Part shown: positions 1 to 64,000 of the stretch, in pieces
How the letters are laid out: each line of letters starts with the position of its first letter
Position numbering within the stretch: the stretch's first letter is position 1
Assembly (NCBI GenBank): GCA_044229975.1
Contig: JBGARZ010000015.1
Span: forward strand, 1-64,000
Direction of reading: 5' to 3'
Source: Polyangiales bacterium
GTDB taxonomy: Bacteria > Myxococcota_A > Polyangia > Polyangiales > Ga0077539
DNA length: 64,000 nt
Notes under the pieces: model-generated
Databases searched by the model: none
Told to the model about the DNA's origin: nothing
The model's input: the letters and a program-made list of their open reading frames with translations, nothing else
Program-made: the position numbers and the translations under genes

Positions 1-99
1 GAGCGCGAGGGCTTCATCCGCCGACAGCCGGGTGTCGCGCGCTCGATCCAACTGCTCGTCGAGGCCGACTCGCTGCCTCTCCTCGTGCAGCCAGCGTGA
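1..99 (+). CDS. C-terminal end of a small LexA-N/MarR-like winged-helix protein (partial)
   Basis: Frame 1 reads EREGFIRRQPGVARSIQLLV...*, like the LexA-type wing motif (GxIxRxPGxARSI). Confidence 0.55.
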   Translation, partial: EREGFIRRQPGVARSIQLLVEADSLPLLVQPA

Positions 100-229
100 G
101 GTTCACTGAACCCTTCAAATCCCCTGTGGCGAGGTACTAGCACCTCGTCAATGACATCGCGCCCGGCCGCCGCGGGTTGAAAATCCACGGCAGCCAAGCG
201 CATTGGGTAGGCGTGGGTGGTCACCTGCT

Positions 230-1159
230 TCAGTAATCCCCGCGCAGCACCACGGAGTCGATCTCCTTCGCGATCATCCGCTGGAAGATCTGCGGCGCCG
301 CGTAGGAGTAGTGACAGATGCCCAGCCAGACCCAGCGCACCACGTCGCCCGCGGTGGGGTACCCCAGGTCCTGCAACACCAGCCGCAGCAGCGCCTGCCC
401 CACGTAGGCCGCGACCATCGCCGTGCCCGCGCGCGGCCCGAGGCTCGACACGGCCCCGTTGACCCTGAACCACAGCCCCAGCGCGACGTTTTCCCGCACC
501 TTCACCGCCGCGAGCAGCTTGATCGCGTCGAGGTGCGTCGGGTCGCGCCGCAGCGCCCACACGCAGTGCTCGCGGGCGCCCGCCACGTCGCCGCGACGCA
601 GCAGCACGAAGCCCTTCACACAGAGCCCCGCGCGGTGGTGGGCTTCGACCGCGAGCGCCTCGTCGACGAAGCGCGCGGCCTCGTCCAATCGGCCACGCAA
701 GAGGTGCAGGTTGGCGATGTCGACGAGCACCTCGACGTCGCTCGCGTCGAGCGCGAGCGCCTCCCGCAAGAGGTCGAACGCCGCCACCTCGTCGTCGTAG
801 AACGCCGCCACCGCCGCCAGGCCCCGCAGCGGCCCGACCGACAGCGGACCGAACTCCCGCGCCGCTTCGTAGTGGCGCTTCGCCGTCTTCAGGTCGCGCA
901 TCCCGTAGTGGATGTCGCCGAGCACGGCGTGGGTGTCGGCGTTTTCCGCGTCGCCGAGCATCGCGGCGTTGGCCTCGACGAGCGCCGCCGACAACCGATG
1001 GAGTCCGTAGAGCGCCATCGCGAGCAGCCGGTGGGCCTCGGCGTTTTCGGGGTCGTTGGTGAGCGCGCGGCGCAGCGGTTCGAGCGCCCCGCCCGGGTTG
1101 TCGGCGAGCAGCGCGCGGCGGCCGATCTCGATCTGACGCTGGGTGTCGCGGTCTTCCAT
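230..1159 (-). CDS. Tetratricopeptide-repeat protein with C-terminal membrane segments
   Basis: MEDRDTQRQ... with repeated TPR motifs (DPENAEAH, DAENADTHAVLG); start overlaps the stop of the upstream gene. Confidence 0.85.
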   Translation of the reverse strand: MEDRDTQRQIEIGRRALLADNPGGALEPLRRALTNDPENAEAHRLLAMALYGLHRLSAALVEANAAMLGDAENADTHAVLGDIHYGMRDLKTAKRHYEAAREFGPLSVGPLRGLAAVAAFYDDEVAAFDLLREALALDASDVEVLVDIANLHLLRGRLDEAARFVDEALAVEAHHRAGLCVKGFVLLRRGDVAGAREHCVWALRRDPTHLDAIKLLAAVKVRENVALGLWFRVNGAVSSLGPRAGTAMVAAYVGQALLRLVLQDLGYPTAGDVVRWVWLGICHYSYAAPQIFQRMIAKEIDSVVLRGDY

Positions 1160-1671
1160 CAGAGCACCACCCAGCCGAGCCAGATGGACAGGTCGAAGGC
1201 CCAGTCCATCACGTACGGACGAACCAGCGCCGCGACCGCCACGATGGCCAGCGCGTTGCGCCCCTTGCCGCCCGTGTACGAGAAGATCTCGAAGCTCTTC
1301 TCCTGGCTCCGGTGGATCGCGTACACGAGCCACAGCTTCACCGCGACGACCGCGATGACCGCGTAGGCGTAGGCGCGCGGCGGCAGTCCGAGAACGTGGG
1401 AGAGGGCCGCGGGACCAGGGGTTTCGAGCGCGCGGATGAGCTGCGTGGCGACGAAGGCCACGACGAGCGAGAGCAGCGGCGAGAGGGCGGCCATGCGCAC
1501 CTCGCGGCGGGTCTGGGCGCTGTTGAGCGCGTAGGCGTTGAAGACCATCCAGGGGAGGCCGATCCAGCTCCCGCCGAGCATGTGGGCGATGAGCGGGAGC
1601 CCCGGATTGACGACGTAGGGTGAGAGCCGGCTCGGCGCGGGTTCGTCGGCGATGGCGTAGACGTTCGACAT
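1159..1671 (-). CDS. Membrane protein of unknown function
   Basis: 170 aa, about 4 hydrophobic helices, translationally coupled to neighbours. Confidence 0.75.
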   Translation of the reverse strand: MSNVYAIADEPAPSRLSPYVVNPGLPLIAHMLGGSWIGLPWMVFNAYALNSAQTRREVRMAALSPLLSLVVAFVATQLIRALETPGPAALSHVLGLPPRAYAYAVIAVVAVKLWLVYAIHRSQEKSFEIFSYTGGKGRNALAIVAVAALVRPYVMDWAFDLSIWLGWVVL

Positions 1672-1674
1672 GGC

Positions 1675-3024
1675 TCAGCTCTTCCCGTGCTGCTTCAAGA
1701 AGTCGAGGACCTCGTCGTACTGCCCGGCCTCGTTGGCGTAGCGCGCGTAGTTGCGGGCCGTCGTGAGCCACTCCAACGTCGTCGGCTTCACGTCCTTCAG
1801 GGCCTTCAGCAGGTGCGCCGCGCGTAGCGGGACGTCTGATCCTGCGGTGAGCGCCTCGTCGATGGCCTCGTCGGTGGCGGTCTCGACGAGGTGTTCGAGG
1901 TCGGCGCCGGAGAAGCCCGACGAGCGCTCGGCAAAGGGGCGCAGGTCGACGCCGGGCTCCGTCGGTCGCTGCTCCAGCAGGCGACGGAGAATCGCCTCGC
2001 GCGCCTCGCGATCGGGCGGCGGAACGAAGAGCACGCGGTCGAAGCGACCCGGTCGACGAAACGCCGAGTCGACGGCCCACGGCACGTTGGTCGCGCCGAG
2101 GATGAGCACGCCGCGGTTGTCCTGCGCGAAGCCGTCCATCTCGGTGAGAAACTGGCTCACCACCTTGGCGCTGGTCGCCTCGCGCGCGTGCTGCCGCTTG
2201 CCCGCGAGGGCTTCGAGCTCGTCGAAGAAGAGCACCGACGGCGCGCTCGATCGGGCCTTCTCGAAGATGGCGTGGAGCTTTCGCTCGGACTCGCCGATGT
2301 ACATGTCGAGGATGTCGTGGATGGCGACGTTGAAGAACTGCGCCTTGCACTCGCCCGCCGTCGCGCGTGCGAGCAGGGTCTTGCCGCAGCCGGGCGGCCC
2401 GTAGAGCAGGATGCCGCCGCCGACGCGCTTCTTGTAGCGCTCGAAGAGCGCGGGCTTCTGGAAGGGCAGGATGATGCGCCGCTCGACCTGCCGCTTGAGC
2501 TCGGTGAGGCCGCCCACGTCGGCGAAGGTGACCGGCGGTCGCGGCGGATGCAGCAGGCGCTGGAGGTCGGCGTCGTCGGTGTCGTCGTTGGAGATCACCC
2601 GCATCACCGGGCGACCGGGTGCTGCCGGGGGGACGACGCGCACCGTGGCCGAGAGCAGCGCGCGCAGCTCGGGGTCTTCGAGGGTGGTGTTGGCGCCCAC
2701 CGCGGACTCGTAGGCTCGCAGCGCCTCGTCGCGGCGGCCGAGCGCGGCGAGGATGCGAGCGCGCAGCAGCTCCGTCTCGGGGTCGTCGCCGACGACGAGT
2801 ACGAGCGCGTCGGCGTGGTCGCCCGCGGCGTGGAAGACCCTGGCGGCGGCGGCGCGGTGGGCTTCGGTGCGGAGCGCGTCGGGTCCTGCCTCGCGGACGA
2901 GGCGCGCGGCCTCGGGGGCGTCACCGCGCGCGACGAGCTCGGCGGCTACGACGGAGAGCAGGTCGGCGTTGCCGGGGGAGGCCACGAGCGCGGCGCGCAA
3001 GGCGCGGAAGGTGGTGTCGTCCAT
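1675..3024 (-). CDS. AAA+ ATPase (Cdc48/SpoVK-like) with TPR-like N-terminus
   Basis: Walker A GPPGCGKT, Walker B LFFDE, SRH ATNVPW..D.AFRRPGRFD; start at MDDTTF. Confidence 0.92.
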   Translation of the reverse strand: MDDTTFRALRAALVASPGNADLLSVVAAELVARGDAPEAARLVREAGPDALRTEAHRAAAARVFHAAGDHADALVLVVGDDPETELLRARILAALGRRDEALRAYESAVGANTTLEDPELRALLSATVRVVPPAAPGRPVMRVISNDDTDDADLQRLLHPPRPPVTFADVGGLTELKRQVERRIILPFQKPALFERYKKRVGGGILLYGPPGCGKTLLARATAGECKAQFFNVAIHDILDMYIGESERKLHAIFEKARSSAPSVLFFDELEALAGKRQHAREATSAKVVSQFLTEMDGFAQDNRGVLILGATNVPWAVDSAFRRPGRFDRVLFVPPPDREAREAILRRLLEQRPTEPGVDLRPFAERSSGFSGADLEHLVETATDEAIDEALTAGSDVPLRAAHLLKALKDVKPTTLEWLTTARNYARYANEAGQYDEVLDFLKQHGKS

Positions 3025-3038
3025 TGGGGGGAGGCGGA

Positions 3039-3596
3039 TCATACCTGGGCGGAAGGCGGGGACGCGGCCCAGCGCGAGAGGCGCCACAGGCCGTAGGCGA
3101 CGCCCGCGCCGATGAGCGCGCCGGCGAGGAGGTCGGTCGGCCAGTGCACGCCGACGTAGAGGCGGCTGACCGAGATGAGGAGCGCGAAGAGGGTCGCGGG
3201 GATGCCCGCGCGGCGTCCCCAGGCGAGCCAGATGAAGGCCGCGGCGGCCACGCACGCCGTCGCGGTGCCCGACGGAAACGAGAGGCTCGCCCGCGGGGGG
3301 ACGGGGCCCAGCACATGGAGCTGCGCGGCGAGCGACGGGGACGCAGTGGGGCGGAGGCGGTGCACCAGCGGCTTGAGGACCCACTCGGAGAGGAAGAGCG
3401 CGCCGAGGAAGGCGAGCCAGCCGTCGCGGGCGGAGGCCACGTCGTGCCGGGTGCGGGTGCGGAGCGCGAGGGCGATCATGACGAGGGGGAGGACGTAGAA
3501 GCCCCACTCGTTGAGCCAGCTCACGAAGGGGTCGAGGGGGGGCGAGCGCAGGCCGTTGACCGCCAGGAGCACCGACTCTTCGATGGATCGCTGCAT
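3039..3596 (-). CDS. PAP2-family phosphatase
   Basis: K...RLRP, SFPSG and SRLYVGVHWPTD motifs. Confidence 0.9.
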   Translation of the reverse strand: MQRSIEESVLLAVNGLRSPPLDPFVSWLNEWGFYVLPLVMIALALRTRTRHDVASARDGWLAFLGALFLSEWVLKPLVHRLRPTASPSLAAQLHVLGPVPPRASLSFPSGTATACVAAAAFIWLAWGRRAGIPATLFALLISVSRLYVGVHWPTDLLAGALIGAGVAYGLWRLSRWAASPPSAQV

Positions 3597-3724
3597 GGCC
3601 GCGAGTCGTAGCCGCAAGAGACCGTCGCGCGAAGGGCCCTCCGTGACCTTCGGCCCGAAGGAAGGACCGGCGTTCGTGAGAACGGCGGTATCCGGCGCGT
3701 CGGCTTGGGTCTAGCCTCGCGCGC

Positions 3725-4450
3725 ATGAAGGCATCCCTCGCGCTTGTGGTCGTCCTCCTCCTTGGCATCGGTTGCGAGCGCAACCGGCCGGCCACCTGTG
3801 TCTCCGGCGCGAGCAGCCCGTGCACCTGCGCCACCGGCGCCACCGGCGCGCAGACCTGCCAGTCCGACGGAACCTTCGCCGCCTGTCAGTGCCTCCCGCC
3901 GCCGACGGTCGTGGTGGCGACGCCGGATGTTCCGGTCGTGGCGGCGCCGGTCGCTGTCGTGACGCCCGATGTCCCCGTGGTGGCGGCGCCTGCGCCTGTT
4001 GCGGCGGCTCCGGCGGCTGCTCCGGTGGCGCCCACCGCCGCGCGTCCGACCGCCGCGCGTCCGACCACCGCGGCGGCGCCGACGACGCCGACCATCGGGG
4101 CTCCGTCGCTCGGGCTGCCGACCGTCGCGCTCCCCGGCATGGCGCCCGCGGCTGCGGCGCCGACAGCGGCAGCGCCCACGGCGGCAGCGCCCACGACTCC
4201 GAGCATGGGCACGGCGCCCAACATGGAGCAGCTCGGTCAGCTCGGTCAGCTCGTCTCGCAGGGGGTGACGCCCCAGCAGATCCAGTCGATCACCAATGCC
4301 ATCACGAGCGCCAATCGTTCGGCGGCGCCGCAGCACCCGACGTTCTCGCCGAGCGAGCTCACGCGCCTCACCCAGATGGCCACCCAGCAGAACGCCGCGC
4401 CGAGCTCGCTACAGTCCGTCGCGCAGTCGATGCTCGGCGGCGGGAACTGA
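3725..4450 (+). CDS. Ala/Pro/Thr-rich lipoprotein with a short Cys-rich N-terminal module
   Basis: Signal peptide with lipobox LGIGC, CxxGxxxxCxC...CxxDG...CxC module, low-complexity linker. Confidence 0.75.
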   Translation: MKASLALVVVLLLGIGCERNRPATCVSGASSPCTCATGATGAQTCQSDGTFAACQCLPPPTVVVATPDVPVVAAPVAVVTPDVPVVAAPAPVAAAPAAAPVAPTAARPTAARPTTAAAPTTPTIGAPSLGLPTVALPGMAPAAAAPTAAAPTAAAPTTPSMGTAPNMEQLGQLGQLVSQGVTPQQIQSITNAITSANRSAAPQHPTFSPSELTRLTQMATQQNAAPSSLQSVAQSMLGGGN

Positions 4451-4492
4451 AGCGGGCCCACGTCGCGCTGACGCCGCGGCGTGGGTCCGTGC

Positions 4493-6151
4493 CTACGGCG
4501 TCGCGGACGGAGCCCGTAGCGCCGCGATGCGCTGACGAATCGCCGCCGCGTCGGGCGCGTTGGGGTTCTGCGCCAGGTACTGCTCCAACTGCTGCGCGAG
4601 TCGCTCGCGTCCGACCTGCGCTCCCTGTCGAATGAGCTGGTTGAGCGCCGCGGCCTGCGCCGCCGACGGCGACGGCGCAGCCGGAACGTCCGCGGTCGGC
4701 GCAGGCGTCGTGGGCGCAGGCGTCGTGGGCGCAGGCGTCGTGGGTGCAGGCGTCGTGGGTGCAGGCGTCGTGGGTGTGGTCGGCGTCGGCGTCGCGCGTG
4801 GCGGCGTCACGGGCCGCGTGGGCGTCGGCCGACGGACCGGCGCGGCGGGCGCAGGTGCAGCGGCCGTCGGTGCGACCACTGGCGTCGGTGTGGCGGGCGC
4901 AGGCGCCACCACGGGCGCCGGCGCCACCACGGGCGCCGGAGCGACGGGCTCCGGAGCCGCGGGCGTCGCGACGGTCGGAACCACCACCGGCGTCACCGCG
5001 GGAGCCGGCGACGACGAGCGCAGCGCGAAGGCCAGCGCGGTGCCGCCAAGACCGAGCACGAGCACCGCCCCGACGATCATCGGCGCGCGCGATCGCGGCT
5101 GCGGCTGCGGCTGCGGCTGCGGCTGCGGCTGCTTCACGACGGTGGGCGGCGGTGCGGCGACCATCGTCCCGGCGACCGGAGCCGCGGCCTGAAACGCAGG
5201 CATGGCGACGGTGGAGGGAACGGTCGTCGCGATCGCCGCCATGGGCTGGGTGCGAGCGGGCTTCGGCCCGAGGAGGGCGGCTTCCATCGTCTGCGCGGCG
5301 GCCGAGGCGTCTGGAAAGCGCGCGGCGCTGTCGCGTACGACGGTGCGCGCGAACCACTCGTCGAAGCCAAACGGCACCAGCGACGCGAGCCCGAACTGCG
5401 CGGCGCGCGCTGAGGCGGCGGGCAGCGGCTCGAAGAGCAGCTCGCGCATCGTGGCCTGCACCGAGGTGCCCGCGTTGACCCAGTAGTTGCGCCCCGTGAG
5501 CAGGAAGAACGCCAGCAGCCCGACCGCCCACACATCCGTCTGCGGACCGACCGGGCCGCCCGACTCGGTCTGCTCGGGCGCCATCCACAGGGGCGTCCCG
5601 ATGCCGCCCGTGGGGACCGAGTGCGACTCCTGGATCACCTTCGCGATGCCGAAGTCGAGCACCTTGACCATGTCCTCGGCGTCTTCGCGGCGGGTCTTCG
5701 CGAGGAAGATGTTCTCGGGCTTGATGTCGCGGTGGACGATGCCTGCGCGGTGGGCCGCCCCGAGCGCGTGACACACCTGCCGGAGCACCTCGTACGCCTC
5801 CGCGGGCGGGAGCGGGCCGCGGGTCGAGACGCGGTCGAAGAGGGTCTCGCCGTGGAGGAGTTCCATGGCCAGCCACGGGACGTTGGAGGCGTCGTCGACG
5901 CCCGACGCGATGACCTCCACGACGTGGTCGCTCTCGATGCGCGAGCCCGCCCGCGCCTCGTCGGCGAAGCGCCGGCGGTTGGTGGGGTCGGCCACGAACT
6001 GCGGGTGCATCAGCTTGAGCGCGCGCTCGCGGCCGGTGCTGAGCTGCTCGACGAGGTACACCGACCCCATGCCGCCTTCGGCCAGCGGGCGCACGACGCG
6101 GAAGTCATGGGCGAAGACGAAGCCCGGGGCCAGGTGCGTAAGCGTCGACAT
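4493..6151 (-). CDS. Hanks-type Ser/Thr protein kinase with TM segment and Pro/Thr-rich extracellular tail
   Basis: GGMGSVY, ALK, HRDIKPEN, DFG, GTPLWMAPE; (QP)n and (PTTPA)n tandem repeats. Confidence 0.95.
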   Translation of the reverse strand: MSTLTHLAPGFVFAHDFRVVRPLAEGGMGSVYLVEQLSTGRERALKLMHPQFVADPTNRRRFADEARAGSRIESDHVVEVIASGVDDASNVPWLAMELLHGETLFDRVSTRGPLPPAEAYEVLRQVCHALGAAHRAGIVHRDIKPENIFLAKTRREDAEDMVKVLDFGIAKVIQESHSVPTGGIGTPLWMAPEQTESGGPVGPQTDVWAVGLLAFFLLTGRNYWVNAGTSVQATMRELLFEPLPAASARAAQFGLASLVPFGFDEWFARTVVRDSAARFPDASAAAQTMEAALLGPKPARTQPMAAIATTVPSTVAMPAFQAAAPVAGTMVAAPPPTVVKQPQPQPQPQPQPRSRAPMIVGAVLVLGLGGTALAFALRSSSPAPAVTPVVVPTVATPAAPEPVAPAPVVAPAPVVAPAPATPTPVVAPTAAAPAPAAPVRRPTPTRPVTPPRATPTPTTPTTPAPTTPAPTTPAPTTPAPTTPAPTADVPAAPSPSAAQAAALNQLIRQGAQVGRERLAQQLEQYLAQNPNAPDAAAIRQRIAALRAPSATP

Positions 6152-6241
6152 CGCCGAAGAGGTGCAACGACCCGCCCGACTCCACAAGCGAACAACGCAA
6201 CTTCCGTGTCGTTGGTCGCCCTGCGAGCCCCCGACCCAAGC

Positions 6242-6922
6242 TCAGTAGGTGACCCACTTCTGGTCGATGCGCGGCCCGTCGGGGGTCGGCATCATCAGGG
6301 TGTAGTGCGCCGTTCGCCCCTCCGGCGCCGCGCCGACGCTGCCTACCGCGACCACCGTCACGCCGTCGAGCGGGCGCACGAACGGGACATGCCCGCCGCC
6401 GCAGATCACCACGTCCGCCGGGTCGTCGCCGAGCAGCGCGGTGAGCTCGTCGTCGTCGAGGTCGGCCGTCATCGCCTCGTCGGGGTCGAGCGGCGAGCCG
6501 TGCACCACGAGCCACTCGCGGCCGTCGGGCATCTCCAGCCGCAGCGCCTCGGGCAGCCGCCGCAGCTTCGCCAGGATGAGCTCGCCCAGCGCCTCGCGCG
6601 TGTCGGCGAAGCGCTGCGTCGCCGCCCGCTCTTCGTCGGTCTTCGGGTGGAGCTTCGACGGATCCATCAGCGCGAGCGCCCGATCGGTGGTGCCGCGCAC
6701 GCAGCGGGCGCTCACCTCCATCAAGCGCATCCACACCCCGAGCGGCTCGTCGCCCTGCAACAGCAGATCGCCCGCCACGAAGAGCTGCGACACGCCGTCT
6801 TCCTTCAGCGCCGCGAGCACGGCGTCGAGCGCCGCGAGGTTGCCGTGAACGTCGGCCACGAAGGCCATCGGGCCGCGAACGCCCTCCACGGTGCGGGTGT
6901 CGTCGACGGCTTTGAGGGTCAT
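6242..6922 (-). CDS. Metallophosphoesterase family protein
   Basis: DVHGN, GD, VHGSP, G.HVPF motifs; the usual GNHD is altered to GTTD. Confidence 0.85.
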   Translation of the reverse strand: MTLKAVDDTRTVEGVRGPMAFVADVHGNLAALDAVLAALKEDGVSQLFVAGDLLLQGDEPLGVWMRLMEVSARCVRGTTDRALALMDPSKLHPKTDEERAATQRFADTREALGELILAKLRRLPEALRLEMPDGREWLVVHGSPLDPDEAMTADLDDDELTALLGDDPADVVICGGGHVPFVRPLDGVTVVAVGSVGAAPEGRTAHYTLMMPTPDGPRIDQKWVTY

Positions 6923-6962
6923 GCGGTCACCCTTTACTGCCGTCGCCCGGCATACGCCAGCG

Positions 6963-8279
6963 TCAGTCGTCGTCGTCGACGGTCGGCGACTTCTGGCTCG
7001 CCCGCTGCGGGTCGCGCACGATCTCCACCTTCGTCGCGCGGCGCTTGTCCCCCTCGCGCACCACGAAGCGCAGCGAGTCCCACAGCACCACCGTCCCCAC
7101 CGACGGAACCTTCCCCGCCCGCGCCGACAAGAACCCGCCCAGCGTCGTGTAGTCGCCGTCCTCCGGGAAGCTCACCGACAGCCGCTCACCGAGCTCGCTC
7201 ACCGGAATGGTCGCCCGCGCGAGGTAGCGCCCCGGCGCCTGCTCGACGAGGTCGCTGTCGGTCTGGTCGTCGTGCTCGTCGCGGATGTCGCCGACCAGCT
7301 CTTCGAGGATGTCCTCCAGCGTCACCAATCCCAGGATGGCGCCGAACTCGTCGACCACCATCGCGAGGTGCATACGCTTCAGTTGCAGCTCGCGCAGCAC
7401 CGACGTCACCGGCTGCGTGTCCGACACCATGATCACCGGCTTGCGCGACAGCGCCTCCAGCGAGCGCTCTCCGCCCTTACCCACCGGGGTCGTCGCGACG
7501 CGGAAGAGGTCCTTGGTGACGAGCACGCCCACCACGTTGTCGATCTGCCCGTCGAAGAGCGGAACCCGCGAATGGCCCTCGTCGCTCATGCGCTCGACGG
7601 CCTTGTCGAAGGGCGTGTGGATGTCCAGCGCCACCACCTGCGTGCGCGGCACCATGATCTCCCGCGCCGTGAGCTCCTTGAGGTCGATGACGTTCTGGAG
7701 CATCTCGCTGCTCACCGCGTCGACGGCGCCCGACTGCTCGGCCGCCTCGACCACGTACTCGACCTCCTTCTCGGTCATCTCGGCGACGTGCTCCTGGCTG
7801 CGCTCGGAGAGCCACCGGCGCATCGCGCGACCCACGAGCGCCATCGGAAACGCAAACGGCGCCAGCACCCACCCGATGGGACGAACCCACCCGAGGGCCG
7901 TCGGCGCGATCTGCCGCGCGCGGTGTCTGCCCACCGCCACCGCGATCTCCGTGAGCAGCCCGTACACCGTGGCGACGCCCAGCACGCGGAGCACGAGCTC
8001 CCACCACGGCGGCGCGTGTTGCAGCGCCGCGGAGACCGTCAGCGCCGTCGCCAGGATGGGGCAGATCACGCGCCCCGCGAGCAGCCGCGAGAGCACGTCC
8101 ACCGGGTCGGCGAGGTAGGTCTCCAGGCGCTTGCCGCGGGGCCCCAGCTCGTCGCGAAGCGCGCGCATGCGCGCGTCGGGCAGCGCCACCAGCGACGACT
8201 CGATGCACACCAGCACCGCACCCAACCCGAGGAACAACGCCGCGCCCAAAAACGCCGCACCCTCTGGACTACCGCTCAC
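6963..8279 (-). CDS. HlyC/CorC (hemolysin-family) CBS-domain protein
   Basis: N-terminal TM (DUF21-like), REIMVPR, HSRVP, VVDEFG..GLVTLEDILEELVGDI, TLGGF CorC domain. Confidence 0.93.
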   Translation of the reverse strand: MSGSPEGAAFLGAALFLGLGAVLVCIESSLVALPDARMRALRDELGPRGKRLETYLADPVDVLSRLLAGRVICPILATALTVSAALQHAPPWWELVLRVLGVATVYGLLTEIAVAVGRHRARQIAPTALGWVRPIGWVLAPFAFPMALVGRAMRRWLSERSQEHVAEMTEKEVEYVVEAAEQSGAVDAVSSEMLQNVIDLKELTAREIMVPRTQVVALDIHTPFDKAVERMSDEGHSRVPLFDGQIDNVVGVLVTKDLFRVATTPVGKGGERSLEALSRKPVIMVSDTQPVTSVLRELQLKRMHLAMVVDEFGAILGLVTLEDILEELVGDIRDEHDDQTDSDLVEQAPGRYLARATIPVSELGERLSVSFPEDGDYTTLGGFLSARAGKVPSVGTVVLWDSLRFVVREGDKRRATKVEIVRDPQRASQKSPTVDDDD

Positions 8280-8480
8280 CGCTGCCGCCTTCGCTGTCTC
8301 ATCGCCTGCGGGTGTTTTCAGATGAAACGAGTTTCACCTCCCGAGGCGACGCCGACGCTAACACCGTCACCCTTCACGACGCCATGCCGTGACCTCAACC
8401 CCCGCGGGACGTTCTATGTCCATCGCTTCGCGGGCGTGTTGACCGTGCGGGGAGCGCGGCCTACTCCCCTCGGAGCGGCG

Positions 8481-10190
8481 ATGCTGGTGACACTGCAGGT
8501 TCGTGATCTGGCGATCATCGACGAGGTCGAGGTCTCTTTCGGGGGTGGTCTCAACGTGGTGACGGGCGAGACCGGCGCCGGGAAGAGCATCCTCATCGAC
8601 GCGCTCTCCCTCGTGCTGGGGGCGCGCGCCTCGGCGGGTGACGTCGTCCGCACCGGGGCCACGCAGGCGGAGGTGACGGCGGTGTTCGCGGTGGGGGGCG
8701 ACGACCCGCGGCGCGCGCGCTTCGAGGAGGCGGGCCTCGCGTGGGACGAGGAGCTCGTCGTGCGCCGCGTGGTCGGCAACGAGCGCACGGGCGGTCGGTC
8801 GAAGGCGTACCTCAACGGGCGCATGGTCTCGCTGGCGCAGCTCGTGTCGCTCACGGCGGGCCTCGCGGACATCACCTCGCAGCACGACCAGCAGACGCTC
8901 ACCGACCCGCTCACGCACCTGCAACTGCTCGACGCCTCGGCCTCGCTGGAGGGCTCGCGCGGTCGCATGGCGAAGGCGCACGCGGCGATGGCCGACGCCA
9001 CGCGCTCGCTCGAAGGCGTCCTGCGAACACTGCGCGATCGCAGCGACCGGGAAGACCTGTTGAAGTTTCAGGCGAAGGAGATCGACGCGCTGGCGTTGAA
9101 GCCGGGCGTGGAGGAGCAGTGGGCGGCCGAGCGCGAGCGGCTGCGACACGCCTCGAAGCTGGCCGACGGCACGACGCTGGCGGAGGAGACGCTGTACTCG
9201 CGCGACGGCGCGGTGCTCGACGAGCTCGGCGTGGTGTCCGACGCGCTGACGAAGCTGGTGGGCGTCGACGCGGCGCTCGCGGGCCCGTTGGAGCTGGTCA
9301 ACCAGGCACGAACGCTGGTGCAGGAAGCGGCGCGGGAGCTGGGTCGGTACGGCCGCGGGGTGCGGGCTGATCCCGAGCGGCTGGGCGAGGTCGAGGAGCT
9401 GATGCAGACGCTCTCGCGGCTCAAGCGCAAGTACGGCGGATCGGTGGAGGAGGTGCTGGCGTTTCGCGCGAAGGTGGCGAGCGACCTCGCGACGCTGGAG
9501 CAGGGGGAGGGGAAGATCACCGAGCTCGAAGCGGCGGTGGAGACAGCGCGGCAGAGGGCGCAGTCCGAGGCGCGGGCGCTGAGCGATGCGCGGCGGGCGG
9601 CGGCGGGGAAGCTGGGAGCGGCCATCAGCGCGGAGCTGGAGACGCTCGGCATGGGCGGCGCGCGGGTGGTGGTGGACGTGGCGCACGCGTCACCGGGCGG
9701 CGCCGAGCTGATCGTGGACGGCGCGCGACTGACGCCGACGGGCATGGACCGGGTGGAGTTTCTCATCGCGCCCAACCGCGGAGAGGAGCCGCGGCCGCTG
9801 CGGAAGGTGGCGAGTGGTGGTGAGCTGTCGCGGGCGCTGCTGGCGATCAAGCGGGTGCTCACGGACGTGGGGCCGAAGACGTTCTACGTGTTCGATGAGG
9901 TCGACGCGGGCGTGGGCGGTGCGGTGGCCGAGGTGATCGGGCAGAAGATCAAGCAGGTGGCGGGGCGTCACCAGGTGCTGTGCATCACGCATCTGCCGCA
10001 GATCGCGGTGTACGGCGACAAGCACTTCGTCGTGAGCAAGCAGGTCGTGGGTGACCGAACGATGTCGACGGTGCGCGCGCTGGGCGAGACCGAGCGGATG
10101 GAAGAGGTCGCGCGGATGCTGGGTGGCATCCGGGTGACCGATCGCACGCGCGAGGCGGCGGCCGAGATGCTGCGCTCGGCGGTGGGGTAG
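8481..10190 (+). CDS. recN: DNA repair protein RecN
   Basis: MLVTLQVRDLAII, TGETGAGKS, ASGGELSR, FDEVDAGVGG, QVLCITHLPQIA. Confidence 0.97.
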   Translation: MLVTLQVRDLAIIDEVEVSFGGGLNVVTGETGAGKSILIDALSLVLGARASAGDVVRTGATQAEVTAVFAVGGDDPRRARFEEAGLAWDEELVVRRVVGNERTGGRSKAYLNGRMVSLAQLVSLTAGLADITSQHDQQTLTDPLTHLQLLDASASLEGSRGRMAKAHAAMADATRSLEGVLRTLRDRSDREDLLKFQAKEIDALALKPGVEEQWAAERERLRHASKLADGTTLAEETLYSRDGAVLDELGVVSDALTKLVGVDAALAGPLELVNQARTLVQEAARELGRYGRGVRADPERLGEVEELMQTLSRLKRKYGGSVEEVLAFRAKVASDLATLEQGEGKITELEAAVETARQRAQSEARALSDARRAAAGKLGAAISAELETLGMGGARVVVDVAHASPGGAELIVDGARLTPTGMDRVEFLIAPNRGEEPRPLRKVASGGELSRALLAIKRVLTDVGPKTFYVFDEVDAGVGGAVAEVIGQKIKQVAGRHQVLCITHLPQIAVYGDKHFVVSKQVVGDRTMSTVRALGETERMEEVARMLGGIRVTDRTREAAAEMLRSAVG

Positions 10191-10371
10191 GAGCTTTCGA
10201 CGAGGGCACCCCCGGGCTCCCTATCAGCCGCCGAACTTCGCGACCGACCCCACCGCGACCTGCCCCTGACCGTCCCGCGTTGACACCGATGGTCCGCGCG
10301 CGCGACCCCTCCCAGGGTTCGCCCGTGGCGCCTCCGTGCGCTCCACCCATCGGGCGATGGAGGCCAAACCC

Positions 10372-12705
10372 ATGTCCACGCTCGCTCGCGTCGTCTTCGC
10401 GCGCCCACGGTCCGTTCTCACCGGCGTTCTCTTCGCCACCCTCGTCGGCGCCACCGGCTGCGGCCGCAGCGCTGCCGTGCAGACCACCACGTCGCTCCCG
10501 CTCCGTCGCGTGGTCGTCTACCGCAACGGCGTCGGCTACTTCGAGCGCCAGGGTCACGTCTCCGAAAACGAGGTGCGCTTCAGCGTCACGCAGCGCGAGG
10601 TCGACGACTTCCTCGCCACCCTCGCGGTCATGGAGCGCGGCGGCAGCTCCGTCCGCTCGGCCGCCTTTCCCCTCCCCGAAGAACACCCCGCCAGCGACCC
10701 GCCCGCCCCCTCGGCGCGTCGCACGGTGCGCCTCGCGCTCGACGGCGCCGACCACGATCTCCTCGTTGGCTACACCGTCGAGACCCCCATCTGGCGCCCG
10801 TCGTACCGCCTCGTCTTCAACGAGCAGACCACGCAGGTGCAGGCGTGGGGCATCGTCCAGAACGTCTCCGGCGAAGACTGGTCCAACGTGCACCTGTCGC
10901 TCGTCGCGGGGGCGCCGGTGTCCTTTCGTTCCGACCTCGCGCGACCGGTGATTCCGCGTCGTCCGACGGTCACCGATCAGGGGGCCGTGATCGACGCCGT
11001 CCCCACGACCGAGACCACCCTCGCCGAGGACGCAGAGCAGAGCGACCGTCCCGCTACGAGCGCTGGCAGCGAGGAGGGTGAGGCCATGGGCTTCGGCGGC
11101 CTCGGCCTCTCGGGCACCGGCCAGGGCGGCGGCGGAACCGGCGAAGGAACCATCGGCCTCGGCGACGTCGGCGTCCTGGGCCGCGGCGCCGGCACGGGTG
11201 CGGGTCAGGGCTACGGCTCGGGCGCCGGGCGTGGTCTGCGCGGTCGCAGCAGCGGCGGTCCCATCGTGCGCGCGTCACCGCCGACCGTGTCGGGTCTGCT
11301 CTCTCCAGAGGCCATCCGTCGCGTGGTGCTGCGCAACATCAACCAGGTTCGCTACTGCTACGAGCAGGGCCTCGCGACCAACCCCTCGCTGGGCGGTCGC
11401 GTCGTCGTTCGCTTCGTCATCAACGCCTCCGGGTCCGTGATCGCATCGACCGTGACCGAGAGCAGCCTCGGCGCGCCCGCGGTCGGACAGTGCGCCGCCA
11501 ACGCCGTACGCCGCTGGCAGTTTCCGTCGCCCGAGGGCGGCGGCCTCGTGACCGTCAACTACCCCTTCACCCTCCAGTCGGACGCCCACGAGTCCGCCGG
11601 CGACGCGTTCCGTCAGGCCGAGCGCGCCCCCGCGGTGCAGCCCTCGTCGGCGCCGCGCAACGTGAGCGCCCTCGCCGCGCTCGCGGTGCAGGGCGGCGTC
11701 ACCCGCTACGACCTCCCCAACGCCGTCACCGTCCCCGATCGCAGCGCCACCATGGTGATGCTCGCCTCGCGCGACGTCCCCGGATCGCAGATGTACCTCT
11801 TCGCTCCCGACCCCGGCGTGCCCGCCTCGTCGCAGCACCCCTTCCACGTCGCGCGCTTCGAGAACCGCACCGGTGCCCTGCTGGAGCGCGGCCCCATCGC
11901 CATCTTCGAGGCCGGCGCGTACCTCGGCCAGGGCATGCTCGAAGCGCTCCCCGACGCGGCCACCACCACCGTTCCGTTTGCGCTGGAGCGCGCGCTCGCG
12001 GTCGACAGCACCGCCACCACCGCGGTCGAGGGAGCGCGCCTGGTCACCATGCTCCGCGGGTCGCTCACCATCGAGCGCTTCAACGTGCAGCGCACCACCT
12101 ACCGGGCGCGCAACGGCTCCGAGCGCGTGGCCCGCGTGATGATGCGGCAGGCCCTCAACGGCGCGCAGCTCTTCGAGCCGCCGGCTGGGAGCGAGCAGTC
12201 CAACGGCAACGCGCTGGTGCCGGTGGAGGTTCCGGCGCACTCGCACGCGGAGGTCATCGTCACCACGCGCTCGCCCTTCACCAGCGGCGCCGAGCTCGGT
12301 GACGAGTCGGCCCTCGCCGCGGTGGAGCAGTACCTCCGCGACGGATCGCCCGCCGCCGACGTCGCCCTCGCGCTGCGCACGGCGCTCGACCTGCAACGGC
12401 AGATCGTCACGCTCACCACCGAGCACGGCGAGGTCGAGCAGCGCCGCGACGACCTCCAGCGCGGCGTCGCCGAGACCCGCGAGAACCTCCTCGCCATCCA
12501 GCGCAACGCCCAGGCCGCCGACCTCCGCGCGCAGCTCACCGCGCGCCTCGGCCGCAGCGCCACGCAGCTCGACCAGCTCACCCGCCGCCTCGTGGAGCTC
12601 GACACGCAGCTCGGCGAGCGACGCGTGCGACTGACGGAGGCGCTGCGCACCGTCGACATCGACGTGTCGCGGCAGCGCCCCGCGACCCCGGTGCCCAACC
12701 CGTAG
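10372..12705 (+). CDS. DUF4139-like lipoprotein with an inserted Gly-rich linker and AgmX/PglI-type TonB C-terminal domain
   Basis: LPLRRVVVYRNGVGYFER and WRPSYRL...QAWGIVQNVSGEDW, interrupted by GFGGLGLSGTGQGGGG and IRRVV...VRYCYEQGL...WQFP..GG.VTVNYPF; GGAGG RBS. Confidence 0.8.
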   Translation: MSTLARVVFARPRSVLTGVLFATLVGATGCGRSAAVQTTTSLPLRRVVVYRNGVGYFERQGHVSENEVRFSVTQREVDDFLATLAVMERGGSSVRSAAFPLPEEHPASDPPAPSARRTVRLALDGADHDLLVGYTVETPIWRPSYRLVFNEQTTQVQAWGIVQNVSGEDWSNVHLSLVAGAPVSFRSDLARPVIPRRPTVTDQGAVIDAVPTTETTLAEDAEQSDRPATSAGSEEGEAMGFGGLGLSGTGQGGGGTGEGTIGLGDVGVLGRGAGTGAGQGYGSGAGRGLRGRSSGGPIVRASPPTVSGLLSPEAIRRVVLRNINQVRYCYEQGLATNPSLGGRVVVRFVINASGSVIASTVTESSLGAPAVGQCAANAVRRWQFPSPEGGGLVTVNYPFTLQSDAHESAGDAFRQAERAPAVQPSSAPRNVSALAALAVQGGVTRYDLPNAVTVPDRSATMVMLASRDVPGSQMYLFAPDPGVPASSQHPFHVARFENRTGALLERGPIAIFEAGAYLGQGMLEALPDAATTTVPFALERALAVDSTATTAVEGARLVTMLRGSLTIERFNVQRTTYRARNGSERVARVMMRQALNGAQLFEPPAGSEQSNGNALVPVEVPAHSHAEVIVTTRSPFTSGAELGDESALAAVEQYLRDGSPAADVALALRTALDLQRQIVTLTTEHGEVEQRRDDLQRGVAETRENLLAIQRNAQAADLRAQLTARLGRSATQLDQLTRRLVELDTQLGERRVRLTEALRTVDIDVSRQRPATPVPNP

Positions 12706-12765
12706 CCAGCGCGACGCACCGAACGCTTGACACCCCTCCGAGGCCGCGCCTAGCGTGCCGCAATC

Positions 12766-14253
12766 GTGCGAAGAAACGTGGCTATTTTCGCGGCGACCGT
12801 GTGGGCCGCGGCCGGGGTTGCGAACGCGCAGGTGGCCGACACCCCCACCGGGCCGATGCCCATGCACGCCGAGACGGCGCGCTTCGTCGACGTGGTCGAC
12901 TCCTTCGACACGGGCTCGCAGTTCAGCGTGCGGCTCAGCGCGGGCTACCAGTTTCAGCGGCGCGACCTCCGCATCCAGCGCGAGATGCGGGTGAGCAACC
13001 CGGGCACCAGCCTCGGGGTTCCGCAGTACGGCGACGTCGCGGACTACACCCGCAGCACGCACACGCTCCTCGTCAACGCCGAGATCGGCCTCTTCCACGA
13101 CCTCGCGCTCACCTTCGGGCTGCCGCTCGTCCTCTCCGACGCGCGCAAGCTGCGCCCCGCCAGCGGCGTCTCCGCCGAGAGCGCGCGCAACGCCCTCGCC
13201 GACGGCTGGAGCGAAGGCACCGGCGCCGCCGCGCGCAACACCACCCTCTTCGACGCGACCTTCGACAGCCCCGAGCGCTCGGGCATCGACCAGGTGCGCC
13301 TCGGCCTCCAGTGGTCGATCTTCAACCAGCAGCGCGACCCCAACCGCCCCACATGGACGCTCTCCTTCGAGTGGCGCCCGCCGGTCGGGTCGCTCCTGCG
13401 CCCGTGCCGCCAGACCTCCTCGGGCACCTTCTGCCCCAACGCGTCGAGCGTCCCCGCCACCCCCGCGAGCGGAACCTCCGCGCCCACCGCCGCCGAGCGC
13501 ACGGCGCCCGCCAACGCCGACCCGGGCATCTCCCGCGGTCTCCACGGCGTCTTCTTCCAGACCGCCATCGCGCGCCGCCTCGGGTACATCGAGCCCTACG
13601 CGGGCCTCGATTTCCTCGCGGAGTTTCCCGTTCGCAGCAGCGACTTCGCCTACGCCGAGACGCCCCTCGGGCAGCTCTCCAACTTCCCGCCGCTGGTCGC
13701 CTCGCTCACCATGGGCACCGAGATCATCCCCTGGGAAAACCGCGAGACCTGGCAGCGCCTGCTCATCGACTTCCGGTTCCGCGGGTCGTACTTCTCGCAG
13801 GGCCGCGATTACTCCCCGTTGTATGATGCGCTCGGCTCGTCGCTGAGCCGCCCGCTCAACCTCCCGGGCTGCCCCTCCAACGCCCGCGGCCCCGACGGGA
13901 CCTGTCAGGCCGAGCGCAACGTGTACTTCAATGGCCTCACCACCACGGCCTCGCACGTCGTGCTTGGTGGCAGCGCGATGGTGTCCATCCAGCCGGCGAA
14001 GTTTCTGCGGTTCACCATCGGCGCGGCGGTGGCGTGGACGTCGCCGCACACCATCACCAACACCGACGCGTGCAACCCCGGAACGCCCGTCCCCGCCGAC
14101 CACCCCGAGTGGCGCGGCGGCTGCGCGGGCAACAGCTCGCCCGACCCCACGCACCGCCCGGTCATCGACGGCGCGGGCGGGCGCTTCCGCACCACCAACG
14201 ACCTCACCTGGGATTTCTACGCCGCCATCGCGCTCACCCCGCGCATCTGGTGA
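12766..14253 (+). CDS. Secreted, probably outer-membrane beta-barrel protein
   Basis: Signal peptide, alternating beta-strand pattern, C-terminal aromatic residue. Confidence 0.7.
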   Translation: MRRNVAIFAATVWAAAGVANAQVADTPTGPMPMHAETARFVDVVDSFDTGSQFSVRLSAGYQFQRRDLRIQREMRVSNPGTSLGVPQYGDVADYTRSTHTLLVNAEIGLFHDLALTFGLPLVLSDARKLRPASGVSAESARNALADGWSEGTGAAARNTTLFDATFDSPERSGIDQVRLGLQWSIFNQQRDPNRPTWTLSFEWRPPVGSLLRPCRQTSSGTFCPNASSVPATPASGTSAPTAAERTAPANADPGISRGLHGVFFQTAIARRLGYIEPYAGLDFLAEFPVRSSDFAYAETPLGQLSNFPPLVASLTMGTEIIPWENRETWQRLLIDFRFRGSYFSQGRDYSPLYDALGSSLSRPLNLPGCPSNARGPDGTCQAERNVYFNGLTTTASHVVLGGSAMVSIQPAKFLRFTIGAAVAWTSPHTITNTDACNPGTPVPADHPEWRGGCAGNSSPDPTHRPVIDGAGGRFRTTNDLTWDFYAAIALTPRIW

Positions 14254-14259
14254 CTTCGC

Positions 14260-14643
14260 TCAGGGCGCCGCGATGAGCGGCACGCACAGCCGCGGCGCGC
14301 TCCCGGCGTCCTGCGAGTGGTCGCGGCAGACTGTTCCCGGTCGGCAGTCCGCGTCGGCGTTGCAGGCGCGCACGCAGCGGCCCCCGGTGCCGCCGTCGCT
14401 CGGGGTCGTGGCGAGGCCGCGGACGCAGGTTCCGTCGAGGCCGGGGCAGTCGCGGTCGACGGTGCAGGGGAGGGTGCACAGCGACGCCGTGGCGCCAGTG
14501 GTGCTGAGCATCACGGGCTCGCAGCGGGTCTCCAGCCCGCACGTCCCCGCGCCGTTGCAGCGCCCGTAGCTCAGCGGAACCTCCACGACCTCCTCACACC
14601 CGACCAGGACGAGGAGCAGCAGCACCGGGCTCATCACACGCAT
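14260..14643 (-). CDS. Small Cys-rich lipoprotein
   Basis: LLLLVLVGC lipobox; CTxxCxxDxDC repeats. Confidence 0.75.
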   Translation of the reverse strand: MRVMSPVLLLLVLVGCEEVVEVPLSYGRCNGAGTCGLETRCEPVMLSTTGATASLCTLPCTVDRDCPGLDGTCVRGLATTPSDGGTGGRCVRACNADADCRPGTVCRDHSQDAGSAPRLCVPLIAAP

Positions 14644-14754
14644 CGCGCCGCGGAGCATACGCGCTGGCGCGCGGCGATGGGTCGAGCTAACCCACTCCCC
14701 GCCGGGGCGTTGAAAGGGGCGCACCTGTGCTTCCACCCACGGAAACCAACGACC

Positions 14755-15978
14755 ATGCACGTCCAGCACTACCTCACGACGCACTCCTTCGATGACCTGG
14801 CCCGCGAGCACGGCGTCTACGCCTCGCTCAGCGCCGACGGTCGCAAGGCCTCGCTCTCCTACGACCAGATCGAGGCCCGCGAGGCCGACCCCATCGCCTC
14901 GCAGTGCCGCGGGCTCGTGCTCGCGCGCGCCGACGGCGAAGCCTTCGTCCGCGGCGCGGTGGTGGGTGCGACCCAGGTGTTGGCGCGCCCCTTCGACCGC
15001 TTCTTCAACCACGGCCAGCACGGCGCCGACGCGTCCGCGATGCTGGGTCGGCCGGGCACCCGCGTCTGCGAGAAGGTCGATGGAACCCTCTGCATCGCGT
15101 ACTTCGACGACCTTTCGGGGCAGTGGCACGTCGCGACGCGCTCGGTGCCCGAGGCCGACAAGCCCATCAACGGCTTCGCGGGTTCGCCCGACCGGCCGCT
15201 GACCTTCCGCCAGCTCTTCGAGCTCGCGCTGCGGGACTCGCACGCGTTGTCCTTCGCGGACTTCGCGACGCATCTGGAGCCGTCGACGACGTACCTCTTC
15301 GAGCTCGCGACGCCCTACAACATGGTGCTCGTCCGCTACGAGACCTGCGGGCTGCACTTCCTCGGCGCGCGTCTGCGCGATGGCACCGAGCGGCACCCGT
15401 CGGAGTTCGTTCATCTGCCCGTTCCGCACGCGGCGTCGCACCCGTGCGAGACGATGGCCGACCTGCTCGCGCTGGTCACCGCGCGCCCGCCGAGCGACAG
15501 CGAAGGGGTCGTGGTGGTCGACGCGAGCTTCCGTCGGGTGAAGGTGAAGAGCCCGGCGTACGTGGCGCTGCACGGCCTCAAGGACTCCGTCTCCAACTCG
15601 CCGCGCCGTCTGCTGGAGCTCATCCTGCTGGGGCGCGAGGACGACGCGTTTCCGCTGCTGCCGAAGCTCGTGCGCGAGTACGGCGAGACGCTGCGCGCGC
15701 AGTACGCCGCGACGCTGCGGCGCATGGACGACGCCTACGACCGCCTGCACGCCGAGGCCGTGGGGGACAACCCCCGGAAGGCTTTCGCGCTGGCGGTGCA
15801 GCGGGAGAAGCTCTCCATCAGCCCGATGATGGCGCGCTACACGGGGCAGTGCGGGAGCTTCCGCGAGTGGGTCGATCGTCGTCAGCAGGGCGACGGCTCG
15901 TGGCCCGATGGGTTTCTCGACTCGCTCATCGACGTCTGCAAGGAGACCGCAGGCGACGTGACCGCTACGCCGAACTGA
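14755..15978 (+). CDS. T4 Rnl1-like ATP-dependent RNA ligase
   Basis: QCRGLVL, RPFDRFFN, motif I EKVDGT, TYLFEL, motif IV EGVVV, motif V RVKVKSPAY. Confidence 0.88.
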   Translation: MHVQHYLTTHSFDDLAREHGVYASLSADGRKASLSYDQIEAREADPIASQCRGLVLARADGEAFVRGAVVGATQVLARPFDRFFNHGQHGADASAMLGRPGTRVCEKVDGTLCIAYFDDLSGQWHVATRSVPEADKPINGFAGSPDRPLTFRQLFELALRDSHALSFADFATHLEPSTTYLFELATPYNMVLVRYETCGLHFLGARLRDGTERHPSEFVHLPVPHAASHPCETMADLLALVTARPPSDSEGVVVVDASFRRVKVKSPAYVALHGLKDSVSNSPRRLLELILLGREDDAFPLLPKLVREYGETLRAQYAATLRRMDDAYDRLHAEAVGDNPRKAFALAVQREKLSISPMMARYTGQCGSFREWVDRRQQGDGSWPDGFLDSLIDVCKETAGDVTATPN

Positions 15979-16369
15979 GCGCTGCCACGCGGCGGAGCAG
16001 CCGCTGGACCTTTCCTTCGCTGATGAGGGCACCCCAGTGCCCTTCGCAGAACCGCTCTCCCCGAACACAGTAGGTGAGCATGGCCTTGACCTGCGCGAGG
16101 TCGGCGGTCGCCACGGCGTCGGGGCTGTCGAGGAGACGGCCCGCGACGTCGGGGTCGTAGTGGCGATCGCGCCAGCACTCTCGTGAGGCGACTTCGATGA
16201 AGGCTTCTACGAGGCGGTTGTACTGCGGCCAGGAGAGGGTGGGGGTGACGCCGTCGGCGCTGGTTCCGTGGGACCAGTGGTCGATGGGGGCGAAGTCGTC
16301 TGCGGAGAGCGTGGGGAGGAAGCTCAGCAGCGCGGCGAAGTCGTCGGTGGTGGGCGGTCGGGTCGTCAT
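15965..16369 (-). CDS. DUF6508-like protein
   Basis: LTYCVRGERFCEGHW...G.V..LLRR signature. Confidence 0.75.
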   Translation of the reverse strand: MTTRPPTTDDFAALLSFLPTLSADDFAPIDHWSHGTSADGVTPTLSWPQYNRLVEAFIEVASRECWRDRHYDPDVAGRLLDSPDAVATADLAQVKAMLTYCVRGERFCEGHWGALISEGKVQRLLRRVAALSSA

Positions 16370-16389
16370 GGGTCAGGACGGAGGCGGGC

Positions 16390-16686
16390 TCAACGCGGCG
16401 CCCTGCCTGGAAGGAGATCGACCTCCATGGGCTGGCCACAGCCTCGACACGCGTTGTTTCGCCAGAGGAGGGCTGGCACGCCGTAGAACCAGACCATCGC
16501 AAACAGGGCGATCGGCCATGACACACGGTGGGCGAGGTCGAGGGAGTAGACTGTCTCGGCGACAACTACTGCGGCCACGGCGAGCAGGTACAGCAGTCCA
16601 TTGAGGATGTTGTTCCGATGAGCGGTCGTGGTGCCGACCCAGTGACATTGGGTACAGCGCTGGTGCGAATGCCAGATCGTGGACAT
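16390..16686 (-). CDS. Small membrane protein with two CxxC motifs
   Basis: 98 aa: CTQC, two hydrophobic helices, CRGC; GGAG upstream of the ATG. Confidence 0.55.
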   Translation of the reverse strand: MSTIWHSHQRCTQCHWVGTTTAHRNNILNGLLYLLAVAAVVVAETVYSLDLAHRVSWPIALFAMVWFYGVPALLWRNNACRGCGQPMEVDLLPGRAPR

Positions 16687-16738
16687 GGGGTTCTCCGTAC
16701 GTCATGGGAATCGAACTGCGTCGATGGACGGCCCTGTC

Positions 16739-17308
16739 TCATGGGTCGCCGTCCTGATCATGAGAGAACTTACCGTCCTCGCATGAGTAGATGGTTCGCT
16801 CGCCCGTGGCAGGATCGATGACGAGTGCGTCGAAGTTTGTGAGGAGTTTGAGGTTCCCATGGTGATCCAACAGGCGCGACCAGAACGCGCTGGCGATCTG
16901 TCTGCGCGTGTCGCGGTCAGGGCCTCGATCGCTAAAGCACAACACCGCGCGCCCATGATGGTCGGCGCACAAAAAAGGGTACGTCACATCGACCCCACCG
17001 GGTTCGACCCGTGCCGCAAACAGGCCAATCCGGAGAAGAGCGTCTGCGGTGTAGCATGCCTCAAGATTGCACTGAAGTAAGATTGGCAGACCGGCACGCA
17101 CCCAACACGCATCTCGGTGATGTTGGAGCAGAGACCGTAGAGCGGCAGGAGCGGTCTCACCGACGTATTCTGCGAAGGGCTCGGACGCCTCCAGGGTGCC
17201 CGCTAGTTCGACGTCGGCGCAGACGCAAAACCACCAGCCGTCGGAGTGAACCGGTGTACCGAGTTTGCGTCCTAGCGTGCCGAAGCGAATGTGCGTGGAG
17301 CGGGTCAC
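16739..17308 (-). CDS. Hypothetical protein, probable gene cassette
   Basis: Non-repetitive ORF starting at a GTG just after the attC core site; start codon uncertain. Confidence 0.6.
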   Translation of the reverse strand: MTRSTHIRFGTLGRKLGTPVHSDGWWFCVCADVELAGTLEASEPFAEYVGETAPAALRSLLQHHRDACWVRAGLPILLQCNLEACYTADALLRIGLFAARVEPGGVDVTYPFLCADHHGRAVLCFSDRGPDRDTRRQIASAFWSRLLDHHGNLKLLTNFDALVIDPATGERTIYSCEDGKFSHDQDGDP

Positions 17309-17319
17309 GTTGGTGCTCT

Positions 17320-17410
17320 GTCCAACGGTTGGCCGATGTGCCGCCGCGACGGGCACGGCGGGTTACGAACTGGTGAAGCGGGGGCGGTCGGCACCATCGG
17401 CTTGTTGGGC
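17320..17410 (-). other. attC integron recombination site
   Basis: Minus strand reads GCCCAAC-aagcc-GATGGTGC...GCACATC-ggccaacc-GTTGGAC: RYYYAAC/GTTRRRY ends, L boxes with one extrahelical base, 91 bp, located between co-oriented genes. Confidence 0.8.
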
Positions 17411-17490
17411 GCCTCTCCAAACGGAGCTTGATCTGAAGCGAACAAATCGGCCGCAACGAGATGTAGATCCGAAGAGCCCGACCACGAAAG

Positions 17491-18747
17491 CTATTTTTTT
17501 CTCGTATTCTTATCTCCCTTTGGAGTTGAGGGTGGGTTAGAGACAGGCTGATTTGTCCTTGATGGATTGGGAGATTGGGGTGTCGTAGTGTTCTGCCTAG
17601 TCGGCGAAAGCGTTCGACCTGTCACTGCGTCGTTGGCAGGCGCGGGAGGAACTATCGGCGAAGGTGACAATGAGGGCTGTCCTGCCCCCACGCCAAGATG
17701 CCATATTGGATCAGTGGTGCCATGGCCAATATAGTGCAGCAGCCGATCGGACGATTGCGCCCCAACAAGGGCTCTGAGGACATCAGACCCGAATGATGAA
17801 TCTTGCAGAATAAATGAAGGCGATGGTTTCGTGAGACTATCAATCCGCTGCTGAAGTTCATGAATCTGCTTCTGCATGCCGACCTTCTCTTTGCCGAGGG
17901 TCTCGGAATGCTCAGTCAGTTTCTTCAGCTTCTCAAGCGCCGCCCGACTCTCGACTTTTTCTCTCTCCCACTCAATCATCTGGCGGCTCTGTTCTTCTCG
18001 CATTTTTTGAAGTGAACCGTTGAGATGCTGAACGTAGGATCCCATCTCGTCGGCACTTCCTGCCAGTCGATTAAACATAGCGAGATATTGGCTAACCAAA
18101 TGATCGGCGCCGTAAGGGTATCGAATCGCGTGATCGATCTCGCTCCACGCTTCTTCGAAAATTGTTCTCACCTGCACCTCAGCCACCACGGGATCCTTTC
18201 CGAGTTGGACGCGAATGATGTAATGAATCGATCTATATCCTTTCGGGTGTTTATGAATCGTGCAGCCACGATCACGAAAGGTCTGTATGACGTCGTCCGC
18301 ATCTCCCTCTCTCACGTTTGCCACAGGGTTCTCTGTGAGTTCCCATGTAGAGGAGATGAAGTCGTGAATGGGAAGCCACTCCTCCTTGAAGAGGTGCAGG
18401 ACTCGAAGTCCTAAAAGGTCCGCAACCAACTGGCGGTAATTGTTGACAGTAATGAGTTCCTTGCGCTGGCTACCGTCGGCCGATTTCGCCTGATCAATGT
18501 GTTTTCGGATTACCTTTTCGACCAGATGCTCAGCGTCCTTCACTCGTGCTCGCACTGAATGCGATCTCTCTGAGACGCTAAGTTGCTCCTGCAGGTATCT
18601 TAGGATCGGGAGGTAGGTTTTTCGCCGAGGTTCGTAGTCAACATATAGCGCCTCCAACTGGCTCCAATGCAGGCCTGTGGATTGGTAGTCCTCAAGCGCG
18701 ATGTGGTACTTGGCGAGAAAATCACTCTGATTGAGTAGCGTAGTCAT
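17491..18747 (-). CDS. RelA/SpoT synthetase-domain protein (small alarmone synthetase-like) with coiled-coil C-terminal tail
   Basis: RVKD, DLLGLR, GYRSIH and EVQVRT...W.EIDH motifs; no HD hydrolase domain; visibly AT-richer than the backbone. Confidence 0.9.
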   Translation of the reverse strand: MTTLLNQSDFLAKYHIALEDYQSTGLHWSQLEALYVDYEPRRKTYLPILRYLQEQLSVSERSHSVRARVKDAEHLVEKVIRKHIDQAKSADGSQRKELITVNNYRQLVADLLGLRVLHLFKEEWLPIHDFISSTWELTENPVANVREGDADDVIQTFRDRGCTIHKHPKGYRSIHYIIRVQLGKDPVVAEVQVRTIFEEAWSEIDHAIRYPYGADHLVSQYLAMFNRLAGSADEMGSYVQHLNGSLQKMREEQSRQMIEWEREKVESRAALEKLKKLTEHSETLGKEKVGMQKQIHELQQRIDSLTKPSPSFILQDSSFGSDVLRALVGAQSSDRLLHYIGHGTTDPIWHLGVGAGQPSLSPSPIVPPAPANDAVTGRTLSPTRQNTTTPQSPNPSRTNQPVSNPPSTPKGDKNTRKK

Positions 18748-18943
18748 TTGTGGTTCCTATAGCCCAAATTCAGAAGTTGTGACCGCTCGTTGGTTGAAGT
18801 CGGACCGGAAGAGGAAATAATTCGGCTTGGCGTCTTGATTTTCTGATTCACCCCGTGTGACCTCGACGGATTGACTTGTGGGCTAGAAAGCGTGGAAAGA
18901 ACTTGTGCCGTTGGGAACAACACACTCGCTCAATCGGTCACAT

Positions 18944-19086
18944 GCCCAACATCCAATTCACCCGCCGCTGGCTGCCTAACCGTCCCATCGCGGTATTCGC
19001 CCGCCGCTGCATAATCCCCGAATCCCCATTCGCGGTATTCGCCCGCCGCTGCATAATCCCCGAATCCCCATTCGCGGCATTCGCCC
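18944..19086 (-). repeat. 42-bp tandem repeat (2.3 copies) plus two GTTRRRY cores; attI-like site
   Basis: Unit cgcggtattcgcccgccgctgcataatccccgaatccccatt at 18989, 19031 and partially at 19073; minus-strand GTTAGGC (18974-80) and GTTGGGC (18944-50). The repeat is certain, the attI role is inferred. Confidence 0.55.
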
Positions 19087-19397
19087 TCTACCCCAACGAC
19101 CCCTCCTGCCTCCGTGCTCTCCGCCCCCGACACCCCGGCCGTCGCCTCGATCCACTCCACGACGCCTCTGCCCCGACGGCGCCCAGCCACCGTTACCGCC
19201 TCTCCGGCCGTTGCCGAGTCCGCTGTCCTCCGCGACCGCATGTCTCGCTGCGCGTGCCGCAGCCCCCCGCTGCCCCCTTCCCAATGCGCCGACCATGAAC
19301 TCCGCTCGCACCCCTTCGTCCATGATCTGCTCTTCGTAGCTACGCTCGGAGTTCTCCTCCCGTCAACGTCCACGCCCGCCCACCGCGCTCCCCCCAC

Positions 19398-20576
19398 TCA
19401 CCCCAACCGGCTCTCCGCCGACCCCCTCGTCAGCACCACCTTCGTGATCTCCCCATGCGTCCCCAGTCGCATCGGCGGCCCCCAATACCCCGTCCCCTCG
19501 CTCACATACGCCCAGGTCTGCCCGACCCGGTGCAACCCGTTCACGTACTTCTGATCGAGCTTCACCAGATACGACATGGGCCACAACTGCCCGCCGTGCG
19601 TGTGCCCCGACAGCACCAGCCCCACGCCCCGCTCCGCCGCCCCGGCCACCGCCTTCGGCTGATGCGCCAACAACACCAGCTCTCGCCCCTCGTCACGCCC
19701 CGCCAGCGCCCGCGCCAGGTCCGCCCCGTGCCCTTGGCCGTAGCGCCGCGCCGACCAGTCATCGACGCCCGCGAGATCGATGCTCGCCGCGTCGTCGCCC
19801 AGCATCACCCGCTCGTTGCGCAACACGCGAACACCCAGCCGACCGAGCTCGGCGATCCACTCGTCGGGCCCCGAGTAGTACTCGTGGTTGCCCGTCACGA
19901 AGAACACCCCGTGCCGCGCGCGCAGCTCCGCGAGCGGCGCCGTGTGTACGCCGAGCTCGGCGACGGACCCATCGACGAGGTCGCCCGTGATCACGATGAC
20001 GTCCGGCTGCAACGCGTTGACCCGCGCCACCAGCTCGCGGATGAACCCCCCACCAATCGTCGGCCCGACATGCACGTCGGTGAGCTGGACAATGGTGTAC
20101 CCGTCCATCGATGCCGGCAGCCTCGCCAGCGGAACGCGCACCGTCCGCACCGCCACCCGGTCGAGCGCCGTGCGAACCGCCGCCACGGTGAACGCGAGCC
20201 CGCCACCGCCGACAGCGAGCGCCACGGCGCGCGAGAACCACTGGCGACGCGCCGGGTCGGCGAGCGCCCCCGAGGCGAGCGCGACGGCCCGCGCGACCTC
20301 GCCGACGAGCGTGAGCAGGAAGAAGCCGAAGGCGGCGCCCATCCAGAGGAAGACGATCCAGGCTGGGGGCGTGACCACGGCGCGGGGCAGCGCGCGCACC
20401 GCGATGGCGGTGAGGGGCATCGCGAGCCCGAGGGTCCAGAGGGCGACCATGCCGACGCGAGGCCACGGGGCGGCCCACGCAGGATCACGGAAGAGCCGCG
20501 CCCAGAGCAGGTAGTGGAGCCCGCCGACGAGCAGCAGGAAGACCGCGAGGAAGATGACGATCTGGCCAATACGCAT
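19398..20576 (-). CDS. YkuE/YaeI-like membrane metallophosphoesterase
   Basis: TDVH, TGDLVD, GNHE, LAHQP, GHTHGGQ, G.GYWGPPMR. Confidence 0.93.
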   Translation of the reverse strand: MRIGQIVIFLAVFLLLVGGLHYLLWARLFRDPAWAAPWPRVGMVALWTLGLAMPLTAIAVRALPRAVVTPPAWIVFLWMGAAFGFFLLTLVGEVARAVALASGALADPARRQWFSRAVALAVGGGGLAFTVAAVRTALDRVAVRTVRVPLARLPASMDGYTIVQLTDVHVGPTIGGGFIRELVARVNALQPDVIVITGDLVDGSVAELGVHTAPLAELRARHGVFFVTGNHEYYSGPDEWIAELGRLGVRVLRNERVMLGDDAASIDLAGVDDWSARRYGQGHGADLARALAGRDEGRELVLLAHQPKAVAGAAERGVGLVLSGHTHGGQLWPMSYLVKLDQKYVNGLHRVGQTWAYVSEGTGYWGPPMRLGTHGEITKVVLTRGSAESRLG

Positions 20577-20622
20577 ACGCAGCGTGGAGGTACGACGCGC
20601 AGCGCCGCTCGTCGATAGGGCG

Positions 20623-21267
20623 CTACGCCGCGGGGTCGTCGACGCCGAGCTTGCGGGCCACGTCGCGGTCGGCCACGGGGTAGACCTCCTCGCGCGGCGT
20701 CTCCAGGCGATCGAGCGCGCTGTCGAGCACGTGCTGGTGCTGCGCGCGCACGAAGGGCGTCACGTCCTCGATGCGGACGATCCAGTCGCGCGTGTACTTC
20801 TCCAGCGTCTCGCCGCTGAGCCCGAGCTGGATCGCCCGTCGCTCGACCTTGTGGCCCGTCGGGTTGTGGTCCGGGTCCCACTGGAGGCGCACGTCGGAGG
20901 TCTTCACCGCGCGCTGCCATTGCTCCCGCTCGCCGTAGACCTCCGCCACGTAGGTCGAGTGCACGGCGCTCGCGAGCACCTGGTCGAAGGCCGCGCGTCG
21001 CAGCGTGATGGCGAGCACCACCTCCTGCCCCTCCTTCGTTGCCCAGCCCGAGCGGTACATCATCCACAGGAAGTTGGGCTTCACCCAGCTCATGCGCGAC
21101 AGGCTGAACCCCTCGCCGAACACCCCGTTGGCCGCCGCGGGAAGCCCGATGCCGGGGCGGTACGCCTGGTACACGACGACCGTCTCGTCATCGAACTGCG
21201 CGAGGATGTGGCGGCCGCTCGCGGGCCAGCGCGCCTTCTGTGCGAGGTAGCTTTCGTTGGGTCCCAT
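20623..21267 (-). CDS. DUF4291 domain protein
   Basis: VYQAY, RMSWVKPNFLWMMYRSGWATKEGQE, VRLQWDPDH. Confidence 0.92.
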   Translation of the reverse strand: MGPNESYLAQKARWPASGRHILAQFDDETVVVYQAYRPGIGLPAAANGVFGEGFSLSRMSWVKPNFLWMMYRSGWATKEGQEVVLAITLRRAAFDQVLASAVHSTYVAEVYGEREQWQRAVKTSDVRLQWDPDHNPTGHKVERRAIQLGLSGETLEKYTRDWIVRIEDVTPFVRAQHQHVLDSALDRLETPREEVYPVADRDVARKLGVDDPAA

Positions 21268-21313
21268 GGTGAAGGGCGGGGATGCTAGCGCGCGTCGTAG
21301 TAGAAGGCTCGCG

Positions 21314-22054
21314 ATGACCACCGACGAGACGAGGTCCGTGACGCTGGCCGAGGCCACCGCGCTGCTGCGAACGGAGCGCGAAGTCGAGAACGTGGACTTC
21401 ACCGGGCTCGACCTGCGCCGCGCGTTTCCGTCCAGAATCGAGGAGCCATACACCTTCCGCGGGTGCGTGTTTCGCGACGTGAGCGTGGCGAAGCTCGACC
21501 TGTCGGGCGCGACCTTCGACGGCGGCGTCTTCGACGAGGCCGACTTCACCGAGGCGCGCATCGAGGACACCGTCTGGCTCGGCGTGACCGCCGCGAAGCT
21601 GATCGCCGTGAAGGCCATCGCGACGCGGGCGCGCTTCGAGCGGTGCACCCTCATCGGGGCCGACTTTGCGGGGGCGTCGCTCGGTGAGGCGTCGTTCAAG
21701 AGCGGGCGGATGACCGGGGCGTGCTTTTCGAAGGCGAAGATGCGCGACACCCGCTTCGCCGACTGCCAGCTCGTGGCGGCCGACCTGCGCGGCGTGTCGC
21801 TCTACAAGCAGACGCTGAAGCAGGTCGATCTGTCGGAGGCCAACCTCTCGGGCGCCGACCTCCGTGACACGATGCTCGATGGCTGCCGCCTGCGCGACGC
21901 CCGCATGGTGGACGCGCGCTTCACCGGCGCCGACCTCCGCCGCTCCGACCTCGGGACGCTGACGCCGCTCGCATGCGGTGCACTGCGGGGCGCGATCATC
22001 TCGTCGGCACAGGCGGCCGACCTCGTGCGCGGCCTCGGGCTCCAGGTGATCTGA
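21314..22054 (+). CDS. Pentapeptide-repeat protein
   Basis: Repeated A(D/N)(L/F)xx units. Confidence 0.92.
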   Translation: MTTDETRSVTLAEATALLRTEREVENVDFTGLDLRRAFPSRIEEPYTFRGCVFRDVSVAKLDLSGATFDGGVFDEADFTEARIEDTVWLGVTAAKLIAVKAIATRARFERCTLIGADFAGASLGEASFKSGRMTGACFSKAKMRDTRFADCQLVAADLRGVSLYKQTLKQVDLSEANLSGADLRDTMLDGCRLRDARMVDARFTGADLRRSDLGTLTPLACGALRGAIISSAQAADLVRGLGLQVI

Positions 22055-22079
22055 ACGCCGACGCCGACCGCGACCGACG

Positions 22080-22613
22080 CTACCGCCGCCGCCCTGCGCC
22101 GCGCCACGCACGGACGGTGCGCAGCAGCGGCTCGACCGGCAGCCCCGCGGTCTGTTGCACCGTGCGGAGGAGGGCGTCGGGCGCGCGCTCGGGGCGCAGC
22201 ACCCAGGCCATGCCCATGACCCGCGCGCAGGCCGGGCAGGTGGTGTTCTCGACGATGACGTAGTCGCCCTGCACCGAGACGACGATGGCGGGCGGTTGGC
22301 CCCAGCGGGCGGTTCCGCGGGCGTCCCACGCTCGTCGCGCGCCGAGGTTGTGCGCAAAGCCCGCGTCGACCGGACCCTGGAGCGCGGCGGTGCTCCCATC
22401 AACAGCGCAGTGGACGCGGAGTTGCGCTCTGTCCAGAGCGATGTCCGCGCAGGGGTGCGTGAAGAGCTGGAGCGGCCAGCGCCCGTCGGTCATCGGCGGC
22501 GCCCAGGCCCACGCGGCGACCGTGACGGTGAGGAGCGACAGCGCGGTCGGGAGCAGGAGTCGGTGCTTCAACGGAGGGCCTCCACGCGAGCGGTGAGACG
22601 TTGGCGAATACAC
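22080..22613 (-). CDS. Hypothetical secreted protein
   Basis: Hydrophobic signal-like stretch and a CPAC motif; start uncertain. Confidence 0.55.
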   Translation of the reverse strand: MYSPTSHRSRGGPPLKHRLLLPTALSLLTVTVAAWAWAPPMTDGRWPLQLFTHPCADIALDRAQLRVHCAVDGSTAALQGPVDAGFAHNLGARRAWDARGTARWGQPPAIVVSVQGDYVIVENTTCPACARVMGMAWVLRPERAPDALLRTVQQTAGLPVEPLLRTVRAWRGAGRRR

Positions 22614-22650
22614 GGTCGGCGGTGGAGCGTCGAGGTGCCCTCACGCTCCG

Positions 22651-23295
22651 TCAGCCCATCGCTTCGAACATCCCGCGGCACGCGTCGAGTCCGACGAGCT
22701 CGATGTCGTCGCGGCGCCGCGCCTCCCAGGCCGCGCGGTCGAGGCGGTAGCGGCGCTGGCGCACGACGGTCCCGCGCGGCGCGCAGAGCGTCTCGCCGTT
22801 GGGCGTGTACCCGAGCTTCTCGGTCACCCGCGCCGACGACGTGTTGCCCTCGAAGGCACCCGTGTACGCGACCTCCGCGCCGAGACCCGCGAAGGCGAGG
22901 TGGAGGATTGCGTGGCGCATCTCGGTTCCGAGGCCGCGACCCTGCCACGGGAGGCCGAGCCAGCTCCCGGTCTCCACGGCGCGGAAGACCCCGAAGCGCG
23001 TCGCCGTCATCGACTGCGTCCCCACGGGGTGGCCGTCGACGAGGACGGCGAGCGGGAGGTTCCAGAGGTCGGGCGACCACGACGCGCGGGCGCCCCAGAA
23101 ATACTGGAGGAAGCCGTGATCGAAGGCAGGGCCGGTGCGATCGCTCCACGGCACGATGAAGGGCATCGTCTCGGGCGGATGAACGCCCGCCCGCGCGACG
23201 TCGAGCAGCGCCGCGAGGTCGTCGTCGGTGGGCGACCGCAGCTCGATGGTGGGCGTGCGAACGCGGAGCGCGAAGAGGGGCCACGGCAGAGCCAT
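22651..23295 (-). CDS. GNAT acyltransferase (RimJ/RimL, Rv0802c-like)
   Basis: VETGSWLG..WQGRGLGTEMR, N.SS.RV..KLGY. Confidence 0.9.
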   Translation of the reverse strand: MALPWPLFALRVRTPTIELRSPTDDDLAALLDVARAGVHPPETMPFIVPWSDRTGPAFDHGFLQYFWGARASWSPDLWNLPLAVLVDGHPVGTQSMTATRFGVFRAVETGSWLGLPWQGRGLGTEMRHAILHLAFAGLGAEVAYTGAFEGNTSSARVTEKLGYTPNGETLCAPRGTVVRQRRYRLDRAAWEARRRDDIELVGLDACRGMFEAMG

Positions 23296-23318
23296 GCGCC
23301 GACGCTACCGCAAGGCGC

Positions 23319-23819
23319 TCAGCGGGTGCGCCGGGCGTACACCTCGCGCACGAGCGCATCGAGCACGCCTGCCGAGAGCAGCGAGCGCAGACGGTGGTCG
23401 TCGTCGACCTCGACGAGGCGGACGAGCGCGGGCGTCCCGGTGGCGGCGAGCGCGCGGCTGTCGTCGAGGGGGATGATGTCGTCGCGCGTGCCGTGGACGA
23501 TGGTCACCGCGACGCCATCGGGCAGGCGGTTGGGGAGGTCGAGGCGCGCGGCCGCGGGCGCGAGGAGCAGCGTCGGTCCGCGCCAGAGGCCGCGGTCGAG
23601 GAGGGCGACGGTGATGGCGCCGCCGAAGGACGAGCCCACCACCACATCGGGCGCGACCGCGGCGAGCGCGGCGGCCTGCGTGGCGATGGAGCCGTCGAGG
23701 TCGCTGGTGTCCATCGCAGGAGCGACGGTGTCGAAGTGCTCGGCGAGGAAGCGCGGCTTGTCCCCCTGCGGAGACCCTTCGAGGCCGTGAACGAACTGAA
23801 CGCGCAGCCGGGATGTCAT
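23319..23819 (-). CDS. Small alpha/beta hydrolase (YqiA-like)
   Basis: FVHGLEG, GSSFGG, HG..DD, C-terminal His. Confidence 0.88.
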   Translation of the reverse strand: MTSRLRVQFVHGLEGSPQGDKPRFLAEHFDTVAPAMDTSDLDGSIATQAAALAAVAPDVVVGSSFGGAITVALLDRGLWRGPTLLLAPAAARLDLPNRLPDGVAVTIVHGTRDDIIPLDDSRALAATGTPALVRLVEVDDDHRLRSLLSAGVLDALVREVYARRTR

Positions 23820-23903
23820 GGTCGCGTGGAGGGTACGTCCATCGGGGATGGGGAGGGGACCGGCAGCCGCGAGGACACCGTGATAGACCCCCGACCGTCG
23901 TCG

Positions 23904-25958
23904 ATGAGCAGCGCCCCGCGACCCACGGCCCTCGACGCCCTCCTCGCCGACCCCGACCTCCTCGCCCTCGACGCCATCGCCCCGGCCTTCGACCCGCTGG
24001 AGGTGCTCGCCACCGCGCGCAAGGAGCGCCCGCACACCCGCTTCCTCGGTTGGCTCCTCGATCCGCACCCCGCGCGGCCCGGCGGCGACCACGGCCTCGG
24101 CGTCGCCGTCCTCACCGCGCTCGTCCATCGCGCGCTCGCATCCCTCGACCCACTTCCCGGTGCGCGCGTCGTCGCCGTCACCGCGCCGCCCGTGCTCATC
24201 GCTGATGGTGCCCGCCTCCTGCGCGAGCAACCGCTCGATGACGGCGTTCGTGCGCCCGACATTCGCTGCCATGCCCGCGATGTCCACGGTCGCGAGTGGG
24301 TGGTGCTCGTCGAGAACAAGCTCGACGCCGACGAGGGCGACGGCCAGCTCGCGGCCTACCTCGCGTGGTCGCGCGCCCACCACCCCGACGCCCAACGCCT
24401 GCTCGTCTATGTGACCCCCGACCGCCGCGCGCCCCGTGAGAGCTTCCCCGCCGACCGTGTGGCCGCCATCGCCTGGAGCGACGTCGTCGACGCTGCCCTC
24501 ACTGCCCTGCATGCGTGCGCCCCCGCGCCACCCGCCGTCGCCGCGGCCCGCGCCTTCGCGGCCACCACCCTCGACGCCCTCCGCATGCGCTTCGGCGCCC
24601 ACCCCGAGGCGCTCGCCCTCGTCGCTCGCCTGCACCGTCGCCACCCGCGCGCCGCGGCCCGATGTGCTGCGCTGCTGCCCGATGATCCCGAGTGGCCGTC
24701 CCTCGACGCTCGTGTGCCCAACGCGCTCTGGCACCTGCGAACGCTTCGCCCGCAGGCCGTCTCCTTCACCCGCGCCTTCGCCGACCGCGTCGCCTCCGCC
24801 TGGAACACCCTCCACCCCGACGCCCCCGCCCTCCGCGCCACCGCCCCGCACGCGCGCCTGCCGGGCCTCGCCGCGTGGTCCATCGCGGAGGTCACCGAGG
24901 CCTGGTCGGTGCACCTCGTCGCCTCGTCGGGCCCGCACCCCGGCGCGCTCCGCCCACGTCTCTGGCTCTGCTGGTACGGTCCGAATACCCAGCCAGGTAT
25001 GCTGCTCGACGCCCGCGAACACGAGCTCGACCTCCTCCCGGCGGCGACCCGCGACGCCCTGCGCGACGCGCGCCCCGTCCCCACGACGCCCGGTGCGTGG
25101 CGCTGGCTCCAGGTCGGTCGCCCCGTCGAGCTCCCGCGCGGGTTCTCGCCCGACGACGACGCTCGCCGGGTCGTCGAGCGATTGCACCCGGTCGTGGGCC
25201 CGCACCTCACCGCGCTGGCCGCGCTCTCCCGCGACCGCTCCCGCTGGCTCTACTCCTGCGACCGCGACGACACCCTCGATCGCCCCACCGACGCCGTCGA
25301 CCGCCTCACGCTGCACGCCGCCGCGAAGCCCGACGCCGAACGGGCGTTGCTCGTCGCGACGCAGCCCACGGGTCACCCCGGCGAGATCGGCGCGGCCCAC
25401 GAGCTCGGCACCGCCCTCGCGCGAGCGCTGGGGGAGGGCGGTCGCTTCACCTACGACTACGGTCCGGCGGCGGGCCTCGCGCTGTGCGACGCGCCAACGG
25501 TGGTGCTGCTGGAGGGAGCTCTCTTCGACGACGCAGACGCGGTGGCGTTCGCGCGCGCGGCGGCGTCACGCGGGGCGACGCTGGTGCTGCTCCCCGCGAC
25601 GGGCGACGGCTTCACCGAGGCAGCGCGCGGGTCGTTGCGCCCGTGGTCAGATGCGGTGACGACAGTGGTGGGACGGGTCGATGCGCGCGAGCTCACCGAC
25701 CCGGAGGGCGACGTCGCGGCCGCGCGGTGGCGACGGCGGTTGCAGACCCTCGATCGGGTGCGGCTGCGCGACGACGCGCGGGTGGCGCTGTGGGTGGAGC
25801 ACGGCGACCGGCGCTGGCCACTGCTCGCGGGGTGGCGCGAGGGTGACGCGACGGTGCTGTGCTGGTGCGGAGACCTGCGGGCGGTGACGACGGACGAGGC
25901 CCTCACCGCGCGCTGGTGGGCGGCGGTGCGGGAGCTGCGGTCGTCGTTGGAGGGGTGA
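23904..25958 (+). CDS. PD-(D/E)XK nuclease-family protein with a long C-terminal extension
   Basis: E..HT.FL.WLLDP...HGLG, PDI, VENK, QL..Y in the first ~200 aa. Confidence 0.8.
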   Translation: MSSAPRPTALDALLADPDLLALDAIAPAFDPLEVLATARKERPHTRFLGWLLDPHPARPGGDHGLGVAVLTALVHRALASLDPLPGARVVAVTAPPVLIADGARLLREQPLDDGVRAPDIRCHARDVHGREWVVLVENKLDADEGDGQLAAYLAWSRAHHPDAQRLLVYVTPDRRAPRESFPADRVAAIAWSDVVDAALTALHACAPAPPAVAAARAFAATTLDALRMRFGAHPEALALVARLHRRHPRAAARCAALLPDDPEWPSLDARVPNALWHLRTLRPQAVSFTRAFADRVASAWNTLHPDAPALRATAPHARLPGLAAWSIAEVTEAWSVHLVASSGPHPGALRPRLWLCWYGPNTQPGMLLDAREHELDLLPAATRDALRDARPVPTTPGAWRWLQVGRPVELPRGFSPDDDARRVVERLHPVVGPHLTALAALSRDRSRWLYSCDRDDTLDRPTDAVDRLTLHAAAKPDAERALLVATQPTGHPGEIGAAHELGTALARALGEGGRFTYDYGPAAGLALCDAPTVVLLEGALFDDADAVAFARAAASRGATLVLLPATGDGFTEAARGSLRPWSDAVTTVVGRVDARELTDPEGDVAAARWRRRLQTLDRVRLRDDARVALWVEHGDRRWPLLAGWREGDATVLCWCGDLRAVTTDEALTARWWAAVRELRSSLEG

Positions 25959-25970
25959 GAGGGGAGGCGA

Positions 25971-26147
25971 TCAGCCGGCGGCGGCGGCGCTGGGCTTGCG
26001 CGAGCGGGTCTTCTTCTCGGCGGCCTTGCCGGCGCTGGCGAAGCGGGCGGCGCGCTCGGCGAGCTTCTTGGCGGCGCGCTCCTTCTTCTTGCGCTGACCC
26101 TTGCGCTGAATCGACTTCTGCGAATGACGGCGATCGCCCTTACCCAT
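25971..26147 (-). CDS. Small Lys/Arg-rich protein (58 aa)
   Basis: MGKGDRRHSQKSIQRK...; GGAG RBS; host-like codon usage. Confidence 0.65.
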   Translation of the reverse strand: MGKGDRRHSQKSIQRKGQRKKKERAAKKLAERAARFASAGKAAEKKTRSRKPSAAAAG

Positions 26148-26259
26148 CGTGATGCTCCGGTAGATTGACTGGTATGCGGTGATGCACGCGCGAAGCAGTT
26201 GCCCCGCGCGGAGCGGAAGCGGGTACCACCCGCCCCGACGGGCTGTCAACGTTGGCGGC

Positions 26260-26688
26260 TCAGTAGTCGGGGTTCTCGAACACCCGTCGCACCGCGTCGG
26301 AGGGCGTTCCCACCTGGAGGCGCTCGACGCGCGCGGGGTTGCGCAGCATCCACCCGAGCATGCCCGCCACGCCCGTCGCGGGCAGCGTGTAGCGGACGTT
26401 CAGCGCCACGATCGCTCCGCTCGTCTGGTTGCGGACCTCCGCGCGATACTGGTCGCCCGACGTCCACAGCACCACGTCGACGGTCTGCCGGGCGCCGCCG
26501 TCCCGGCTCGCCGGTACATCGACCAACGCGGGCACGTCGCTCGCGACGACATCAACGGTCGGCGTCGCCGAGTCGCTCGTCGTCGAGGCGTCGCGGTTGG
26601 GGAAATCGAGCCCGGGGTTGGCCCGGCTGGAGCACGCGAGGAGCGCTGCGCCAGCCAGCAGGGGGAAGACGACCGCGCCGCACTTCAT
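26260..26688 (-). CDS. Lipoprotein of unknown function
   Basis: LLAC lipobox, Asp/Ala/Ser linker. Confidence 0.65.
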   Translation of the reverse strand: MKCGAVVFPLLAGAALLACSSRANPGLDFPNRDASTTSDSATPTVDVVASDVPALVDVPASRDGGARQTVDVVLWTSGDQYRAEVRNQTSGAIVALNVRYTLPATGVAGMLGWMLRNPARVERLQVGTPSDAVRRVFENPDY

Positions 26689-26735
26689 GGCGGCGATCAG
26701 ACCACCTCGGGCCGAGCCGTCGAGGGGCCCCTCCG

Positions 26736-28955
26736 TCAGTGCATCAGCCCGAGGATCTTCCTGCGGAAGACCCACACCGCCACGAGGAGCGCCGCCAGCA
26801 GGATCACCAGCACGGTGGTTCGCCCCGAGTGGTCCTCGTCCTCGGGCGAGCCGGGGAGCATGTCCGTCTGATCGAGCTTCGCGTCCTTGGGGAGGTCGGG
26901 CACGAACGCGAACACCCGCGCCACGCGCCGCGTGATGGTCATGTGGATGTTGACCGCCCAGCCGCCCGCTTCGAGCAGCAGCGCCAGGTCGCGCTTGCGG
27001 AGCTTGAGCCACCCGAGCAGCGCCGAGATGCTCATCACCACCAACACGAGCCCGAGGATGGCGCCCCAGAACGACGGCTCCTTCAGCGCGCCGAAGAGGG
27101 CGCCCAGCACCACCGAGATGCCGCCCAGCGCCATGCCGCCACCCAGCACCAGCGAGTTGATGTTGAGCGGCTCCGACGCCGGCCGCGTGGCCTCCGTCGG
27201 CGCCGGCGCGGGCGCTGGCGGCGGTGCGGCCGTCCCGCGCGCCACCTCGACCCCGGTGCCCACCTGCGCGGCGCCGCGCTCGGCGGTGGCCCTCGCCTCG
27301 GCCACGCCCGCCTCGGCGCGCGCGGTCATGGCGGCCTCCTGCGAGGCCTGCGCGCTCGCGACGTACTCCTCGATCTTCGACGAGATCATCGCGGCGACCC
27401 GGCGAAACGGCGCAAACGCCGCCTGCTTCACCGAGATGGGGTTGTCCACGATCTCCGTGATGACGGCGTCGAACTCCTTGCCGTCGAGGTCGATGAAGAT
27501 GCCGCGCTTGCCCACCCGCAGCCGCCCCGGCTCGCCGCCCGTCACCGGGGCCACGAGCTGCCCCGCCGCCGCGCCGCCCTCCTTCTCGAAGACCTCGACG
27601 TACACGAGGTAGATGAAGCTCAGCGTCGCGACGGCCTTGTGCTCGGCGCGGTTGCCCACCTTCAAGCAGAAGTCGAGGCGACGACCGTCGATGACCAGCG
27701 AGCCCGTCTCGACCAACGCCGTCTCCTTCGGGAGGTAGATGGCCGAGAAGTTCACGAAGTTGTTCACGAGCTGCACGAGCCAGCGCACGTACAGCAGCAG
27801 CTTCTCCAGGTCGTCGACCTGCCCGATCTCCTTGGCCGCGGCCTTGTCGAGCTCCAGGTACGCGTCGACCTTCGCCTTCACCGCCCCGTCGAGGTAGCCC
27901 CGCACCTTCGCCTCGCCGAGCTTCTCGAAGTTCTCCGGCGGACGGCCCTTCTCCCACTCCACGTAGCCGTCGAAGGTCGCCTTCACCTTGCGCCAGTCGG
28001 CGCGCGTCAGCGACGTCGCGGTTGCCCCGAGCACCCGGGCGATGACCGTCTCCCGCAGCTTGTCGAAGCGATCGCTGTACAGCGCGTTGATCGCCGCCGA
28101 CAGCGAGAGCTCGCCGCCCGCCACGGGCTGCGCCAGCGGCGACTCCTGGAGGTAGCGCTCGATGTCCCCGGCGGCCTTCAGGCGCAGCGCGCGCAGGTCG
28201 TCGTCCTTCAGCCGCATGCTCTCGGGCGTCGGGGTCTCCTGCCGCAAGAGCTCGCCGTGGAGGAAGTACGCCTCCAGCTTCGGATCCATCTCGCGCACGA
28301 GCGCGATGGCCGCCTCGGTGTCGGCGCCCCACACCGCCGCCGCGGCCGCCTTCGAGCGCCACTCCGACCAGAGCGCGCCCTGCTTCATGAACTTCTCCAA
28401 CAGCTCGGCGTTGATGCCGTTGGAGCCGCCGCGGTCGAGCACCCCGCCCACCACGTCGATGACGTCGTTGATGAAGACCTTCACGTCTTCTTCCGGGACC
28501 ACGTCGGCCGGAATCACCCCGTCGCCGTTGGCCAGGAGCTTCTGGTAGCCGCCCTTGAACTCCTGGATGTCCGACAGCGCGATGGTCTTCGCGTCGGCCA
28601 CCTTCTGCTCGCGGTTGATGCGCTCGGCCGCGGCCCGCAGAGCCTTCCCCGCGTCGCCGCCGCCGTCGATGGCGTCGATGGCGATGGCCTCCACGGGCTT
28701 GCGCACCACGTCCTTCTTGGCGAGCCGCGCGAAGAGCCAGTCGCGGGCCTCCACGATCTGCGACACCCGCACGCGCCCCGAGGTCGTCGGGTCGATGTAC
28801 TTCAGGAAGATCGCGTCGCAGTTGAGGCCCTCGGCGGGAGCGCTCGTGGCTGCCCAGCGCGCCGGGTCGAGCTCGTCGATTCGCGCGAGGTCTTCCTCGT
28901 CGGTGACCATGAACTGATGGATGCCGCCGAAGTTCCTGAAGCGCATGGTGCTCAT
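26736..28955 (-). CDS. Large conserved-looking membrane protein of unknown function
   Basis: 739-aa ORF with strong codon bias, EF-hand-like D-rich loops, C-terminal TM helices. Confidence 0.8.
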   Translation of the reverse strand: MSTMRFRNFGGIHQFMVTDEEDLARIDELDPARWAATSAPAEGLNCDAIFLKYIDPTTSGRVRVSQIVEARDWLFARLAKKDVVRKPVEAIAIDAIDGGGDAGKALRAAAERINREQKVADAKTIALSDIQEFKGGYQKLLANGDGVIPADVVPEEDVKVFINDVIDVVGGVLDRGGSNGINAELLEKFMKQGALWSEWRSKAAAAAVWGADTEAAIALVREMDPKLEAYFLHGELLRQETPTPESMRLKDDDLRALRLKAAGDIERYLQESPLAQPVAGGELSLSAAINALYSDRFDKLRETVIARVLGATATSLTRADWRKVKATFDGYVEWEKGRPPENFEKLGEAKVRGYLDGAVKAKVDAYLELDKAAAKEIGQVDDLEKLLLYVRWLVQLVNNFVNFSAIYLPKETALVETGSLVIDGRRLDFCLKVGNRAEHKAVATLSFIYLVYVEVFEKEGGAAAGQLVAPVTGGEPGRLRVGKRGIFIDLDGKEFDAVITEIVDNPISVKQAAFAPFRRVAAMISSKIEEYVASAQASQEAAMTARAEAGVAEARATAERGAAQVGTGVEVARGTAAPPPAPAPAPTEATRPASEPLNINSLVLGGGMALGGISVVLGALFGALKEPSFWGAILGLVLVVMSISALLGWLKLRKRDLALLLEAGGWAVNIHMTITRRVARVFAFVPDLPKDAKLDQTDMLPGSPEDEDHSGRTTVLVILLAALLVAVWVFRRKILGLMH

Positions 28956-29117
28956 GGGGAGTGGTGTTCCGTAGGTGGTGGAGATGAGGCGCTCGTGCCG
29001 TCGAAGCCCGCGCCCAAACGGACCATACGCCAGCTCTCTTCAAAGCAAGGCGCGATTCTCCCGGCGCCCAATGGGTGCCAGGATTTCCCGGCATGATATG
29101 AGCGATCGGGAGCACCG

Positions 29118-29873
29118 ATGAGCGACGGAGAGCGACGGTTCGGCGAGGCGGAGGTGGAGGCGATCCTGCGGCGCGCGACGGCCCGACCGGAGGGCTCGAC
29201 GCTCTCCCGCGCAGAGCTCGCCGACGTGTTGCGCCAGATGAACGTCGACGACTCCGCCCTCGACGAGGCCATCGCCGAGGTCGACGCCGAGCGCGAGGTG
29301 ACCGGCGAAATCGCCGCGTGGAAGGAGCGACGCCGCCGCTCCGTGATGGGTCACGCCATCTCCTTCGCGTCGGTGATGTCGCTGCTGGTGGCCATCAACC
29401 TCCTGGTGACGCCACACGCGCTGTGGTTCGTGTGGCCGCTGCTCGGGTGGGGCTTCGCGCTCGTGTCGGACTACCTCCGCTACCGCCGCGGCCCCGATCC
29501 GTCGCAGCTCGCGTCGCGCCGACGCCAGGAGGCCGAGCGCGCCGAGCGGGCGCAGCGCAAGGCCGACAAGGCCCAGCGCAAGGCGAGGAAGCGCGACGCC
29601 GACGAGGCCGTGGCCCGCGCCTCCGAAGAGCTGAAGGACGCCGTGAAGGTCGGCGTCGCGGGCGTGATGGAGACCGTCGGCCGGGCCCTGCGCGACGCGG
29701 CGGCCGCTGACGAAGCAACACCGCGGAGAGCGCCCGTCGCGACGAGGGAGGCGCGCACGGGGGTTCGCGTGGAGGCGGCGCCCGCGCCGAAGGAGGTGAG
29801 CGACGAGGACGTGGCCGACGACCTCGAAGCGCTGCGCGAGAAGGTGGCGCGCAAGGGCGGGCGGCGATCGTGA
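29118..29873 (+). CDS. 2TM-domain protein
   Basis: H...F..V..LL..INL......WF.WP.LGWG motif; coiled-coil C-terminus. Confidence 0.8.
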   Translation: MSDGERRFGEAEVEAILRRATARPEGSTLSRAELADVLRQMNVDDSALDEAIAEVDAEREVTGEIAAWKERRRRSVMGHAISFASVMSLLVAINLLVTPHALWFVWPLLGWGFALVSDYLRYRRGPDPSQLASRRRQEAERAERAQRKADKAQRKARKRDADEAVARASEELKDAVKVGVAGVMETVGRALRDAAAADEATPRRAPVATREARTGVRVEAAPAPKEVSDEDVADDLEALREKVARKGGRRS

Positions 29874-29877
29874 TAGG

Positions 29878-30285
29878 GTGCCCGTCGTGGTGAGCAACAA
29901 GCGCTGGCTCGTGGGCGTGCTGTGTCTCGGGGGAGTCGCCTGCTCGGCGGCGCCCGCGAGAATCTCGGGGCGCTGGGTGATGTTGACGGGCAACGCGCCC
30001 ATCGCGGTGGGGCAGTCCGATCTGCCCGAAGGCGGAGGCCCCCTGCGGCTGGTGCCAGGCTCGCCCGCGGCCGGGGCGTGCTTCGGCGCAGAGGAGTTCG
30101 TGCAGATGTTCGGGCCGGTGTGCCCGCACGAGCCCGAGCAGGGTCCGCCCGGCTCCGACGTCGACGTGCGCTGGTATTGCCAGGGGCAGCTCGCCGTGCG
30201 CGTGCGCCTCGAACGGTGCCCCACCGCGGGACGTCTGCGGGTCGCCGAGCTCGCCGTCGCGACGGCGCCGATCCCCGACCGTTGA
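29878..30285 (+). CDS. Putative lipoprotein
   Basis: GVAC lipobox; operon position. Confidence 0.6.
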   Translation: MPVVVSNKRWLVGVLCLGGVACSAAPARISGRWVMLTGNAPIAVGQSDLPEGGGPLRLVPGSPAAGACFGAEEFVQMFGPVCPHEPEQGPPGSDVDVRWYCQGQLAVRVRLERCPTAGRLRVAELAVATAPIPDR

Positions 30286-30336
30286 CCTCGGCGCCCACTG
30301 CCCAACACTCGTGACGCGCGGAGGCGACGCACAACG

Positions 30337-30963
30337 ATGTCCTACGAAACCGACCTGACCGATCCTGTTCGCCCGCCGCGTGGCCCGCGCATCGTCGAGG
30401 GCGTGCTCGCCGCGCTGCTCGCCATGTCGCTCGTCGGCAACGTGGTGCTCTATCGCCGCCCGGCGCGCGTCATCGAGCGTCCCGCGCCGCCGGTGGCGGT
30501 GGTTCCGCCGATGGCGCCGACGTGCCCCGAGTGCCCGGCGTGCGCGGTGTGCCCGCCGCCTCCGCCGCCGTGTCCGACCGTGGCCGCGACCACGGGCACT
30601 GGCACCGGGCACGGTCCGCCGCCGCCGCGCGAAGACCTCGCGCTGGCCCAACAGGGAGAAGGGCACATCGCGACGGCGGCCGAGCACGGCGAGCGCGACC
30701 CGGTGCACCGCGCCGCCCAGCGCAACGTGGTGACGGGCCTCGACAACATCGTCGCGTCGCGCAGCGCGCCCGCGGCCGAGCGCTTTCTCCAGCGCACGCT
30801 GCCGTCGGTCGCCAGCATGGACTGCGCGTTTCGCGACCCCGCGATGGCCGAGCACGTCCGCATGCAGCTCCGCCCGCTCAACGCCGTCGCACGGCCGCAG
30901 GCGCGGCTGTCCGAGGCCGACCTCGTACGCTACGAGAGGGACCTTCGATGCCCACGCGAATGA
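30337..30963 (+). CDS. Hypothetical membrane-anchored Pro/Cys-rich protein
   Basis: Single TM helix, CPECPAC; GGAGG upstream. Confidence 0.65.
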   Translation: MSYETDLTDPVRPPRGPRIVEGVLAALLAMSLVGNVVLYRRPARVIERPAPPVAVVPPMAPTCPECPACAVCPPPPPPCPTVAATTGTGTGHGPPPPREDLALAQQGEGHIATAAEHGERDPVHRAAQRNVVTGLDNIVASRSAPAAERFLQRTLPSVASMDCAFRDPAMAEHVRMQLRPLNAVARPQARLSEADLVRYERDLRCPRE

Positions 30964-31424
30964 AGTCCGCGCTGCTCCTGGGATTGGGCCTCGCGGTTCT
31001 GGTGAGCTGCGCGCACCGCCCGCCGCCGCCTCCGCCGCCGTGTCAGGGCGACGCGTGTCGGCAGTGGCCTCACGTCGAGCTGCGCTTCTGGCGCAACCAG
31101 GGTCCGCCGCAGGGTCGCCGGTACACGGGCGCGCTCTGCGTGCAGGTGTCCTTCGACTGCCCCGAGGAGGGTCGCCACCAGGTGTGGATCGAGCCCCAGG
31201 CGCCGCGCTGCACCACCTTCGTCAACGCCGAAGGGGCGCCCGAGTGGCTGCGCGTGGAGAATGGTCGGTTGTCCATCCCGTGGCCCGCGCGGTGCCGCGG
31301 ATCGCGCGTGGAGATGTACGTGACGGCGCAGCCCAACTTCGCGACGTGCAGCGCGGTCAACGGGCAGCTCCTCACGGCCGAGCGGTCGACGCTCGGGGCC
31401 GACCTCACCTTCCAGTGCCGCTGA
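30960..31424 (+). CDS. Putative lipoprotein
   Basis: MKSALLLGLGLAVLVSC; ATGA overlap with the upstream gene. Confidence 0.7.
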   Translation: MKSALLLGLGLAVLVSCAHRPPPPPPPCQGDACRQWPHVELRFWRNQGPPQGRRYTGALCVQVSFDCPEEGRHQVWIEPQAPRCTTFVNAEGAPEWLRVENGRLSIPWPARCRGSRVEMYVTAQPNFATCSAVNGQLLTAERSTLGADLTFQCR

Positions 31425-31427
31425 CGC

Positions 31428-32843
31428 CTATGGCGTAGGCGGGCGCGGCGTCAGCGTGATGCGTCCGGGCTCGATGATGGTGCCGTCGAGGCGCCGCGGG
31501 ACGAGCTCCAGGCTGGTCATGGTGGCGTGGACGTGGAGGGCGCTCACGACGCTCTCGAAGTAGGCCGACCAGGGCTGCTGGGTGCGACCGGCGAGCGTCT
31601 CCAGGGTGGCGCCCGCGCCCGCGGCCACGACGTAGCGGGTGCCACGACGGCCCGCCTGCACCTCGCGGCCTTCACCATCGAGCTCGCGGCTCATCTCGAA
31701 GTCGTGCTCGTGGCCGTTGAGCACGAGGTCGACGCCGAACTCCTCGTAGATCCGGGGCCACGCCGCGCGCACGGCGAGGGTGTCTTCGTCGGTGGTGTGG
31801 TTGGCCGACGCGAAGGCCGGCTTGTGGTGCGTCGCGATGATGAAGGGAACCCGCGTCCGGTTGGCGCGCGCCCGCGTGAGGTCGGCGCGGAGCCACGCCT
31901 GCTGCGTCCCGAAGGTGTCGCCGGTGAAGTCACCGCGCAGCGGCGAGTCGTTGAGCACGACGATGTGCACCGGCCCGTAGTCGAAGGAGAAGTAGAGCTC
32001 GTCCTGGGTGGGGTTCCCCGTCTGGGGCTGCGCGAACTGCATCAGGTAGTTGAGCGCGAGGCCCTCGTGGTTGCCGTGAACGGACACGAAGGGCATCACG
32101 GACATGGTGCTGCGCGCGCCGTCGAACCACGCCTGCCAGAGGCTCTGGACGAAGCCCACCAGCACGGCGTCGCCGGTGAAGAGCTCGAAGTCCGGCGGGC
32201 TCATTCCGCCGACGACGCGCTCCTGCACCTGGCGCCAGAGGTTGGCGTCGTCGCGTGAGTCACCCGTGACGACGAAGTTCACGTCGTAGTCGGTGCGGCC
32301 CGGCGCGGGCGCCGTCTTGAAGTGTTGAACGGCGCTCCAGTGGCCTTCGCCGCCGACGCGGTAGTGGTACGTGGTGTCCGGGGAGAGACCGCAGACGTGA
32401 ACCTCGTGGGCGGTCACCTTGCTGCCCACGGCGCCGCCGGTGTTGACGCTGCCGGTCGCGGTGCGATCGAGGGCGGCGGGGTTGGTTCCGTATTGGACGA
32501 CGGTCGCGCGGGTGCCGACGTCGGTGACCCAGACGAAGGCCGCGACGGTGGCCGGGTCGGCGGGCCACGAGACGTGGACGCTGCGGGGCTCGGGCATCGC
32601 GCCGAAGGTCGTGCGGTCGTCGCGGTAGTGGTCGGTGGTCGCGAGCGGCGCGGAGACCTGATGGGCGCACCCCTCGGGCGTGTACGTGAACGCCATCGCA
32701 GGCACGTCGGCGCCGAGCGCCATGGACCCGGCGTCGACGGAGGCGTCGGTGGCGGGGCTCGTCGCGGGCGCGTCGTCGCAGGCGCCGAGGCAACCGAGCG
32801 TCATCAACAGCGGAAGCGGAAACCGGACAAACGTCTGTGCCAT
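31428..32843 (-). CDS. Purple acid phosphatase-like metallophosphoesterase lipoprotein with FN3 domain
   Basis: GLSPDTTYHYRVG, GDSR, TGD, GNHE, HH.P, GHEH. Confidence 0.88.
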   Translation of the reverse strand: MAQTFVRFPLPLLMTLGCLGACDDAPATSPATDASVDAGSMALGADVPAMAFTYTPEGCAHQVSAPLATTDHYRDDRTTFGAMPEPRSVHVSWPADPATVAAFVWVTDVGTRATVVQYGTNPAALDRTATGSVNTGGAVGSKVTAHEVHVCGLSPDTTYHYRVGGEGHWSAVQHFKTAPAPGRTDYDVNFVVTGDSRDDANLWRQVQERVVGGMSPPDFELFTGDAVLVGFVQSLWQAWFDGARSTMSVMPFVSVHGNHEGLALNYLMQFAQPQTGNPTQDELYFSFDYGPVHIVVLNDSPLRGDFTGDTFGTQQAWLRADLTRARANRTRVPFIIATHHKPAFASANHTTDEDTLAVRAAWPRIYEEFGVDLVLNGHEHDFEMSRELDGEGREVQAGRRGTRYVVAAGAGATLETLAGRTQQPWSAYFESVVSALHVHATMTSLELVPRRLDGTIIEPGRITLTPRPPTP

Positions 32844-32971
32844 TCGTGTGACGGACGTGTATCACGAGAGGCGGTTTGCGATGGGCGTGGCGCTCTTTCT
32901 TCGGGCGACCTGCGATAGCATCGCGGCCCATGGGAACCGCACGCAGAAGGCCATCGGGCCGGACTGCCCTC

Positions 32972-34552
32972 ATGGCGCGCGCGCTCGTCGGCGTGTTGCT
33001 CGTGAGCGTGTCCGGCGAGGCGTATCACCTGGAGGACTCGCTCCGCGGAGGGACCACCGTCGGTCACCCGGTGGGCGGATCGTTCGCGGCCGATGGGTGG
33101 CACGTCACCGACCGCACCGATCGTGTGTGGTACGCGCTGCCGCGGCTCACGTCGGGGTCCGTGGAGTTCACGGTCAACAACCTGTCGAACGCGACGGTGG
33201 GCGACGGCGAGGCCGAGATGTTCGCGATGTACGAGGCGGGCTACGGCATCACCGAGCCGGTGCGCTACGCCCCCGAGTTTCGCGAGAACAACTACAAGTG
33301 CATGCTGCGCATCTACGGCGGATTGGAGGGCGACCGCGTCGGGCAGCAGAAGCTCATGTGGGGCATGTGCCCGGGCGGCGCGCCCGGCTACACGAGCTGC
33401 GCGTGCGGGACGTCGTTCTTCGAGGAGCCCTTTGGTGGCAGCGGTACGTGGAGCGGCGGGCCGGAGCGCATCCGCATCGAGTGGGGTTCGGGGCGCACGC
33501 GGTATCTCCGCAACGGCAGTGAGGTGCTCGCCATCGACTGGTCGCGCTCGGGGCTGACCTTCGGCCCGTCGGAGCTGCACATGTCCCTCGGCACCTCGCG
33601 ACCGAGCGCCGTCGACTACGCCGTGTTGCCTGTCGGCGTGGTCTTCTCCGACCTCGTCGTCGACGGCACCGAAGGGGCGCTCGCGGTGTGTCCGGGGTCG
33701 GTGGTCCCTGATGCGGGAGTGGCTCCGACGGACGCGGGCATGATCGTGTCGGGCTCGGTGGTGGAGGTTCACGCGGTGGAGGACGTCACCGTCGAACCGG
33801 GCAACCCGACGACGGTCTACAGCGACGTGCGCGACCTCGCGGTGGGCCACGCGGACGCGGAGTTCTATGTGAAGTTCAGGGTGGGCGAGCTGCCGGGGCG
33901 CATCGTGAGCGCGCAGCTCATCCTCAACAGCGCGACGGACCGATCGGCCGAAGGCACGGGCGCCAGCGTCTTCGCGGCGGGCCACAGCGCGTGGTCGGAG
34001 ACGACGCTCGTCTACCGCGACCGGCCGGGTTCGCGCGGCGCACGGCTCGCGCGCGTCGACGGGGTCTCGGCCAACGAGCGGTACACGTTCAACCTCCCGG
34101 CGGGCACGGTGCCGAGCCCGGGGGTCTATGCCTTCGCGGTGTTGCCCGAGACGACGGACTCCAACTCGGTGCACTTCGACGCTCGCGAGGTGTCGCCGAC
34201 GCGCGGGCCCGTGTTGCGGTTGACCATCGACCGCACGCTGCCGCCGTTGATGGACGCTGGCGTGGCACCGCCCGACGTCGTGACGGTGGTGGATGTCGCG
34301 AGCGCGAGCGACGCGGGTGTCGTGGCATCGGACCTCGGGACGCGTATCGACGTCGTGAGCGCGACGGATGCGGGTGTGCGGAGCGACGTGGTTACCGCGG
34401 TGGATGCGGGTGTGGCTCAGGACGACGGCCTCGTGGAGACGTCGGATCTCGATGGAGGCTGCGGGTGCCGCGCGTCGGGTCGTCGGGTGGGCGGCGGCTC
34501 GCTGGCGCTGCTGGCGCTGGTCGGGCTGCGACGCAGGCGACGGCGCGGCTAA
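32972..34552 (+). CDS. Surface protein with DNRLRE/CBM96-like domain and MYXO-CTERM sorting tail
   Basis: Signal peptide, YVKF...SA.L.L...WSETT..Y..RP, C-terminal GGCGCR...LALLALVGLRRRRRR. Confidence 0.8.
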   Translation: MARALVGVLLVSVSGEAYHLEDSLRGGTTVGHPVGGSFAADGWHVTDRTDRVWYALPRLTSGSVEFTVNNLSNATVGDGEAEMFAMYEAGYGITEPVRYAPEFRENNYKCMLRIYGGLEGDRVGQQKLMWGMCPGGAPGYTSCACGTSFFEEPFGGSGTWSGGPERIRIEWGSGRTRYLRNGSEVLAIDWSRSGLTFGPSELHMSLGTSRPSAVDYAVLPVGVVFSDLVVDGTEGALAVCPGSVVPDAGVAPTDAGMIVSGSVVEVHAVEDVTVEPGNPTTVYSDVRDLAVGHADAEFYVKFRVGELPGRIVSAQLILNSATDRSAEGTGASVFAAGHSAWSETTLVYRDRPGSRGARLARVDGVSANERYTFNLPAGTVPSPGVYAFAVLPETTDSNSVHFDAREVSPTRGPVLRLTIDRTLPPLMDAGVAPPDVVTVVDVASASDAGVVASDLGTRIDVVSATDAGVRSDVVTAVDAGVAQDDGLVETSDLDGGCGCRASGRRVGGGSLALLALVGLRRRRRRG

Positions 34553-34565
34553 CCCGTAACCCCCT

Positions 34566-35177
34566 CTACCGCATCCGCCGCGATCGCTCCCGCTTCACCG
34601 CCGGGTCGCCTTCGTCCTCACGCTCCGTCCGGCGCCGCTCCGCTGTCGTCGTCCGCAACGCCCGCCGCCACGCCCACTGCCGCCACGCGACGTCCACCAC
34701 ACCCAGCGCCAGCACCGTCCCGCCCAGTCGCCACACGAAGCCCCACCCCGGCGCCGCGCCGTCCCACGCGCTCACGCCCACGGCCAACAGCACCGCTCCG
34801 TAGGCCACCGCCATCGTCGCCGTCGCCCACCCGCCCGGCTCTCCCGACGGGCCCTCTGCGTCCGCCGACCGCCACGCGCCGCGCGTCTGCGCCACCGTCA
34901 CCGCCGTCGCCGCCACCACCGCCGCGCCCAACGTCACCCCCAACGGAACCACCACCCGCGCCGCGACGCTCGACGCCGCTCGCCACGGTTCGACGTCCGC
35001 TCTCGCAGTCAGCGTGAGCATCTCGCGCATCGCGCTCCGCAGCGCGGCGCTCAGCGTCGGCAGCGTCGCGAGCACGGCCACCGCCGTCGCTCCGAACACC
35101 GCCACGCCCGACAGCGGCGATCGCCCCTCGCGGAGCGCGCGGTCGAGCTCGCGCGCGGTCGGTGGCTGCGTCGTCAC
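34566..35177 (-). CDS. Short FlhB/YscU-like membrane protein lacking the NPTH cytoplasmic domain (copy A)
   Basis: T.PPT.R.L.RA.REG N-terminus and LR.T..E.R...E.EGDP.VKR C-terminus. Confidence 0.7.
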   Translation of the reverse strand: MTTQPPTARELDRALREGRSPLSGVAVFGATAVAVLATLPTLSAALRSAMREMLTLTARADVEPWRAASSVAARVVVPLGVTLGAAVVAATAVTVAQTRGAWRSADAEGPSGEPGGWATATMAVAYGAVLLAVGVSAWDGAAPGWGFVWRLGGTVLALGVVDVAWRQWAWRRALRTTTAERRRTEREDEGDPAVKRERSRRMR

Positions 35178-35196
35178 GGCGAGCGATTATAGACGC

Positions 35197-35571
35197 TCAC
35201 TCCGCAGGAACGAGCGCGACCTCGAACATCACCGGCCAGAGCTTCCCCGTCAGGAGAAGGCGTCGCGTCGAGGGCTCGTAGGCGATGCCGTTGAGCACCG
35301 CTTCGGGCTCGGTGAGACCCAGCGAGACTCGTGAGAAGGGCAGCACGATCCAGGCGACGACGCGGCCCGTGGCCGGGTCGATTCGCGCGATGCGGTCGCT
35401 GTGCCAGACGTTGGCGAAGACCTCGCCCTCCACCATCTCCAGCTCGTTGAGCTGGTCGATGGGGTTGCCCCGCCAGGTCACCCGGACGCGTCGTCGCTTG
35501 ACGAAGGTGTCGGGGTCGAGGAAGCGCAGGGTGTCCGTCCCGTCGCTGTGGCGGCGTCGAGCACGCGCACC
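35197..35571 (-). pseudogene. Glutaminyl-peptide cyclotransferase, 3' remnant with internal deletion (copy A)
   Basis: SDGTD...LNELE...ANVW...VLNGIAY...TGKLWP; relative to the intact copy, 49994-50195 is missing and the 5' end is absent. Confidence 0.88.
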
Positions 35572-35966
35572 AACCAGCGGTCGCACCGACCTCGCGCTCT
35601 CGCCCGACCTCATCGTCCTGCCGTACAACCTCTTCGTCCCGATGATGCTGCACCGCCTGCTCCGGGGAGATCAGCGCCGTCGGCACAGAGGGCCCTTCGA
35701 TGAGGGCGGGCGCAGCTCCCGACGCACGTCGCCGACCACGCGCACTTCGCAACCGGAGCGTCTGGTCCACTCGAGCGGAGTCGGGCCCGCGAGGGTGCCC
35801 CGTTGAACCTCCTGTCGGCCTCGACATCGCCGGTCGCGATCGTCTCGGCGCGGGGATCGCCGCCATGGCGGCGGGGGTGGCGGCGGGGTGGCGGCGGGCC
35901 GGCGACGGGCCATGCAATCGGAGCGTGACGCCCTGGTTCCCCGGTGATTTTCGGCGGTGTGAGGGC

Positions 35967-35982
35967 TGGCATCGCGCTCGCT
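35967..35982 (+). promoter_or_regulatory. Possible sigma-54 -24/-12 promoter of the transposase
   Basis: TGGCATCGCGCTCGCT has GG-N10-GC spacing, 16 bp before the ATG. Confidence 0.35.
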
Positions 35983-35998
35983 CAGGGCCGCGGCGCTC

Positions 35999-37585
35999 AT
36001 GGCCACCGCCGCCACCAATTCGGGCGAGTACGTGCGCCACGACCCGACGCAGACCACGCTGCACGCGCTCGTCGCAAAGCACCTCAAGACCTTCCTCGCG
36101 TTCGCCGAGGAACGCTCGGGACGCGCGCTGCCGCGGTACGTCGTCGAGGAGTTCCACGGGTACCTCCGCTGCGGGGTGCTGGCCCACGGCTTCGGGAGGG
36201 CGCGATGCAGCGGGTGCGGCCACGACATCCTGGTGGCGTTCTCGTGCAAGCTGCGCGGCGTGTGCCCGTCGTGCGGCGGGAGGCGCATGTGCCAGACCGC
36301 GGCGACGGTGTGCGATCGGGTGCTGCCGAACGTGCCGCTGCGGCAGTGGGTGCTGAGCGTCCCGTACGAGCTGCGGAGGGTGCTTGCGGCCGACGCGGCG
36401 ATGCTGACGCGGACGTCGCGGGTGTTCTTCGAGGAGCTGCGCCGCTGGTACCGCGAGGCGAGCGGCCTCGCGCGGAGCGACGTGCTGAAGGTCGAGGCGG
36501 GGGCGATCACCTTCGTGCATCGGGGCGGCGGTTCGCTCAACGCTCATGTGCACCTTCATGTCATCGCTGCGGACGGCGTCTGGCGCTGTGCGACCGACGG
36601 CTCGACGCCGATCTTCGTCGCGACGCGGCCGCCGACGAAGGGCGACCTGGAGGGGGTTCTCGCGCGGGTGGCGGAGCGGGTGGCGAAGGCGATGGAGCGG
36701 GCGGGCGGCGGTGACGGTGACCGCGCGAGGAACGAAGCGCTCGAAGGGTGTCGGCGAGCGGCCAGTGCACGCGGCGAGTATGGCGTGGTGCGCGACGGAC
36801 GGGTGCCGGAGGCAGGCGAGGCCGCGGGCGAGGCGGTCGATGAGGCGCGCTTCGGACGACGGCCTCCGAAGGCGCAGGTGGGCGCGCTGGAGGGGTTCAA
36901 CCTGCACGCGAGCGTGGTGATCGGCGCGACGGACCACGAAGGGCGCGAGCGGCTGCTGCGCTACGTGGCAAGGCCCACGGTGGCGTCCGGGAGGGTGAGC
37001 GAGCTCGCGGATGGGCGCGTGGCGTGGCGGCTGAAGGTGTCCGGCGGGCGCGGGGAGACCCATCGGATCATGGAGCCGATGGAGTTCATGGCTCGCTTGA
37101 GCGCGCTGGTGCCTCCGCCGAGGTTTCCATTGGTGCGGTACCATGGTGTATTCGCACCGAATTCTCCCTGGCGCGTCGCGGTAGTTCCGCTGCGGTCGGC
37201 GTGCGCGGGGGTGAAGGTGAAAGCATGCGCGACTTCGGCGGCGCGTACACGCGAGGGGACGGACGCGACGGAGACGTCTACGACCGCGACCGCGACCGCG
37301 ACGACGGCCCGCGGCGAAGCGAAGGGCGACGACGGGTGGATGTGGACGCCGGACGGCGCCGCGCCGCCAGCGGCAGTACGCACCTCCGGGAGAATGGACT
37401 GGGCCACGCTGATGCACCGCGTGTGGGGCTGGGACGTGCTCGGGTGCCCGCGGTGTGAAGGGCGGTTGCAGTTCATCGCCGTCATCACGCAGCGCGCCGT
37501 GATCGAGCGGATCCTGACGCATGTCGGGCTCTCCGCCGCGCGGATCGTTGCGGCGCCGGCACGGCACTTCGACGACACGAGCTGA
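35999..37585 (+). CDS. IS91/ISCR-family rolling-circle (HUH) transposase, intact
   Basis: Zn-binding CG...C..CG...FSCK.RG.CPSC, RQWVLS.P, HUH in NAHVHLHV, GF.LHA, LLRYVARP, VRYHGVFAP, CP.C.G. Confidence 0.95.
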   Translation: MATAATNSGEYVRHDPTQTTLHALVAKHLKTFLAFAEERSGRALPRYVVEEFHGYLRCGVLAHGFGRARCSGCGHDILVAFSCKLRGVCPSCGGRRMCQTAATVCDRVLPNVPLRQWVLSVPYELRRVLAADAAMLTRTSRVFFEELRRWYREASGLARSDVLKVEAGAITFVHRGGGSLNAHVHLHVIAADGVWRCATDGSTPIFVATRPPTKGDLEGVLARVAERVAKAMERAGGGDGDRARNEALEGCRRAASARGEYGVVRDGRVPEAGEAAGEAVDEARFGRRPPKAQVGALEGFNLHASVVIGATDHEGRERLLRYVARPTVASGRVSELADGRVAWRLKVSGGRGETHRIMEPMEFMARLSALVPPPRFPLVRYHGVFAPNSPWRVAVVPLRSACAGVKVKACATSAARTREGTDATETSTTATATATTARGEAKGDDGWMWTPDGAAPPAAVRTSGRMDWATLMHRVWGWDVLGCPRCEGRLQFIAVITQRAVIERILTHVGLSAARIVAAPARHFDDTS

Positions 37586-37692
37586 CGCGAGGGTGGGCAC
37601 CACGGAAGACAACGGCGACAGCAGGCGAACGGCTGACGACGTGAGGCCGCGGCTTGTCTCGAGGGCACGGAGCGAGGGCCGTTGGATTCGCT

Positions 37693-37872
37693 CATCCAGC
37701 GTCCGATCCCTCCTCTCTGTGACCACAATAGCGTGCAGGTACAGTAGGTTACAGAATCAATATTACACGCAACAGTAAAATGTAGGCGCACGGTCTGCAC
37801 CGCGGCGACGTCTGGTTGGGCCGACCGACGGGGTGCTCCTCAAGCCCACGCGGCATTGGACGCCCTATCCAC
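37693..37872 (+). repeat. 180-bp module, copy 1 (oriIS-like right end)
   Basis: catccagcgtccgat...gcattggacgccctatccac; identical to copy 2 by eye; ends 287 bp after the transposase stop. Confidence 0.95.
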
Positions 37873-38145
37873 AAAGATCGTCCAGCGCAGCTTCATGAAT
37901 GCTCCTCTCGAAACGTTTTCGCGGTTTGGGAGACGCTCCAGGTCCAGCTTAACAACAATCCTCTTCTGGCCCGGTGCCGCCCAGCAAGATGTCGAGACGA
38001 CCACTTCGTCCGTTTATTCACGCTCGTCTGCAGGCGGCGAAGGCGCTCGGCCCCACGCTCCCCGGCCACCCGGGTGTCCCCCGCGCGGGGCCGTCTCGGC
38101 GAGCTTCCAGCGCCCTCGGCCGAGGAGCATCAGAGAGGTCCATCC

Positions 38146-38871
38146 CTACCCGACCGTCCGCTCGAGGCGAATTTCGACCTCGCGCTCGACGAACGTCCAC
38201 TCCTCTCGCGAGCGCAACATGCCGACGAGGTCGTCGAAGGCGCCGCGATGCTCCGGGGCCATCTCGAACCACGTGAGAAAGTCGAACGGCTCCCCAAGGT
38301 CCCTTGAATGGTAAAGTCTTCGGGCAATGCGAGGCAGGTAGGCCATGCTGTCGGCGATGTGGTGGGAACGTGCCTCGAAGATGGCGCGACGCTCGTCCTG
38401 CGGGAGCGCCCACCAAGCAGGGGACTTGCGTATCGGAATGAGCACCGCGAGCGTTGCCTCCGGCCTCGCGAGGGGTGGACTCTGGGAGTCCAGGCGCGCC
38501 TTCTCGCTTCGCTCGACGTACCTGGCATGGCTCGTGACTCCGCGAAGAGCCCACGAGTCATTGCCCTGAGCCGGCGTCTCCGCGAGGCCAGCGAGCACAG
38601 CCACCCGGCTCACCGCGGACAGCGCATCCCCGCGAATCGCAGACATACCTGTCACGCGCCACGGCCCCTCCCTGCCTCCTGTGAAGGTCGCTTGGACTAC
38701 TCCTGGTCGGGTCATTCTCTTCGCCTCTTGAGCTCGGGGTGATGGTGGCGACTGGGGAGGTTCCGCCCCAGCTCCCTTGGCGTTCACGTGGCAGCCGGCC
38801 TCGAGGGCGGCGAGGGTGCAGCTCGCGCCCGCGAGCATGAACGTGCGTCTCGTTGTTCGATGTGCCTTCAT
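38146..38871 (-). CDS. cld: Chlorite dismutase family protein (short type)
   Basis: LIPIRKS.AWW.L.QDERR, HI...YL..IARRLYHSRDL.EPFDFLTWFE. Confidence 0.85.
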   Translation of the reverse strand: MKAHRTTRRTFMLAGASCTLAALEAGCHVNAKGAGAEPPQSPPSPRAQEAKRMTRPGVVQATFTGGREGPWRVTGMSAIRGDALSAVSRVAVLAGLAETPAQGNDSWALRGVTSHARYVERSEKARLDSQSPPLARPEATLAVLIPIRKSPAWWALPQDERRAIFEARSHHIADSMAYLPRIARRLYHSRDLGEPFDFLTWFEMAPEHRGAFDDLVGMLRSREEWTFVEREVEIRLERTVG

Positions 38872-38884
38872 TTTCCGCGCCTCG

Positions 38885-39100
38885 TTAAGGCAACACGCAT
38901 TTTCCGCTGATACACTTCGCTCCCCTTGGGCAGGCCTTTCCGCATCCGCCGCAGTTTCCAGGGTCCGTCATTTTGTCGATGCACTTACCCCCGCTAGAAG
39001 CAAACGAACAGAAACTTTTCGGTGCATCACACGTCTGGCACCGATAGGCCCCGTCGGGTCGCTTGAAGCACTTTTGGGGCGACTCGCACGACATACCGCA
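38885..39100 (-). pseudogene. 3' fragment of a Cys-rich repeat protein gene
   Basis: ...CIDKMTDPGNCGGCGKACPRGAKCISGKCVLP*; 5' part replaced by the 54-bp repeat. Confidence 0.7.
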
Positions 39101-40213
39101 AGAGCGTAAGTAAATCAAGGCACTTTTCAGGGGTGTCGGCTGGGCTCGCGGGGATGGCGTTTCGCGACCTTCCGGGGTCGCGGCGGGCGCGCCGAGGCGG
39201 TCTCGGCCCTGGCACGGAGGTTGCCGAACCCCACCAAGCGCCATGCCGGCGCAGCGCGGCCTTCGGGCGCCCCTTGCGCACGTTCTACTCGGCTGCCTCG
39301 ACGCTACCGGCACCTCGACGGAGGACTCGACTTGCCCAGTACGGAGGCCCTCGAGCGGGCGTGCGCTTCGGCACGTCGGTGGGCTCGCCAATGCCCCGCA
39401 GGTACCGAGCGACGCTGGTCGGATCGGTGACGAGCGCGAGCAGCTTCATCCTTCCGCTGCAGCACGGGCAGGTCAAAACGTCGAACCCAAAGGTCCGTTT
39501 AAGAAGCTCCGCCCACGGACGATAGCCGCCTCGGCGCGGTCTCTCGGGCACGTCCACCGTGGGTATTGGAGCAACCGCCGGCTTCGGCGCCAGACGAGCC
39601 CGAACCTTACTCGCCGACGCGAGCACCCCCGCATACCGAACGGTGTGCAAGCGCGGCGCGGGTACCGACGCCGCGAGACGGCTGAGCAGCGAGAGTGGAT
39701 CCATGTCCACCGCCACCGTGCCGTCCGAAAAAGGCTTCTTCAGCGTGATCCGGACGAGGCCGTCAGGCCCTCGGGTCACGCGTTCCTGCGCGACCGCGGG
39801 GCGCAACACGTACTTCAGCAGTGCCTCCCGGCCAGCTTCGTCGTGCCCACCGGCCCGCGTCGCCGCGTGGAGGGTGAAACCATCGAGCGCGACACACAGC
39901 GGGCGCTCGAACACCATGGGTCGGCACTCGAAGAGCAGCGCGCCTCGGCGCCACTCCGGACCGGCAGGCGGCGTAGTGCCCGAGACCGCCGACGCCGCGA
40001 GCACGGCCCTCCCGTCGCCCTCATCCTCGGAATCGCTGTCCTCGACGAGAAGGCCCCGACGACGAAGCCACTTCACCATCCGGTCGCGCGTGCGCTCCAG
40101 CACCGCCCCCACGTCCCGCGTCGACAGGTGCCGAGCGGCACGGAAGTCGAGCTCGTCGCTCCCCGCGAGCCCAGCCGACACCCCTGAAAAGTGCCTTGAT
40201 TTACTTACGCTCT
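39101..40213 (-). mobile_element. IS91-family remnant bounded by perfect 54-bp inverted repeats
   Basis: 39101-39154 is the exact reverse complement of 40160-40213; encloses a transposase C-terminal half. Confidence 0.88.
39285..40159 (-). pseudogene. C-terminal half of a second, divergent IS91-family transposase
   Basis: GFTLHA, GRE.LLKYVLRP, VRYAGVLA, WAELLKR.FG.DVL.CP.C.G; Zn finger and HUH motif absent. Confidence 0.88.
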
Positions 40214-41108
40214 CGGACTGGGTAAGACCGAGGCAGTAGCCGTAGAGGGTCTCGAGCTCGGCGTCGTCGTTCTTCGGGGTCTGCTCGCGGAGCTCGCGGA
40301 GGAGCACGAGCGCGGAGGGGAGCTCGGCGCGACGGACGAGGCCGCGCGCTTTGAGCCGCGCGAGGACCGGATCGCGGGCCGCCTCGCCCTTGGTCGAAGG
40401 GGGCGGAGGCTCGGGCGTGCTCGCGGGCGCCTTCTGCGCGTTCATGATCCGCGGCTCGCTCATCGGCGGCTCTTTGCGCGGATCGTAGGGCTCCGCGCGC
40501 TTCTGCACACCGGAGATGGGGATCTCGACCGACGGAGGCCGGAGCGGGCTCGGGGCGCGGAACTGCATCGACGCGCGGCGGAGCGCCTCCGTCTCGGGGG
40601 TGACCGTGGCGACACGAGCGCGCCGGAGGAGCAGGAGGGCGTACACGATTCGCGCATCGACCGCCGACACGCGCGAGAGCTCGAACGCGCTGAGCGGCTT
40701 CGGCTCCGACAAGAGCTTCGCGACGCGCGCCTCGGCGTCGGAAAGCTCGAGGTCGGCGAGCTGCTCGAGGAGGCCGAAACCCGATGCACCTTGCACGTAT
40801 CCCGCGAGCACGATCGGCCGATCGCCGACGCGATCGAGGGCTTCTCGTGCGCGGGGGGGCAAGAACACCTCGCGGAGACCACGGAGCACGGCGCGCCCCA
40901 CCGACACCGGCACGTCGTCGCGCCCATAGGTGGGGATGAGGTCGAGGCGGTCGTAGAAGCCGAACCGGGTGCTGCCCGGAAGGTGGAAGAGAGACGCGAG
41001 CTTGCGCGTGAGCTGCTCGCCGACCGCGATCGCGACGAGGTCGGGGGACACCATGCCCCGCTCCTTCACGATGTCCCCGAAGAGCACCTTCGGCGTACGG
41101 GTGGAGGC
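40214..41108 (-). pseudogene. Internal fragment of a myxobacterial DUF4388/DnaJ-associated-type protein gene
   Basis: LFGDIV...EQL.RKL..LF.LP..T.F.FY motif, Pro-rich linker, start of a TPR-like helix; cut at both ends by repeats. Confidence 0.6.
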
Positions 41109-41288
41109 CATCCAGCGTCCGATCCCTCCTCTCTGTGACCACAATAGCGTGCAGGTACAGTAGGTTACAGAATCAATATTACACGCAACAGTAAAATGTA
41201 GGCGCACGGTCTGCACCGCGGCGACGTCTGGTTGGGCCGACCGACGGGGTGCTCCTCAAGCCCACGCGGCATTGGACGCCCTATCCAC
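41109..41288 (+). repeat. 180-bp module, copy 2
   Basis: Identical to 37693-37872, with unrelated flanks. Confidence 0.95.
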
Positions 41289-41351
41289 CGGTCTCCTGGG
41301 GGTGCGCCTGCGCTGTCGACGCCTACGGGTCGCGGTTCTCCCCAGGCAGCG

Positions 41352-42398
41352 TCACTGCCGCATGCAGCGGAACCCGACGCCGGTCGAGTACGACACCTCG
41401 AGGCCCTCGCGGTACCAGGCGCGCACGTCGTTGGCGCTGGTGCTGCGCCAGTTGCCTCCACGGATGATCCGGATCGTGCTGCCCCCCGTGCTCACGGGGT
41501 CGTCCACGTACGTGGTCATATTGCCCGTATAGGTGAAATACCGGTCCGAGGTGAGCTCGGCGATGCCCCCGCCCATATCGAACAACCCACGAGCCCCTGC
41601 GGGGAACATGCGCACCGGGCAGGTGTTCGGCTGGATGGTGCCGCCGCCACTCCAGCACAGTTGAGCGCCGGGCGCCTCTGGCCCCCACGGGTACATCCGT
41701 CCGTCGACCCCGCGCGCCGCGTACTCCCACTGCGCTTCGGTGGGGAGGCTCGCGCCACCGCGCCACACGCAGTACGCGATCGCCTGCTCCGCCGTGACGC
41801 AGTTGATCGGGTGATCGTCGCGCCCGGAGACGCCCCAATTGCAGGCCGGGAGCGTCGCCGTCGGCGTGCACCCCATCGCGGTCGGACACTCGCGATAAGC
41901 GCGCACGGTCACCTCGGTGACGTCCAGGCAGAACGCCCTCAAGCGAACGCCATGCACCGGCAGGGCGAGCGGCTCCGTCCCCGTCGCATCCCCCATCAGG
42001 AACTGACCTGCGGGGATGAGCGCCATGCCCGCAGGACAGCCCGTCCCCGTGTCGGTTGTCCCGACGTCGGTTGTCCCGATGTCGGTTGTCCCGATGTCGG
42101 TTGTCCCGATGTCGGTTGTCCCGATGTCGGTTGAGCCGATGTCGGTTGAGCCGATGTCGGTTGTCCCGATGTCGGTTGAGCCGGAGTCCGCGGGAGGGGC
42201 GTCGATCGCCAGGGGGCGGTCGTCGGGGGCATCCGTCGCGACGTCCGATGGGCTGCCTGCGTCCGGCGAGCGCGAGTAGTACCTCCAATCGTCGCGGACA
42301 CAGGCGAGCGCGCCCACGACGGTCCAGAGCGCGACGAGTCGACCTACCCGGCGGAGAGGCATCGGCAGACCGTCCCCCGCAGCGGTCGGCGCTGTCAA
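41352..42398 (-). CDS. Formylglycine-generating-enzyme (FGE/SUMF1) domain lipoprotein
   Basis: G.F.MG, D.TEVT, P.NCV, LPTEAQWEYAARG, RGG.W, GFRC; start uncertain. Confidence 0.9.
   Translation of the reverse strand: MTAPTAAGDGLPMPLRRVGRLVALWTVVGALACVRDDWRYYSRSPDAGSPSDVATDAPDDRPLAIDAPPADSGSTDIGTTDIGSTDIGSTDIGTTDIGTTDIGTTDIGTTDVGTTDTGTGCPAGMALIPAGQFLMGDATGTEPLALPVHGVRLRAFCLDVTEVTVRAYRECPTAMGCTPTATLPACNWGVSGRDDHPINCVTAEQAIAYCVWRGGASLPTEAQWEYAARGVDGRMYPWGPEAPGAQLCWSGGGTIQPNTCPVRMFPAGARGLFDMGGGIAELTSDRYFTYTGNMTTYVDDPVSTGGSTIRIIRGGNWRSTSANDVRAWYREGLEVSYSTGVGFRCMRQ
42051..42183. repeat. 15-bp coding tandem repeat (about 9 units, (T/S)TDIG)
   Basis: gtcggttgtcccgat / gtcggttgagccgat units. Confidence 0.9.
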
Positions 42399-42453
42399 CG
42401 CCGATGGGCATGGCGGGCCGCTGCGCAGAGACCCCGCGGCGCCGCCCTGGACG

Positions 42454-42939
42454 TCAGTCGCGCGTCACCCCGGCATCGCACACCGCGCGGACGACGCAGC
42501 GCCATCGCAGACCAGCCTCCGCCGCGCCGCAGTAGCAGTCCCAGTCGAGGAGCCTCCGGTTGCCCGGGCTGCCGCAGTTCCACCAATTCTCGCAGTAGAC
42601 GCCTGGCGTGTCGCACTGGCCCTGGTCGCCCGACGGGTCGAACTGGAAGCAGGTGTGGAGGTCACCCTCGCAGTCGAAGAAGCGCATCAACTCGGCGCAC
42701 GAGCGCACGCGCCCACCGACCTCGCTCGCCATCACGGGACGATCGAAGCCGACATCCGGGGCGGGAACATCCGATGCGACCGTGGCATCCATCGCGTCGA
42801 TGTCGTTCACATCGGACACGTCGGACGCATCGATCACGGCTGCATCCGCGCTCGCGTCCGTCGGGCCGCGCGGGTCTTCGTCGCACCCCATGGCGAGCGC
42901 CGCGATCAGCGCTCCGAGTCCGTGAACACGCTCCACCAT
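42454..42939 (-). CDS. Small Cys-containing lipoprotein
   Basis: LAMGC lipobox, DA-rich linker. Confidence 0.65.
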   Translation of the reverse strand: MVERVHGLGALIAALAMGCDEDPRGPTDASADAAVIDASDVSDVNDIDAMDATVASDVPAPDVGFDRPVMASEVGGRVRSCAELMRFFDCEGDLHTCFQFDPSGDQGQCDTPGVYCENWWNCGSPGNRRLLDWDCYCGAAEAGLRWRCVVRAVCDAGVTRD

Positions 42940-43183
42940 CTGATCACGAGTGGTACATCCAAAGCGGCCGCCAGGCGCGCGACGGGGAGTCACCGGCGGT
43001 AGCGGTCGACGAGGTCGCCACGGCCATGGCGATCGCGGTCGCATCATACCGGAGCCGCTGTACGGTCAACCTGGCGGGCCGTGGTGGCCGGGGACCGACG
43101 AAGCGGTGGAGGCCTCGTTTTTACCGAGAAGTGTATGCACCGAAGGGTCCGTGTCCCCTTCGGAGTCCAGAGACCTCTCTGCG

Positions 43184-43397
43184 GTTCGACGCGATGGTCG
43201 GCAGTCCCGTGAGCCAGACCCGGAGCGCGAGCGACGGCCACTGCCGACGCGACGCCCGCGTTGCCAGATTGCTTTCCGGCACGTGGAGATCGCTCTTCGA
43301 AAGCGTCGTCGGAGTTCTCGACTGGCAACGCGAGCGTCGCGTCCCGTGGCTCGCGCTCCGGGTCTGGCTCAGGGGACTGCCGACCATCGCGTCGAAC
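43184..43397. repeat. Long intergenic inverted repeat (arms about 80 bp)
   Basis: 43184-43267 pairs with 43322-43397 with a few mismatches and one indel. Confidence 0.88.
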
Positions 43398-43465
43398 TGG
43401 AGATGGCATCGCCGTCGACTGGCCCGACGTTGACCCATCCACGGTCGCTCGGCGAAGGTTCCGCC

Positions 43466-45319
43466 ATGAGCACCCGACCGACCGCCGCATCGTGGACCCT
43501 GCTCGTGGTCGCCCTCGCCGCGTCGGCCTGCTCGTCGGACAACCTGGTCGCGGGCGTCGACGGCGGCGGCTCCGTCGATGTCCCCATCATCACCAATGAC
43601 CTCGGCGCAACCATAGATGCGCCCGTCGATGTGTCCACGATCGACGCTCCTGCGGTCGACGTGCCCTTCCGATGCGCCTCCGAGGCCGACTGCTCGGGCA
43701 ACACCACGGGCTCCGTCTGCGATGTGGCCACTGGCCGCTGCGTTGCCTGCACCGCCGCGCGCGACGTGTGCCCGACCGGCCAGCGCTGCGACGACGCGAG
43801 CCACGCGTGCGTCGCCGGGTGCCGCGACGACTCCTCGTGCGCCACGACCACGGGAGCCGACAGCTCGGTCGGCGCTCGCCGCCGCTGCGACCTCAACTCG
43901 CGCGCCTGCGTCGACTGCCTCGTCAACGACGACTGTCCCGCCGGGACCCTCTGCGTCGGCAACCTCTGCGTCGCCGGCTGCGCCGGTGGGAGCCGCTGTC
44001 CCACGGGCCAGAGCTGCTGCGCCGGCGCGTGCGTCGACACGCTCGCCAACGTGGCGCACTGCGGCCGATGTGATGCGCGGTGCAGCGTTCCCAACGGGGG
44101 CGCCTCGTGCCTCAACGGCGCATGCTCGGTGGCCACCTGCGCGGCCCCGTACGGTGACTGCGACCGCGACGCCGCCAACGGGTGCGAGACCAACACGCTC
44201 ACCGCCGTCGCCCACTGCGGCGCGTGCGGCGCCGCCTGCCCCACGCGCGCCAACGCCAGCGCCACCTGCGCGGGCGCGACCTGCGGGTACACCTGCAACG
44301 CGGGCTTCGCCGACTGCGACGGCGACGCGACCAACGGCTGCGAGGTCGACACCCGCACCGACACCGCCCACTGCGGAACCTGCACGACGATGTGCTCGCT
44401 CCCGCGTGCAACAGCGGCGTGCGTGGCAGGCGGGTGCCAGGTCACGGCCTGCACCGCGGGCTACGCGGACTGCGACGGCGCAGCGTCCAACGGCTGCGAG
44501 AGCGACACGCGGGTCGACGTCTCCCATTGCGGCGGGTGCGGTCGGGCCTGCGCCGTCCGACCGAACGCGGCGCCCGCCTGCGTAGGCTCCGCCTGCGTGA
44601 CGACGTGCATCGCGGGGTACTCCGACTGCAACACCGTCGAGGCCGACGGGTGCGAGCGCAACCTGCGCAACGACCCGGCCAACTGCGGCGCGTGCGGGCG
44701 CGCGTGCGGAGCGGGCGGTGCGTGCTGCGAGGCGACCTGCGCGACGACCGCCAGCGACCCGGCCAACTGCGGCGCGTGCGGGCACGCATGCGCAGCGAAC
44801 GAGGCCTGCGAGTCGGGTCGCTGCCAGGCCGCGCTCGGGTGCGCGTCGGGGCCGAGGCGGGGGTTCACGGACGTCGCTGCGTTTCCGCGCATCGCGGCGT
44901 GTGGGGCGCGGGTGAGCTTCGCGGCGGCGACGACGACGGCGGCCACGGTGTGCGCGCCGGGCTGGCACTTCTGCAACCCCGCCGACCTCAACGCGACGAC
45001 GGGGACAGCGCCGGACTTCGTCCCGGCCGACGCGATGGGGTGGGTGCTCTACACCGACCCGACGACGACGGTGTGGGGCGACTACTCGGTCGCCGCGTGC
45101 GGCGGGGTGACGCCCGCGGTGGCGAACCTCGCGGGCACTGGTGCGTGCACGGCTTCGGGGGTCTACCCCGAGGGCTGGCGGCTCGCGACGTCGACGTCGT
45201 ACTGGCCGTGGTCGCACCGCAGCAGCAGCGGGTGCGTCGAGCACGCGGTGCACATGTGCATCACCGACGGCGGGACGATCCCGGCGACGACGGCGTACGT
45301 GCTCTGCTGCGCGCCCTGA
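43466..45319 (+). CDS. Cys-rich repeat surface lipoprotein
   Basis: ASAC lipobox; repeats of C..G.ADCD...NGCE......HCG.CG..C. Confidence 0.85.
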   Translation: MSTRPTAASWTLLVVALAASACSSDNLVAGVDGGGSVDVPIITNDLGATIDAPVDVSTIDAPAVDVPFRCASEADCSGNTTGSVCDVATGRCVACTAARDVCPTGQRCDDASHACVAGCRDDSSCATTTGADSSVGARRRCDLNSRACVDCLVNDDCPAGTLCVGNLCVAGCAGGSRCPTGQSCCAGACVDTLANVAHCGRCDARCSVPNGGASCLNGACSVATCAAPYGDCDRDAANGCETNTLTAVAHCGACGAACPTRANASATCAGATCGYTCNAGFADCDGDATNGCEVDTRTDTAHCGTCTTMCSLPRATAACVAGGCQVTACTAGYADCDGAASNGCESDTRVDVSHCGGCGRACAVRPNAAPACVGSACVTTCIAGYSDCNTVEADGCERNLRNDPANCGACGRACGAGGACCEATCATTASDPANCGACGHACAANEACESGRCQAALGCASGPRRGFTDVAAFPRIAACGARVSFAAATTTAATVCAPGWHFCNPADLNATTGTAPDFVPADAMGWVLYTDPTTTVWGDYSVAACGGVTPAVANLAGTGACTASGVYPEGWRLATSTSYWPWSHRSSSGCVEHAVHMCITDGGTIPATTAYVLCCAP

Positions 45320-45364
45320 TTCTCTCCCGACGGCTCCGCGCGGCAATGCAGCGTATCGAGACCT

Positions 45365-46276
45365 TCAGCGTGACGCTTCGTTCACGAGCCAATCGCGGAA
45401 GGCGACCAGCTTCGGAAGGGCGGCGCGCTCGGGCCGATAGACGATGTAATAGGCAAGCACCGAGGAGAACTCGACGTCGGGGAAGAGCCGCACCAGCCGG
45501 CCCGCCGCCAGGTCGTCCCGCGCCATGATGCTGCGGGCCAACGCCACGCCCAGCCCGTCGATCGCCGCCTGGAGCACCCCGGCGGAGTTGTTGATCCGTA
45601 GGCCTCGCTTCGTTTTGACGTCGCCCATCCCGGCCTTCTCCAACCACGCGTCCCACGTCGCGAAGCCGGAGTGCGCGTCGACCGACAGGTCGTGGATGAG
45701 GCTCGGTCCGGCAAGGTCCGCCGGCCTGCGAAATCGGCGGTTTCGCTGGAAGACGGCCGGAGAACAGACGGGATAGATCTCCTCGTCCATGAGCTTCTCG
45801 GCAGTCAGGCCCGGCCACGTCCCGGCGCCGTAGCGCACCCCGATGTCGATGCCGCGTGCGGCGAAGTCGAGCACCTCCATGGAGGCGTCGAGCCTCACGT
45901 CCGTGTCGGGCCACCGCGCTTGAAACCGCTCGATGCGTGGAAGTAGCCACTTGGCCGCGAAGGCCGGGCTGACGGTCACGGTCAACACGCCGTTGGCCGA
46001 CCCCTCCTTGAGTCGCGCAAAGCCGAGGCTCAACCGGTCGAACCCCGCGCGGATGTCAGGCAGGGCGCGCTGAGCCGCCTCGGTCGGCACAAGCCGCGTC
46101 CGGCCGCTCGTACTTCGATGAAACAGCGCCGTGCCGAGCGTCTCCTCCAGGCTTCGTACGAGCTGCCCGACGGCCGCGGGCGTCACGTGGAGCTCGGACG
46201 CGGCGGCCGAGAAGCTCTCGTGCCGAGCGCTCGCCTCGAAGGCGCGCAGCGCGTTCAGATGATCGGGCGCCCTCAA
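45365..46276 (-). CDS. LysR-family regulator (GcvA-like)
   Basis: LNALRAFEASARH.SF..AA.EL.VT..AV..., KWLLPR...F. Confidence 0.93.
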   Translation of the reverse strand: MRAPDHLNALRAFEASARHESFSAAASELHVTPAAVGQLVRSLEETLGTALFHRSTSGRTRLVPTEAAQRALPDIRAGFDRLSLGFARLKEGSANGVLTVTVSPAFAAKWLLPRIERFQARWPDTDVRLDASMEVLDFAARGIDIGVRYGAGTWPGLTAEKLMDEEIYPVCSPAVFQRNRRFRRPADLAGPSLIHDLSVDAHSGFATWDAWLEKAGMGDVKTKRGLRINNSAGVLQAAIDGLGVALARSIMARDDLAAGRLVRLFPDVEFSSVLAYYIVYRPERAALPKLVAFRDWLVNEASR

Positions 46277-46489
46277 GGACGGCCAAGACTTTCTTTGCCA
46301 GCAACCAAGATCTTATGCTTTGCGATGTCCCGCCTTCGCATCGATATTGGAGTCTCACGGATCGAGGAAAACTCCCGACGTCGGCGCGACACGGCCCCTT
46401 GGGTCACACGAACCCAGGCCTGCCGTCAAGAGCGCTTGTCGGGACAGTTTTTCTTTCACACAACGCCTCGTGTCCCAAGGAGAACCCCA

Positions 46490-46771
46490 ATGGTCTATTT
46501 GCAAATCACCCTACAGATCGCCCCCGCCAACCGACCCGCGGCTGCGGATGTCTACCGGCGCTATCGGTCGCCCTTTCTCGACACGGTCGCCGGGGCGAAG
46601 TCGAAGGTCCTGCTCGTCCGCGAGGACGACGTCCAGGTGCTGCACGGCTTCGATACGGCAGAACAGGCGAACGCCTACCTGAAGAGCGCTCTCTTCACGG
46701 CCGACGTCGTCGGCGCGCTCAAGCCGCTGCTCGCCGCCGCGCCGGACGTCCGGGTCTATCAAGCGGCCTGA
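46490..46771 (+). CDS. Small conserved-looking protein divergent from the LysR gene
   Basis: AAGGAG RBS; MVYLQITL...LLVREDDVQVLHGF. Confidence 0.8.
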   Translation: MVYLQITLQIAPANRPAAADVYRRYRSPFLDTVAGAKSKVLLVREDDVQVLHGFDTAEQANAYLKSALFTADVVGALKPLLAAAPDVRVYQAA

Positions 46772-46802
46772 CGCCCTCCCGCGCAGGCGACTACGCCGAC
46801 GC

Positions 46803-47399
46803 TCACCCCAGCACGCGCACCCTGAACCCTCCGAGCAGGGTCACCACCTTCGTCAGCGGCAGCCCGATCACCGCCGTGAAGTCGTCTCCGCGTATCCCCT
46901 CGAAGAGCGCGATGCCCAGCGACTCCACCCGGTACGAGCCCGCGCAGTCCAGCGGCGCGTCCCTCGCCACGTAGTCCGCGATCTCCTCGTCCGTCAGCGC
47001 CCGCATCGTCAGCGTGTGCGTGTCGATCATCGTCTCGGTGCGACCGCTCGCCCGGTGATGCACCGCCACCGCCGTGTGCTGCCGGTGCTCACGGCCCGCC
47101 AGCCGCCTCAGCTGAGCCCTCGCCCGCTCCGCTGTATGCGGCTTGCCCAGCGCCTCGCCGTCGACCTCGCCCATCTGGTCGGCGCCGATGATCACCGCGT
47201 CTGGAAACGCCTCGCCCAGACCCACAGCCTTCCCGATGGCCAGCACTCGGGCTCGCTCGGGGATGGGCAGCGCGCCGAGTCCGTCCTTCGCGGCCTCCTC
47301 GTCGAAGGGCGTCGCCATACACTGCACGGTAATCCCGAGCCGCTCGATGAGCTCCCGGCGGTACCGCGACGTCGATGCGAGGATCACCGTCGTCGTCAT
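46803..47399 (-). CDS. maf: Maf-family nucleoside triphosphate pyrophosphatase (YceF-like)
   Basis: ILASTS.YRRELI, IGADQ, GKP, PLDCAGSY..E, GLPL. Confidence 0.92.
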   Translation of the reverse strand: MTTTVILASTSRYRRELIERLGITVQCMATPFDEEAAKDGLGALPIPERARVLAIGKAVGLGEAFPDAVIIGADQMGEVDGEALGKPHTAERARAQLRRLAGREHRQHTAVAVHHRASGRTETMIDTHTLTMRALTDEEIADYVARDAPLDCAGSYRVESLGIALFEGIRGDDFTAVIGLPLTKVVTLLGGFRVRVLG

Positions 47400-48002
47400 G
47401 CGAGTGGATCGTCCACTTCGACCTCCGCCGCCCGCTGCCGCCGCGCCGCCAGCCGAGACTGCGCGTACTTCACCAGCGGTTCGACGTACGCGTCGAACGG
47501 CGGACACTCCACCCCGCGCGCCATGAGCAGGCCGCGCGCCCCCGTGTCGGCGTAGCGCGCCCTCGTGGCGAGGCGATCGACGAAGGCCCGCGGGCTGCGG
47601 GTGAGCCGCTCCAACCCCGGCGTGTTGAGCAGCGCCCGTGTGAGGTTCACCGGAACCATCCCCCGCGGAACCCTCCGCCCCGCCACCTGCGCGATGCGCT
47701 CGAAGGCCGCACCCGTCGACGGTGGCGTCGGGTCGACCACATGGAAGGTTCGCCCCACCGCTTCGCGTGCCGCCCCGAGCGCAACCCCCGCCCGCGCCAC
47801 GTGATCGACCGGAACCACATGCAGCGGCAGGTCACCGCCCGCCGGCAATGGGAGCTGCATGTCCACCGGCGAGCTCAGCATCAACACGATGAAGAGGTAC
47901 GGCCCGTCGAAGAGGTCGATCTCGCCGGTCTGCGAGTCGCCCACGATCATCGACGCGCGCAGCACCGTCACCGGCAGCGTGGTCATCGCGCGTCGCAGCA
48001 GC
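47396..48002 (-). pseudogene. 3' fragment of an extended-SDR / male-sterility-type oxidoreductase
   Basis: LPVTVLR.S.IVGDSQTGEI..FDGPY, VPVD.VA, TFH.VDP; the N-terminal Rossmann fold is missing, cut at module copy 3. Confidence 0.82.
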
Positions 48003-48175
48003 CATCCAGCGTCCGATCCCTCCTCTCTGTGACCACAATAGCGTGCAGGTACAGTAGGTTACAGAATCAATATTACACGCAATAGTAAAATGTAGGCGCA
48101 CGGTCTGCACCGCGGCGACGTCTGGTTGGGCCGACCGACGGGGTGCTCCTCAAGCCCACGCGGCATTGGACGCCC

Positions 48176-49187
48176 GGCTCATGTTCCCCTCGGGGTGATG
48201 GGCCTGAGCAACTGGGCGAGGAAGCCCAGGAAGTCGTGCCGGAAGTTGTGCATGCCTTGGTAGAAGGCCAGGTAGAGGTCGAGGTTCCACTTGCTCACGC
48301 CGCGGAAGGGTCGGAGGTAGTTCCGCAGGCCGAGCCAGAAGCCCTCGATGGTGTTGGAGTGCACCTCTCGGATGCCGTCCCCATCATCGTCGCGCGCCCA
48401 CTCCTTGCGCTTGTGGTTGACCGAGAAGCGCGTTCGACCTCGGTCGTCTAGGTCGTCGTAGGCATGCCACTCATCGGTGTGGACCTCGGTGCCGGGGTCC
48501 GTCACGCGCAGGACCACGGGCTCGATCGCCTTCACCGTGCTGCGATACGTCTGCCGCAGGAACACTTGACCGGACTCCCGGCCAATCACTCCGAGAATGG
48601 GCGGGCGATCGTTGTCGAAAGTGCCATGTCCATTGAAGTGATGGCCGCGCCGACGCGGTGGGTCATCGGGATCGGGATGGGGGCGGCCCTTCTCCCCGGC
48701 GTTCTGGTACATCTCGTCGGCTTCCACGAGACGATCGGGCAGGGCGCAGGGGGGAAAAGCGTTCAAGCGCCATGCCCTGAACGCGGTGTCGCAGTCGGAG
48801 CAGGTTGCGTCGACCGACACCAAGCTCCTGCGACAGATGCAGCGTAGTAACGCCCTGACAGAAGCCGCGCAGGATCATGACCAATCGCGGGGACGAGAAG
48901 CGCACTCCCTGAAGCGGCGTGCCGGTGAACACGTTGAAGACCTTGCCGCAGGCGCGACAGCGGTAGTCCACCACGGGCTCACGGTGACGATCATGGGGCG
49001 CTTGATCGTCGGGTAGCTCGTGTCCCTCGGGGCAGCGGAGGCCCTCCGGGTGGATCGCCTCCAGCAGCAGCCGGTAGCACGCGCCCTCGTCCAGCAGGTC
49101 GTCGATCGGGAACAGCATCGTGCCTGATCCGTACCTCCAACCGGAGCTCCCCGGAAGGGGGCGTTCACCCCGAGGGGAACATGAGCC
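48176..49187 (-). mobile_element. IS1595-family insertion sequence (1012 bp)
   Basis: Perfect 23-bp IR GGCTCATGTTCCCCTCGGGGTGA; 8-bp TSD GGACGCCC at 48168-75 and 49188-95. Confidence 0.93.
48179..49118 (-). CDS. IS1595 transposase split over two frames
   Basis: OrfA: Zn ribbon (CP.G...YRCRACG..F...TGT) and HTH; OrfB: VEADEMY, TDEW..Y, VNH, H.NTIEGFW; frames overlap at TTTTCCCCCC. Confidence 0.85.
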
Positions 49188-49202
49188 GGACGCCCTATCC
49201 AC

Positions 49203-49623
49203 CACCGTCCCACGCGCTCACGCCCACGGCCAACATCACTGCCCCGTAGGCCAATGCCATCGCCGCCGTCGCCCACGGGCTCGGCTCCCCCGACGGACCC
49301 TCCGCGTCTGACGACCGCCACGCGCCGCGCGTCTGCGCCACCGTCACCGCCGTCGCCGCCACCACCGCCGCGCCCAGGGTCACCCCCAACGGAACCACCA
49401 CCCGCGCCGCGACGCTCGCCGTCGCCCGCCACGGGTCGACGTCCCCGCGCGCAGCCTGCGTGAGCATCTCGCGCATCGCGCTTCGTAGCGCCGCGCCCAA
49501 GGCCGGCAGCGTCGCGAGCACGGCCACCGTCGTCGCGCCGAACACCGCCACGCCCGACACGGGCGATCGCCCATCGCGGAGCGCGCGGTCGAGCTCACGC
49601 GCGGTCGGCGGCTGCGTCGTCAC
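49203..49623 (-). pseudogene. FlhB/YscU-like gene, 3'-truncated (copy B)
   Basis: Homologous to 34759-35177; cut after ...AWDG by the module end. Confidence 0.85.
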
Positions 49624-49642
49624 GGCTCGCGATCATAGACGC

Positions 49643-50443
49643 TCACTCTGCCGGAACGAGCGCCACCTCGAACATCACCGGCCAGAGCTTGCCCGTCAGG
49701 AGAAGTCGCCGCGTCGAGGGCTCGTAGGCGATGCCGTTGAGCACCGCCTCGGGTTCGGTGAGGCCGAGCGAGAGGCGCGAGAAGGGCACCGTGATCCACG
49801 CGACGACGTGGCCGGTGGCCGGATCGATGCGCGCGATGCGGTCGCTGTGCCAGACGTTGGCGAAGACCTCGCCCTCCACCATCTCCAGCTCGTTGAGCTG
49901 GTCGATGGGGTTGCCCCGCCAGGTCACCCGAACGCGTCGTCGCTCGACGAAGGTGTCGGGGTCGAAGAAGCGCAGGGTGTCGGTTCCGTCGCTCATGATG
50001 AGGAGGTGGCCGTCGTGCGTGAGGCCCCAGCCTTCGCCCTCGTAGCCATGAGTGGTCACGGGCTCTAGCGTCGCGGCGTCGTACACGAAGCAGGTCTGCG
50101 TCTGGTAGGTGATCTGGAAGACGCGGTTGCCGAGGACGGTGAGCCCTTCGGCGAAGTGTTCGTCGGACACCTCGCGGCGTCGCGTGATGGCGCCGGTGGT
50201 GGCGTCGAGCACGCGCACCGACGACCGGCCGCGCAGGCCGGTGCTCTCGTAGAGGGCACCCGCGTGGAAGGTGAGCCCCTGGAGGAACGCCTCGCGATCG
50301 TGGGGAATGCGCGCGATGACGCGGGCCGTGTAGCGCGTCGGCGGCGTGGTCGGGGCGGTCGGAGCCGCGGGCGCGACGGGCGAGGGGAGGGCGGGGAAGC
50401 AGCCCGGGAGCATGACGAGGGCGACGACGGACAGGCGCACCAT
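49643..50443 (-). CDS. Glutaminyl-peptide cyclotransferase (intact copy B)
   Basis: PHD..AF.QGL, ESTG, FAEGL, GEGWGL, SDG, LNELE, LNGIAY, TGK.WP. Confidence 0.93.
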   Translation of the reverse strand: MVRLSVVALVMLPGCFPALPSPVAPAAPTAPTTPPTRYTARVIARIPHDREAFLQGLTFHAGALYESTGLRGRSSVRVLDATTGAITRRREVSDEHFAEGLTVLGNRVFQITYQTQTCFVYDAATLEPVTTHGYEGEGWGLTHDGHLLIMSDGTDTLRFFDPDTFVERRRVRVTWRGNPIDQLNELEMVEGEVFANVWHSDRIARIDPATGHVVAWITVPFSRLSLGLTEPEAVLNGIAYEPSTRRLLLTGKLWPVMFEVALVPAE

Positions 50444-50488
50444 TGCCCCGATAACACGTTGTCCGGAGGCGCGGTGTACGCTCGGCCG

Positions 50489-50857
50489 ATGAGCTCGCTG
50501 GCACCCTGCACCTCCTGCTCGCGCCACGTTCGCACCGACGAGAGCGCCTGCCCCTTCTGCCGCGCACCACGGGTCGCGCGCGCCGAGTCCGCGCCGTGGT
50601 TTCCGCGCGCTTCGCGGGCCGTGTTGTTCACCGCGGGCGCGTCGCTCGCGCTGGCCGCCGGGGCCGATGCGTTCATCTCGACGGCGCACGCCGACACGCA
50701 TGAGGCGGTGTCGATGGTTCCGCAGTACGGCGCGCCGTCGGACTACCTGCCGCCGCCGGAGCCGCCCTCGTCCCCGGTGACGCCGACGGACGCGGGGACT
50801 CCTCCACCGGTGGATGCCGGACGGGAGAGCCCGCGTCCGCCGCGCGGTCGGCACTAG
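50489..50857 (+). CDS. Small myxobacterial-type protein (PCxxCxRHV...CPFC, YGAP)
   Basis: N-terminal Zn-ribbon-like motif, hydrophobic stretch, YGAP motif. Confidence 0.7.
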   Translation: MSSLAPCTSCSRHVRTDESACPFCRAPRVARAESAPWFPRASRAVLFTAGASLALAAGADAFISTAHADTHEAVSMVPQYGAPSDYLPPPEPPSSPVTPTDAGTPPPVDAGRESPRPPRGRH

Positions 50858-50891
50858 TCAGCGCCCTGCGCGGCGTTGTTATGCTCGCGGA

Positions 50892-51473
50892 GTGATCACC
50901 GACGCGGCGCCGCGGGAGGCATCAGCAAAGAGGGAGTTCGAGGCGAGCGAGGCGCTCACGGCCTTCGCGCCGCCGCCACCTGCGGACGCGTTGCAGGCGG
51001 CGACGCTGGTGCTGTGCGCGGCGATCGAGGGTGGCGACTCGAAGGACGTGCGGCGTGCATGCGACGGGGTGCTGTCACCGCTGGCGGATTTTTTCGGGGT
51101 GACGGCGCCGCCGGTGCGGGTGCTCGGGGTGCGGCCGCATCGGGTGAACGAGGGCGTCACGACGTACCAGCTCTACGGCGACTACTCGCCCGACACGCAG
51201 AAGGTGAGGGTGTGGTTGCGGACGGCGGTGCGCGGGAAGGTGTCGTCGCCGCGATCGTTTCTGAGCACGCTGGTGCACGAGTTCTGTCACCACCTCGATT
51301 GCGTGAAGCTGGAGTGGCCGGGGAGCTTCCACACGCGCGGGTTCTATGGGCGGGTCGACCAGCTCTACCACCTGGCGCTGGCGACGCCGGACGCGCAGCG
51401 CCGCCCGCTCCACTGGGTGAAGATGGGCGGCGTGTGGCGCATCGACTGGACGCGCTCGCGCACGGCGCGGTGA
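50892..51473 (+). CDS. SprT-like HExxH zinc metalloprotein
   Basis: TLVHEFCHH.D........HT.GFY. Confidence 0.75.
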   Translation: MITDAAPREASAKREFEASEALTAFAPPPPADALQAATLVLCAAIEGGDSKDVRRACDGVLSPLADFFGVTAPPVRVLGVRPHRVNEGVTTYQLYGDYSPDTQKVRVWLRTAVRGKVSSPRSFLSTLVHEFCHHLDCVKLEWPGSFHTRGFYGRVDQLYHLALATPDAQRRPLHWVKMGGVWRIDWTRSRTAR

Positions 51474-51776
51474 GCGGGACGACGGTCGTTGTACCCGCTC
51501 GTGGCCGGGGTTGGTCGCGTCCCGCGCCTGCACCACCGGGCAAGCGAAAGCAGGCGCCCCTTCGGGGCTTTCGGAAGCAATCGGCCACCGCGATCGGGCT
51601 CAGTGTCCCGTCCCACGCCGCGGCGTCAGCGCGGCGCGCGAAGGCTACGTCAACAATCCCCCGTTGATTGGGGGGCTGACCGTTGCGCGCCGCGCTGACG
51701 CCGCGGCGTGGGCTCCAACTGGGAGCCCGACCTCACTGTTGAGCGCTTCTGGAAGCCCCGGAGGGGCGCCTGCTTT

Positions 51777-53701
51777 GTGCGCCCGGCATGGGCGTTGGCT
51801 TCGGGGTGCAAGTCCCCGGGAAAGTAGGTCATGACGATCCACGCGAGAGGCAAGGGCAGCGAGGCAACGGACTGTCTGAAGGAAGCCCGACGCGAAACGG
51901 CGAGCCGACGGACAGAAAGCCGATGTGAGGCCGTGCGGTCTGGGGCGAGCGGGCAAGGAGCCGCGAAGCTCCAATGACCAAGAGACCGTGCGGTAGATCG
52001 GGCGGTTGCGCCGTGAAAGCCAGCGTTTCTTACCCGGGGAGATCCTGCTTCACGCCTGAAAGGGCGACACACACCAACGTGCGGCGCAGGAAGTCAGCAG
52101 AGGTCGTAGTAGCGCGTCCGAAAACCTGGGCTCCCGCGCCGACGTCGCCAACGACGTCGGAGACACGACGGGGAACGCCACGACGAAGGGCCGACGGCCG
52201 CGCAAAGGACCAAACGGAAGGGAGGGTGCATCGACCATGAGTCTCAAAAGGGAACCGCCTCAGATGCCCGGGACACCACCGGGGCGAGGGAGGCGCGACG
52301 AGGGTGAAGCCCTCAACGCGCAGCCCCGCGAGGAAGACCCCACGGCGACGAAAGGAGACGAGCACTCGGGCACCAGCGCCTTGCTGGAGGCGGTCCTCGG
52401 AAGGGACAACCTCTTGCGGGCGCTCCAGCGGGTGCAGAGCAACCGGGGCAGCCCCGGAGTGGACGGGATGGAGACGAAGGATCTCGCGGCCCACCTGCGT
52501 GTGCACTGGCCGCGTCTGCGCGAGGACCTCCTCGCGGGGCGCTACCAACCGCAGCCGGTGAGATCGTGCGAGATCCCCAAGGCGTCGGGCGGCACGAGGA
52601 CTCTCGGCATCCCGACGGCCCTGGATCGTCTCCTCCAACAGGCGATCCTCCAGGTGCTTCAGCCTCGATTCGATCCGACCTTCTCACAGCACAGCTACGG
52701 GTTCCGCCCGGGGCGCAGCGCGCACGACGCGATTGTCGTCGCACAGCGCTACGTCCAGGAGGGGCGCGGGGTGGTGGTGGACGTGGACCTCGAAGCGTTC
52801 TTCGACCGCGTGAACCACGACGTGCTGATGGGCCGGTTGGCCAAACGCATCGAGGACAAGCGCCTGCTGAGGCTCATCCGTCGCTACCTGGAGGCCGGGA
52901 TGATGGCCGACGGGATCGCGACGGCGCGGACGGAGGGAACGCCGCAAGGCGGCCCGCTGTCACCACTGCTGGCGAACGTGCTTCTGGACGAAGTGGACAA
53001 GGAGTTGGAGCAGCGCGGTCACGCGTTCGTGCGCTACGCCGACGACCTCAACGTGTACGTGAGGTCGGAGCGGGCGGGCGAGCGAGTGATGGCATTCCTG
53101 CGGGAGCGCTTCGCGTCGCTGCACCTCCGGGTCAACGAGTCCAAGAGCGCGGTGGCGCCGGTCAAGGGACGGAAGTTCCTGGGCTTTCAGTTCTACGCGC
53201 ACGGCGGAGAAGTGAAGCGAGGGGTGTCGGCGAAGTCGCAAGAGGCGTTCAAGGCGCGTGTGCGGGAGCTCACGAGCCGGACGGCGGGTCGCAGTCTGGT
53301 GCAACTGATCGAGAGGCTGAATCGGTACCTGCGTGGGTGGTGGGCGTACTACCGCCTCACGCAGCAGACGAAGCTCTTCGAGGGGCTGGACGAGTGGATT
53401 CGCCGTCGCCTTCGGATGGTGCAACTGAAGCACTGGAAGCGAGGCATCACGATCTACCAGTCGCTGCGCGCCCTTGGACAAGGGGACGAAGCAAGCTGGA
53501 AGTCGGTGGCCTCGGCCGGTGGCTGGTGGCGCCGCGCGCTCCGCCTGGGCTTCACGCTCCGACCCAGTTGGTTCGACAGCCTCGGGTTGTGGAGGCTACG
53601 GAGGTGACCTCAACCGTCCGAACCGCCGGATGCGGACCCGCTTGTCCGGTGGTGTGGCAGGGGTCGGCTCCTCCTCACGGAGGGGCCGCCCCTATGCCGA
53701 T
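51777..53701 (+). mobile_element. Group II intron, bacterial class C
   Basis: 5' GTGCGCCCGGCATGGGCG; short domain V gaaccgccggatgcggacccgcttgtccggtggtgtg; domain VI ending ...ctatgccgAT; removing it restores the palindrome arm exactly. Confidence 0.95.
52237..53607 (+). CDS. ltrA: Group II intron reverse transcriptase/maturase, no endonuclease domain
   Basis: PGVDG, IPK..G..R.LGIP, SYGFRPGRS.H, GTPQGGPLSPLLAN, RYADD, FLGF, maturase X domain. Confidence 0.96.
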   Translation: MSLKREPPQMPGTPPGRGRRDEGEALNAQPREEDPTATKGDEHSGTSALLEAVLGRDNLLRALQRVQSNRGSPGVDGMETKDLAAHLRVHWPRLREDLLAGRYQPQPVRSCEIPKASGGTRTLGIPTALDRLLQQAILQVLQPRFDPTFSQHSYGFRPGRSAHDAIVVAQRYVQEGRGVVVDVDLEAFFDRVNHDVLMGRLAKRIEDKRLLRLIRRYLEAGMMADGIATARTEGTPQGGPLSPLLANVLLDEVDKELEQRGHAFVRYADDLNVYVRSERAGERVMAFLRERFASLHLRVNESKSAVAPVKGRKFLGFQFYAHGGEVKRGVSAKSQEAFKARVRELTSRTAGRSLVQLIERLNRYLRGWWAYYRLTQQTKLFEGLDEWIRRRLRMVQLKHWKRGITIYQSLRALGQGDEASWKSVASAGGWWRRALRLGFTLRPSWFDSLGLWRLRR

Positions 53702-53776
53702 CGCTTGCCCGGTGGTGCAGGCGCGGGACGCGACCACACCCGGTCCGAAGTGGTCGCACGATCACCCGATGACCTG

Positions 53777-55699
53777 TCAGTGCACCCCGAGCAGCCCCGC
53801 GACGCGCGACGCCACGAAGGCCATCACCCACGCGAGCGCGTAGGTGTACCCCGCGACGAAGAACACCCACCGCCACGACCGGGTCTCCCGCCTGATCGCC
53901 GCGAGCGTGCTCATGCACTGGCAGGCGAACACGAAGAACACCAGCAGCGACACCCCCGTCCGCGCGCTGTACCGCAGCCCGCCGCGCTCGTTGCGCGCCG
54001 TGCTCAGTCGCGTGGCCAGCGAGCGCGGGTGCTCGTCGGCGTCCTCGATGCCGGAGATCACACCCAGCGTCCCGACCATCAGCTCTCGCGCGCCAAACGA
54101 CCCGACGAGCCCGACGTTGATGCGCCAGTCGAAGCCCAAGGGTCGCGTCACCGGCTCCAGCGCACGCCCGAGCGACGCGCCCAGCGAGCGCTCCATCGTG
54201 GCCGCGGGTGTCGCCTCCGTCGCCGCGGGCGCTCCCGGCGTCGGGACGTGCAGCAGCACCCAGAGCACCGCGCCGCATGCGAGGATGGTGGTGCCCACGT
54301 CGCGCACGAAGCGCTTGCCCGCGAGCAGACACGCGCGGGCGATGGCGCGCGGGTCGGGCGATCGGTACGCGGGCATCTCCAGCACCATCGGGAGCCGACG
54401 CCCCCTGGTGGCGCTGCGACGCAGCACCAACGACACCACCACCGACGCCGCCACGCCCGTCGCGTAGAGCGCGACGAAGAGAACGGCCTGCAACACCGGC
54501 CGCCCCCCGAAGAAGGCCGCGAGCACGAGGCCGTAGGTGGGGATGCGCGCCGAGCAGGTGAGCAGCGGCAGCACGAGGATGAGCGTGAGGCGCTCGCGTG
54601 GGTCGCGCAGGATGCGCGTCGCAGCAATGGCAGGCACCGCGCACGCGTGGGCCGTGAGCATCGGAACGAACGACCGCCCGCCGAGCCCGAAGGGTCGCAG
54701 CACGCCGTCGATGAGGAAGGCGCCGCGGGCGAGGTAGCCGCTGGCGTCGAGCAGCTCCATCGCCGCCGTGAGCACGACGATCTGCGGGAGAAACGCGAGC
54801 ACGGTGCCGGCACCCCCGAGGAGGCCGTCGGTGACGAAGGACGCGAGTGCTCCTGGGCCGAGCGCGCGCACGACGAGCAGCCCGAGGCGCTGCACCCCCG
54901 CGTCGAGCGCCGTCGTCACCGGGTCGGCCACGGCGTACACCGCGGCGAAGAGCGCCACCATCAGCCCCAGAAACACCAACGGTCCCAGCACCGGGTGGAG
55001 GAGCAGGCGGTCGAAGTGCTCGGTGCGCTCGCGCCGCGCCTTCGCCTCGGCCGGAACCCTCGCCACGTCGCGAATCGCGCGGGCGGCGAGCTCATCGGCG
55101 CTCCAGGTTGGCGCGGCGCGCGGGGTCGGTTGCGCCTCGCTGGAGAGCAGCGCCGTCACCGCCTCGCGCAGGGTCTCTCGCGCGGCGGCCTCGCGCGCGT
55201 TGACGGCCACGACTGGGACGCCGAGCGCCTCGCTCAAAGGCTCCACGGAGAGCGAGCGGCCTTCGGCGGCGAGCACGTCGCGTTGCGTGAGCACGATGAG
55301 CAGCGGCAGCGGGCGCGCGAGGAGCTCGCGGGTGAAGGTCAGCCCCGCGGCGAGCTGTGAGGCGTCGAGCACCTGCACCAGCACGGCGCGCGACTGGTCG
55401 GCGATCACCCGGTCGATGAACACTCGCGCGACGCCCTCGTCGGTGCCCGGGTCGAGCGCCGCGTCGAGGCTGTACACGCCGGGGAGGTCGACGACGCGAA
55501 GCGTTCCGTGGGGGGCGCCGAGCGCGAGGTCGGTGCAGAGCACGTCGACGGTGATGCCGGGGAAATTTCCCACCTTGGCGTCGGCCCCGGTGAGGCGGTT
55601 GTAGACCGACGACTTGCCCGCGTTGGGGCGCCCGACGAGCAGCACCGAGGGCAGCGCGTCGTCGAGGAGGTGATGCGCCCCGTGGTGGTCGTGGCTCAC
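53777..55699 (-). CDS. feoB: Ferrous iron transporter B
   Basis: GRPNAGKSS..N.LTG, GNFPGITV, DLPG.YSL, CSARIP.Y, E.P.Y..P. Confidence 0.95.
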   Translation of the reverse strand: MSHDHHGAHHLLDDALPSVLLVGRPNAGKSSVYNRLTGADAKVGNFPGITVDVLCTDLALGAPHGTLRVVDLPGVYSLDAALDPGTDEGVARVFIDRVIADQSRAVLVQVLDASQLAAGLTFTRELLARPLPLLIVLTQRDVLAAEGRSLSVEPLSEALGVPVVAVNAREAAARETLREAVTALLSSEAQPTPRAAPTWSADELAARAIRDVARVPAEAKARRERTEHFDRLLLHPVLGPLVFLGLMVALFAAVYAVADPVTTALDAGVQRLGLLVVRALGPGALASFVTDGLLGGAGTVLAFLPQIVVLTAAMELLDASGYLARGAFLIDGVLRPFGLGGRSFVPMLTAHACAVPAIAATRILRDPRERLTLILVLPLLTCSARIPTYGLVLAAFFGGRPVLQAVLFVALYATGVAASVVVSLVLRRSATRGRRLPMVLEMPAYRSPDPRAIARACLLAGKRFVRDVGTTILACGAVLWVLLHVPTPGAPAATEATPAATMERSLGASLGRALEPVTRPLGFDWRINVGLVGSFGARELMVGTLGVISGIEDADEHPRSLATRLSTARNERGGLRYSARTGVSLLVFFVFACQCMSTLAAIRRETRSWRWVFFVAGYTYALAWVMAFVASRVAGLLGVH

Positions 55700-55926
55700 G
55701 CGCAGGGCTCGACGTCGATGGAGGCCGCGACCAACGGGTCGATGGCGAAGGCCGTGCGCTCGCCGACGCGCACCTGCAACGGACCCCCCAGCGGGCCCGC
55801 GCGCAGCACCGACACCGTGGCGCCCTCGGAGAGCCCCAGCGCGCGAAGCCAGCGCGACTCTTCAACGTCGAGGTGCAGGGCCGTGATGCGGGCAGCGGTG
55901 CGGTGCGGGAGCTCTCGGAGGGTCAT
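55696..55926 (-). CDS. feoA: Ferrous iron transport protein A
   Basis: L..LGL..G..V.V.R.GPLGGP..V.V; overlaps the feoB start. Confidence 0.92.
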   Translation of the reverse strand: MTLRELPHRTAARITALHLDVEESRWLRALGLSEGATVSVLRAGPLGGPLQVRVGERTAFAIDPLVAASIDVEPCA

Positions 55927-56048
55927 CGGTCCGGTGCCTGCGCGGAGGGGCTTATCACGGTTCGATCCGGTGGTGAGCCGGTCGCTTGTGGGGACGTTCG
56001 GGCCCGTGGCAGAGTCCGCCGCGAAGAGGGTCTTCCCGAGGAGCGTCC

Positions 56049-56507
56049 ATGAGCGAGATGAGCGACCGCATCGATGTGATCACCGACCTGCTGATGGGCG
56101 CCGCGCACGCCGACGGCGCCTCGGACGGCAGCGAAGAGGCGGCCGTCCGCAAGCTCCTGGGCGAGCTGCTCGGCGACGCGACGCTCCCCGCCGAGGTCGA
56201 CGAGCGCATCAAGAACTTCGACCCGAAGGGCTTCGACCTGAAGGCCGCGGCGGCGCACTTCACCGACGACAGCCTGTCGCGCAAGCGCCGGCTGCTGGAG
56301 CTGGTCGAGGCCGTGGGCGACGCCGACGAGGTCATCGACTCCCAGGAAGACGACTACCTCGTGGCGCTCGGCGAGGCCCTCGGGCTCAAGCGCGAGGAGT
56401 ACGCCGACCTCGCGCTGGAGATCGAGGAGCTGCGCGAGGCCCTCGACGACGTGCGCCGCCCGACCCCGCCGGTGATGCTCCTGTCACCGAAGCCGAAGAA
56501 GCTCTGA
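56049..56507 (+). CDS. TerB-family protein
   Basis: A.HADG..D..E and V.DAD..ID..E motifs; GAGGAG RBS. Confidence 0.85.
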   Translation: MSEMSDRIDVITDLLMGAAHADGASDGSEEAAVRKLLGELLGDATLPAEVDERIKNFDPKGFDLKAAAAHFTDDSLSRKRRLLELVEAVGDADEVIDSQEDDYLVALGEALGLKREEYADLALEIEELREALDDVRRPTPPVMLLSPKPKKL

Positions 56508-56514
56508 CCCGCCC

Positions 56515-56856
56515 TCAGCGCAGCGACGCGGGGTACGCGGCGACGACGCTGCGGACGGGCCGCTCGATGCGCTCGACCACCGACGTGACGAGGTCGCGCT
56601 CGCCGCGGCGGAAGTACACCGAGTGACCCACGCCGGGTTGTTCGAGGGTGGGGAGGATGTTGCCGTGGACGTGCTTGAGTGCGCCCGCGAGGCGTCGGCC
56701 GACGGCGGGGTGGTCGTCGCGCCAGGTGTCGTCCGCGCGGTCGCGTACGGCCACGCAGACCTCCGCGCGCACGTGGTACTCGGTGTTGCGCGTCACGAAG
56801 ACCCGGTGCACCCGGCGCTCTGACCCTTGGTAGGACATGGACACTCTCCTCGCCAT
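56515..56856 (-). CDS. Hypothetical protein
   Basis: ERRVHRVFVTRNTEYH...CVAVRDR; host-like codon usage; true start may be 56838. Confidence 0.7.
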   Translation of the reverse strand: MARRVSMSYQGSERRVHRVFVTRNTEYHVRAEVCVAVRDRADDTWRDDHPAVGRRLAGALKHVHGNILPTLEQPGVGHSVYFRRGERDLVTSVVERIERPVRSVVAAYPASLR

Positions 56857-56891
56857 GACCCGTACGCCCGGGTCGGTCGGAGCGTCCAGAT

Positions 56892-57746
56892 TCAGGGGGT
56901 CTCTTCGGGCGCCGCCTCGCTGGTGTCCTCGGGAACGACAGCTCCTTCGGGCAGGAGCACCCCCTGCGCCCAGCGCTCGGTGCGCGCGCTCTCGTGCTGC
57001 TGCATGAGCGAGCGCGCCGCCACGCCGAGCAGCGCCCGGTCGGCGGCCGCAAACTCCGCCGCGAGGCTCGCGGGCGCGCCGTTGGACACCGCGTTGCGCT
57101 GCGCGCGCAGCTCCGTCGCCACCTGCGACGTGCGTTGAAACATCATCCCCTGCGCCGCCGATCGTCGCAGCAGCACCGCGAGCTGGTTGAGCACCACGGG
57201 CGCCGGGAGACCCTGCGTCCCCGGCTCGCCGTGCGGATCACACCGCGGCTGCTCGGCCTCTGGCGGCGTCGGCGTGATGGTGAGCGGCGTCGCTGTCTCG
57301 CCCGCCACGCGCTCGACCACCAGCGCCTGCTCGACCTCCAGCAAGGCTGCCCACCCCGCGCGATCGTCGATGCCCGCCGAGAGGGCCGTCACCCAACGTT
57401 GCAACACCTCCTCCGCGGCGGCCGTGCGACGGAGGCGCGTGGGCGCGCGCTCGATGTTCCCCTGGGCGAGGCGGGCCTGGGCCGCGGCGGCCACCCGGTC
57501 GAGCGGCGCGTCGGCCCCGAAGCACAGCATCGAGCGCAGCGCACCCAGCGCCTCCAGGCGGCGCGTGTCGGCCGTCGCGAGCTCACGCTGGAGCGAGTAC
57601 AGGGTCGCAAACCACCCGACGCGGGCGGGCTCGTCGGCGGTCACGCGCAGCTCGCGGTCGACCTGGGTGGCGCGCACCGGAGGACCCGACGCGCACCCGA
57701 GGAGGGCGGCGACGAGGAGCGCGCGAACAGAGGAAGGGGGCCTCAT
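56892..57746 (-). CDS. Putative lipoprotein
   Basis: LLGC lipobox; helical composition. Confidence 0.65.
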   Translation of the reverse strand: MRPPSSVRALLVAALLGCASGPPVRATQVDRELRVTADEPARVGWFATLYSLQRELATADTRRLEALGALRSMLCFGADAPLDRVAAAAQARLAQGNIERAPTRLRRTAAAEEVLQRWVTALSAGIDDRAGWAALLEVEQALVVERVAGETATPLTITPTPPEAEQPRCDPHGEPGTQGLPAPVVLNQLAVLLRRSAAQGMMFQRTSQVATELRAQRNAVSNGAPASLAAEFAAADRALLGVAARSLMQQHESARTERWAQGVLLPEGAVVPEDTSEAAPEETP

Positions 57747-57898
57747 CGCGGGACAGTCGGGGACAACAAAATACAAGTCGGCGACAACTTCACGGGGGTC
57801 AAAACGCTATCACCACCGCGGTTTCTGCGAGGTGCCGAAAACGTGAGGCATCCCGCACCCGAGCGGTACACACCGCGAGGTCTCAGCCCGGAGCGTTC

Positions 57899-59440
<1,542 letters not shown>

Positions 59441-59539
59441 TTCGACCGTTCCCTCAGGTCGGGCGACCGTCCGACCTTCGTCATCTCTCCCCTCCGCTTC
59501 GTCTGGTATACGGTCCGCCGCCCCTCCCCGGGGTGACCC

Positions 59540-61048
59540 ATGGACGTTCGCAGACTCATCCGAAACATCTCGTCGCAGTGGATCTCGCTGGGAGCTCAGC
59601 TCCTCATCAGCGTGCTGATGACGCCCTTCATGGTGCGCCGGCTGGGCGACGTCGGGTACGGCATCGTCGTCCTCATCTCCGGTCTCGTCGGGTACTCCGG
59701 GATCCTCTACTTCGGCCTCGGGGCGGCGGTGGTGAAGTTCGTGGCCGAGCACCACGCCCGCGAGGACATGGACGAGCTCAACGCCACGTGCTCGACCATC
59801 CTCGGCGTGTACCTGGGCTTCGGGGTGCTGTGCCTCGCGCTGGCGCTCTGCCTCGTCGCGCCGCTGCCGCACCTCATGCACGTCCCCGCGGCGTACGCGG
59901 GCGACTCGCGGATCATGTTGCTGATGATGGGCGTCGGGCTGCTCGCGCAGTTTCCGGGCAGCGTCTACAGCGGCGTCCTGATGGGCCTCCAGCGCTTCGA
60001 CGTGATGAACAAGTACAACTTCGTGCTGCTCATCGTGCGGAGCGCGGCGGTGTTCACGGTGCTCGTCCGCCACCCGTCGGTGGTGCTGGTGAGCGCGGTC
60101 ACGATGGCCTCGCTCATCGCCGAGCAGGTGCTCGCGTGGCGCTACGCCCACCTGACGCTGCCGGGCCTCTCGCTCTCCCCGGCGCGCTTCGAGCGCTCGC
60201 GGCTGTCCAAGCTGTTCACCTTCTCGGCGCAGTCGTTCTTGTTCACGCTGTCCGAGAAGCTCATCAACTACACCGACGAGTTCGTCATCACGCAGGCCCG
60301 CGGGCCCGGCGCGGTGACGCTGTACGCGATCCCGCTGCGGCTGGTCGACTACGCGCGCGACGCGCTCGACAAGGCCACGCTGGTGCTGATGCCCGGCGTG
60401 TCCGAGCACGCCGCGAAGGGCGACCTCGAGGCGCTCAAGTCGATCTGGCGCTTCGGCAACAAGGCCATCATGTGCCTCGTGGCGCCGGTGGCGCTGGTGT
60501 TCCTGATGTGGGGCGGGCACGTGCTGACGCTGTGGCTCGACGCGGGCCACGGCACGCGCGGCATGCCCATCATGGTCTGGCTGGCCCTCGCCTTCGTCGC
60601 GCAGGTGGCGGGGCGCGGCATCGCGCGGCCGATCTTCGAGGGCCTGGGGGAGCTGTCGACGCCCGCCCGCATCACGATCATCGAGGGCGTGGTCAACCTG
60701 ATCCTCTCGGTGGTGCTGGTGCGCGTCTGGGGCCTGCCCGGCGTGGCGTTTGCGACGTTTGCGCCCGCGGCGGTGACGGGCCTCGTGGTGATGCCGTGGT
60801 TCGTCTGCAAGCGCCTCGGGACGTCGTACCTGAAGCACATGGGCAACACGTTCTTGCGCACGCTGCCGCCGCTGATTCCGTGCGTCGGGGTGCTGAAGCT
60901 GGCCGAGCGCTACGGGCTGCACCACGGGCTGCTGACCACGGCCGCGACGTGCATCACGGTGCTGGTGGTCTACGTGTTCTTCGCGTGGTGGATCACCTTC
61001 AAGGCCGAAGACCGACGCATCATCAAGGTGCGCCTCGGTCGGGGGTAG
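59540..61048 (+). CDS. Wzx-like oligosaccharide flippase
   Basis: About 12-14 TM helices; P...R.LG...YG N-terminal motif. Confidence 0.88.
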   Translation: MDVRRLIRNISSQWISLGAQLLISVLMTPFMVRRLGDVGYGIVVLISGLVGYSGILYFGLGAAVVKFVAEHHAREDMDELNATCSTILGVYLGFGVLCLALALCLVAPLPHLMHVPAAYAGDSRIMLLMMGVGLLAQFPGSVYSGVLMGLQRFDVMNKYNFVLLIVRSAAVFTVLVRHPSVVLVSAVTMASLIAEQVLAWRYAHLTLPGLSLSPARFERSRLSKLFTFSAQSFLFTLSEKLINYTDEFVITQARGPGAVTLYAIPLRLVDYARDALDKATLVLMPGVSEHAAKGDLEALKSIWRFGNKAIMCLVAPVALVFLMWGGHVLTLWLDAGHGTRGMPIMVWLALAFVAQVAGRGIARPIFEGLGELSTPARITIIEGVVNLILSVVLVRVWGLPGVAFATFAPAAVTGLVVMPWFVCKRLGTSYLKHMGNTFLRTLPPLIPCVGVLKLAERYGLHHGLLTTAATCITVLVVYVFFAWWITFKAEDRRIIKVRLGRG

Positions 61049-61054
61049 CGCCCC

Positions 61055-62251
61055 TCACCGCAGCTCGAACACCTCACCCGTGCGCGTCGAGGCCGCCCAG
61101 AGGCTCCCGCGGTGCGCCACCAGCGGTGCGCTCACCAGCGACGACGGCGTGTGCGTGAGCGACGGGTGCACGCCGACGTGCTCGGTGAAGTTCGCGCCGT
61201 CGCGGGTGCTGTGGAGCGCGCCGCGAGCCAGCACGTAGAGCACGTCGCCCGCCACGGCGAAGCTCTGCGGGGCGTCGAGGTACGCCGCGACCACGAAGCG
61301 CCGTCCGCCGTCGTCCGAGCGCAGCAGCGTCGTGCCCGAGTAGCGCTGCGCCACCGCGAACACCGACGTCCGCCAGAGCGCCCAGCGCAGCACATAGCCT
61401 TCGATGCCCTCCGCCTCGTGCACCGTCGGCGACGTGCCCGGTGACTCGATGCGGACGGCGCCAGGGCCGCGCGGTGACTCGGTGGCCGCGAGCACCGCGC
61501 CGTCGGGGAGCGTCAGCAGGTAGGTGAAGCGGAACACGCCGCGCGCGTCGGGGGAGGGGTGTTCGAGGACGCGCCGCCACGGGCGACCGGGACCGTCGTC
61601 GCGGAAGAGCGCCGCCGGAGCGACGTGGCCGATGTACGGGATGTCGCTCGGTGCATAGGCGCCGGTCGACGCGACGAGGCGACCGTCGGCGAGCCGGGCG
61701 GTGTCGAACACATGGTAGACGGCGGGGAGAACCTCGCGCTGGTGGCGGGCGAGGGTTCCGTCGGGGGAGGAGATGAAGACGTAGCCGTCGACGTCGAGGT
61801 CGAAGGCGAAGGGCAGCGCGTGGAAGGGCGCGTCGGCGTCGGGGACGACGAGCGTGTCGCCCCAGGCGTGGACGCGCGTGAAGCCCTGGCCGTCCCAGCG
61901 CAGGAGCTCGCGCGCAGAAGGTCCGTCGTCCCAGCGGTAGAGGGCGGCGCCGTCGACGCCGAGCGCGTCGATGGAGGCGGCCACGACGAGGCCGCGCGGG
62001 GTCGAAGCGAGGTCGCAGACCTGCGTGAACGGCGCGGGCAACGTGAAGCGACGCACCCACTGGACGCGCTCGCTGAAGGCCACGGCGGTGTCGGCGGACT
62101 CAGGGCGGGCGCGGACGGTGGCGCGCCAGCGGTCGTCGGTGCGGAGCGGGGTGCAGCCGCTCTGGAAGAGGGCGGCGAGGCGCAGGGCGAGGACGGTGGC
62201 GGTGACGGCGGAGGCTGCGATGCGCCACCGTGGGGTGCGTGGGGCTGGCAC
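61055..62251 (-). CDS. Hypothetical exported beta-propeller-like protein
   Basis: N-terminal hydrophobic segment; Asp-box motifs (RSDDGGRRF, STRDGANF). Confidence 0.65.
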   Translation of the reverse strand: MPAPRTPRWRIAASAVTATVLALRLAALFQSGCTPLRTDDRWRATVRARPESADTAVAFSERVQWVRRFTLPAPFTQVCDLASTPRGLVVAASIDALGVDGAALYRWDDGPSARELLRWDGQGFTRVHAWGDTLVVPDADAPFHALPFAFDLDVDGYVFISSPDGTLARHQREVLPAVYHVFDTARLADGRLVASTGAYAPSDIPYIGHVAPAALFRDDGPGRPWRRVLEHPSPDARGVFRFTYLLTLPDGAVLAATESPRGPGAVRIESPGTSPTVHEAEGIEGYVLRWALWRTSVFAVAQRYSGTTLLRSDDGGRRFVVAAYLDAPQSFAVAGDVLYVLARGALHSTRDGANFTEHVGVHPSLTHTPSSLVSAPLVAHRGSLWAASTRTGEVFELR

Positions 62252-62275
62252 CGCGCGGGTGTAGCATCGGTCGCG

Positions 62276-64000
62276 ATGCCGTACCGCGCGAGCGAGCTCA
62301 AGGCGCCGAAGGGGCCGCGGCGGAAGGTGCCGATGTGGCCGCTGTGGGGCCTCGCGGTGCTGCCCATCGGGGTCGCGGGGTTCGTCGTGGATACGCTGAC
62401 GGTGCCGCGGGGGCCGCGAGCCGTCGCGTTGCGGATGCCATATCCGGCGGTGGCCTGCGATCGGGTGGACGTGCTGGCCGAGCGTGCCGACGGGTCGCGC
62501 GACGTGATGTGTGGGTCGGTGCGGGAGACGCTGCCCGCGGAGGGCGCGGCGACGGTGGCGGCGGAGCGCTTCGATGGACGCGTGGTGTCGGCGACGCCGG
62601 TCGCGCGCGGTTGGGTCTTCGTGACGGAGGACGGGACCGTCACCCGCAGCGACCGCTTCACGGGGCCGTTGCGGCTGCTCGGGAGGGTTCCGTGCGTCGC
62701 GGTGAGAAGCCACTCGGTGGGTCGCGCGGTGGTGCTCGATGGACACGGCGACGTGTGGACCACCGACGGCGGTCCGCTGATGAAGTGGGAGCTGCCGCGG
62801 CGGGTGCGCTCGATCGCGTTCGATAGTGCGACCCACGGCGCGGTGGTGTTCGACCGCGGCGAGCTTCTGGTGACAGGCAACGCCGGTGGTGAGTGGACGC
62901 GCTTCGACCTCCAGGGCGCCGTCGCGGCACGGGTGACGGTCGACTACCGGGGCGTGCTTCAGGCGAGCACCACGGACGGGACACAGGCGATCGTCGGGCT
63001 CGGGGTGTCGGGCGCGGGTCGGTGCTTTGGGGACCAAGGGGTCGACTCGCCGGGCAGGTTCGGCCTGGGGACCGACGCGCGAGCGTCCGAGGCCAGCGCA
63101 CGGGCGCAGGAGATCTTCCGGGTGGGTACCTCCGACGATCGCTGCGAGCAGGTGGACGCGGCGCGGGGCCGGGCATCGAGCCTGGACTCTCATCGGTATC
63201 ACTGCGCCTTCAGCGGCACGCGACGAACGCCCGCTGGCGCACAGCGCGTAGCGCCGGATCCGTTGCGGTGGGTCCTCATGGAGACGGCGACCGAGCATGT
63301 AGAAGCAGAGGTCACGTCGGGCGCAGACAGCGCGCGGATCGTGCGCTTGATGTGGCGGGGGCGCGACGCGCGCGGCGCCTACACGGGGCAGTCGGGGCCG
63401 GCGCTCGTGGGGATGGCGAGCCCCCTGCCGGGACGAGGACTCTGGGTGGAAGCCGTGTCCCGCGATGGGCTGCTGCTGGATTCACCGAGCCACGACGTGT
63501 TGCTGTGGGCCCGGCGGGGAGGGCCGATCGGGTTACTCGCTGAGGTCCCCGACTGCCTGGAGACATTGACGGTGCTGGCCGTGGAGCGACCGGGCGGCGG
63601 CGTGGCCTGGGCGCGCTGGAATCAGCTCGGAGACGAGGCGATCGTCACGGCGCTGGAAGTGGGGCCCGATGGTGTGCTGCGACGGCGACGCAGCCTCGCG
63701 ATCCCACGGACCGAGACCGTCGGACTCGGGCGTTGGGACGGCGTCATGGGCGTGGTGGCGTGGTCTTCGCGGGAGTTCGCGGCGACGACCTTCTACCCGC
63801 TGGATGCTTCGCCCACGCGCGCTCTGCCTGCGTTGCCGCTGACGCCGCCGCGCGCGTGCGAGGCGCCCGCGGTCCCAGGCGGGTCGGCCATCACGCTCTG
63901 GCGCGCCGGCGTGCGCCACGCCTACGACATCCCGATGGAGGGTGCTGGCACCACCCAACACGGGCTCGTCGGCACCCGCTACGAGCTCGAAGTGACCGAC
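62276..64000 (+). CDS. Hypothetical membrane-anchored protein (runs off the window)
   Basis: MPYRASELK...WPLWGLAVLPIGVAG; frame open as far as I read it. Confidence 0.6.
   Translation, partial: MPYRASELKAPKGPRRKVPMWPLWGLAVLPIGVAGFVVDTLTVPRGPRAVALRMPYPAVACDRVDVLAERADGSRDVMCGSVRETLPAEGAATVAAERFDGRVVSATPVARGWVFVTEDGTVTRSDRFTGPLRLLGRVPCVAVRSHSVGRAVVLDGHGDVWTTDGGPLMKWELPRRVRSIAFDSATHGAVVFDRGELLVTGNAGGEWTRFDLQGAVAARVTVDYRGVLQASTTDGTQAIVGLGVSGAGRCFGDQGVDSPGRFGLGTDARASEASARAQEIFRVGTSDDRCEQVDAARGRASSLDSHRYHCAFSGTRRTPAGAQRVAPDPLRWVLMETATEHVEAEVTSGADSARIVRLMWRGRDARGAYTGQSGPALVGMASPLPGRGLWVEAVSRDGLLLDSPSHDVLLWARRGGPIGLLAEVPDCLETLTVLAVERPGGGVAWARWNQLGDEAIVTALEVGPDGVLRRRRSLAIPRTETVGLGRWDGVMGVVAWSSREFAATTFYPLDASPTRALPALPLTPPRACEAPAVPGGSAITLWRAGVRHAYDIPMEGAGTTQHGLVGTRYELEVTD

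Follow-up and report, generated by a model that had tools for sequence, protein, structure and literature searches.

Rows of short ISCR-type right-end modules appear to join unrelated DNA in a Polyangiales bacterium and its relatives

What kind of unit is a 180-bp sequence that recurs behind a rolling-circle transposase and stands each time between pieces of DNA that do not belong together? The question is raised by the window analysed here, a 64,000-nucleotide stretch of a Polyangiales genome, in which the initial annotation had seen an intact HUH transposase followed by three direct, near-identical 180-bp modules with the same two end points. IS91 and ISCR elements carry oriIS downstream of the transposase, make no target-site duplication and mobilise flanking DNA. 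The description of the modules holds: M1 and M2 are 100% identical and M3 differs by one substitution, the intervening segments, given as 3.2 and 6.7 kb, measure 3,236 and 6,714 bp, and all copies share a left boundary within a conserved site (X) and a right boundary at an oriIS-like end. The end coordinate of M3, 49202, arises because an IS1595-family element splits this module. The 10.0-Mb genome holds only these three copies, all in this array. Junction tables show neither terminal inverted repeats nor target duplications at the modules, which rules out a MITE; no Rfam family matches them (the sole match within 34000-54500 is a group II intron), and the search for an outward sigma-70 promoter in the module found none. 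The parts of the array are as follows, a slash marking a join.

35855-35900, plus strand: candidate left end, a putative terIS-like palindrome CGCCGCCATGGCGGCG with GGGGTGGCGGC repeats
35999-37585, plus strand: ISCR-like HUH (Y2_Tnp) transposase, 528 aa, open frame, Pfam PF14319 and PF04986 (Zn_Tnp_IS91, Y2_Tnp)
37681-37694, plus strand: internal site X, GTTGGATTCGCT/CA; the module begins at CA
37693-37872, plus strand: module M1, with the right half of X, a dif-like core and an oriIS-like end
37746-37773, plus strand: dif-like core AGGTTACAGAA-TCAATA-TTACACGCAAC, also at 41162-41189 and 48056-48083; 16 of 22 arm positions equal the host dif
37856-37872, plus strand: oriIS-like end TTGGACGCCCTATCCAC, with the same CCTAT plus 4 nt register as the ISCR1 oriIS
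41109-41288, plus strand: module M2, joined to host DNA at GC/CA
48003-49202 (48003-48175 and 49196-49202), plus strand: module M3, GC/CA join, interrupted in the ori motif
48176-49187, minus strand: IS1595-family insertion sequence inside M3, with an 8-bp duplication GGACGCCC at 48168-48175 and 49188-49195

Sequence comparison confirms the three modules as the right end of an ISCR-type (IS91-superfamily) HUH element. The transposase is intact, as had been claimed, with both expected domains in an open frame, and its H185-x-H187 and Y322 are invariant relative to ISCR1, ISCR2 and two others. It is 33-35% identical to ISCR elements (ISCR1, ISCR2/ISVsa3, ISCR28), scores 275 bits against the NCBIfam model for ISCR clade Ia (NF052416; cut-off 925) and 91 bits against the NCBIfam IS91 model (cut-off 125), both under the cut-off, and sits on a tree branch separate from ISCR clade Ia. 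The suspected oriIS likeness of the module end is borne out as well, since its last bases align with the published ISCR1 oriIS, and its register agrees with ISCR1 and three other plasmid ISCR ends. Beside oriIS there is no fixed target tetranucleotide of the IS91/IS801/IS1294 kind, only a pyrimidine bias at +1 (55/66). At the other end of the element, a motif similar to 35855-35900 lies upstream of related transposases, and similarity to relatives begins there; its palindrome and repeats also occur reversed and ahead of other genes.

The left boundary of the module is confirmed, again from sequence, as a fixed second site rather than a chance break. In one clade (97% SH-aLRT in a quick tree), 21 of 23 transposases are followed by the X motif, TTGGANTCGST/CA; the other two stop at contig ends. 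The distance from a transposase of this clade to the X behind it is always about 70-110 bp. X is conserved to the left and to the right of the cut and has the motif GTTGGA in common with the ori end; a pattern search did not find X in any of four plasmid ISCRs examined. Moreover, the X-to-ori piece of each sub-family recurs as solo copies, with host joins mostly GC/CA or AC/CA. Left joins of family A have C at -1 in 48 of 50 cases and GC in 35 of 50; across all families, C is found in 62 of 66, GC in 43 and AC in 11. One family-A left join has a 100%-identical donor (L019 vs L056), and the GC at this join is therefore host-derived. Host flanks share only 1-2 bases with X. At -1, X has T but host joins have C, a difference that leaves the cutting rule unexplained. 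One idea considered was that each family's left join reproduces the final two bases of its own ori; this does not hold generally, since GC joins are also seen in families that end in CTC or CCC.

In many related bacteria, rows of such modules join unrelated DNA, and the module likely enables these bacteria to gather and rearrange foreign DNA in a manner somewhat like integrons. Direct arrays in related genomes hold up to seven modules, with seven behind a transposase remnant in one genome (G002) and five behind a transposase in another (G026). The claim that left and right flanks of a module never belong together is upheld: flanks were contiguous in none of 16 testable copies, which rules out simple insertion, and a reading frame continued across the module in 0 of 7 cases, against 270 of 287 in controls. 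In addition, an exact unit of segment plus module was gained or lost between L036, L112 and L116; these cases are compatible with either unit, left segment plus module or module plus right segment. Adjacent modules are opposed in 22 of 79 pairs (families mixed), and modules are mosaic, with breakpoints along their length. Copies of the sister family, family B, cluster in the genome analysed here (11 of 24 have a co-oriented neighbour, against 0.5 expected). On contig C10, a solo family-B module and about 1.8 kb of cargo fill a site that is empty in relatives, with the ori end at the target; for this sister family only, filled and empty sites thus give comparative evidence that DNA on the transposase side of the origin was mobilised. 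The C10 site had also been considered as an internally deleted copy of the present element, which is wrong, as it consists of a host gene followed by the family-B module. The initial reading was to fall if the junctions were misassembled or if other copies were simple insertions unlinked to this transposase family; neither is what was found, because the copies are tied to the clade, contiguous flanks number 0 of 16, and independent assemblies show arrays of the same layout. Thirteen pattern matches in viral contigs included no confirmed case of phage carriage, and pattern hits in other phyla (7/25) are treated as chance because they lack a module match.

The DNA between and around the three modules consists of the following.

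34566-35571, minus strand: left flank, whole FlhB-like gene and a glutaminyl-cyclase remnant
37873-41108: captured segment 1, with a cut gene start, a chlorite-dismutase-like gene, a cut Stig1-like gene, an IS91-like 3' half and a 5'-cut gene
39101-40213, minus strand: second IS91-like element, with a transposase 3' half (39285-40159), its end at 39101 and an inverted 54-bp end copy (40160-40213)
41289-48002: captured segment 2, with an FGE-sulfatase-like gene, a Stig1-repeat protein, a LysR regulator, Maf and a cut SDR
46806-48002: the cut SDR of segment 2, 87% identical to the host's own copy on contig C23
49203-50443, minus strand: right flank, cut FlhB-like gene and a whole glutaminyl-cyclase gene

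Most of the gene truncations first proposed at the junctions can be recognised. The intact host homologue matches the SDR gene up to base 48003, the FlhB-like fragment begins at the end of M3 and has a full, 91%-identical copy at 34566-35177, and the gene start with ATG at 37896 is preceded by an AGGAG ribosome site. The fragment called DUF4388-like is indeed a frame (40214-41108) open up to M2 without a start, but its label lacks Pfam support. A contig from an independent sludge run is 100% identical from 37943 down to 37873, beyond which it carries non-module DNA. Cargo is mostly gene fragments, and segments are mosaics rather than clean single captures, since their ends usually map to different donors. 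The outer flanks form a duplication, 34759-35547 being 91% identical to 49205-49993, and both flank alleles occur near-identically in other runs; in relatives the FlhB-like/cyclase region is only 71-75% alike, and a search of eight same-genus genomes with this query gave no cyclase in any of them.

The centre of the module is an 11-6-11 site resembling the host dif. The host dif itself, the site of chromosome separation, occurs once, is conserved in 18 of 31 genomes of the family and lies at a KOPS flip (13:1 on the left, 5:11 on the right). A matrix derived from the module cores has it as its only strong match in the genome, at 38.6 bits, the runner-up scoring 20.8. In this genome XerD scores above its cut-off, and a XerC-like gene is present but scores below its own. 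In-register fusions of half-modules from different families occur at the edge of the dif-like spacer; in particular, one half-module type is fused to five different partner sequences at the same base, the edge between the spacer and the TTA arm (L190, L094, L039, L211, L057). Nevertheless, a recombination hotspot limited to the dif core is not shown, as breakpoints in 51 family-A modules are spread along the module and linkage falls near columns 25, 137 and 158 too. Among 19 correctly cut modules next to a transposase, 6 showed no dif-like core, the family of the five-module array being one of these cases, and spacers fall into 26 types in 53 modules, variation that would hinder canonical Xer exchange. 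Two of the pairs with a shared right flank differ through the TTA arm and match only beyond it, so that RecA could explain much of the reshuffling.

Together, the dif mimic at the module centre and the in-register fusions suggest that the transposase likely makes the joins and that XerCD and/or RecA likely reshuffles the array. The reading we favour, and consider probable, is that the module is a solo ISCR-type right end, that the transposase likely cuts and joins at oriIS and at X, and that XerCD and/or RecA likely adds and removes units. The join of ori to host DNA would be made by the transposase as in known ISCR insertion or circle closure, and the join of host DNA to CA at X would be a separate event of the same enzyme. 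In a solo module, which lacks the left half of X, rolling-circle copying would run into the left flank and yield circles of segment plus module, and these might then enter a module already present by recombination. The duplication of the FlhB-like/cyclase region, 91% identical, would mean that the whole unit entered by homologous recombination, the route put forward for ISCR1 complex integrons. The proposal of an iterated joining unit built by an HUH enzyme is supported in its core, with the left end supplied by X, but reshuffling is probably not the work of HUH alone, because the module holds a dif mimic where heterologous modules appear to have been swapped. A bolder version, which we offer tentatively as the less probable of the two, is a two-enzyme, integron-like capture platform, in which the HUH clade would tag arbitrary chromosomal DNA via X with a 110-190-bp module and host XerCD would stack, excise and swap the units, even across families.

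The strongest competitor, although unlikely, is that the modules are IS801-type by-products: copying from ori would stop early at X, the miniature would insert whole, and RecA would scramble the flanks, leaving the core passive and the arrays debris. According to Bardaji et al. (2011, PMC3189936), IS801 right-end fragments of 229, 360 and 679 nt arise in 26% of events and are suggested to serve mainly as recombination homology; the mosaic modules with breakpoints throughout and the mainly broken cargo genes would also fit. As described there, however, the left end of these fragments has a tetranucleotide and no other conserved motif, whereas X is conserved on both sides clade-wide; simple insertions are absent (0/16), and non-homologous half-modules are fused at the spacer edge, for which RecA is unfit because there is no homology. 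Improbable, in our estimate, is that X is a second, outward-facing origin, nicked on the top strand at T/CA, copied rightward and closed at GC or AC in a Helitron-like manner, with module plus right segment as the unit. HUH nicking usually has its sequence preference 5' of the join, and the left joins show such a preference on the top strand. Of the 9 usable donors, only about 4 have C before the right join, so the two joins follow different rules, in keeping with this proposal; against it, the functional circle of IS91 is the bottom strand only (PMC13181058), the C10 site, with cargo on the X side and ori at the target, is an ordinary leftward capture, and the gain and loss cases fit either unit. 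That another recombinase, host or mobile, recognises X for the left join, with the transposase acting only at the ori end, seems very improbable: in its favour, the cut falls within X, host joins carry C at the position of its T, and the genome has 12 tyrosine-recombinase domains, but no recombinase gene lies on this contig, the few bases that host flanks share with X do not fit, and X has GTTGGA in common with the ori end and keeps its place behind the clade transposase. An assembly chimera, a strain jump across a dispersed 180-bp repeat that would also give the flanking duplication, is scarcely credible despite an estimated 3% contamination and the fact that contigs of four runs bridge no module junction of this exact array, which is uninformative either way, since the repeat is confined to this array, genome and metagenome assemblies of other organisms share the architecture, the junctions follow a base rule, and both flank alleles are seen, near-identical, in other runs.

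The module system can be placed among known systems. With ISCR elements and complex class 1 integrons it shares the HUH transposase, a downstream oriIS in the same register, the absence of target duplication and one-ended capture; a model for complex class 1 integrons (PMC13023784) has entry by homologous recombination with a flanking duplication, like this locus, and for ISCR28, as cited in PMC12772301, capture between two sequential oriIS is reported. Unlike in ISCRs, the repeated unit is only 109-190 bp, transposase-free and fixed on its left at a conserved internal site, modules carry a dif mimic, and unrelated fragments are held in arrays of up to seven modules. IS801 miniatures are likewise short IS91-family right-end pieces with an intact ori, but they were trapped as sacB insertions and end at a target-like tetranucleotide (PMC3189936), in contrast to the clade-kept boundary, arrays and lack of simple insertions here. 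In pdif (XerC/D) modules of Acinetobacter plasmids, dif-like sites also punctuate arrays of acquired DNA (PMC9771954), but they stand alone and, according to a reference cited there, flank modules inversely, whereas here they are embedded in a transposon end and mostly direct. The literature searched yielded no description of ISCR end-modules with dif mimics. Integrons (IntI, attI/attC) resemble the system in that an enzyme gene is followed by a primary site and then by cassette-like units in direct array, gained or lost exactly; they differ in their integrase (none of the 12 PF00589 matches is on this contig, C14), consensus hairpin and whole-gene cassettes. The cassette-like array first proposed is a partial analogy, as most of the cargo consists of cut genes and the search for a folded attC-like structure was negative (z -1.2 and +0.95; no consensus structure on either strand of 47 modules); a hairpin between the CATCCA start and a TGGATG near the module end was not supported. 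Helitrons capture gene fragments by HUH rolling-circle transposition; the present system is bacterial, has no detected helicase domain and separates its fragments by repeated end modules.

Judged from its sequence, the repeat system would be a variation on ISCR gene capture with predicted enzymology. The spread of resistance genes has been linked to ISCR elements, DNA capture by ISCRs is still a model, and only four IS91-family members have been shown to transpose (PMC13181058). The clade amounts to a natural series: about 66 junctions of each kind are available, together with a second conserved site of cutting, units gained and lost exactly and signs of exchange at the dif mimic. This makes strand, site and enzyme testable with short oligonucleotides. 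Involvement of XerCD would link rolling-circle transposons to the pdif/IMEX route and to gene arrays without an integrase, and the module system may influence the accessory genomes of the sludge bacteria concerned.

Upstream of the transposase lie two further features. The second, immediately before the transposase, had been overlooked, as had the X motif and the dif-like core.

35578-35684, plus strand: host gene fragment, putatively aldo-keto-reductase-like, 90% identical to the C10 copy
35686-35819, plus strand: degenerate module of family B (E 3e-20), co-oriented with the transposase

The arrangement that the initial annotation described, an HUH transposase followed by three direct modules of 180 bp, is well supported as a structure. 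A repeat finder recovers the three copies, M1 and M2 being identical and M3 differing by one base, and both domain content and catalytic residues identify the upstream open reading frame as an HUH transposase.

35686-35819: fourth module, degenerate, of a sister family
35999-37585 (+): HUH transposase
37693: module M1
41109: module M2
48003: module M3
48176-49187: IS1595-family element interrupting M3, with an 8-bp duplication

Because of the fourth module, the transposase itself lies within a longer row of joins. It scores nearer to ISCR than to IS91, under both NCBIfam cut-offs, and is 33-35% identical to plasmid ISCRs; by sequence, the element is placed in the IS91/ISCR superfamily, outside ISCR clade Ia and IS91 proper. 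BLAST finds no further copies of the module elsewhere in its own genome (10.0 Mb, 39 contigs). The SDR and FlhB-like genes are indeed cut, as intact homologues (87% and 91%) match them up to the junctions, and the DUF4388 label of another cut fragment found no support in a domain search. In one sludge run, a contig equals 37873-37943 at 100% and then continues into other DNA where M1 would stand.

The module ends in TTGGA(T/C)GCCCTAT(C/T)C(G/A)C, and its proposed likeness to oriIS is upheld by a CCTAT + 4 register common to four plasmid ISCR ends (the oriIS of ISCR1 is GTGGTTTATACTTCCTATACCC; PMC13023784). Just past this ori end, 66 unique junctions show C 36 times, T 19 times, G six times and A five times, a few degenerate ends possibly being off register, and no target tetranucleotide lies beside it. 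The left and right flanks of a module do not belong together: a contiguous homologue was found for 0 of 16 testable modules (those with a module-free left-flank homologue reaching the junction, out of 57 with both junctions; a few share ancestry). Moreover, none of the seven modules with coding signal on both sides is crossed by a common reading frame, against 270/287 positions in controls, and C precedes the right join in the donors of only about 4/9 usable cases. Together, these results indicate that the two joins of a module arise separately, or get separated afterwards every time.

We consider it most likely that the transposase makes the ori-host join in one event and the host-CA join in another, that solo modules then mobilise DNA on their left flank, and that circles stack in arrays or leave them by recombination inside the module, through XerCD at a dif mimic (an 11-6-11 site in the module centre) and through RecA. 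An integron-like mode of capture would be plausible. It is rather unlikely that the modules are instead IS801-type debris shuffled by RecA. The closest match to the module among known elements is the IS801 miniature; the left end of these miniatures has no conserved motif, and they were trapped as insertions (PMC3189936), whereas here the left end falls in a conserved site, X, behind the transposase.

In every same-family case, GGGCCGTTGGATTCGCT precedes the transposase-adjacent module. Of 52 unique downstream regions, 29 have the motif TTGGANTCGST/CA, with the module beginning at CA, at 72-110 bp past the stop codon. The other 23 belong to four plasmid ISCRs, to 12 more distantly related transposases, some of which are followed by degenerate versions of the motif, to the window's second element and to six truncated or rearranged copies. 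In a quick maximum-likelihood tree, the X-labelled rows all fall in one branch and make up 21/23 of it (support 97), the remaining two having no downstream DNA. The CA-to-ori piece of each sub-family (109-190 bp) also turns up at other places, fused there to host sequence. At the left junctions, C precedes CA in 48/50 family-A cases (GC in 35) and in 62/66 across all families (GC 43, AC 11), where composition would predict about 36%. The GC is host-derived, as a donor with 100% identity shows, and is also present in about 7/12 homologues at 75-90% identity. That X is an outward origin appears improbable, and action of a different recombinase at X more improbable still.

The Xer step of the favored reading, for which pdif arrays are a precedent (PMC9771954), draws on a matrix built from 53 module cores. 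Its sole strong match outside modules, C38:71448-71475 (ACTTCGCATAA TATGTA TTCTGTAAACT), is single-copy in 17 of 31 family genomes and double in one, and is probably the chromosomal dif of the lineage. It lies at a KOPS polarity flip. One arm of this probable dif reads TTCTGT, not TTATGT, with variants differing by genus. The window module core equals the host dif at 16/22 arm positions, including the unusual TTCTGT, and the host genome encodes XerD and a XerC-like gene. Among 19 correctly cut transposase-adjacent modules, 13 have a dif score of at least 14 and six do not; at most 2/200 shuffles score as high. Three of 14 left-truncated family-A modules start in the spacer, one half-module type is fused to five different partners at one base, the spacer/TTA edge (four genomes), a second fusion, to a different family, lies at the spacer and has a damaged arm, and a third lies just past the arm. 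XerCD as the only route is weakened, since family-A breakpoints also fall outside the dif core, in two module pairs the differences extend through the arm, and the spacers vary widely. At L033:14705-14777, a family-A ori end meets a dif-like core from a different family in the region of its spacer. L254 (G117) holds a transposase from elsewhere in the order, more distantly related, which is followed at once by a very dif-like site and has no strict X motif.

Gain and loss of units are visible between loci. One locus (L036) has the joins ...GAGCGC/M/CGGAGG... and ...CTCAGC/M/CCGCTG..., and extra segment-plus-module units stand exactly at these two joins in L112 and L116; in addition, one right flank is found with different left flanks, and vice versa. 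On contig C10 of the host genome, a family-B module and about 1.8 kb separate two genes that lie 58-146 bp apart in four relatives, its ori end abutting the stop codon of the first gene; the sequence of this filled and empty site has the pattern of one-ended capture, reported at 1-14% for IS91 and IS1294 (PMC13181058). The two ends of a segment mostly lead to different donors; the segments are thus mosaics. The FlhB-like gene is single-copy in relatives, beside feoB, and the 91%-identical duplication flanking the array would fit circle entry by homologous recombination, as in the ISCR1 model (PMC13023784).

The module matches 9 of 61 genomes: its own, five of eight other genus members (70-80%, same two ends) and three with short weak matches. 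Among 185,579 species genomes, a scan by pattern picked out 25 stretches. Four assemblies, with titles naming Deltaproteobacteria, Myxococcales or Myxococcaceae, account for 18 of them; the seven from other phyla contain no module match. In metagenomes, 19 of the 22 stretches picked out by a scan carry a module. Arrays include seven direct modules after a transposase remnant (G002:C11), five modules (G002:C148) and a transposase followed by five (G026:C27), and misassembly is very improbable. In 59 hand-picked loci, 57/79 adjacent pairs are co-oriented, several opposed pairs being abutting fragments from two families; in the host genome, 11/24 family-B matches have a co-oriented neighbor within 10 kb (expected 0.5; maximum 6 in 2,000 random sets). 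Capture here would work the ISCR way. ISCR28 is cited as capturing between two sequential oriIS (PMC12772301), and titles and abstract openings on IS91/ISCR, dif/XerCD and oriIS, covering few subscription journals, describe no such arrangement.

Several other features accompany the arrays. IS1595-family elements with GGCTCATG ends recur inside the module oriIS motif in several genomes and module families (window 48176-49187; L004, L057, L154, L162, L231 (two), G000:C1:42836, G000:C36:290288), and may be aimed at ISCR origins. Uma2-family genes behind CCGCCACCCC repeats recur next to modules (L028, L116, L152, L153, L160), and this repeat also lies upstream of transposases in both orientations. 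At window 39101-40213, a second IS91-like element is present as its 3' half, with near-identical sequence in four sludge/wastewater runs. In the window, the half is capped by the element's own final 54 bp in inverted orientation; in these runs the element continues normally past 40159. At 35571-35579, CAACCAGCG follows ...GCAC where a cyclase remnant breaks, resembling the module left end CATCCAGCG at an AC/CA join, and could represent a deleted module; the cyclase remnant is also missing about 200 bp from its interior. Near the Maf homology boundary, GACGCCCTCCCGC (46769-46782) is like a decayed ori end and may be chance. A group II intron (51480-53750), with intact reverse transcriptase/maturase, has several near-identical genome copies, and long inverted repeats lie at 43178-43403 (60 nt, 93%) and 51594-51730 (51 nt, 80%), the latter within a repeat with many genome copies.

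Follow-up and report, generated by a model that had tools for sequence, protein, structure and literature searches.

A transposase of the ISCR/IS91 type heads a co-oriented array of origin-end modules that likely records repeated DNA capture in a Polyangiales bacterium

ISCR elements are thought to capture genes, resistance genes included, and their signals are poorly defined. As of 2018, ISCR transposition was without experimental demonstration, according to the available part of PMC6218425. For IS91, the accessible text of PMC13181058 describes bottom-strand copying that begins at oriIS and can end either early or late, and the accessible sections of PMC3189936 and PMC6354349 report IS801 right-end fragments of 229, 360 and 679 bases, with neighboring DNA carried along. 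Complex class 1 integrons show a bracketing duplication like the one that we found around the element described here (available part of PMC3575428), and a "sandwich" capture between two oriIS has been reported for ISCR28, at second hand, in the accessible part of PMC12772301.

We analyzed a window of 64,000 nucleotides from a Polyangiales bacterium (contig JBGARZ010000015.1); coordinates below are window positions, G000 designates the bacterium's own genome and C-numbers its contigs. The window contains three near-identical copies of a 180-base module, starting at 37693, 41109 and 48003, all of them 3' of an ISCR/IS91-type transposase gene. The features of the locus are as follows.

34759-35547: left copy of the bracketing duplication, a direct duplicate of the right flank
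35686-35820, plus strand: degenerate module of a second subfamily, just 5' of the transposase gene, with a 68% match to the module at C14:206498
35999-37585, plus strand: ISCR/IS91-type transposase gene, intact, 528 aa, zinc-binding and Y2 domains
37678-37699, plus strand: internal origin-like site, GCCGTTGGATTCGCT followed after the break by CATCCAG; its left half is found in copy 1 only
37693-37872, plus strand: module copy 1, the first copy, starting 107 bases past the transposase stop
37733-37782: AT-rich core, GC 0.325-0.40 in 40-nt windows, confined to one module sub-lineage
37851-37872, plus strand: oriIS-like right end, finishing ..CATTGGACGCCCTATCCAC, conserved in relatives as TTGGA-4nt-CYTATC
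37873-41108 (3236 bp): cargo A, with a chlorite-dismutase-family gene, an inserted IS91-type fragment and a 5'-truncated gene at the right end
41109-41288, plus strand: module copy 2, 100% identical to copy 1
41289-48002 (6714 bp): cargo B, including LysR, Maf and a 5'-truncated SDR/NAD-binding gene
48003-49202, plus strand: module copy 3, with one change (in 48003-48175), interrupted close to its right end by an IS1595-type element
48176-49187: IS1595-type element in copy 3, with an 8-bp target duplication, GGACGCCC
49203-49993: right flank, a cut FlhB/SctU-family gene and the 3' end of a glutamine cyclotransferase gene

The layout works like that of integrons and CRISPR arrays, in which an enzyme gene and a full first site are followed by units of repeat and cargo in one direction, with signs of growth at the enzyme end. 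Integrons use a tyrosine recombinase and CRISPR arrays use Cas1-Cas2, whereas the enzyme here is an HUH transposase; integrons carry single gene cassettes and CRISPR arrays short spacers, whereas the cargo here is arbitrary DNA of 0.3 to 13 kb with cut genes. The repeats also differ from those of both systems in having no conserved hairpin. The element shares with ISCR elements (ISCR1, ISCR2/ISVsa3 and ISCR28) a transposase with a zinc finger and a Y2 HUH domain (33% identity to those of ISCR1 and ISVsa3), an oriIS-like end ∼230 to 290 bases past the stop codon that finishes in CCTAT plus four bases, and variable DNA to the right of oriIS. Unlike ISCR elements, it has a fixed break in a second, conserved origin-like site, a short end piece of fixed length repeated many times behind one gene, and chromosomal cargo that cuts through ordinary genes; its score lies far under the NCBIfam clade cut-off, and no terIS could be defined. 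Short right-end pieces, the lack of a target duplication and the pickup of neighboring DNA are shared with IS91, IS801, IS1294 and the IS801 miniatures, in which such pieces are ascribed to early termination at internal sites (accessible parts of PMC3189936, PMC6354349 and PMC13181058). IS801 fragments, however, end at a tetranucleotide with no other consensus, target a tetranucleotide and are scattered, whereas here the break falls in a family-conserved 13-base motif, the target is only a pyrimidine/pyrimidine preference and the copies form one-directional arrays. Thus, mini-ori fragments (IS801) and gene capture (ISCR) are known already; for a conserved internal break site combined with co-oriented cargo arrays, we found no precedent in a literature search that covered subscription journals thinly.

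Both domains of the transposase scored above the Pfam gathering score (Zn_Tnp_IS91, 4e-16; Y2_Tnp, 4e-25), and its HxH and tyrosine columns are invariant across 10 relatives. The best NCBIfam model was ISCR_clade_Ia (NF052416; 275 bits, with a cut-off of 925), and the IS91 model NF033538 gave 91 bits (cut-off, 125), which places the transposase nearer the ISCR models than IS91, yet under both cut-offs. An HUH transposase with zinc-binding and Y2 domains and an oriIS 3' of the gene without terminal inverted repeats are features of the IS91/ISCR family, and both are present here; a search for a long inverted repeat bounding the element returned none. The absence of a target-site duplication also fits, since the two sides share 0 to 1 base at 50 of 57 modules, the longest shared stretch being 4 bases. 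The tetranucleotide target that adjoins oriIS in IS91 proper (IS91, IS801 and IS1294) is absent: only the first base after the right end is biased, those beyond being near background. In our terIS search, a GC-rich repeat block at ∼35860-35910 was common to some relatives, and no common boundary emerged. Judged by its enzyme and end structure, the element is a member of the IS91/ISCR family.

We aligned the region 3' of 16 related transposase genes and found two blocks in the same direction, one internal and one terminal. The internal block reads TTGGA-N-TCG-S-T-CA, with 10 invariant columns, and the terminal block TTGGA-4nt-CYTATC plus three bases. A module begins with the CA of the internal block and closes where the terminal block ends. 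In the window, the break between 37692 and 37693 (T/CA, the slash marking the break) is the left end of the module, and later copies keep the CA and what follows. This second TTGGA..T/CA site, which straddles the left end of copy 1, is the conserved feature that the earlier note, made from the sequence of the window, had missed. The full internal site lies 3' of a transposase C-terminus in 26 of 27 cases, and a C-terminus was found 5' of none of 83 later copies, the single transposase match there being an N-terminal piece. The right end resembles, as judged by eye, the ends of ISCR1 and ISVsa3 taken from plasmid records (..CTTCCTATACCC and GGCGTT..CTTCCTATACGT, respectively) in its position and its CCTAT-plus-four finish. 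Two observations speak against the explanation that we prefer below: the spacing from TTGGA to the break is unequal in the two motifs (6 and 12 bases), and we found no conserved hairpin at either site. As a separate observation, ISVsa3 (L168, ∼2345-2390) carries GTTGGACTTGGGTGA shortly before its origin end, which is loosely like the internal site, possibly by chance.

Both the module as a unit and its two boundaries far exceed what chance would produce. A BLAST search of the 10-Mb assembly returned no fourth copy, and a truncation of copy 3 was ruled out, because the copy resumes beyond the IS1595-type element and ends at 49202. Cargo A and cargo B, between the copies, are unrelated DNA. Cargo A has no second copy elsewhere in the assembly, and its truncated gene gave no Pfam match and was not found in four congeners with the query used. 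A native locus on C23 matches the end of cargo B (46806-48003) at 87% identity, the match breaking off at the module, within an SDR-family gene. The DNA 3' of copy 3 duplicates 34759-35547 (91% identical, with 68 differences in 789 bases), so that the whole element is bracketed by a 789-base direct repeat. Since a second-subfamily module lies just 5' of the transposase gene, the element may itself be cargo of an older array; ahead of that module stands a 107-bp fragment that is 90% identical to C10. The second subfamily (modules starting CAGCGAGCTC) has its own transposases and more than a dozen mostly decayed copies in G000, the module at 35686-35820 among them (the others on C1, C10, C14, C15, C19, C24 and C32).

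We looked into the distribution of these elements. Transposase relatives (E ≤ 1e-30) were found in 23 of 30 other genomes of the bacterial family, and the closest loci are annotated as Myxococcota, several of them as Polyangiales. A loose terminal-block pattern matched 29 of the 30 family genomes, in excess of a reversed control in some (83 versus 13, 55 versus 7 and 49 versus 4) and without excess in others (5 versus 14 in the control), its matches being concentrated on one strand of single contigs. A two-motif pattern, whose gap range excludes the window's own module, matched both of the 2 family genomes in a sample of the phylum and none of the 298 other genomes. For the junctions, 89 fetched loci and G000 gave 159 module hits, 135 of them nonredundant: 27 first copies, 83 later copies that start from CA, and 25 that failed the filter (edge, divergent or internal starts), the left-end CA being a selection criterion. 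The genomes are related, and counts are therefore not independent. Loci L070 to L146 of a metagenome scan (77 of 80) were excluded from this analysis; the scan gave mostly distant transposases (33 to 51% identity) on short contigs, few of them with a short repeat behind the gene.

We found 13 arrays in 7 genomes, each consisting of a transposase gene and at least one later copy. The first-copy modules fall into 26 distinct types of 109 to 191 bases. Successive co-oriented copies lie 2.8 kb apart in the median (n = 54 gaps, including two of zero length), and neighboring modules are co-oriented in 64 of 80 pairs and opposed in 16. From these sequences, the layout of cargo arrays is one that recurs across the bacterial family. 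Two individual cases are worth describing: a ∼50-kb region of another genome (G112, C6 ∼187500-238500) contains at least 13 modules of two types in two facing transposase-led arrays, and in G000 a cargo between modules on C15 has the same 231 bases at both ends (189240-189470 and 183360-183590; 99% identical).

The base that precedes CA is T in all 27 first copies, and in the 83 later copies it is C in 73, T in 9 and G in 1. After the right end, we found C in 70, T in 24, A in 6 and G in 4 cases, i.e., a pyrimidine in 94 of 104. Five left junctions have a second copy of the cargo in G000, where the sequence continues without a module and with C, C, C, C and T; at right junctions, the preceding base could be read in three cases, one with C and two with G. 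Two loci (L156 and L160) contain cargo-free head-to-tail dimers in which the right end is joined directly to CA. This is the junction that a mini-circle would have, and the dimers give indirect support to a rolling-circle route. We found matches for 19 left and 16 right flanks, and among the 8 modules with homologues for both flanks, none had flanks that are adjacent elsewhere. Cargo next to modules matches host loci at 84 to 95% identity in G000, 87 to 89% in G161 and 93% in G112, with the matches ending at the modules, and it cuts through genes. One 1.8-kb piece in the G112 array is 100% identical to that genome itself, which counts against the explanation that we prefer. An integron was rejected, given that the adjacent enzyme is a Y2 transposase and that the module folds no better than shuffled sequences (z = 0.88); nor do whole-gene cassettes match, at least 40 of 82 left junctions lying inside coding sequence. 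A lone insertion of the MITE type was likewise rejected on the flanks (0/8 adjacent) and on the inverted box (1/26 types).

The gene, the two same-direction motifs, the fixed T/CA break, the pyrimidine/pyrimidine junctions without target duplication, the cargo-free dimers and the unlinked flanks can all be read from the sequence alone. We propose, as a reading that we consider somewhat probable, that the module is an ISCR/IS91-type origin-end piece repeated one way behind the gene, and that the transposase builds the array by copying from the origin to the internal nick and by joining foreign DNA between old and new copies. A bottom-strand nick at the right end would start leftward rolling-circle copying, as for IS91, and the internal site would act as a built-in stop after 109 to 191 bases. 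The stop would release a transposase-bound strand or a mini-circle with the junction ..C/CA.., and a DNA fragment, mostly from a close relative, would be joined at C/C-like points. The resulting unit of cargo plus module would usually land directly behind the first copy, and arrays would grow at the transposase end. The 789-bp bracket duplication would be explained by occasional read-through from a distal origin, in which the element is carried in full as a circle and then integrates by homologous recombination. Two results favor local copying over scattered insertion. Nine of the 13 arrays contain at least one later copy identical to their own first copy, and in 6 of 7 informative arrays divergence is greatest in the most distant copy (p about 0.006; this count left out one array whose far copies belong to another element). 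Speaking against the proposal are the 16 opposed neighbor pairs, the several arrays that mix module types or have no nearby transposase (L149 and L151) and the dispersed second-subfamily modules of G000, as well as two individual arrays: L062 shows no polarity, its first copy differing from all others by 29 to 38 positions, and L050 has a variant copy in second place. Taken further, and more tentatively, the element could be an integron-like DNA collector run by an HUH transposase, in which the origin has been duplicated into a second nick site, a short repeat is copied in place and kilobase fragments from related bacteria are added serially behind the gene as a time-ordered record.

The same junctions would also be produced by a classical multi-step ISCR route, in which a lone end piece transposes as mini-IS801 does, read-through picks up the DNA to its left as a circle, and RecA recombines this circle with a resident module over 120 to 190 shared bases; the array would then be a by-product and not a capture platform. 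Every step has a precedent in the available parts of PMC3189936 and PMC6354349. The route also fits the dispersed modules of G000, the arrays of mixed module type, the apparent hybrid module in L050 and the bracket duplication. What it leads one to expect and what we did not find is a lone module inside one gene (0/8 testable cases) or any lone module among the G000 modules with a second copy of the flank. Moreover, two arrays of one genome each mostly keep their own module variant, despite the presence of a 94%-identical variant in the same genome. We regard this route with homologous recombination as a serious rival, if a rather unlikely source of the arrays, and as probably the explanation of the bracket duplication in either case. 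An assembly artefact, i.e., unrelated sequences joined across a short repeat, has in its favor that many of the relatives come from metagenome assemblies, with contigs that break off at the module, and that none of the contigs examined from sequencing runs spans the window's module with both flanks. In one public DNA run, most of 37873-39130 is present without differences and the module is uncovered; one contig of this run leaves the window sequence at 37873, which is weak, its direction being taken from table numbering. No circle junction was seen in the assembled contigs of the public runs. Against an artefact, the junctions between cargo and module are precise and recur in independent assemblies, cargo differs by 5 to 16% from host copies present separately in the same assembly, and the split copy 3 has a correct target duplication. 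Mis-joins could change the order of pieces, but they cannot create the junctions, and we hold this explanation to be very improbable.

The earlier note had read the module as a possible expression device, in which ATCCA repeats and inverted boxes define the unit and the core gives a promoter, a Shine-Dalgarno sequence and an ATG to the truncated cargo on its left. The motifs are where it placed them: copy 1 opens with CATCCAG and closes with TATCCAC, GCGTCCGAT lies at 37699-37707 with a one-mismatch inverse at 37855-37863, and the minus strand carries GGAGG, with 13 nt between its end and the boundary ATG. At copy 2, this ATG does share the frame of the truncated gene; at copy 3 it does not, and an ATG in that gene's frame begins 19 nt beyond it. 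At both copies, the cargo gene on the left points away from the module. GC content in the core drops to 36% over 50 nt in a genome of 71% GC, a value as low being found in 4 of 100,000 50-base windows of the genome. The note's two precise sites that delimit a unit also stand, all 83 later copies beginning at the CA by which they were selected. In the relatives, however, the motifs are not conserved. Of the 26 first-copy types, the window's own is the single one with ATCCA at both ends, and likewise the single one with an inverted GGACGC box (up to 2 mismatches) and with a 5-nt Shine-Dalgarno sequence placed 4 to 15 nt ahead of the boundary codon. ATCCA and the boxes are therefore not supported as recognized signals, and we discarded the boxes as binding sites and the Shine-Dalgarno sequence plus ATG as a fusion device. 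The ATCCA repeats are not a target duplication either, because second cargo copies have no ATCCA at the junction and relatives lack it too. The frame statistics over many copies that the note had called for gave chance values. With a codon model from G000, 40 of the 82 left junctions scored had a clear frame: 18 of the genes point away from the module and 22 point towards it. The boundary codon shares the frame in 9 of these 40, versus 210 of 1,120 random C/Y positions (18.75%; p = 0.54). The boundary codon is ATG in 3, GTG in 15, TTG in 4 and CTG in 4 of the 26 types and, being the reverse of CA plus one base, is a by-product of the conserved CA. A translation start supplied to 5'-truncated cargo is thus not supported. 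As for transcription, the note had found no clean promoter, and we detected no sigma-70-like promoter on either strand of the module (shuffles, 0.0); a 50-nt stretch with GC at or below 50% is present in 4 of 26 types, and a putative promoter in the AT-rich core of this sub-lineage is possible. The note's analogy with ISCR1 oriIS holds for the right end, which resembles oriIS, and fails for the promoters: those of ISCR1 are real and outward and, in the available part of PMC6218425, face away from the transposase to the right side, i.e., opposite to the ATG. Of 53 genes with a clear frame on the right side, 33 point outward (p = 0.10). On this balance, an expression module is improbable; what the array likely reflects is repeated DNA capture, not a switch of gene expression.

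This family of elements offers more than 100 natural base-precise junctions, a conserved second site, an intact transposase and a 180-base substrate, which make the origin, the stop site and the joining rule directly testable. If arrays grow at one end from the DNA of relatives, they would be a new route of gene-fragment shuffling and would hold a dated record of DNA uptake in these bacteria.

Several further repeats and mobile sequences were observed in the window. Within cargo A, 39101-40213 is a 3' fragment of another IS91-type transposase with perfect 54-base inverted repeats at its bounds; the same fragment is found in three public runs, with a different continuation at 40159 and a depth above its surroundings. 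Cargo B contains a 60-base inverted repeat (43178-43403; 93%) with 106 bases separating its arms, a 15-base tandem repeat within a cargo gene (42013-42218) and a 156-base cysteine-rich repeat (44117-44695) that is a member of a large gene family in this genome. Outside the array, a group II intron-type reverse transcriptase gene (52237-53607; RVT_1 and GIIM) is surrounded by inverted repeats at 51505-51547 and 53701-53743. Finally, we found IS1595-type elements at four sites that share one position within the origin motif (four or five bases past TTGGA), namely, 48176-49187 of the window, L003 at 1926 (plus strand) and at 237 (minus strand), and the minus strand of C24 at reverse-strand position 163014. 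Four of the 10 end-like IS1595 matches listed fall in an origin-motif context, and elements of this type may target these origins.
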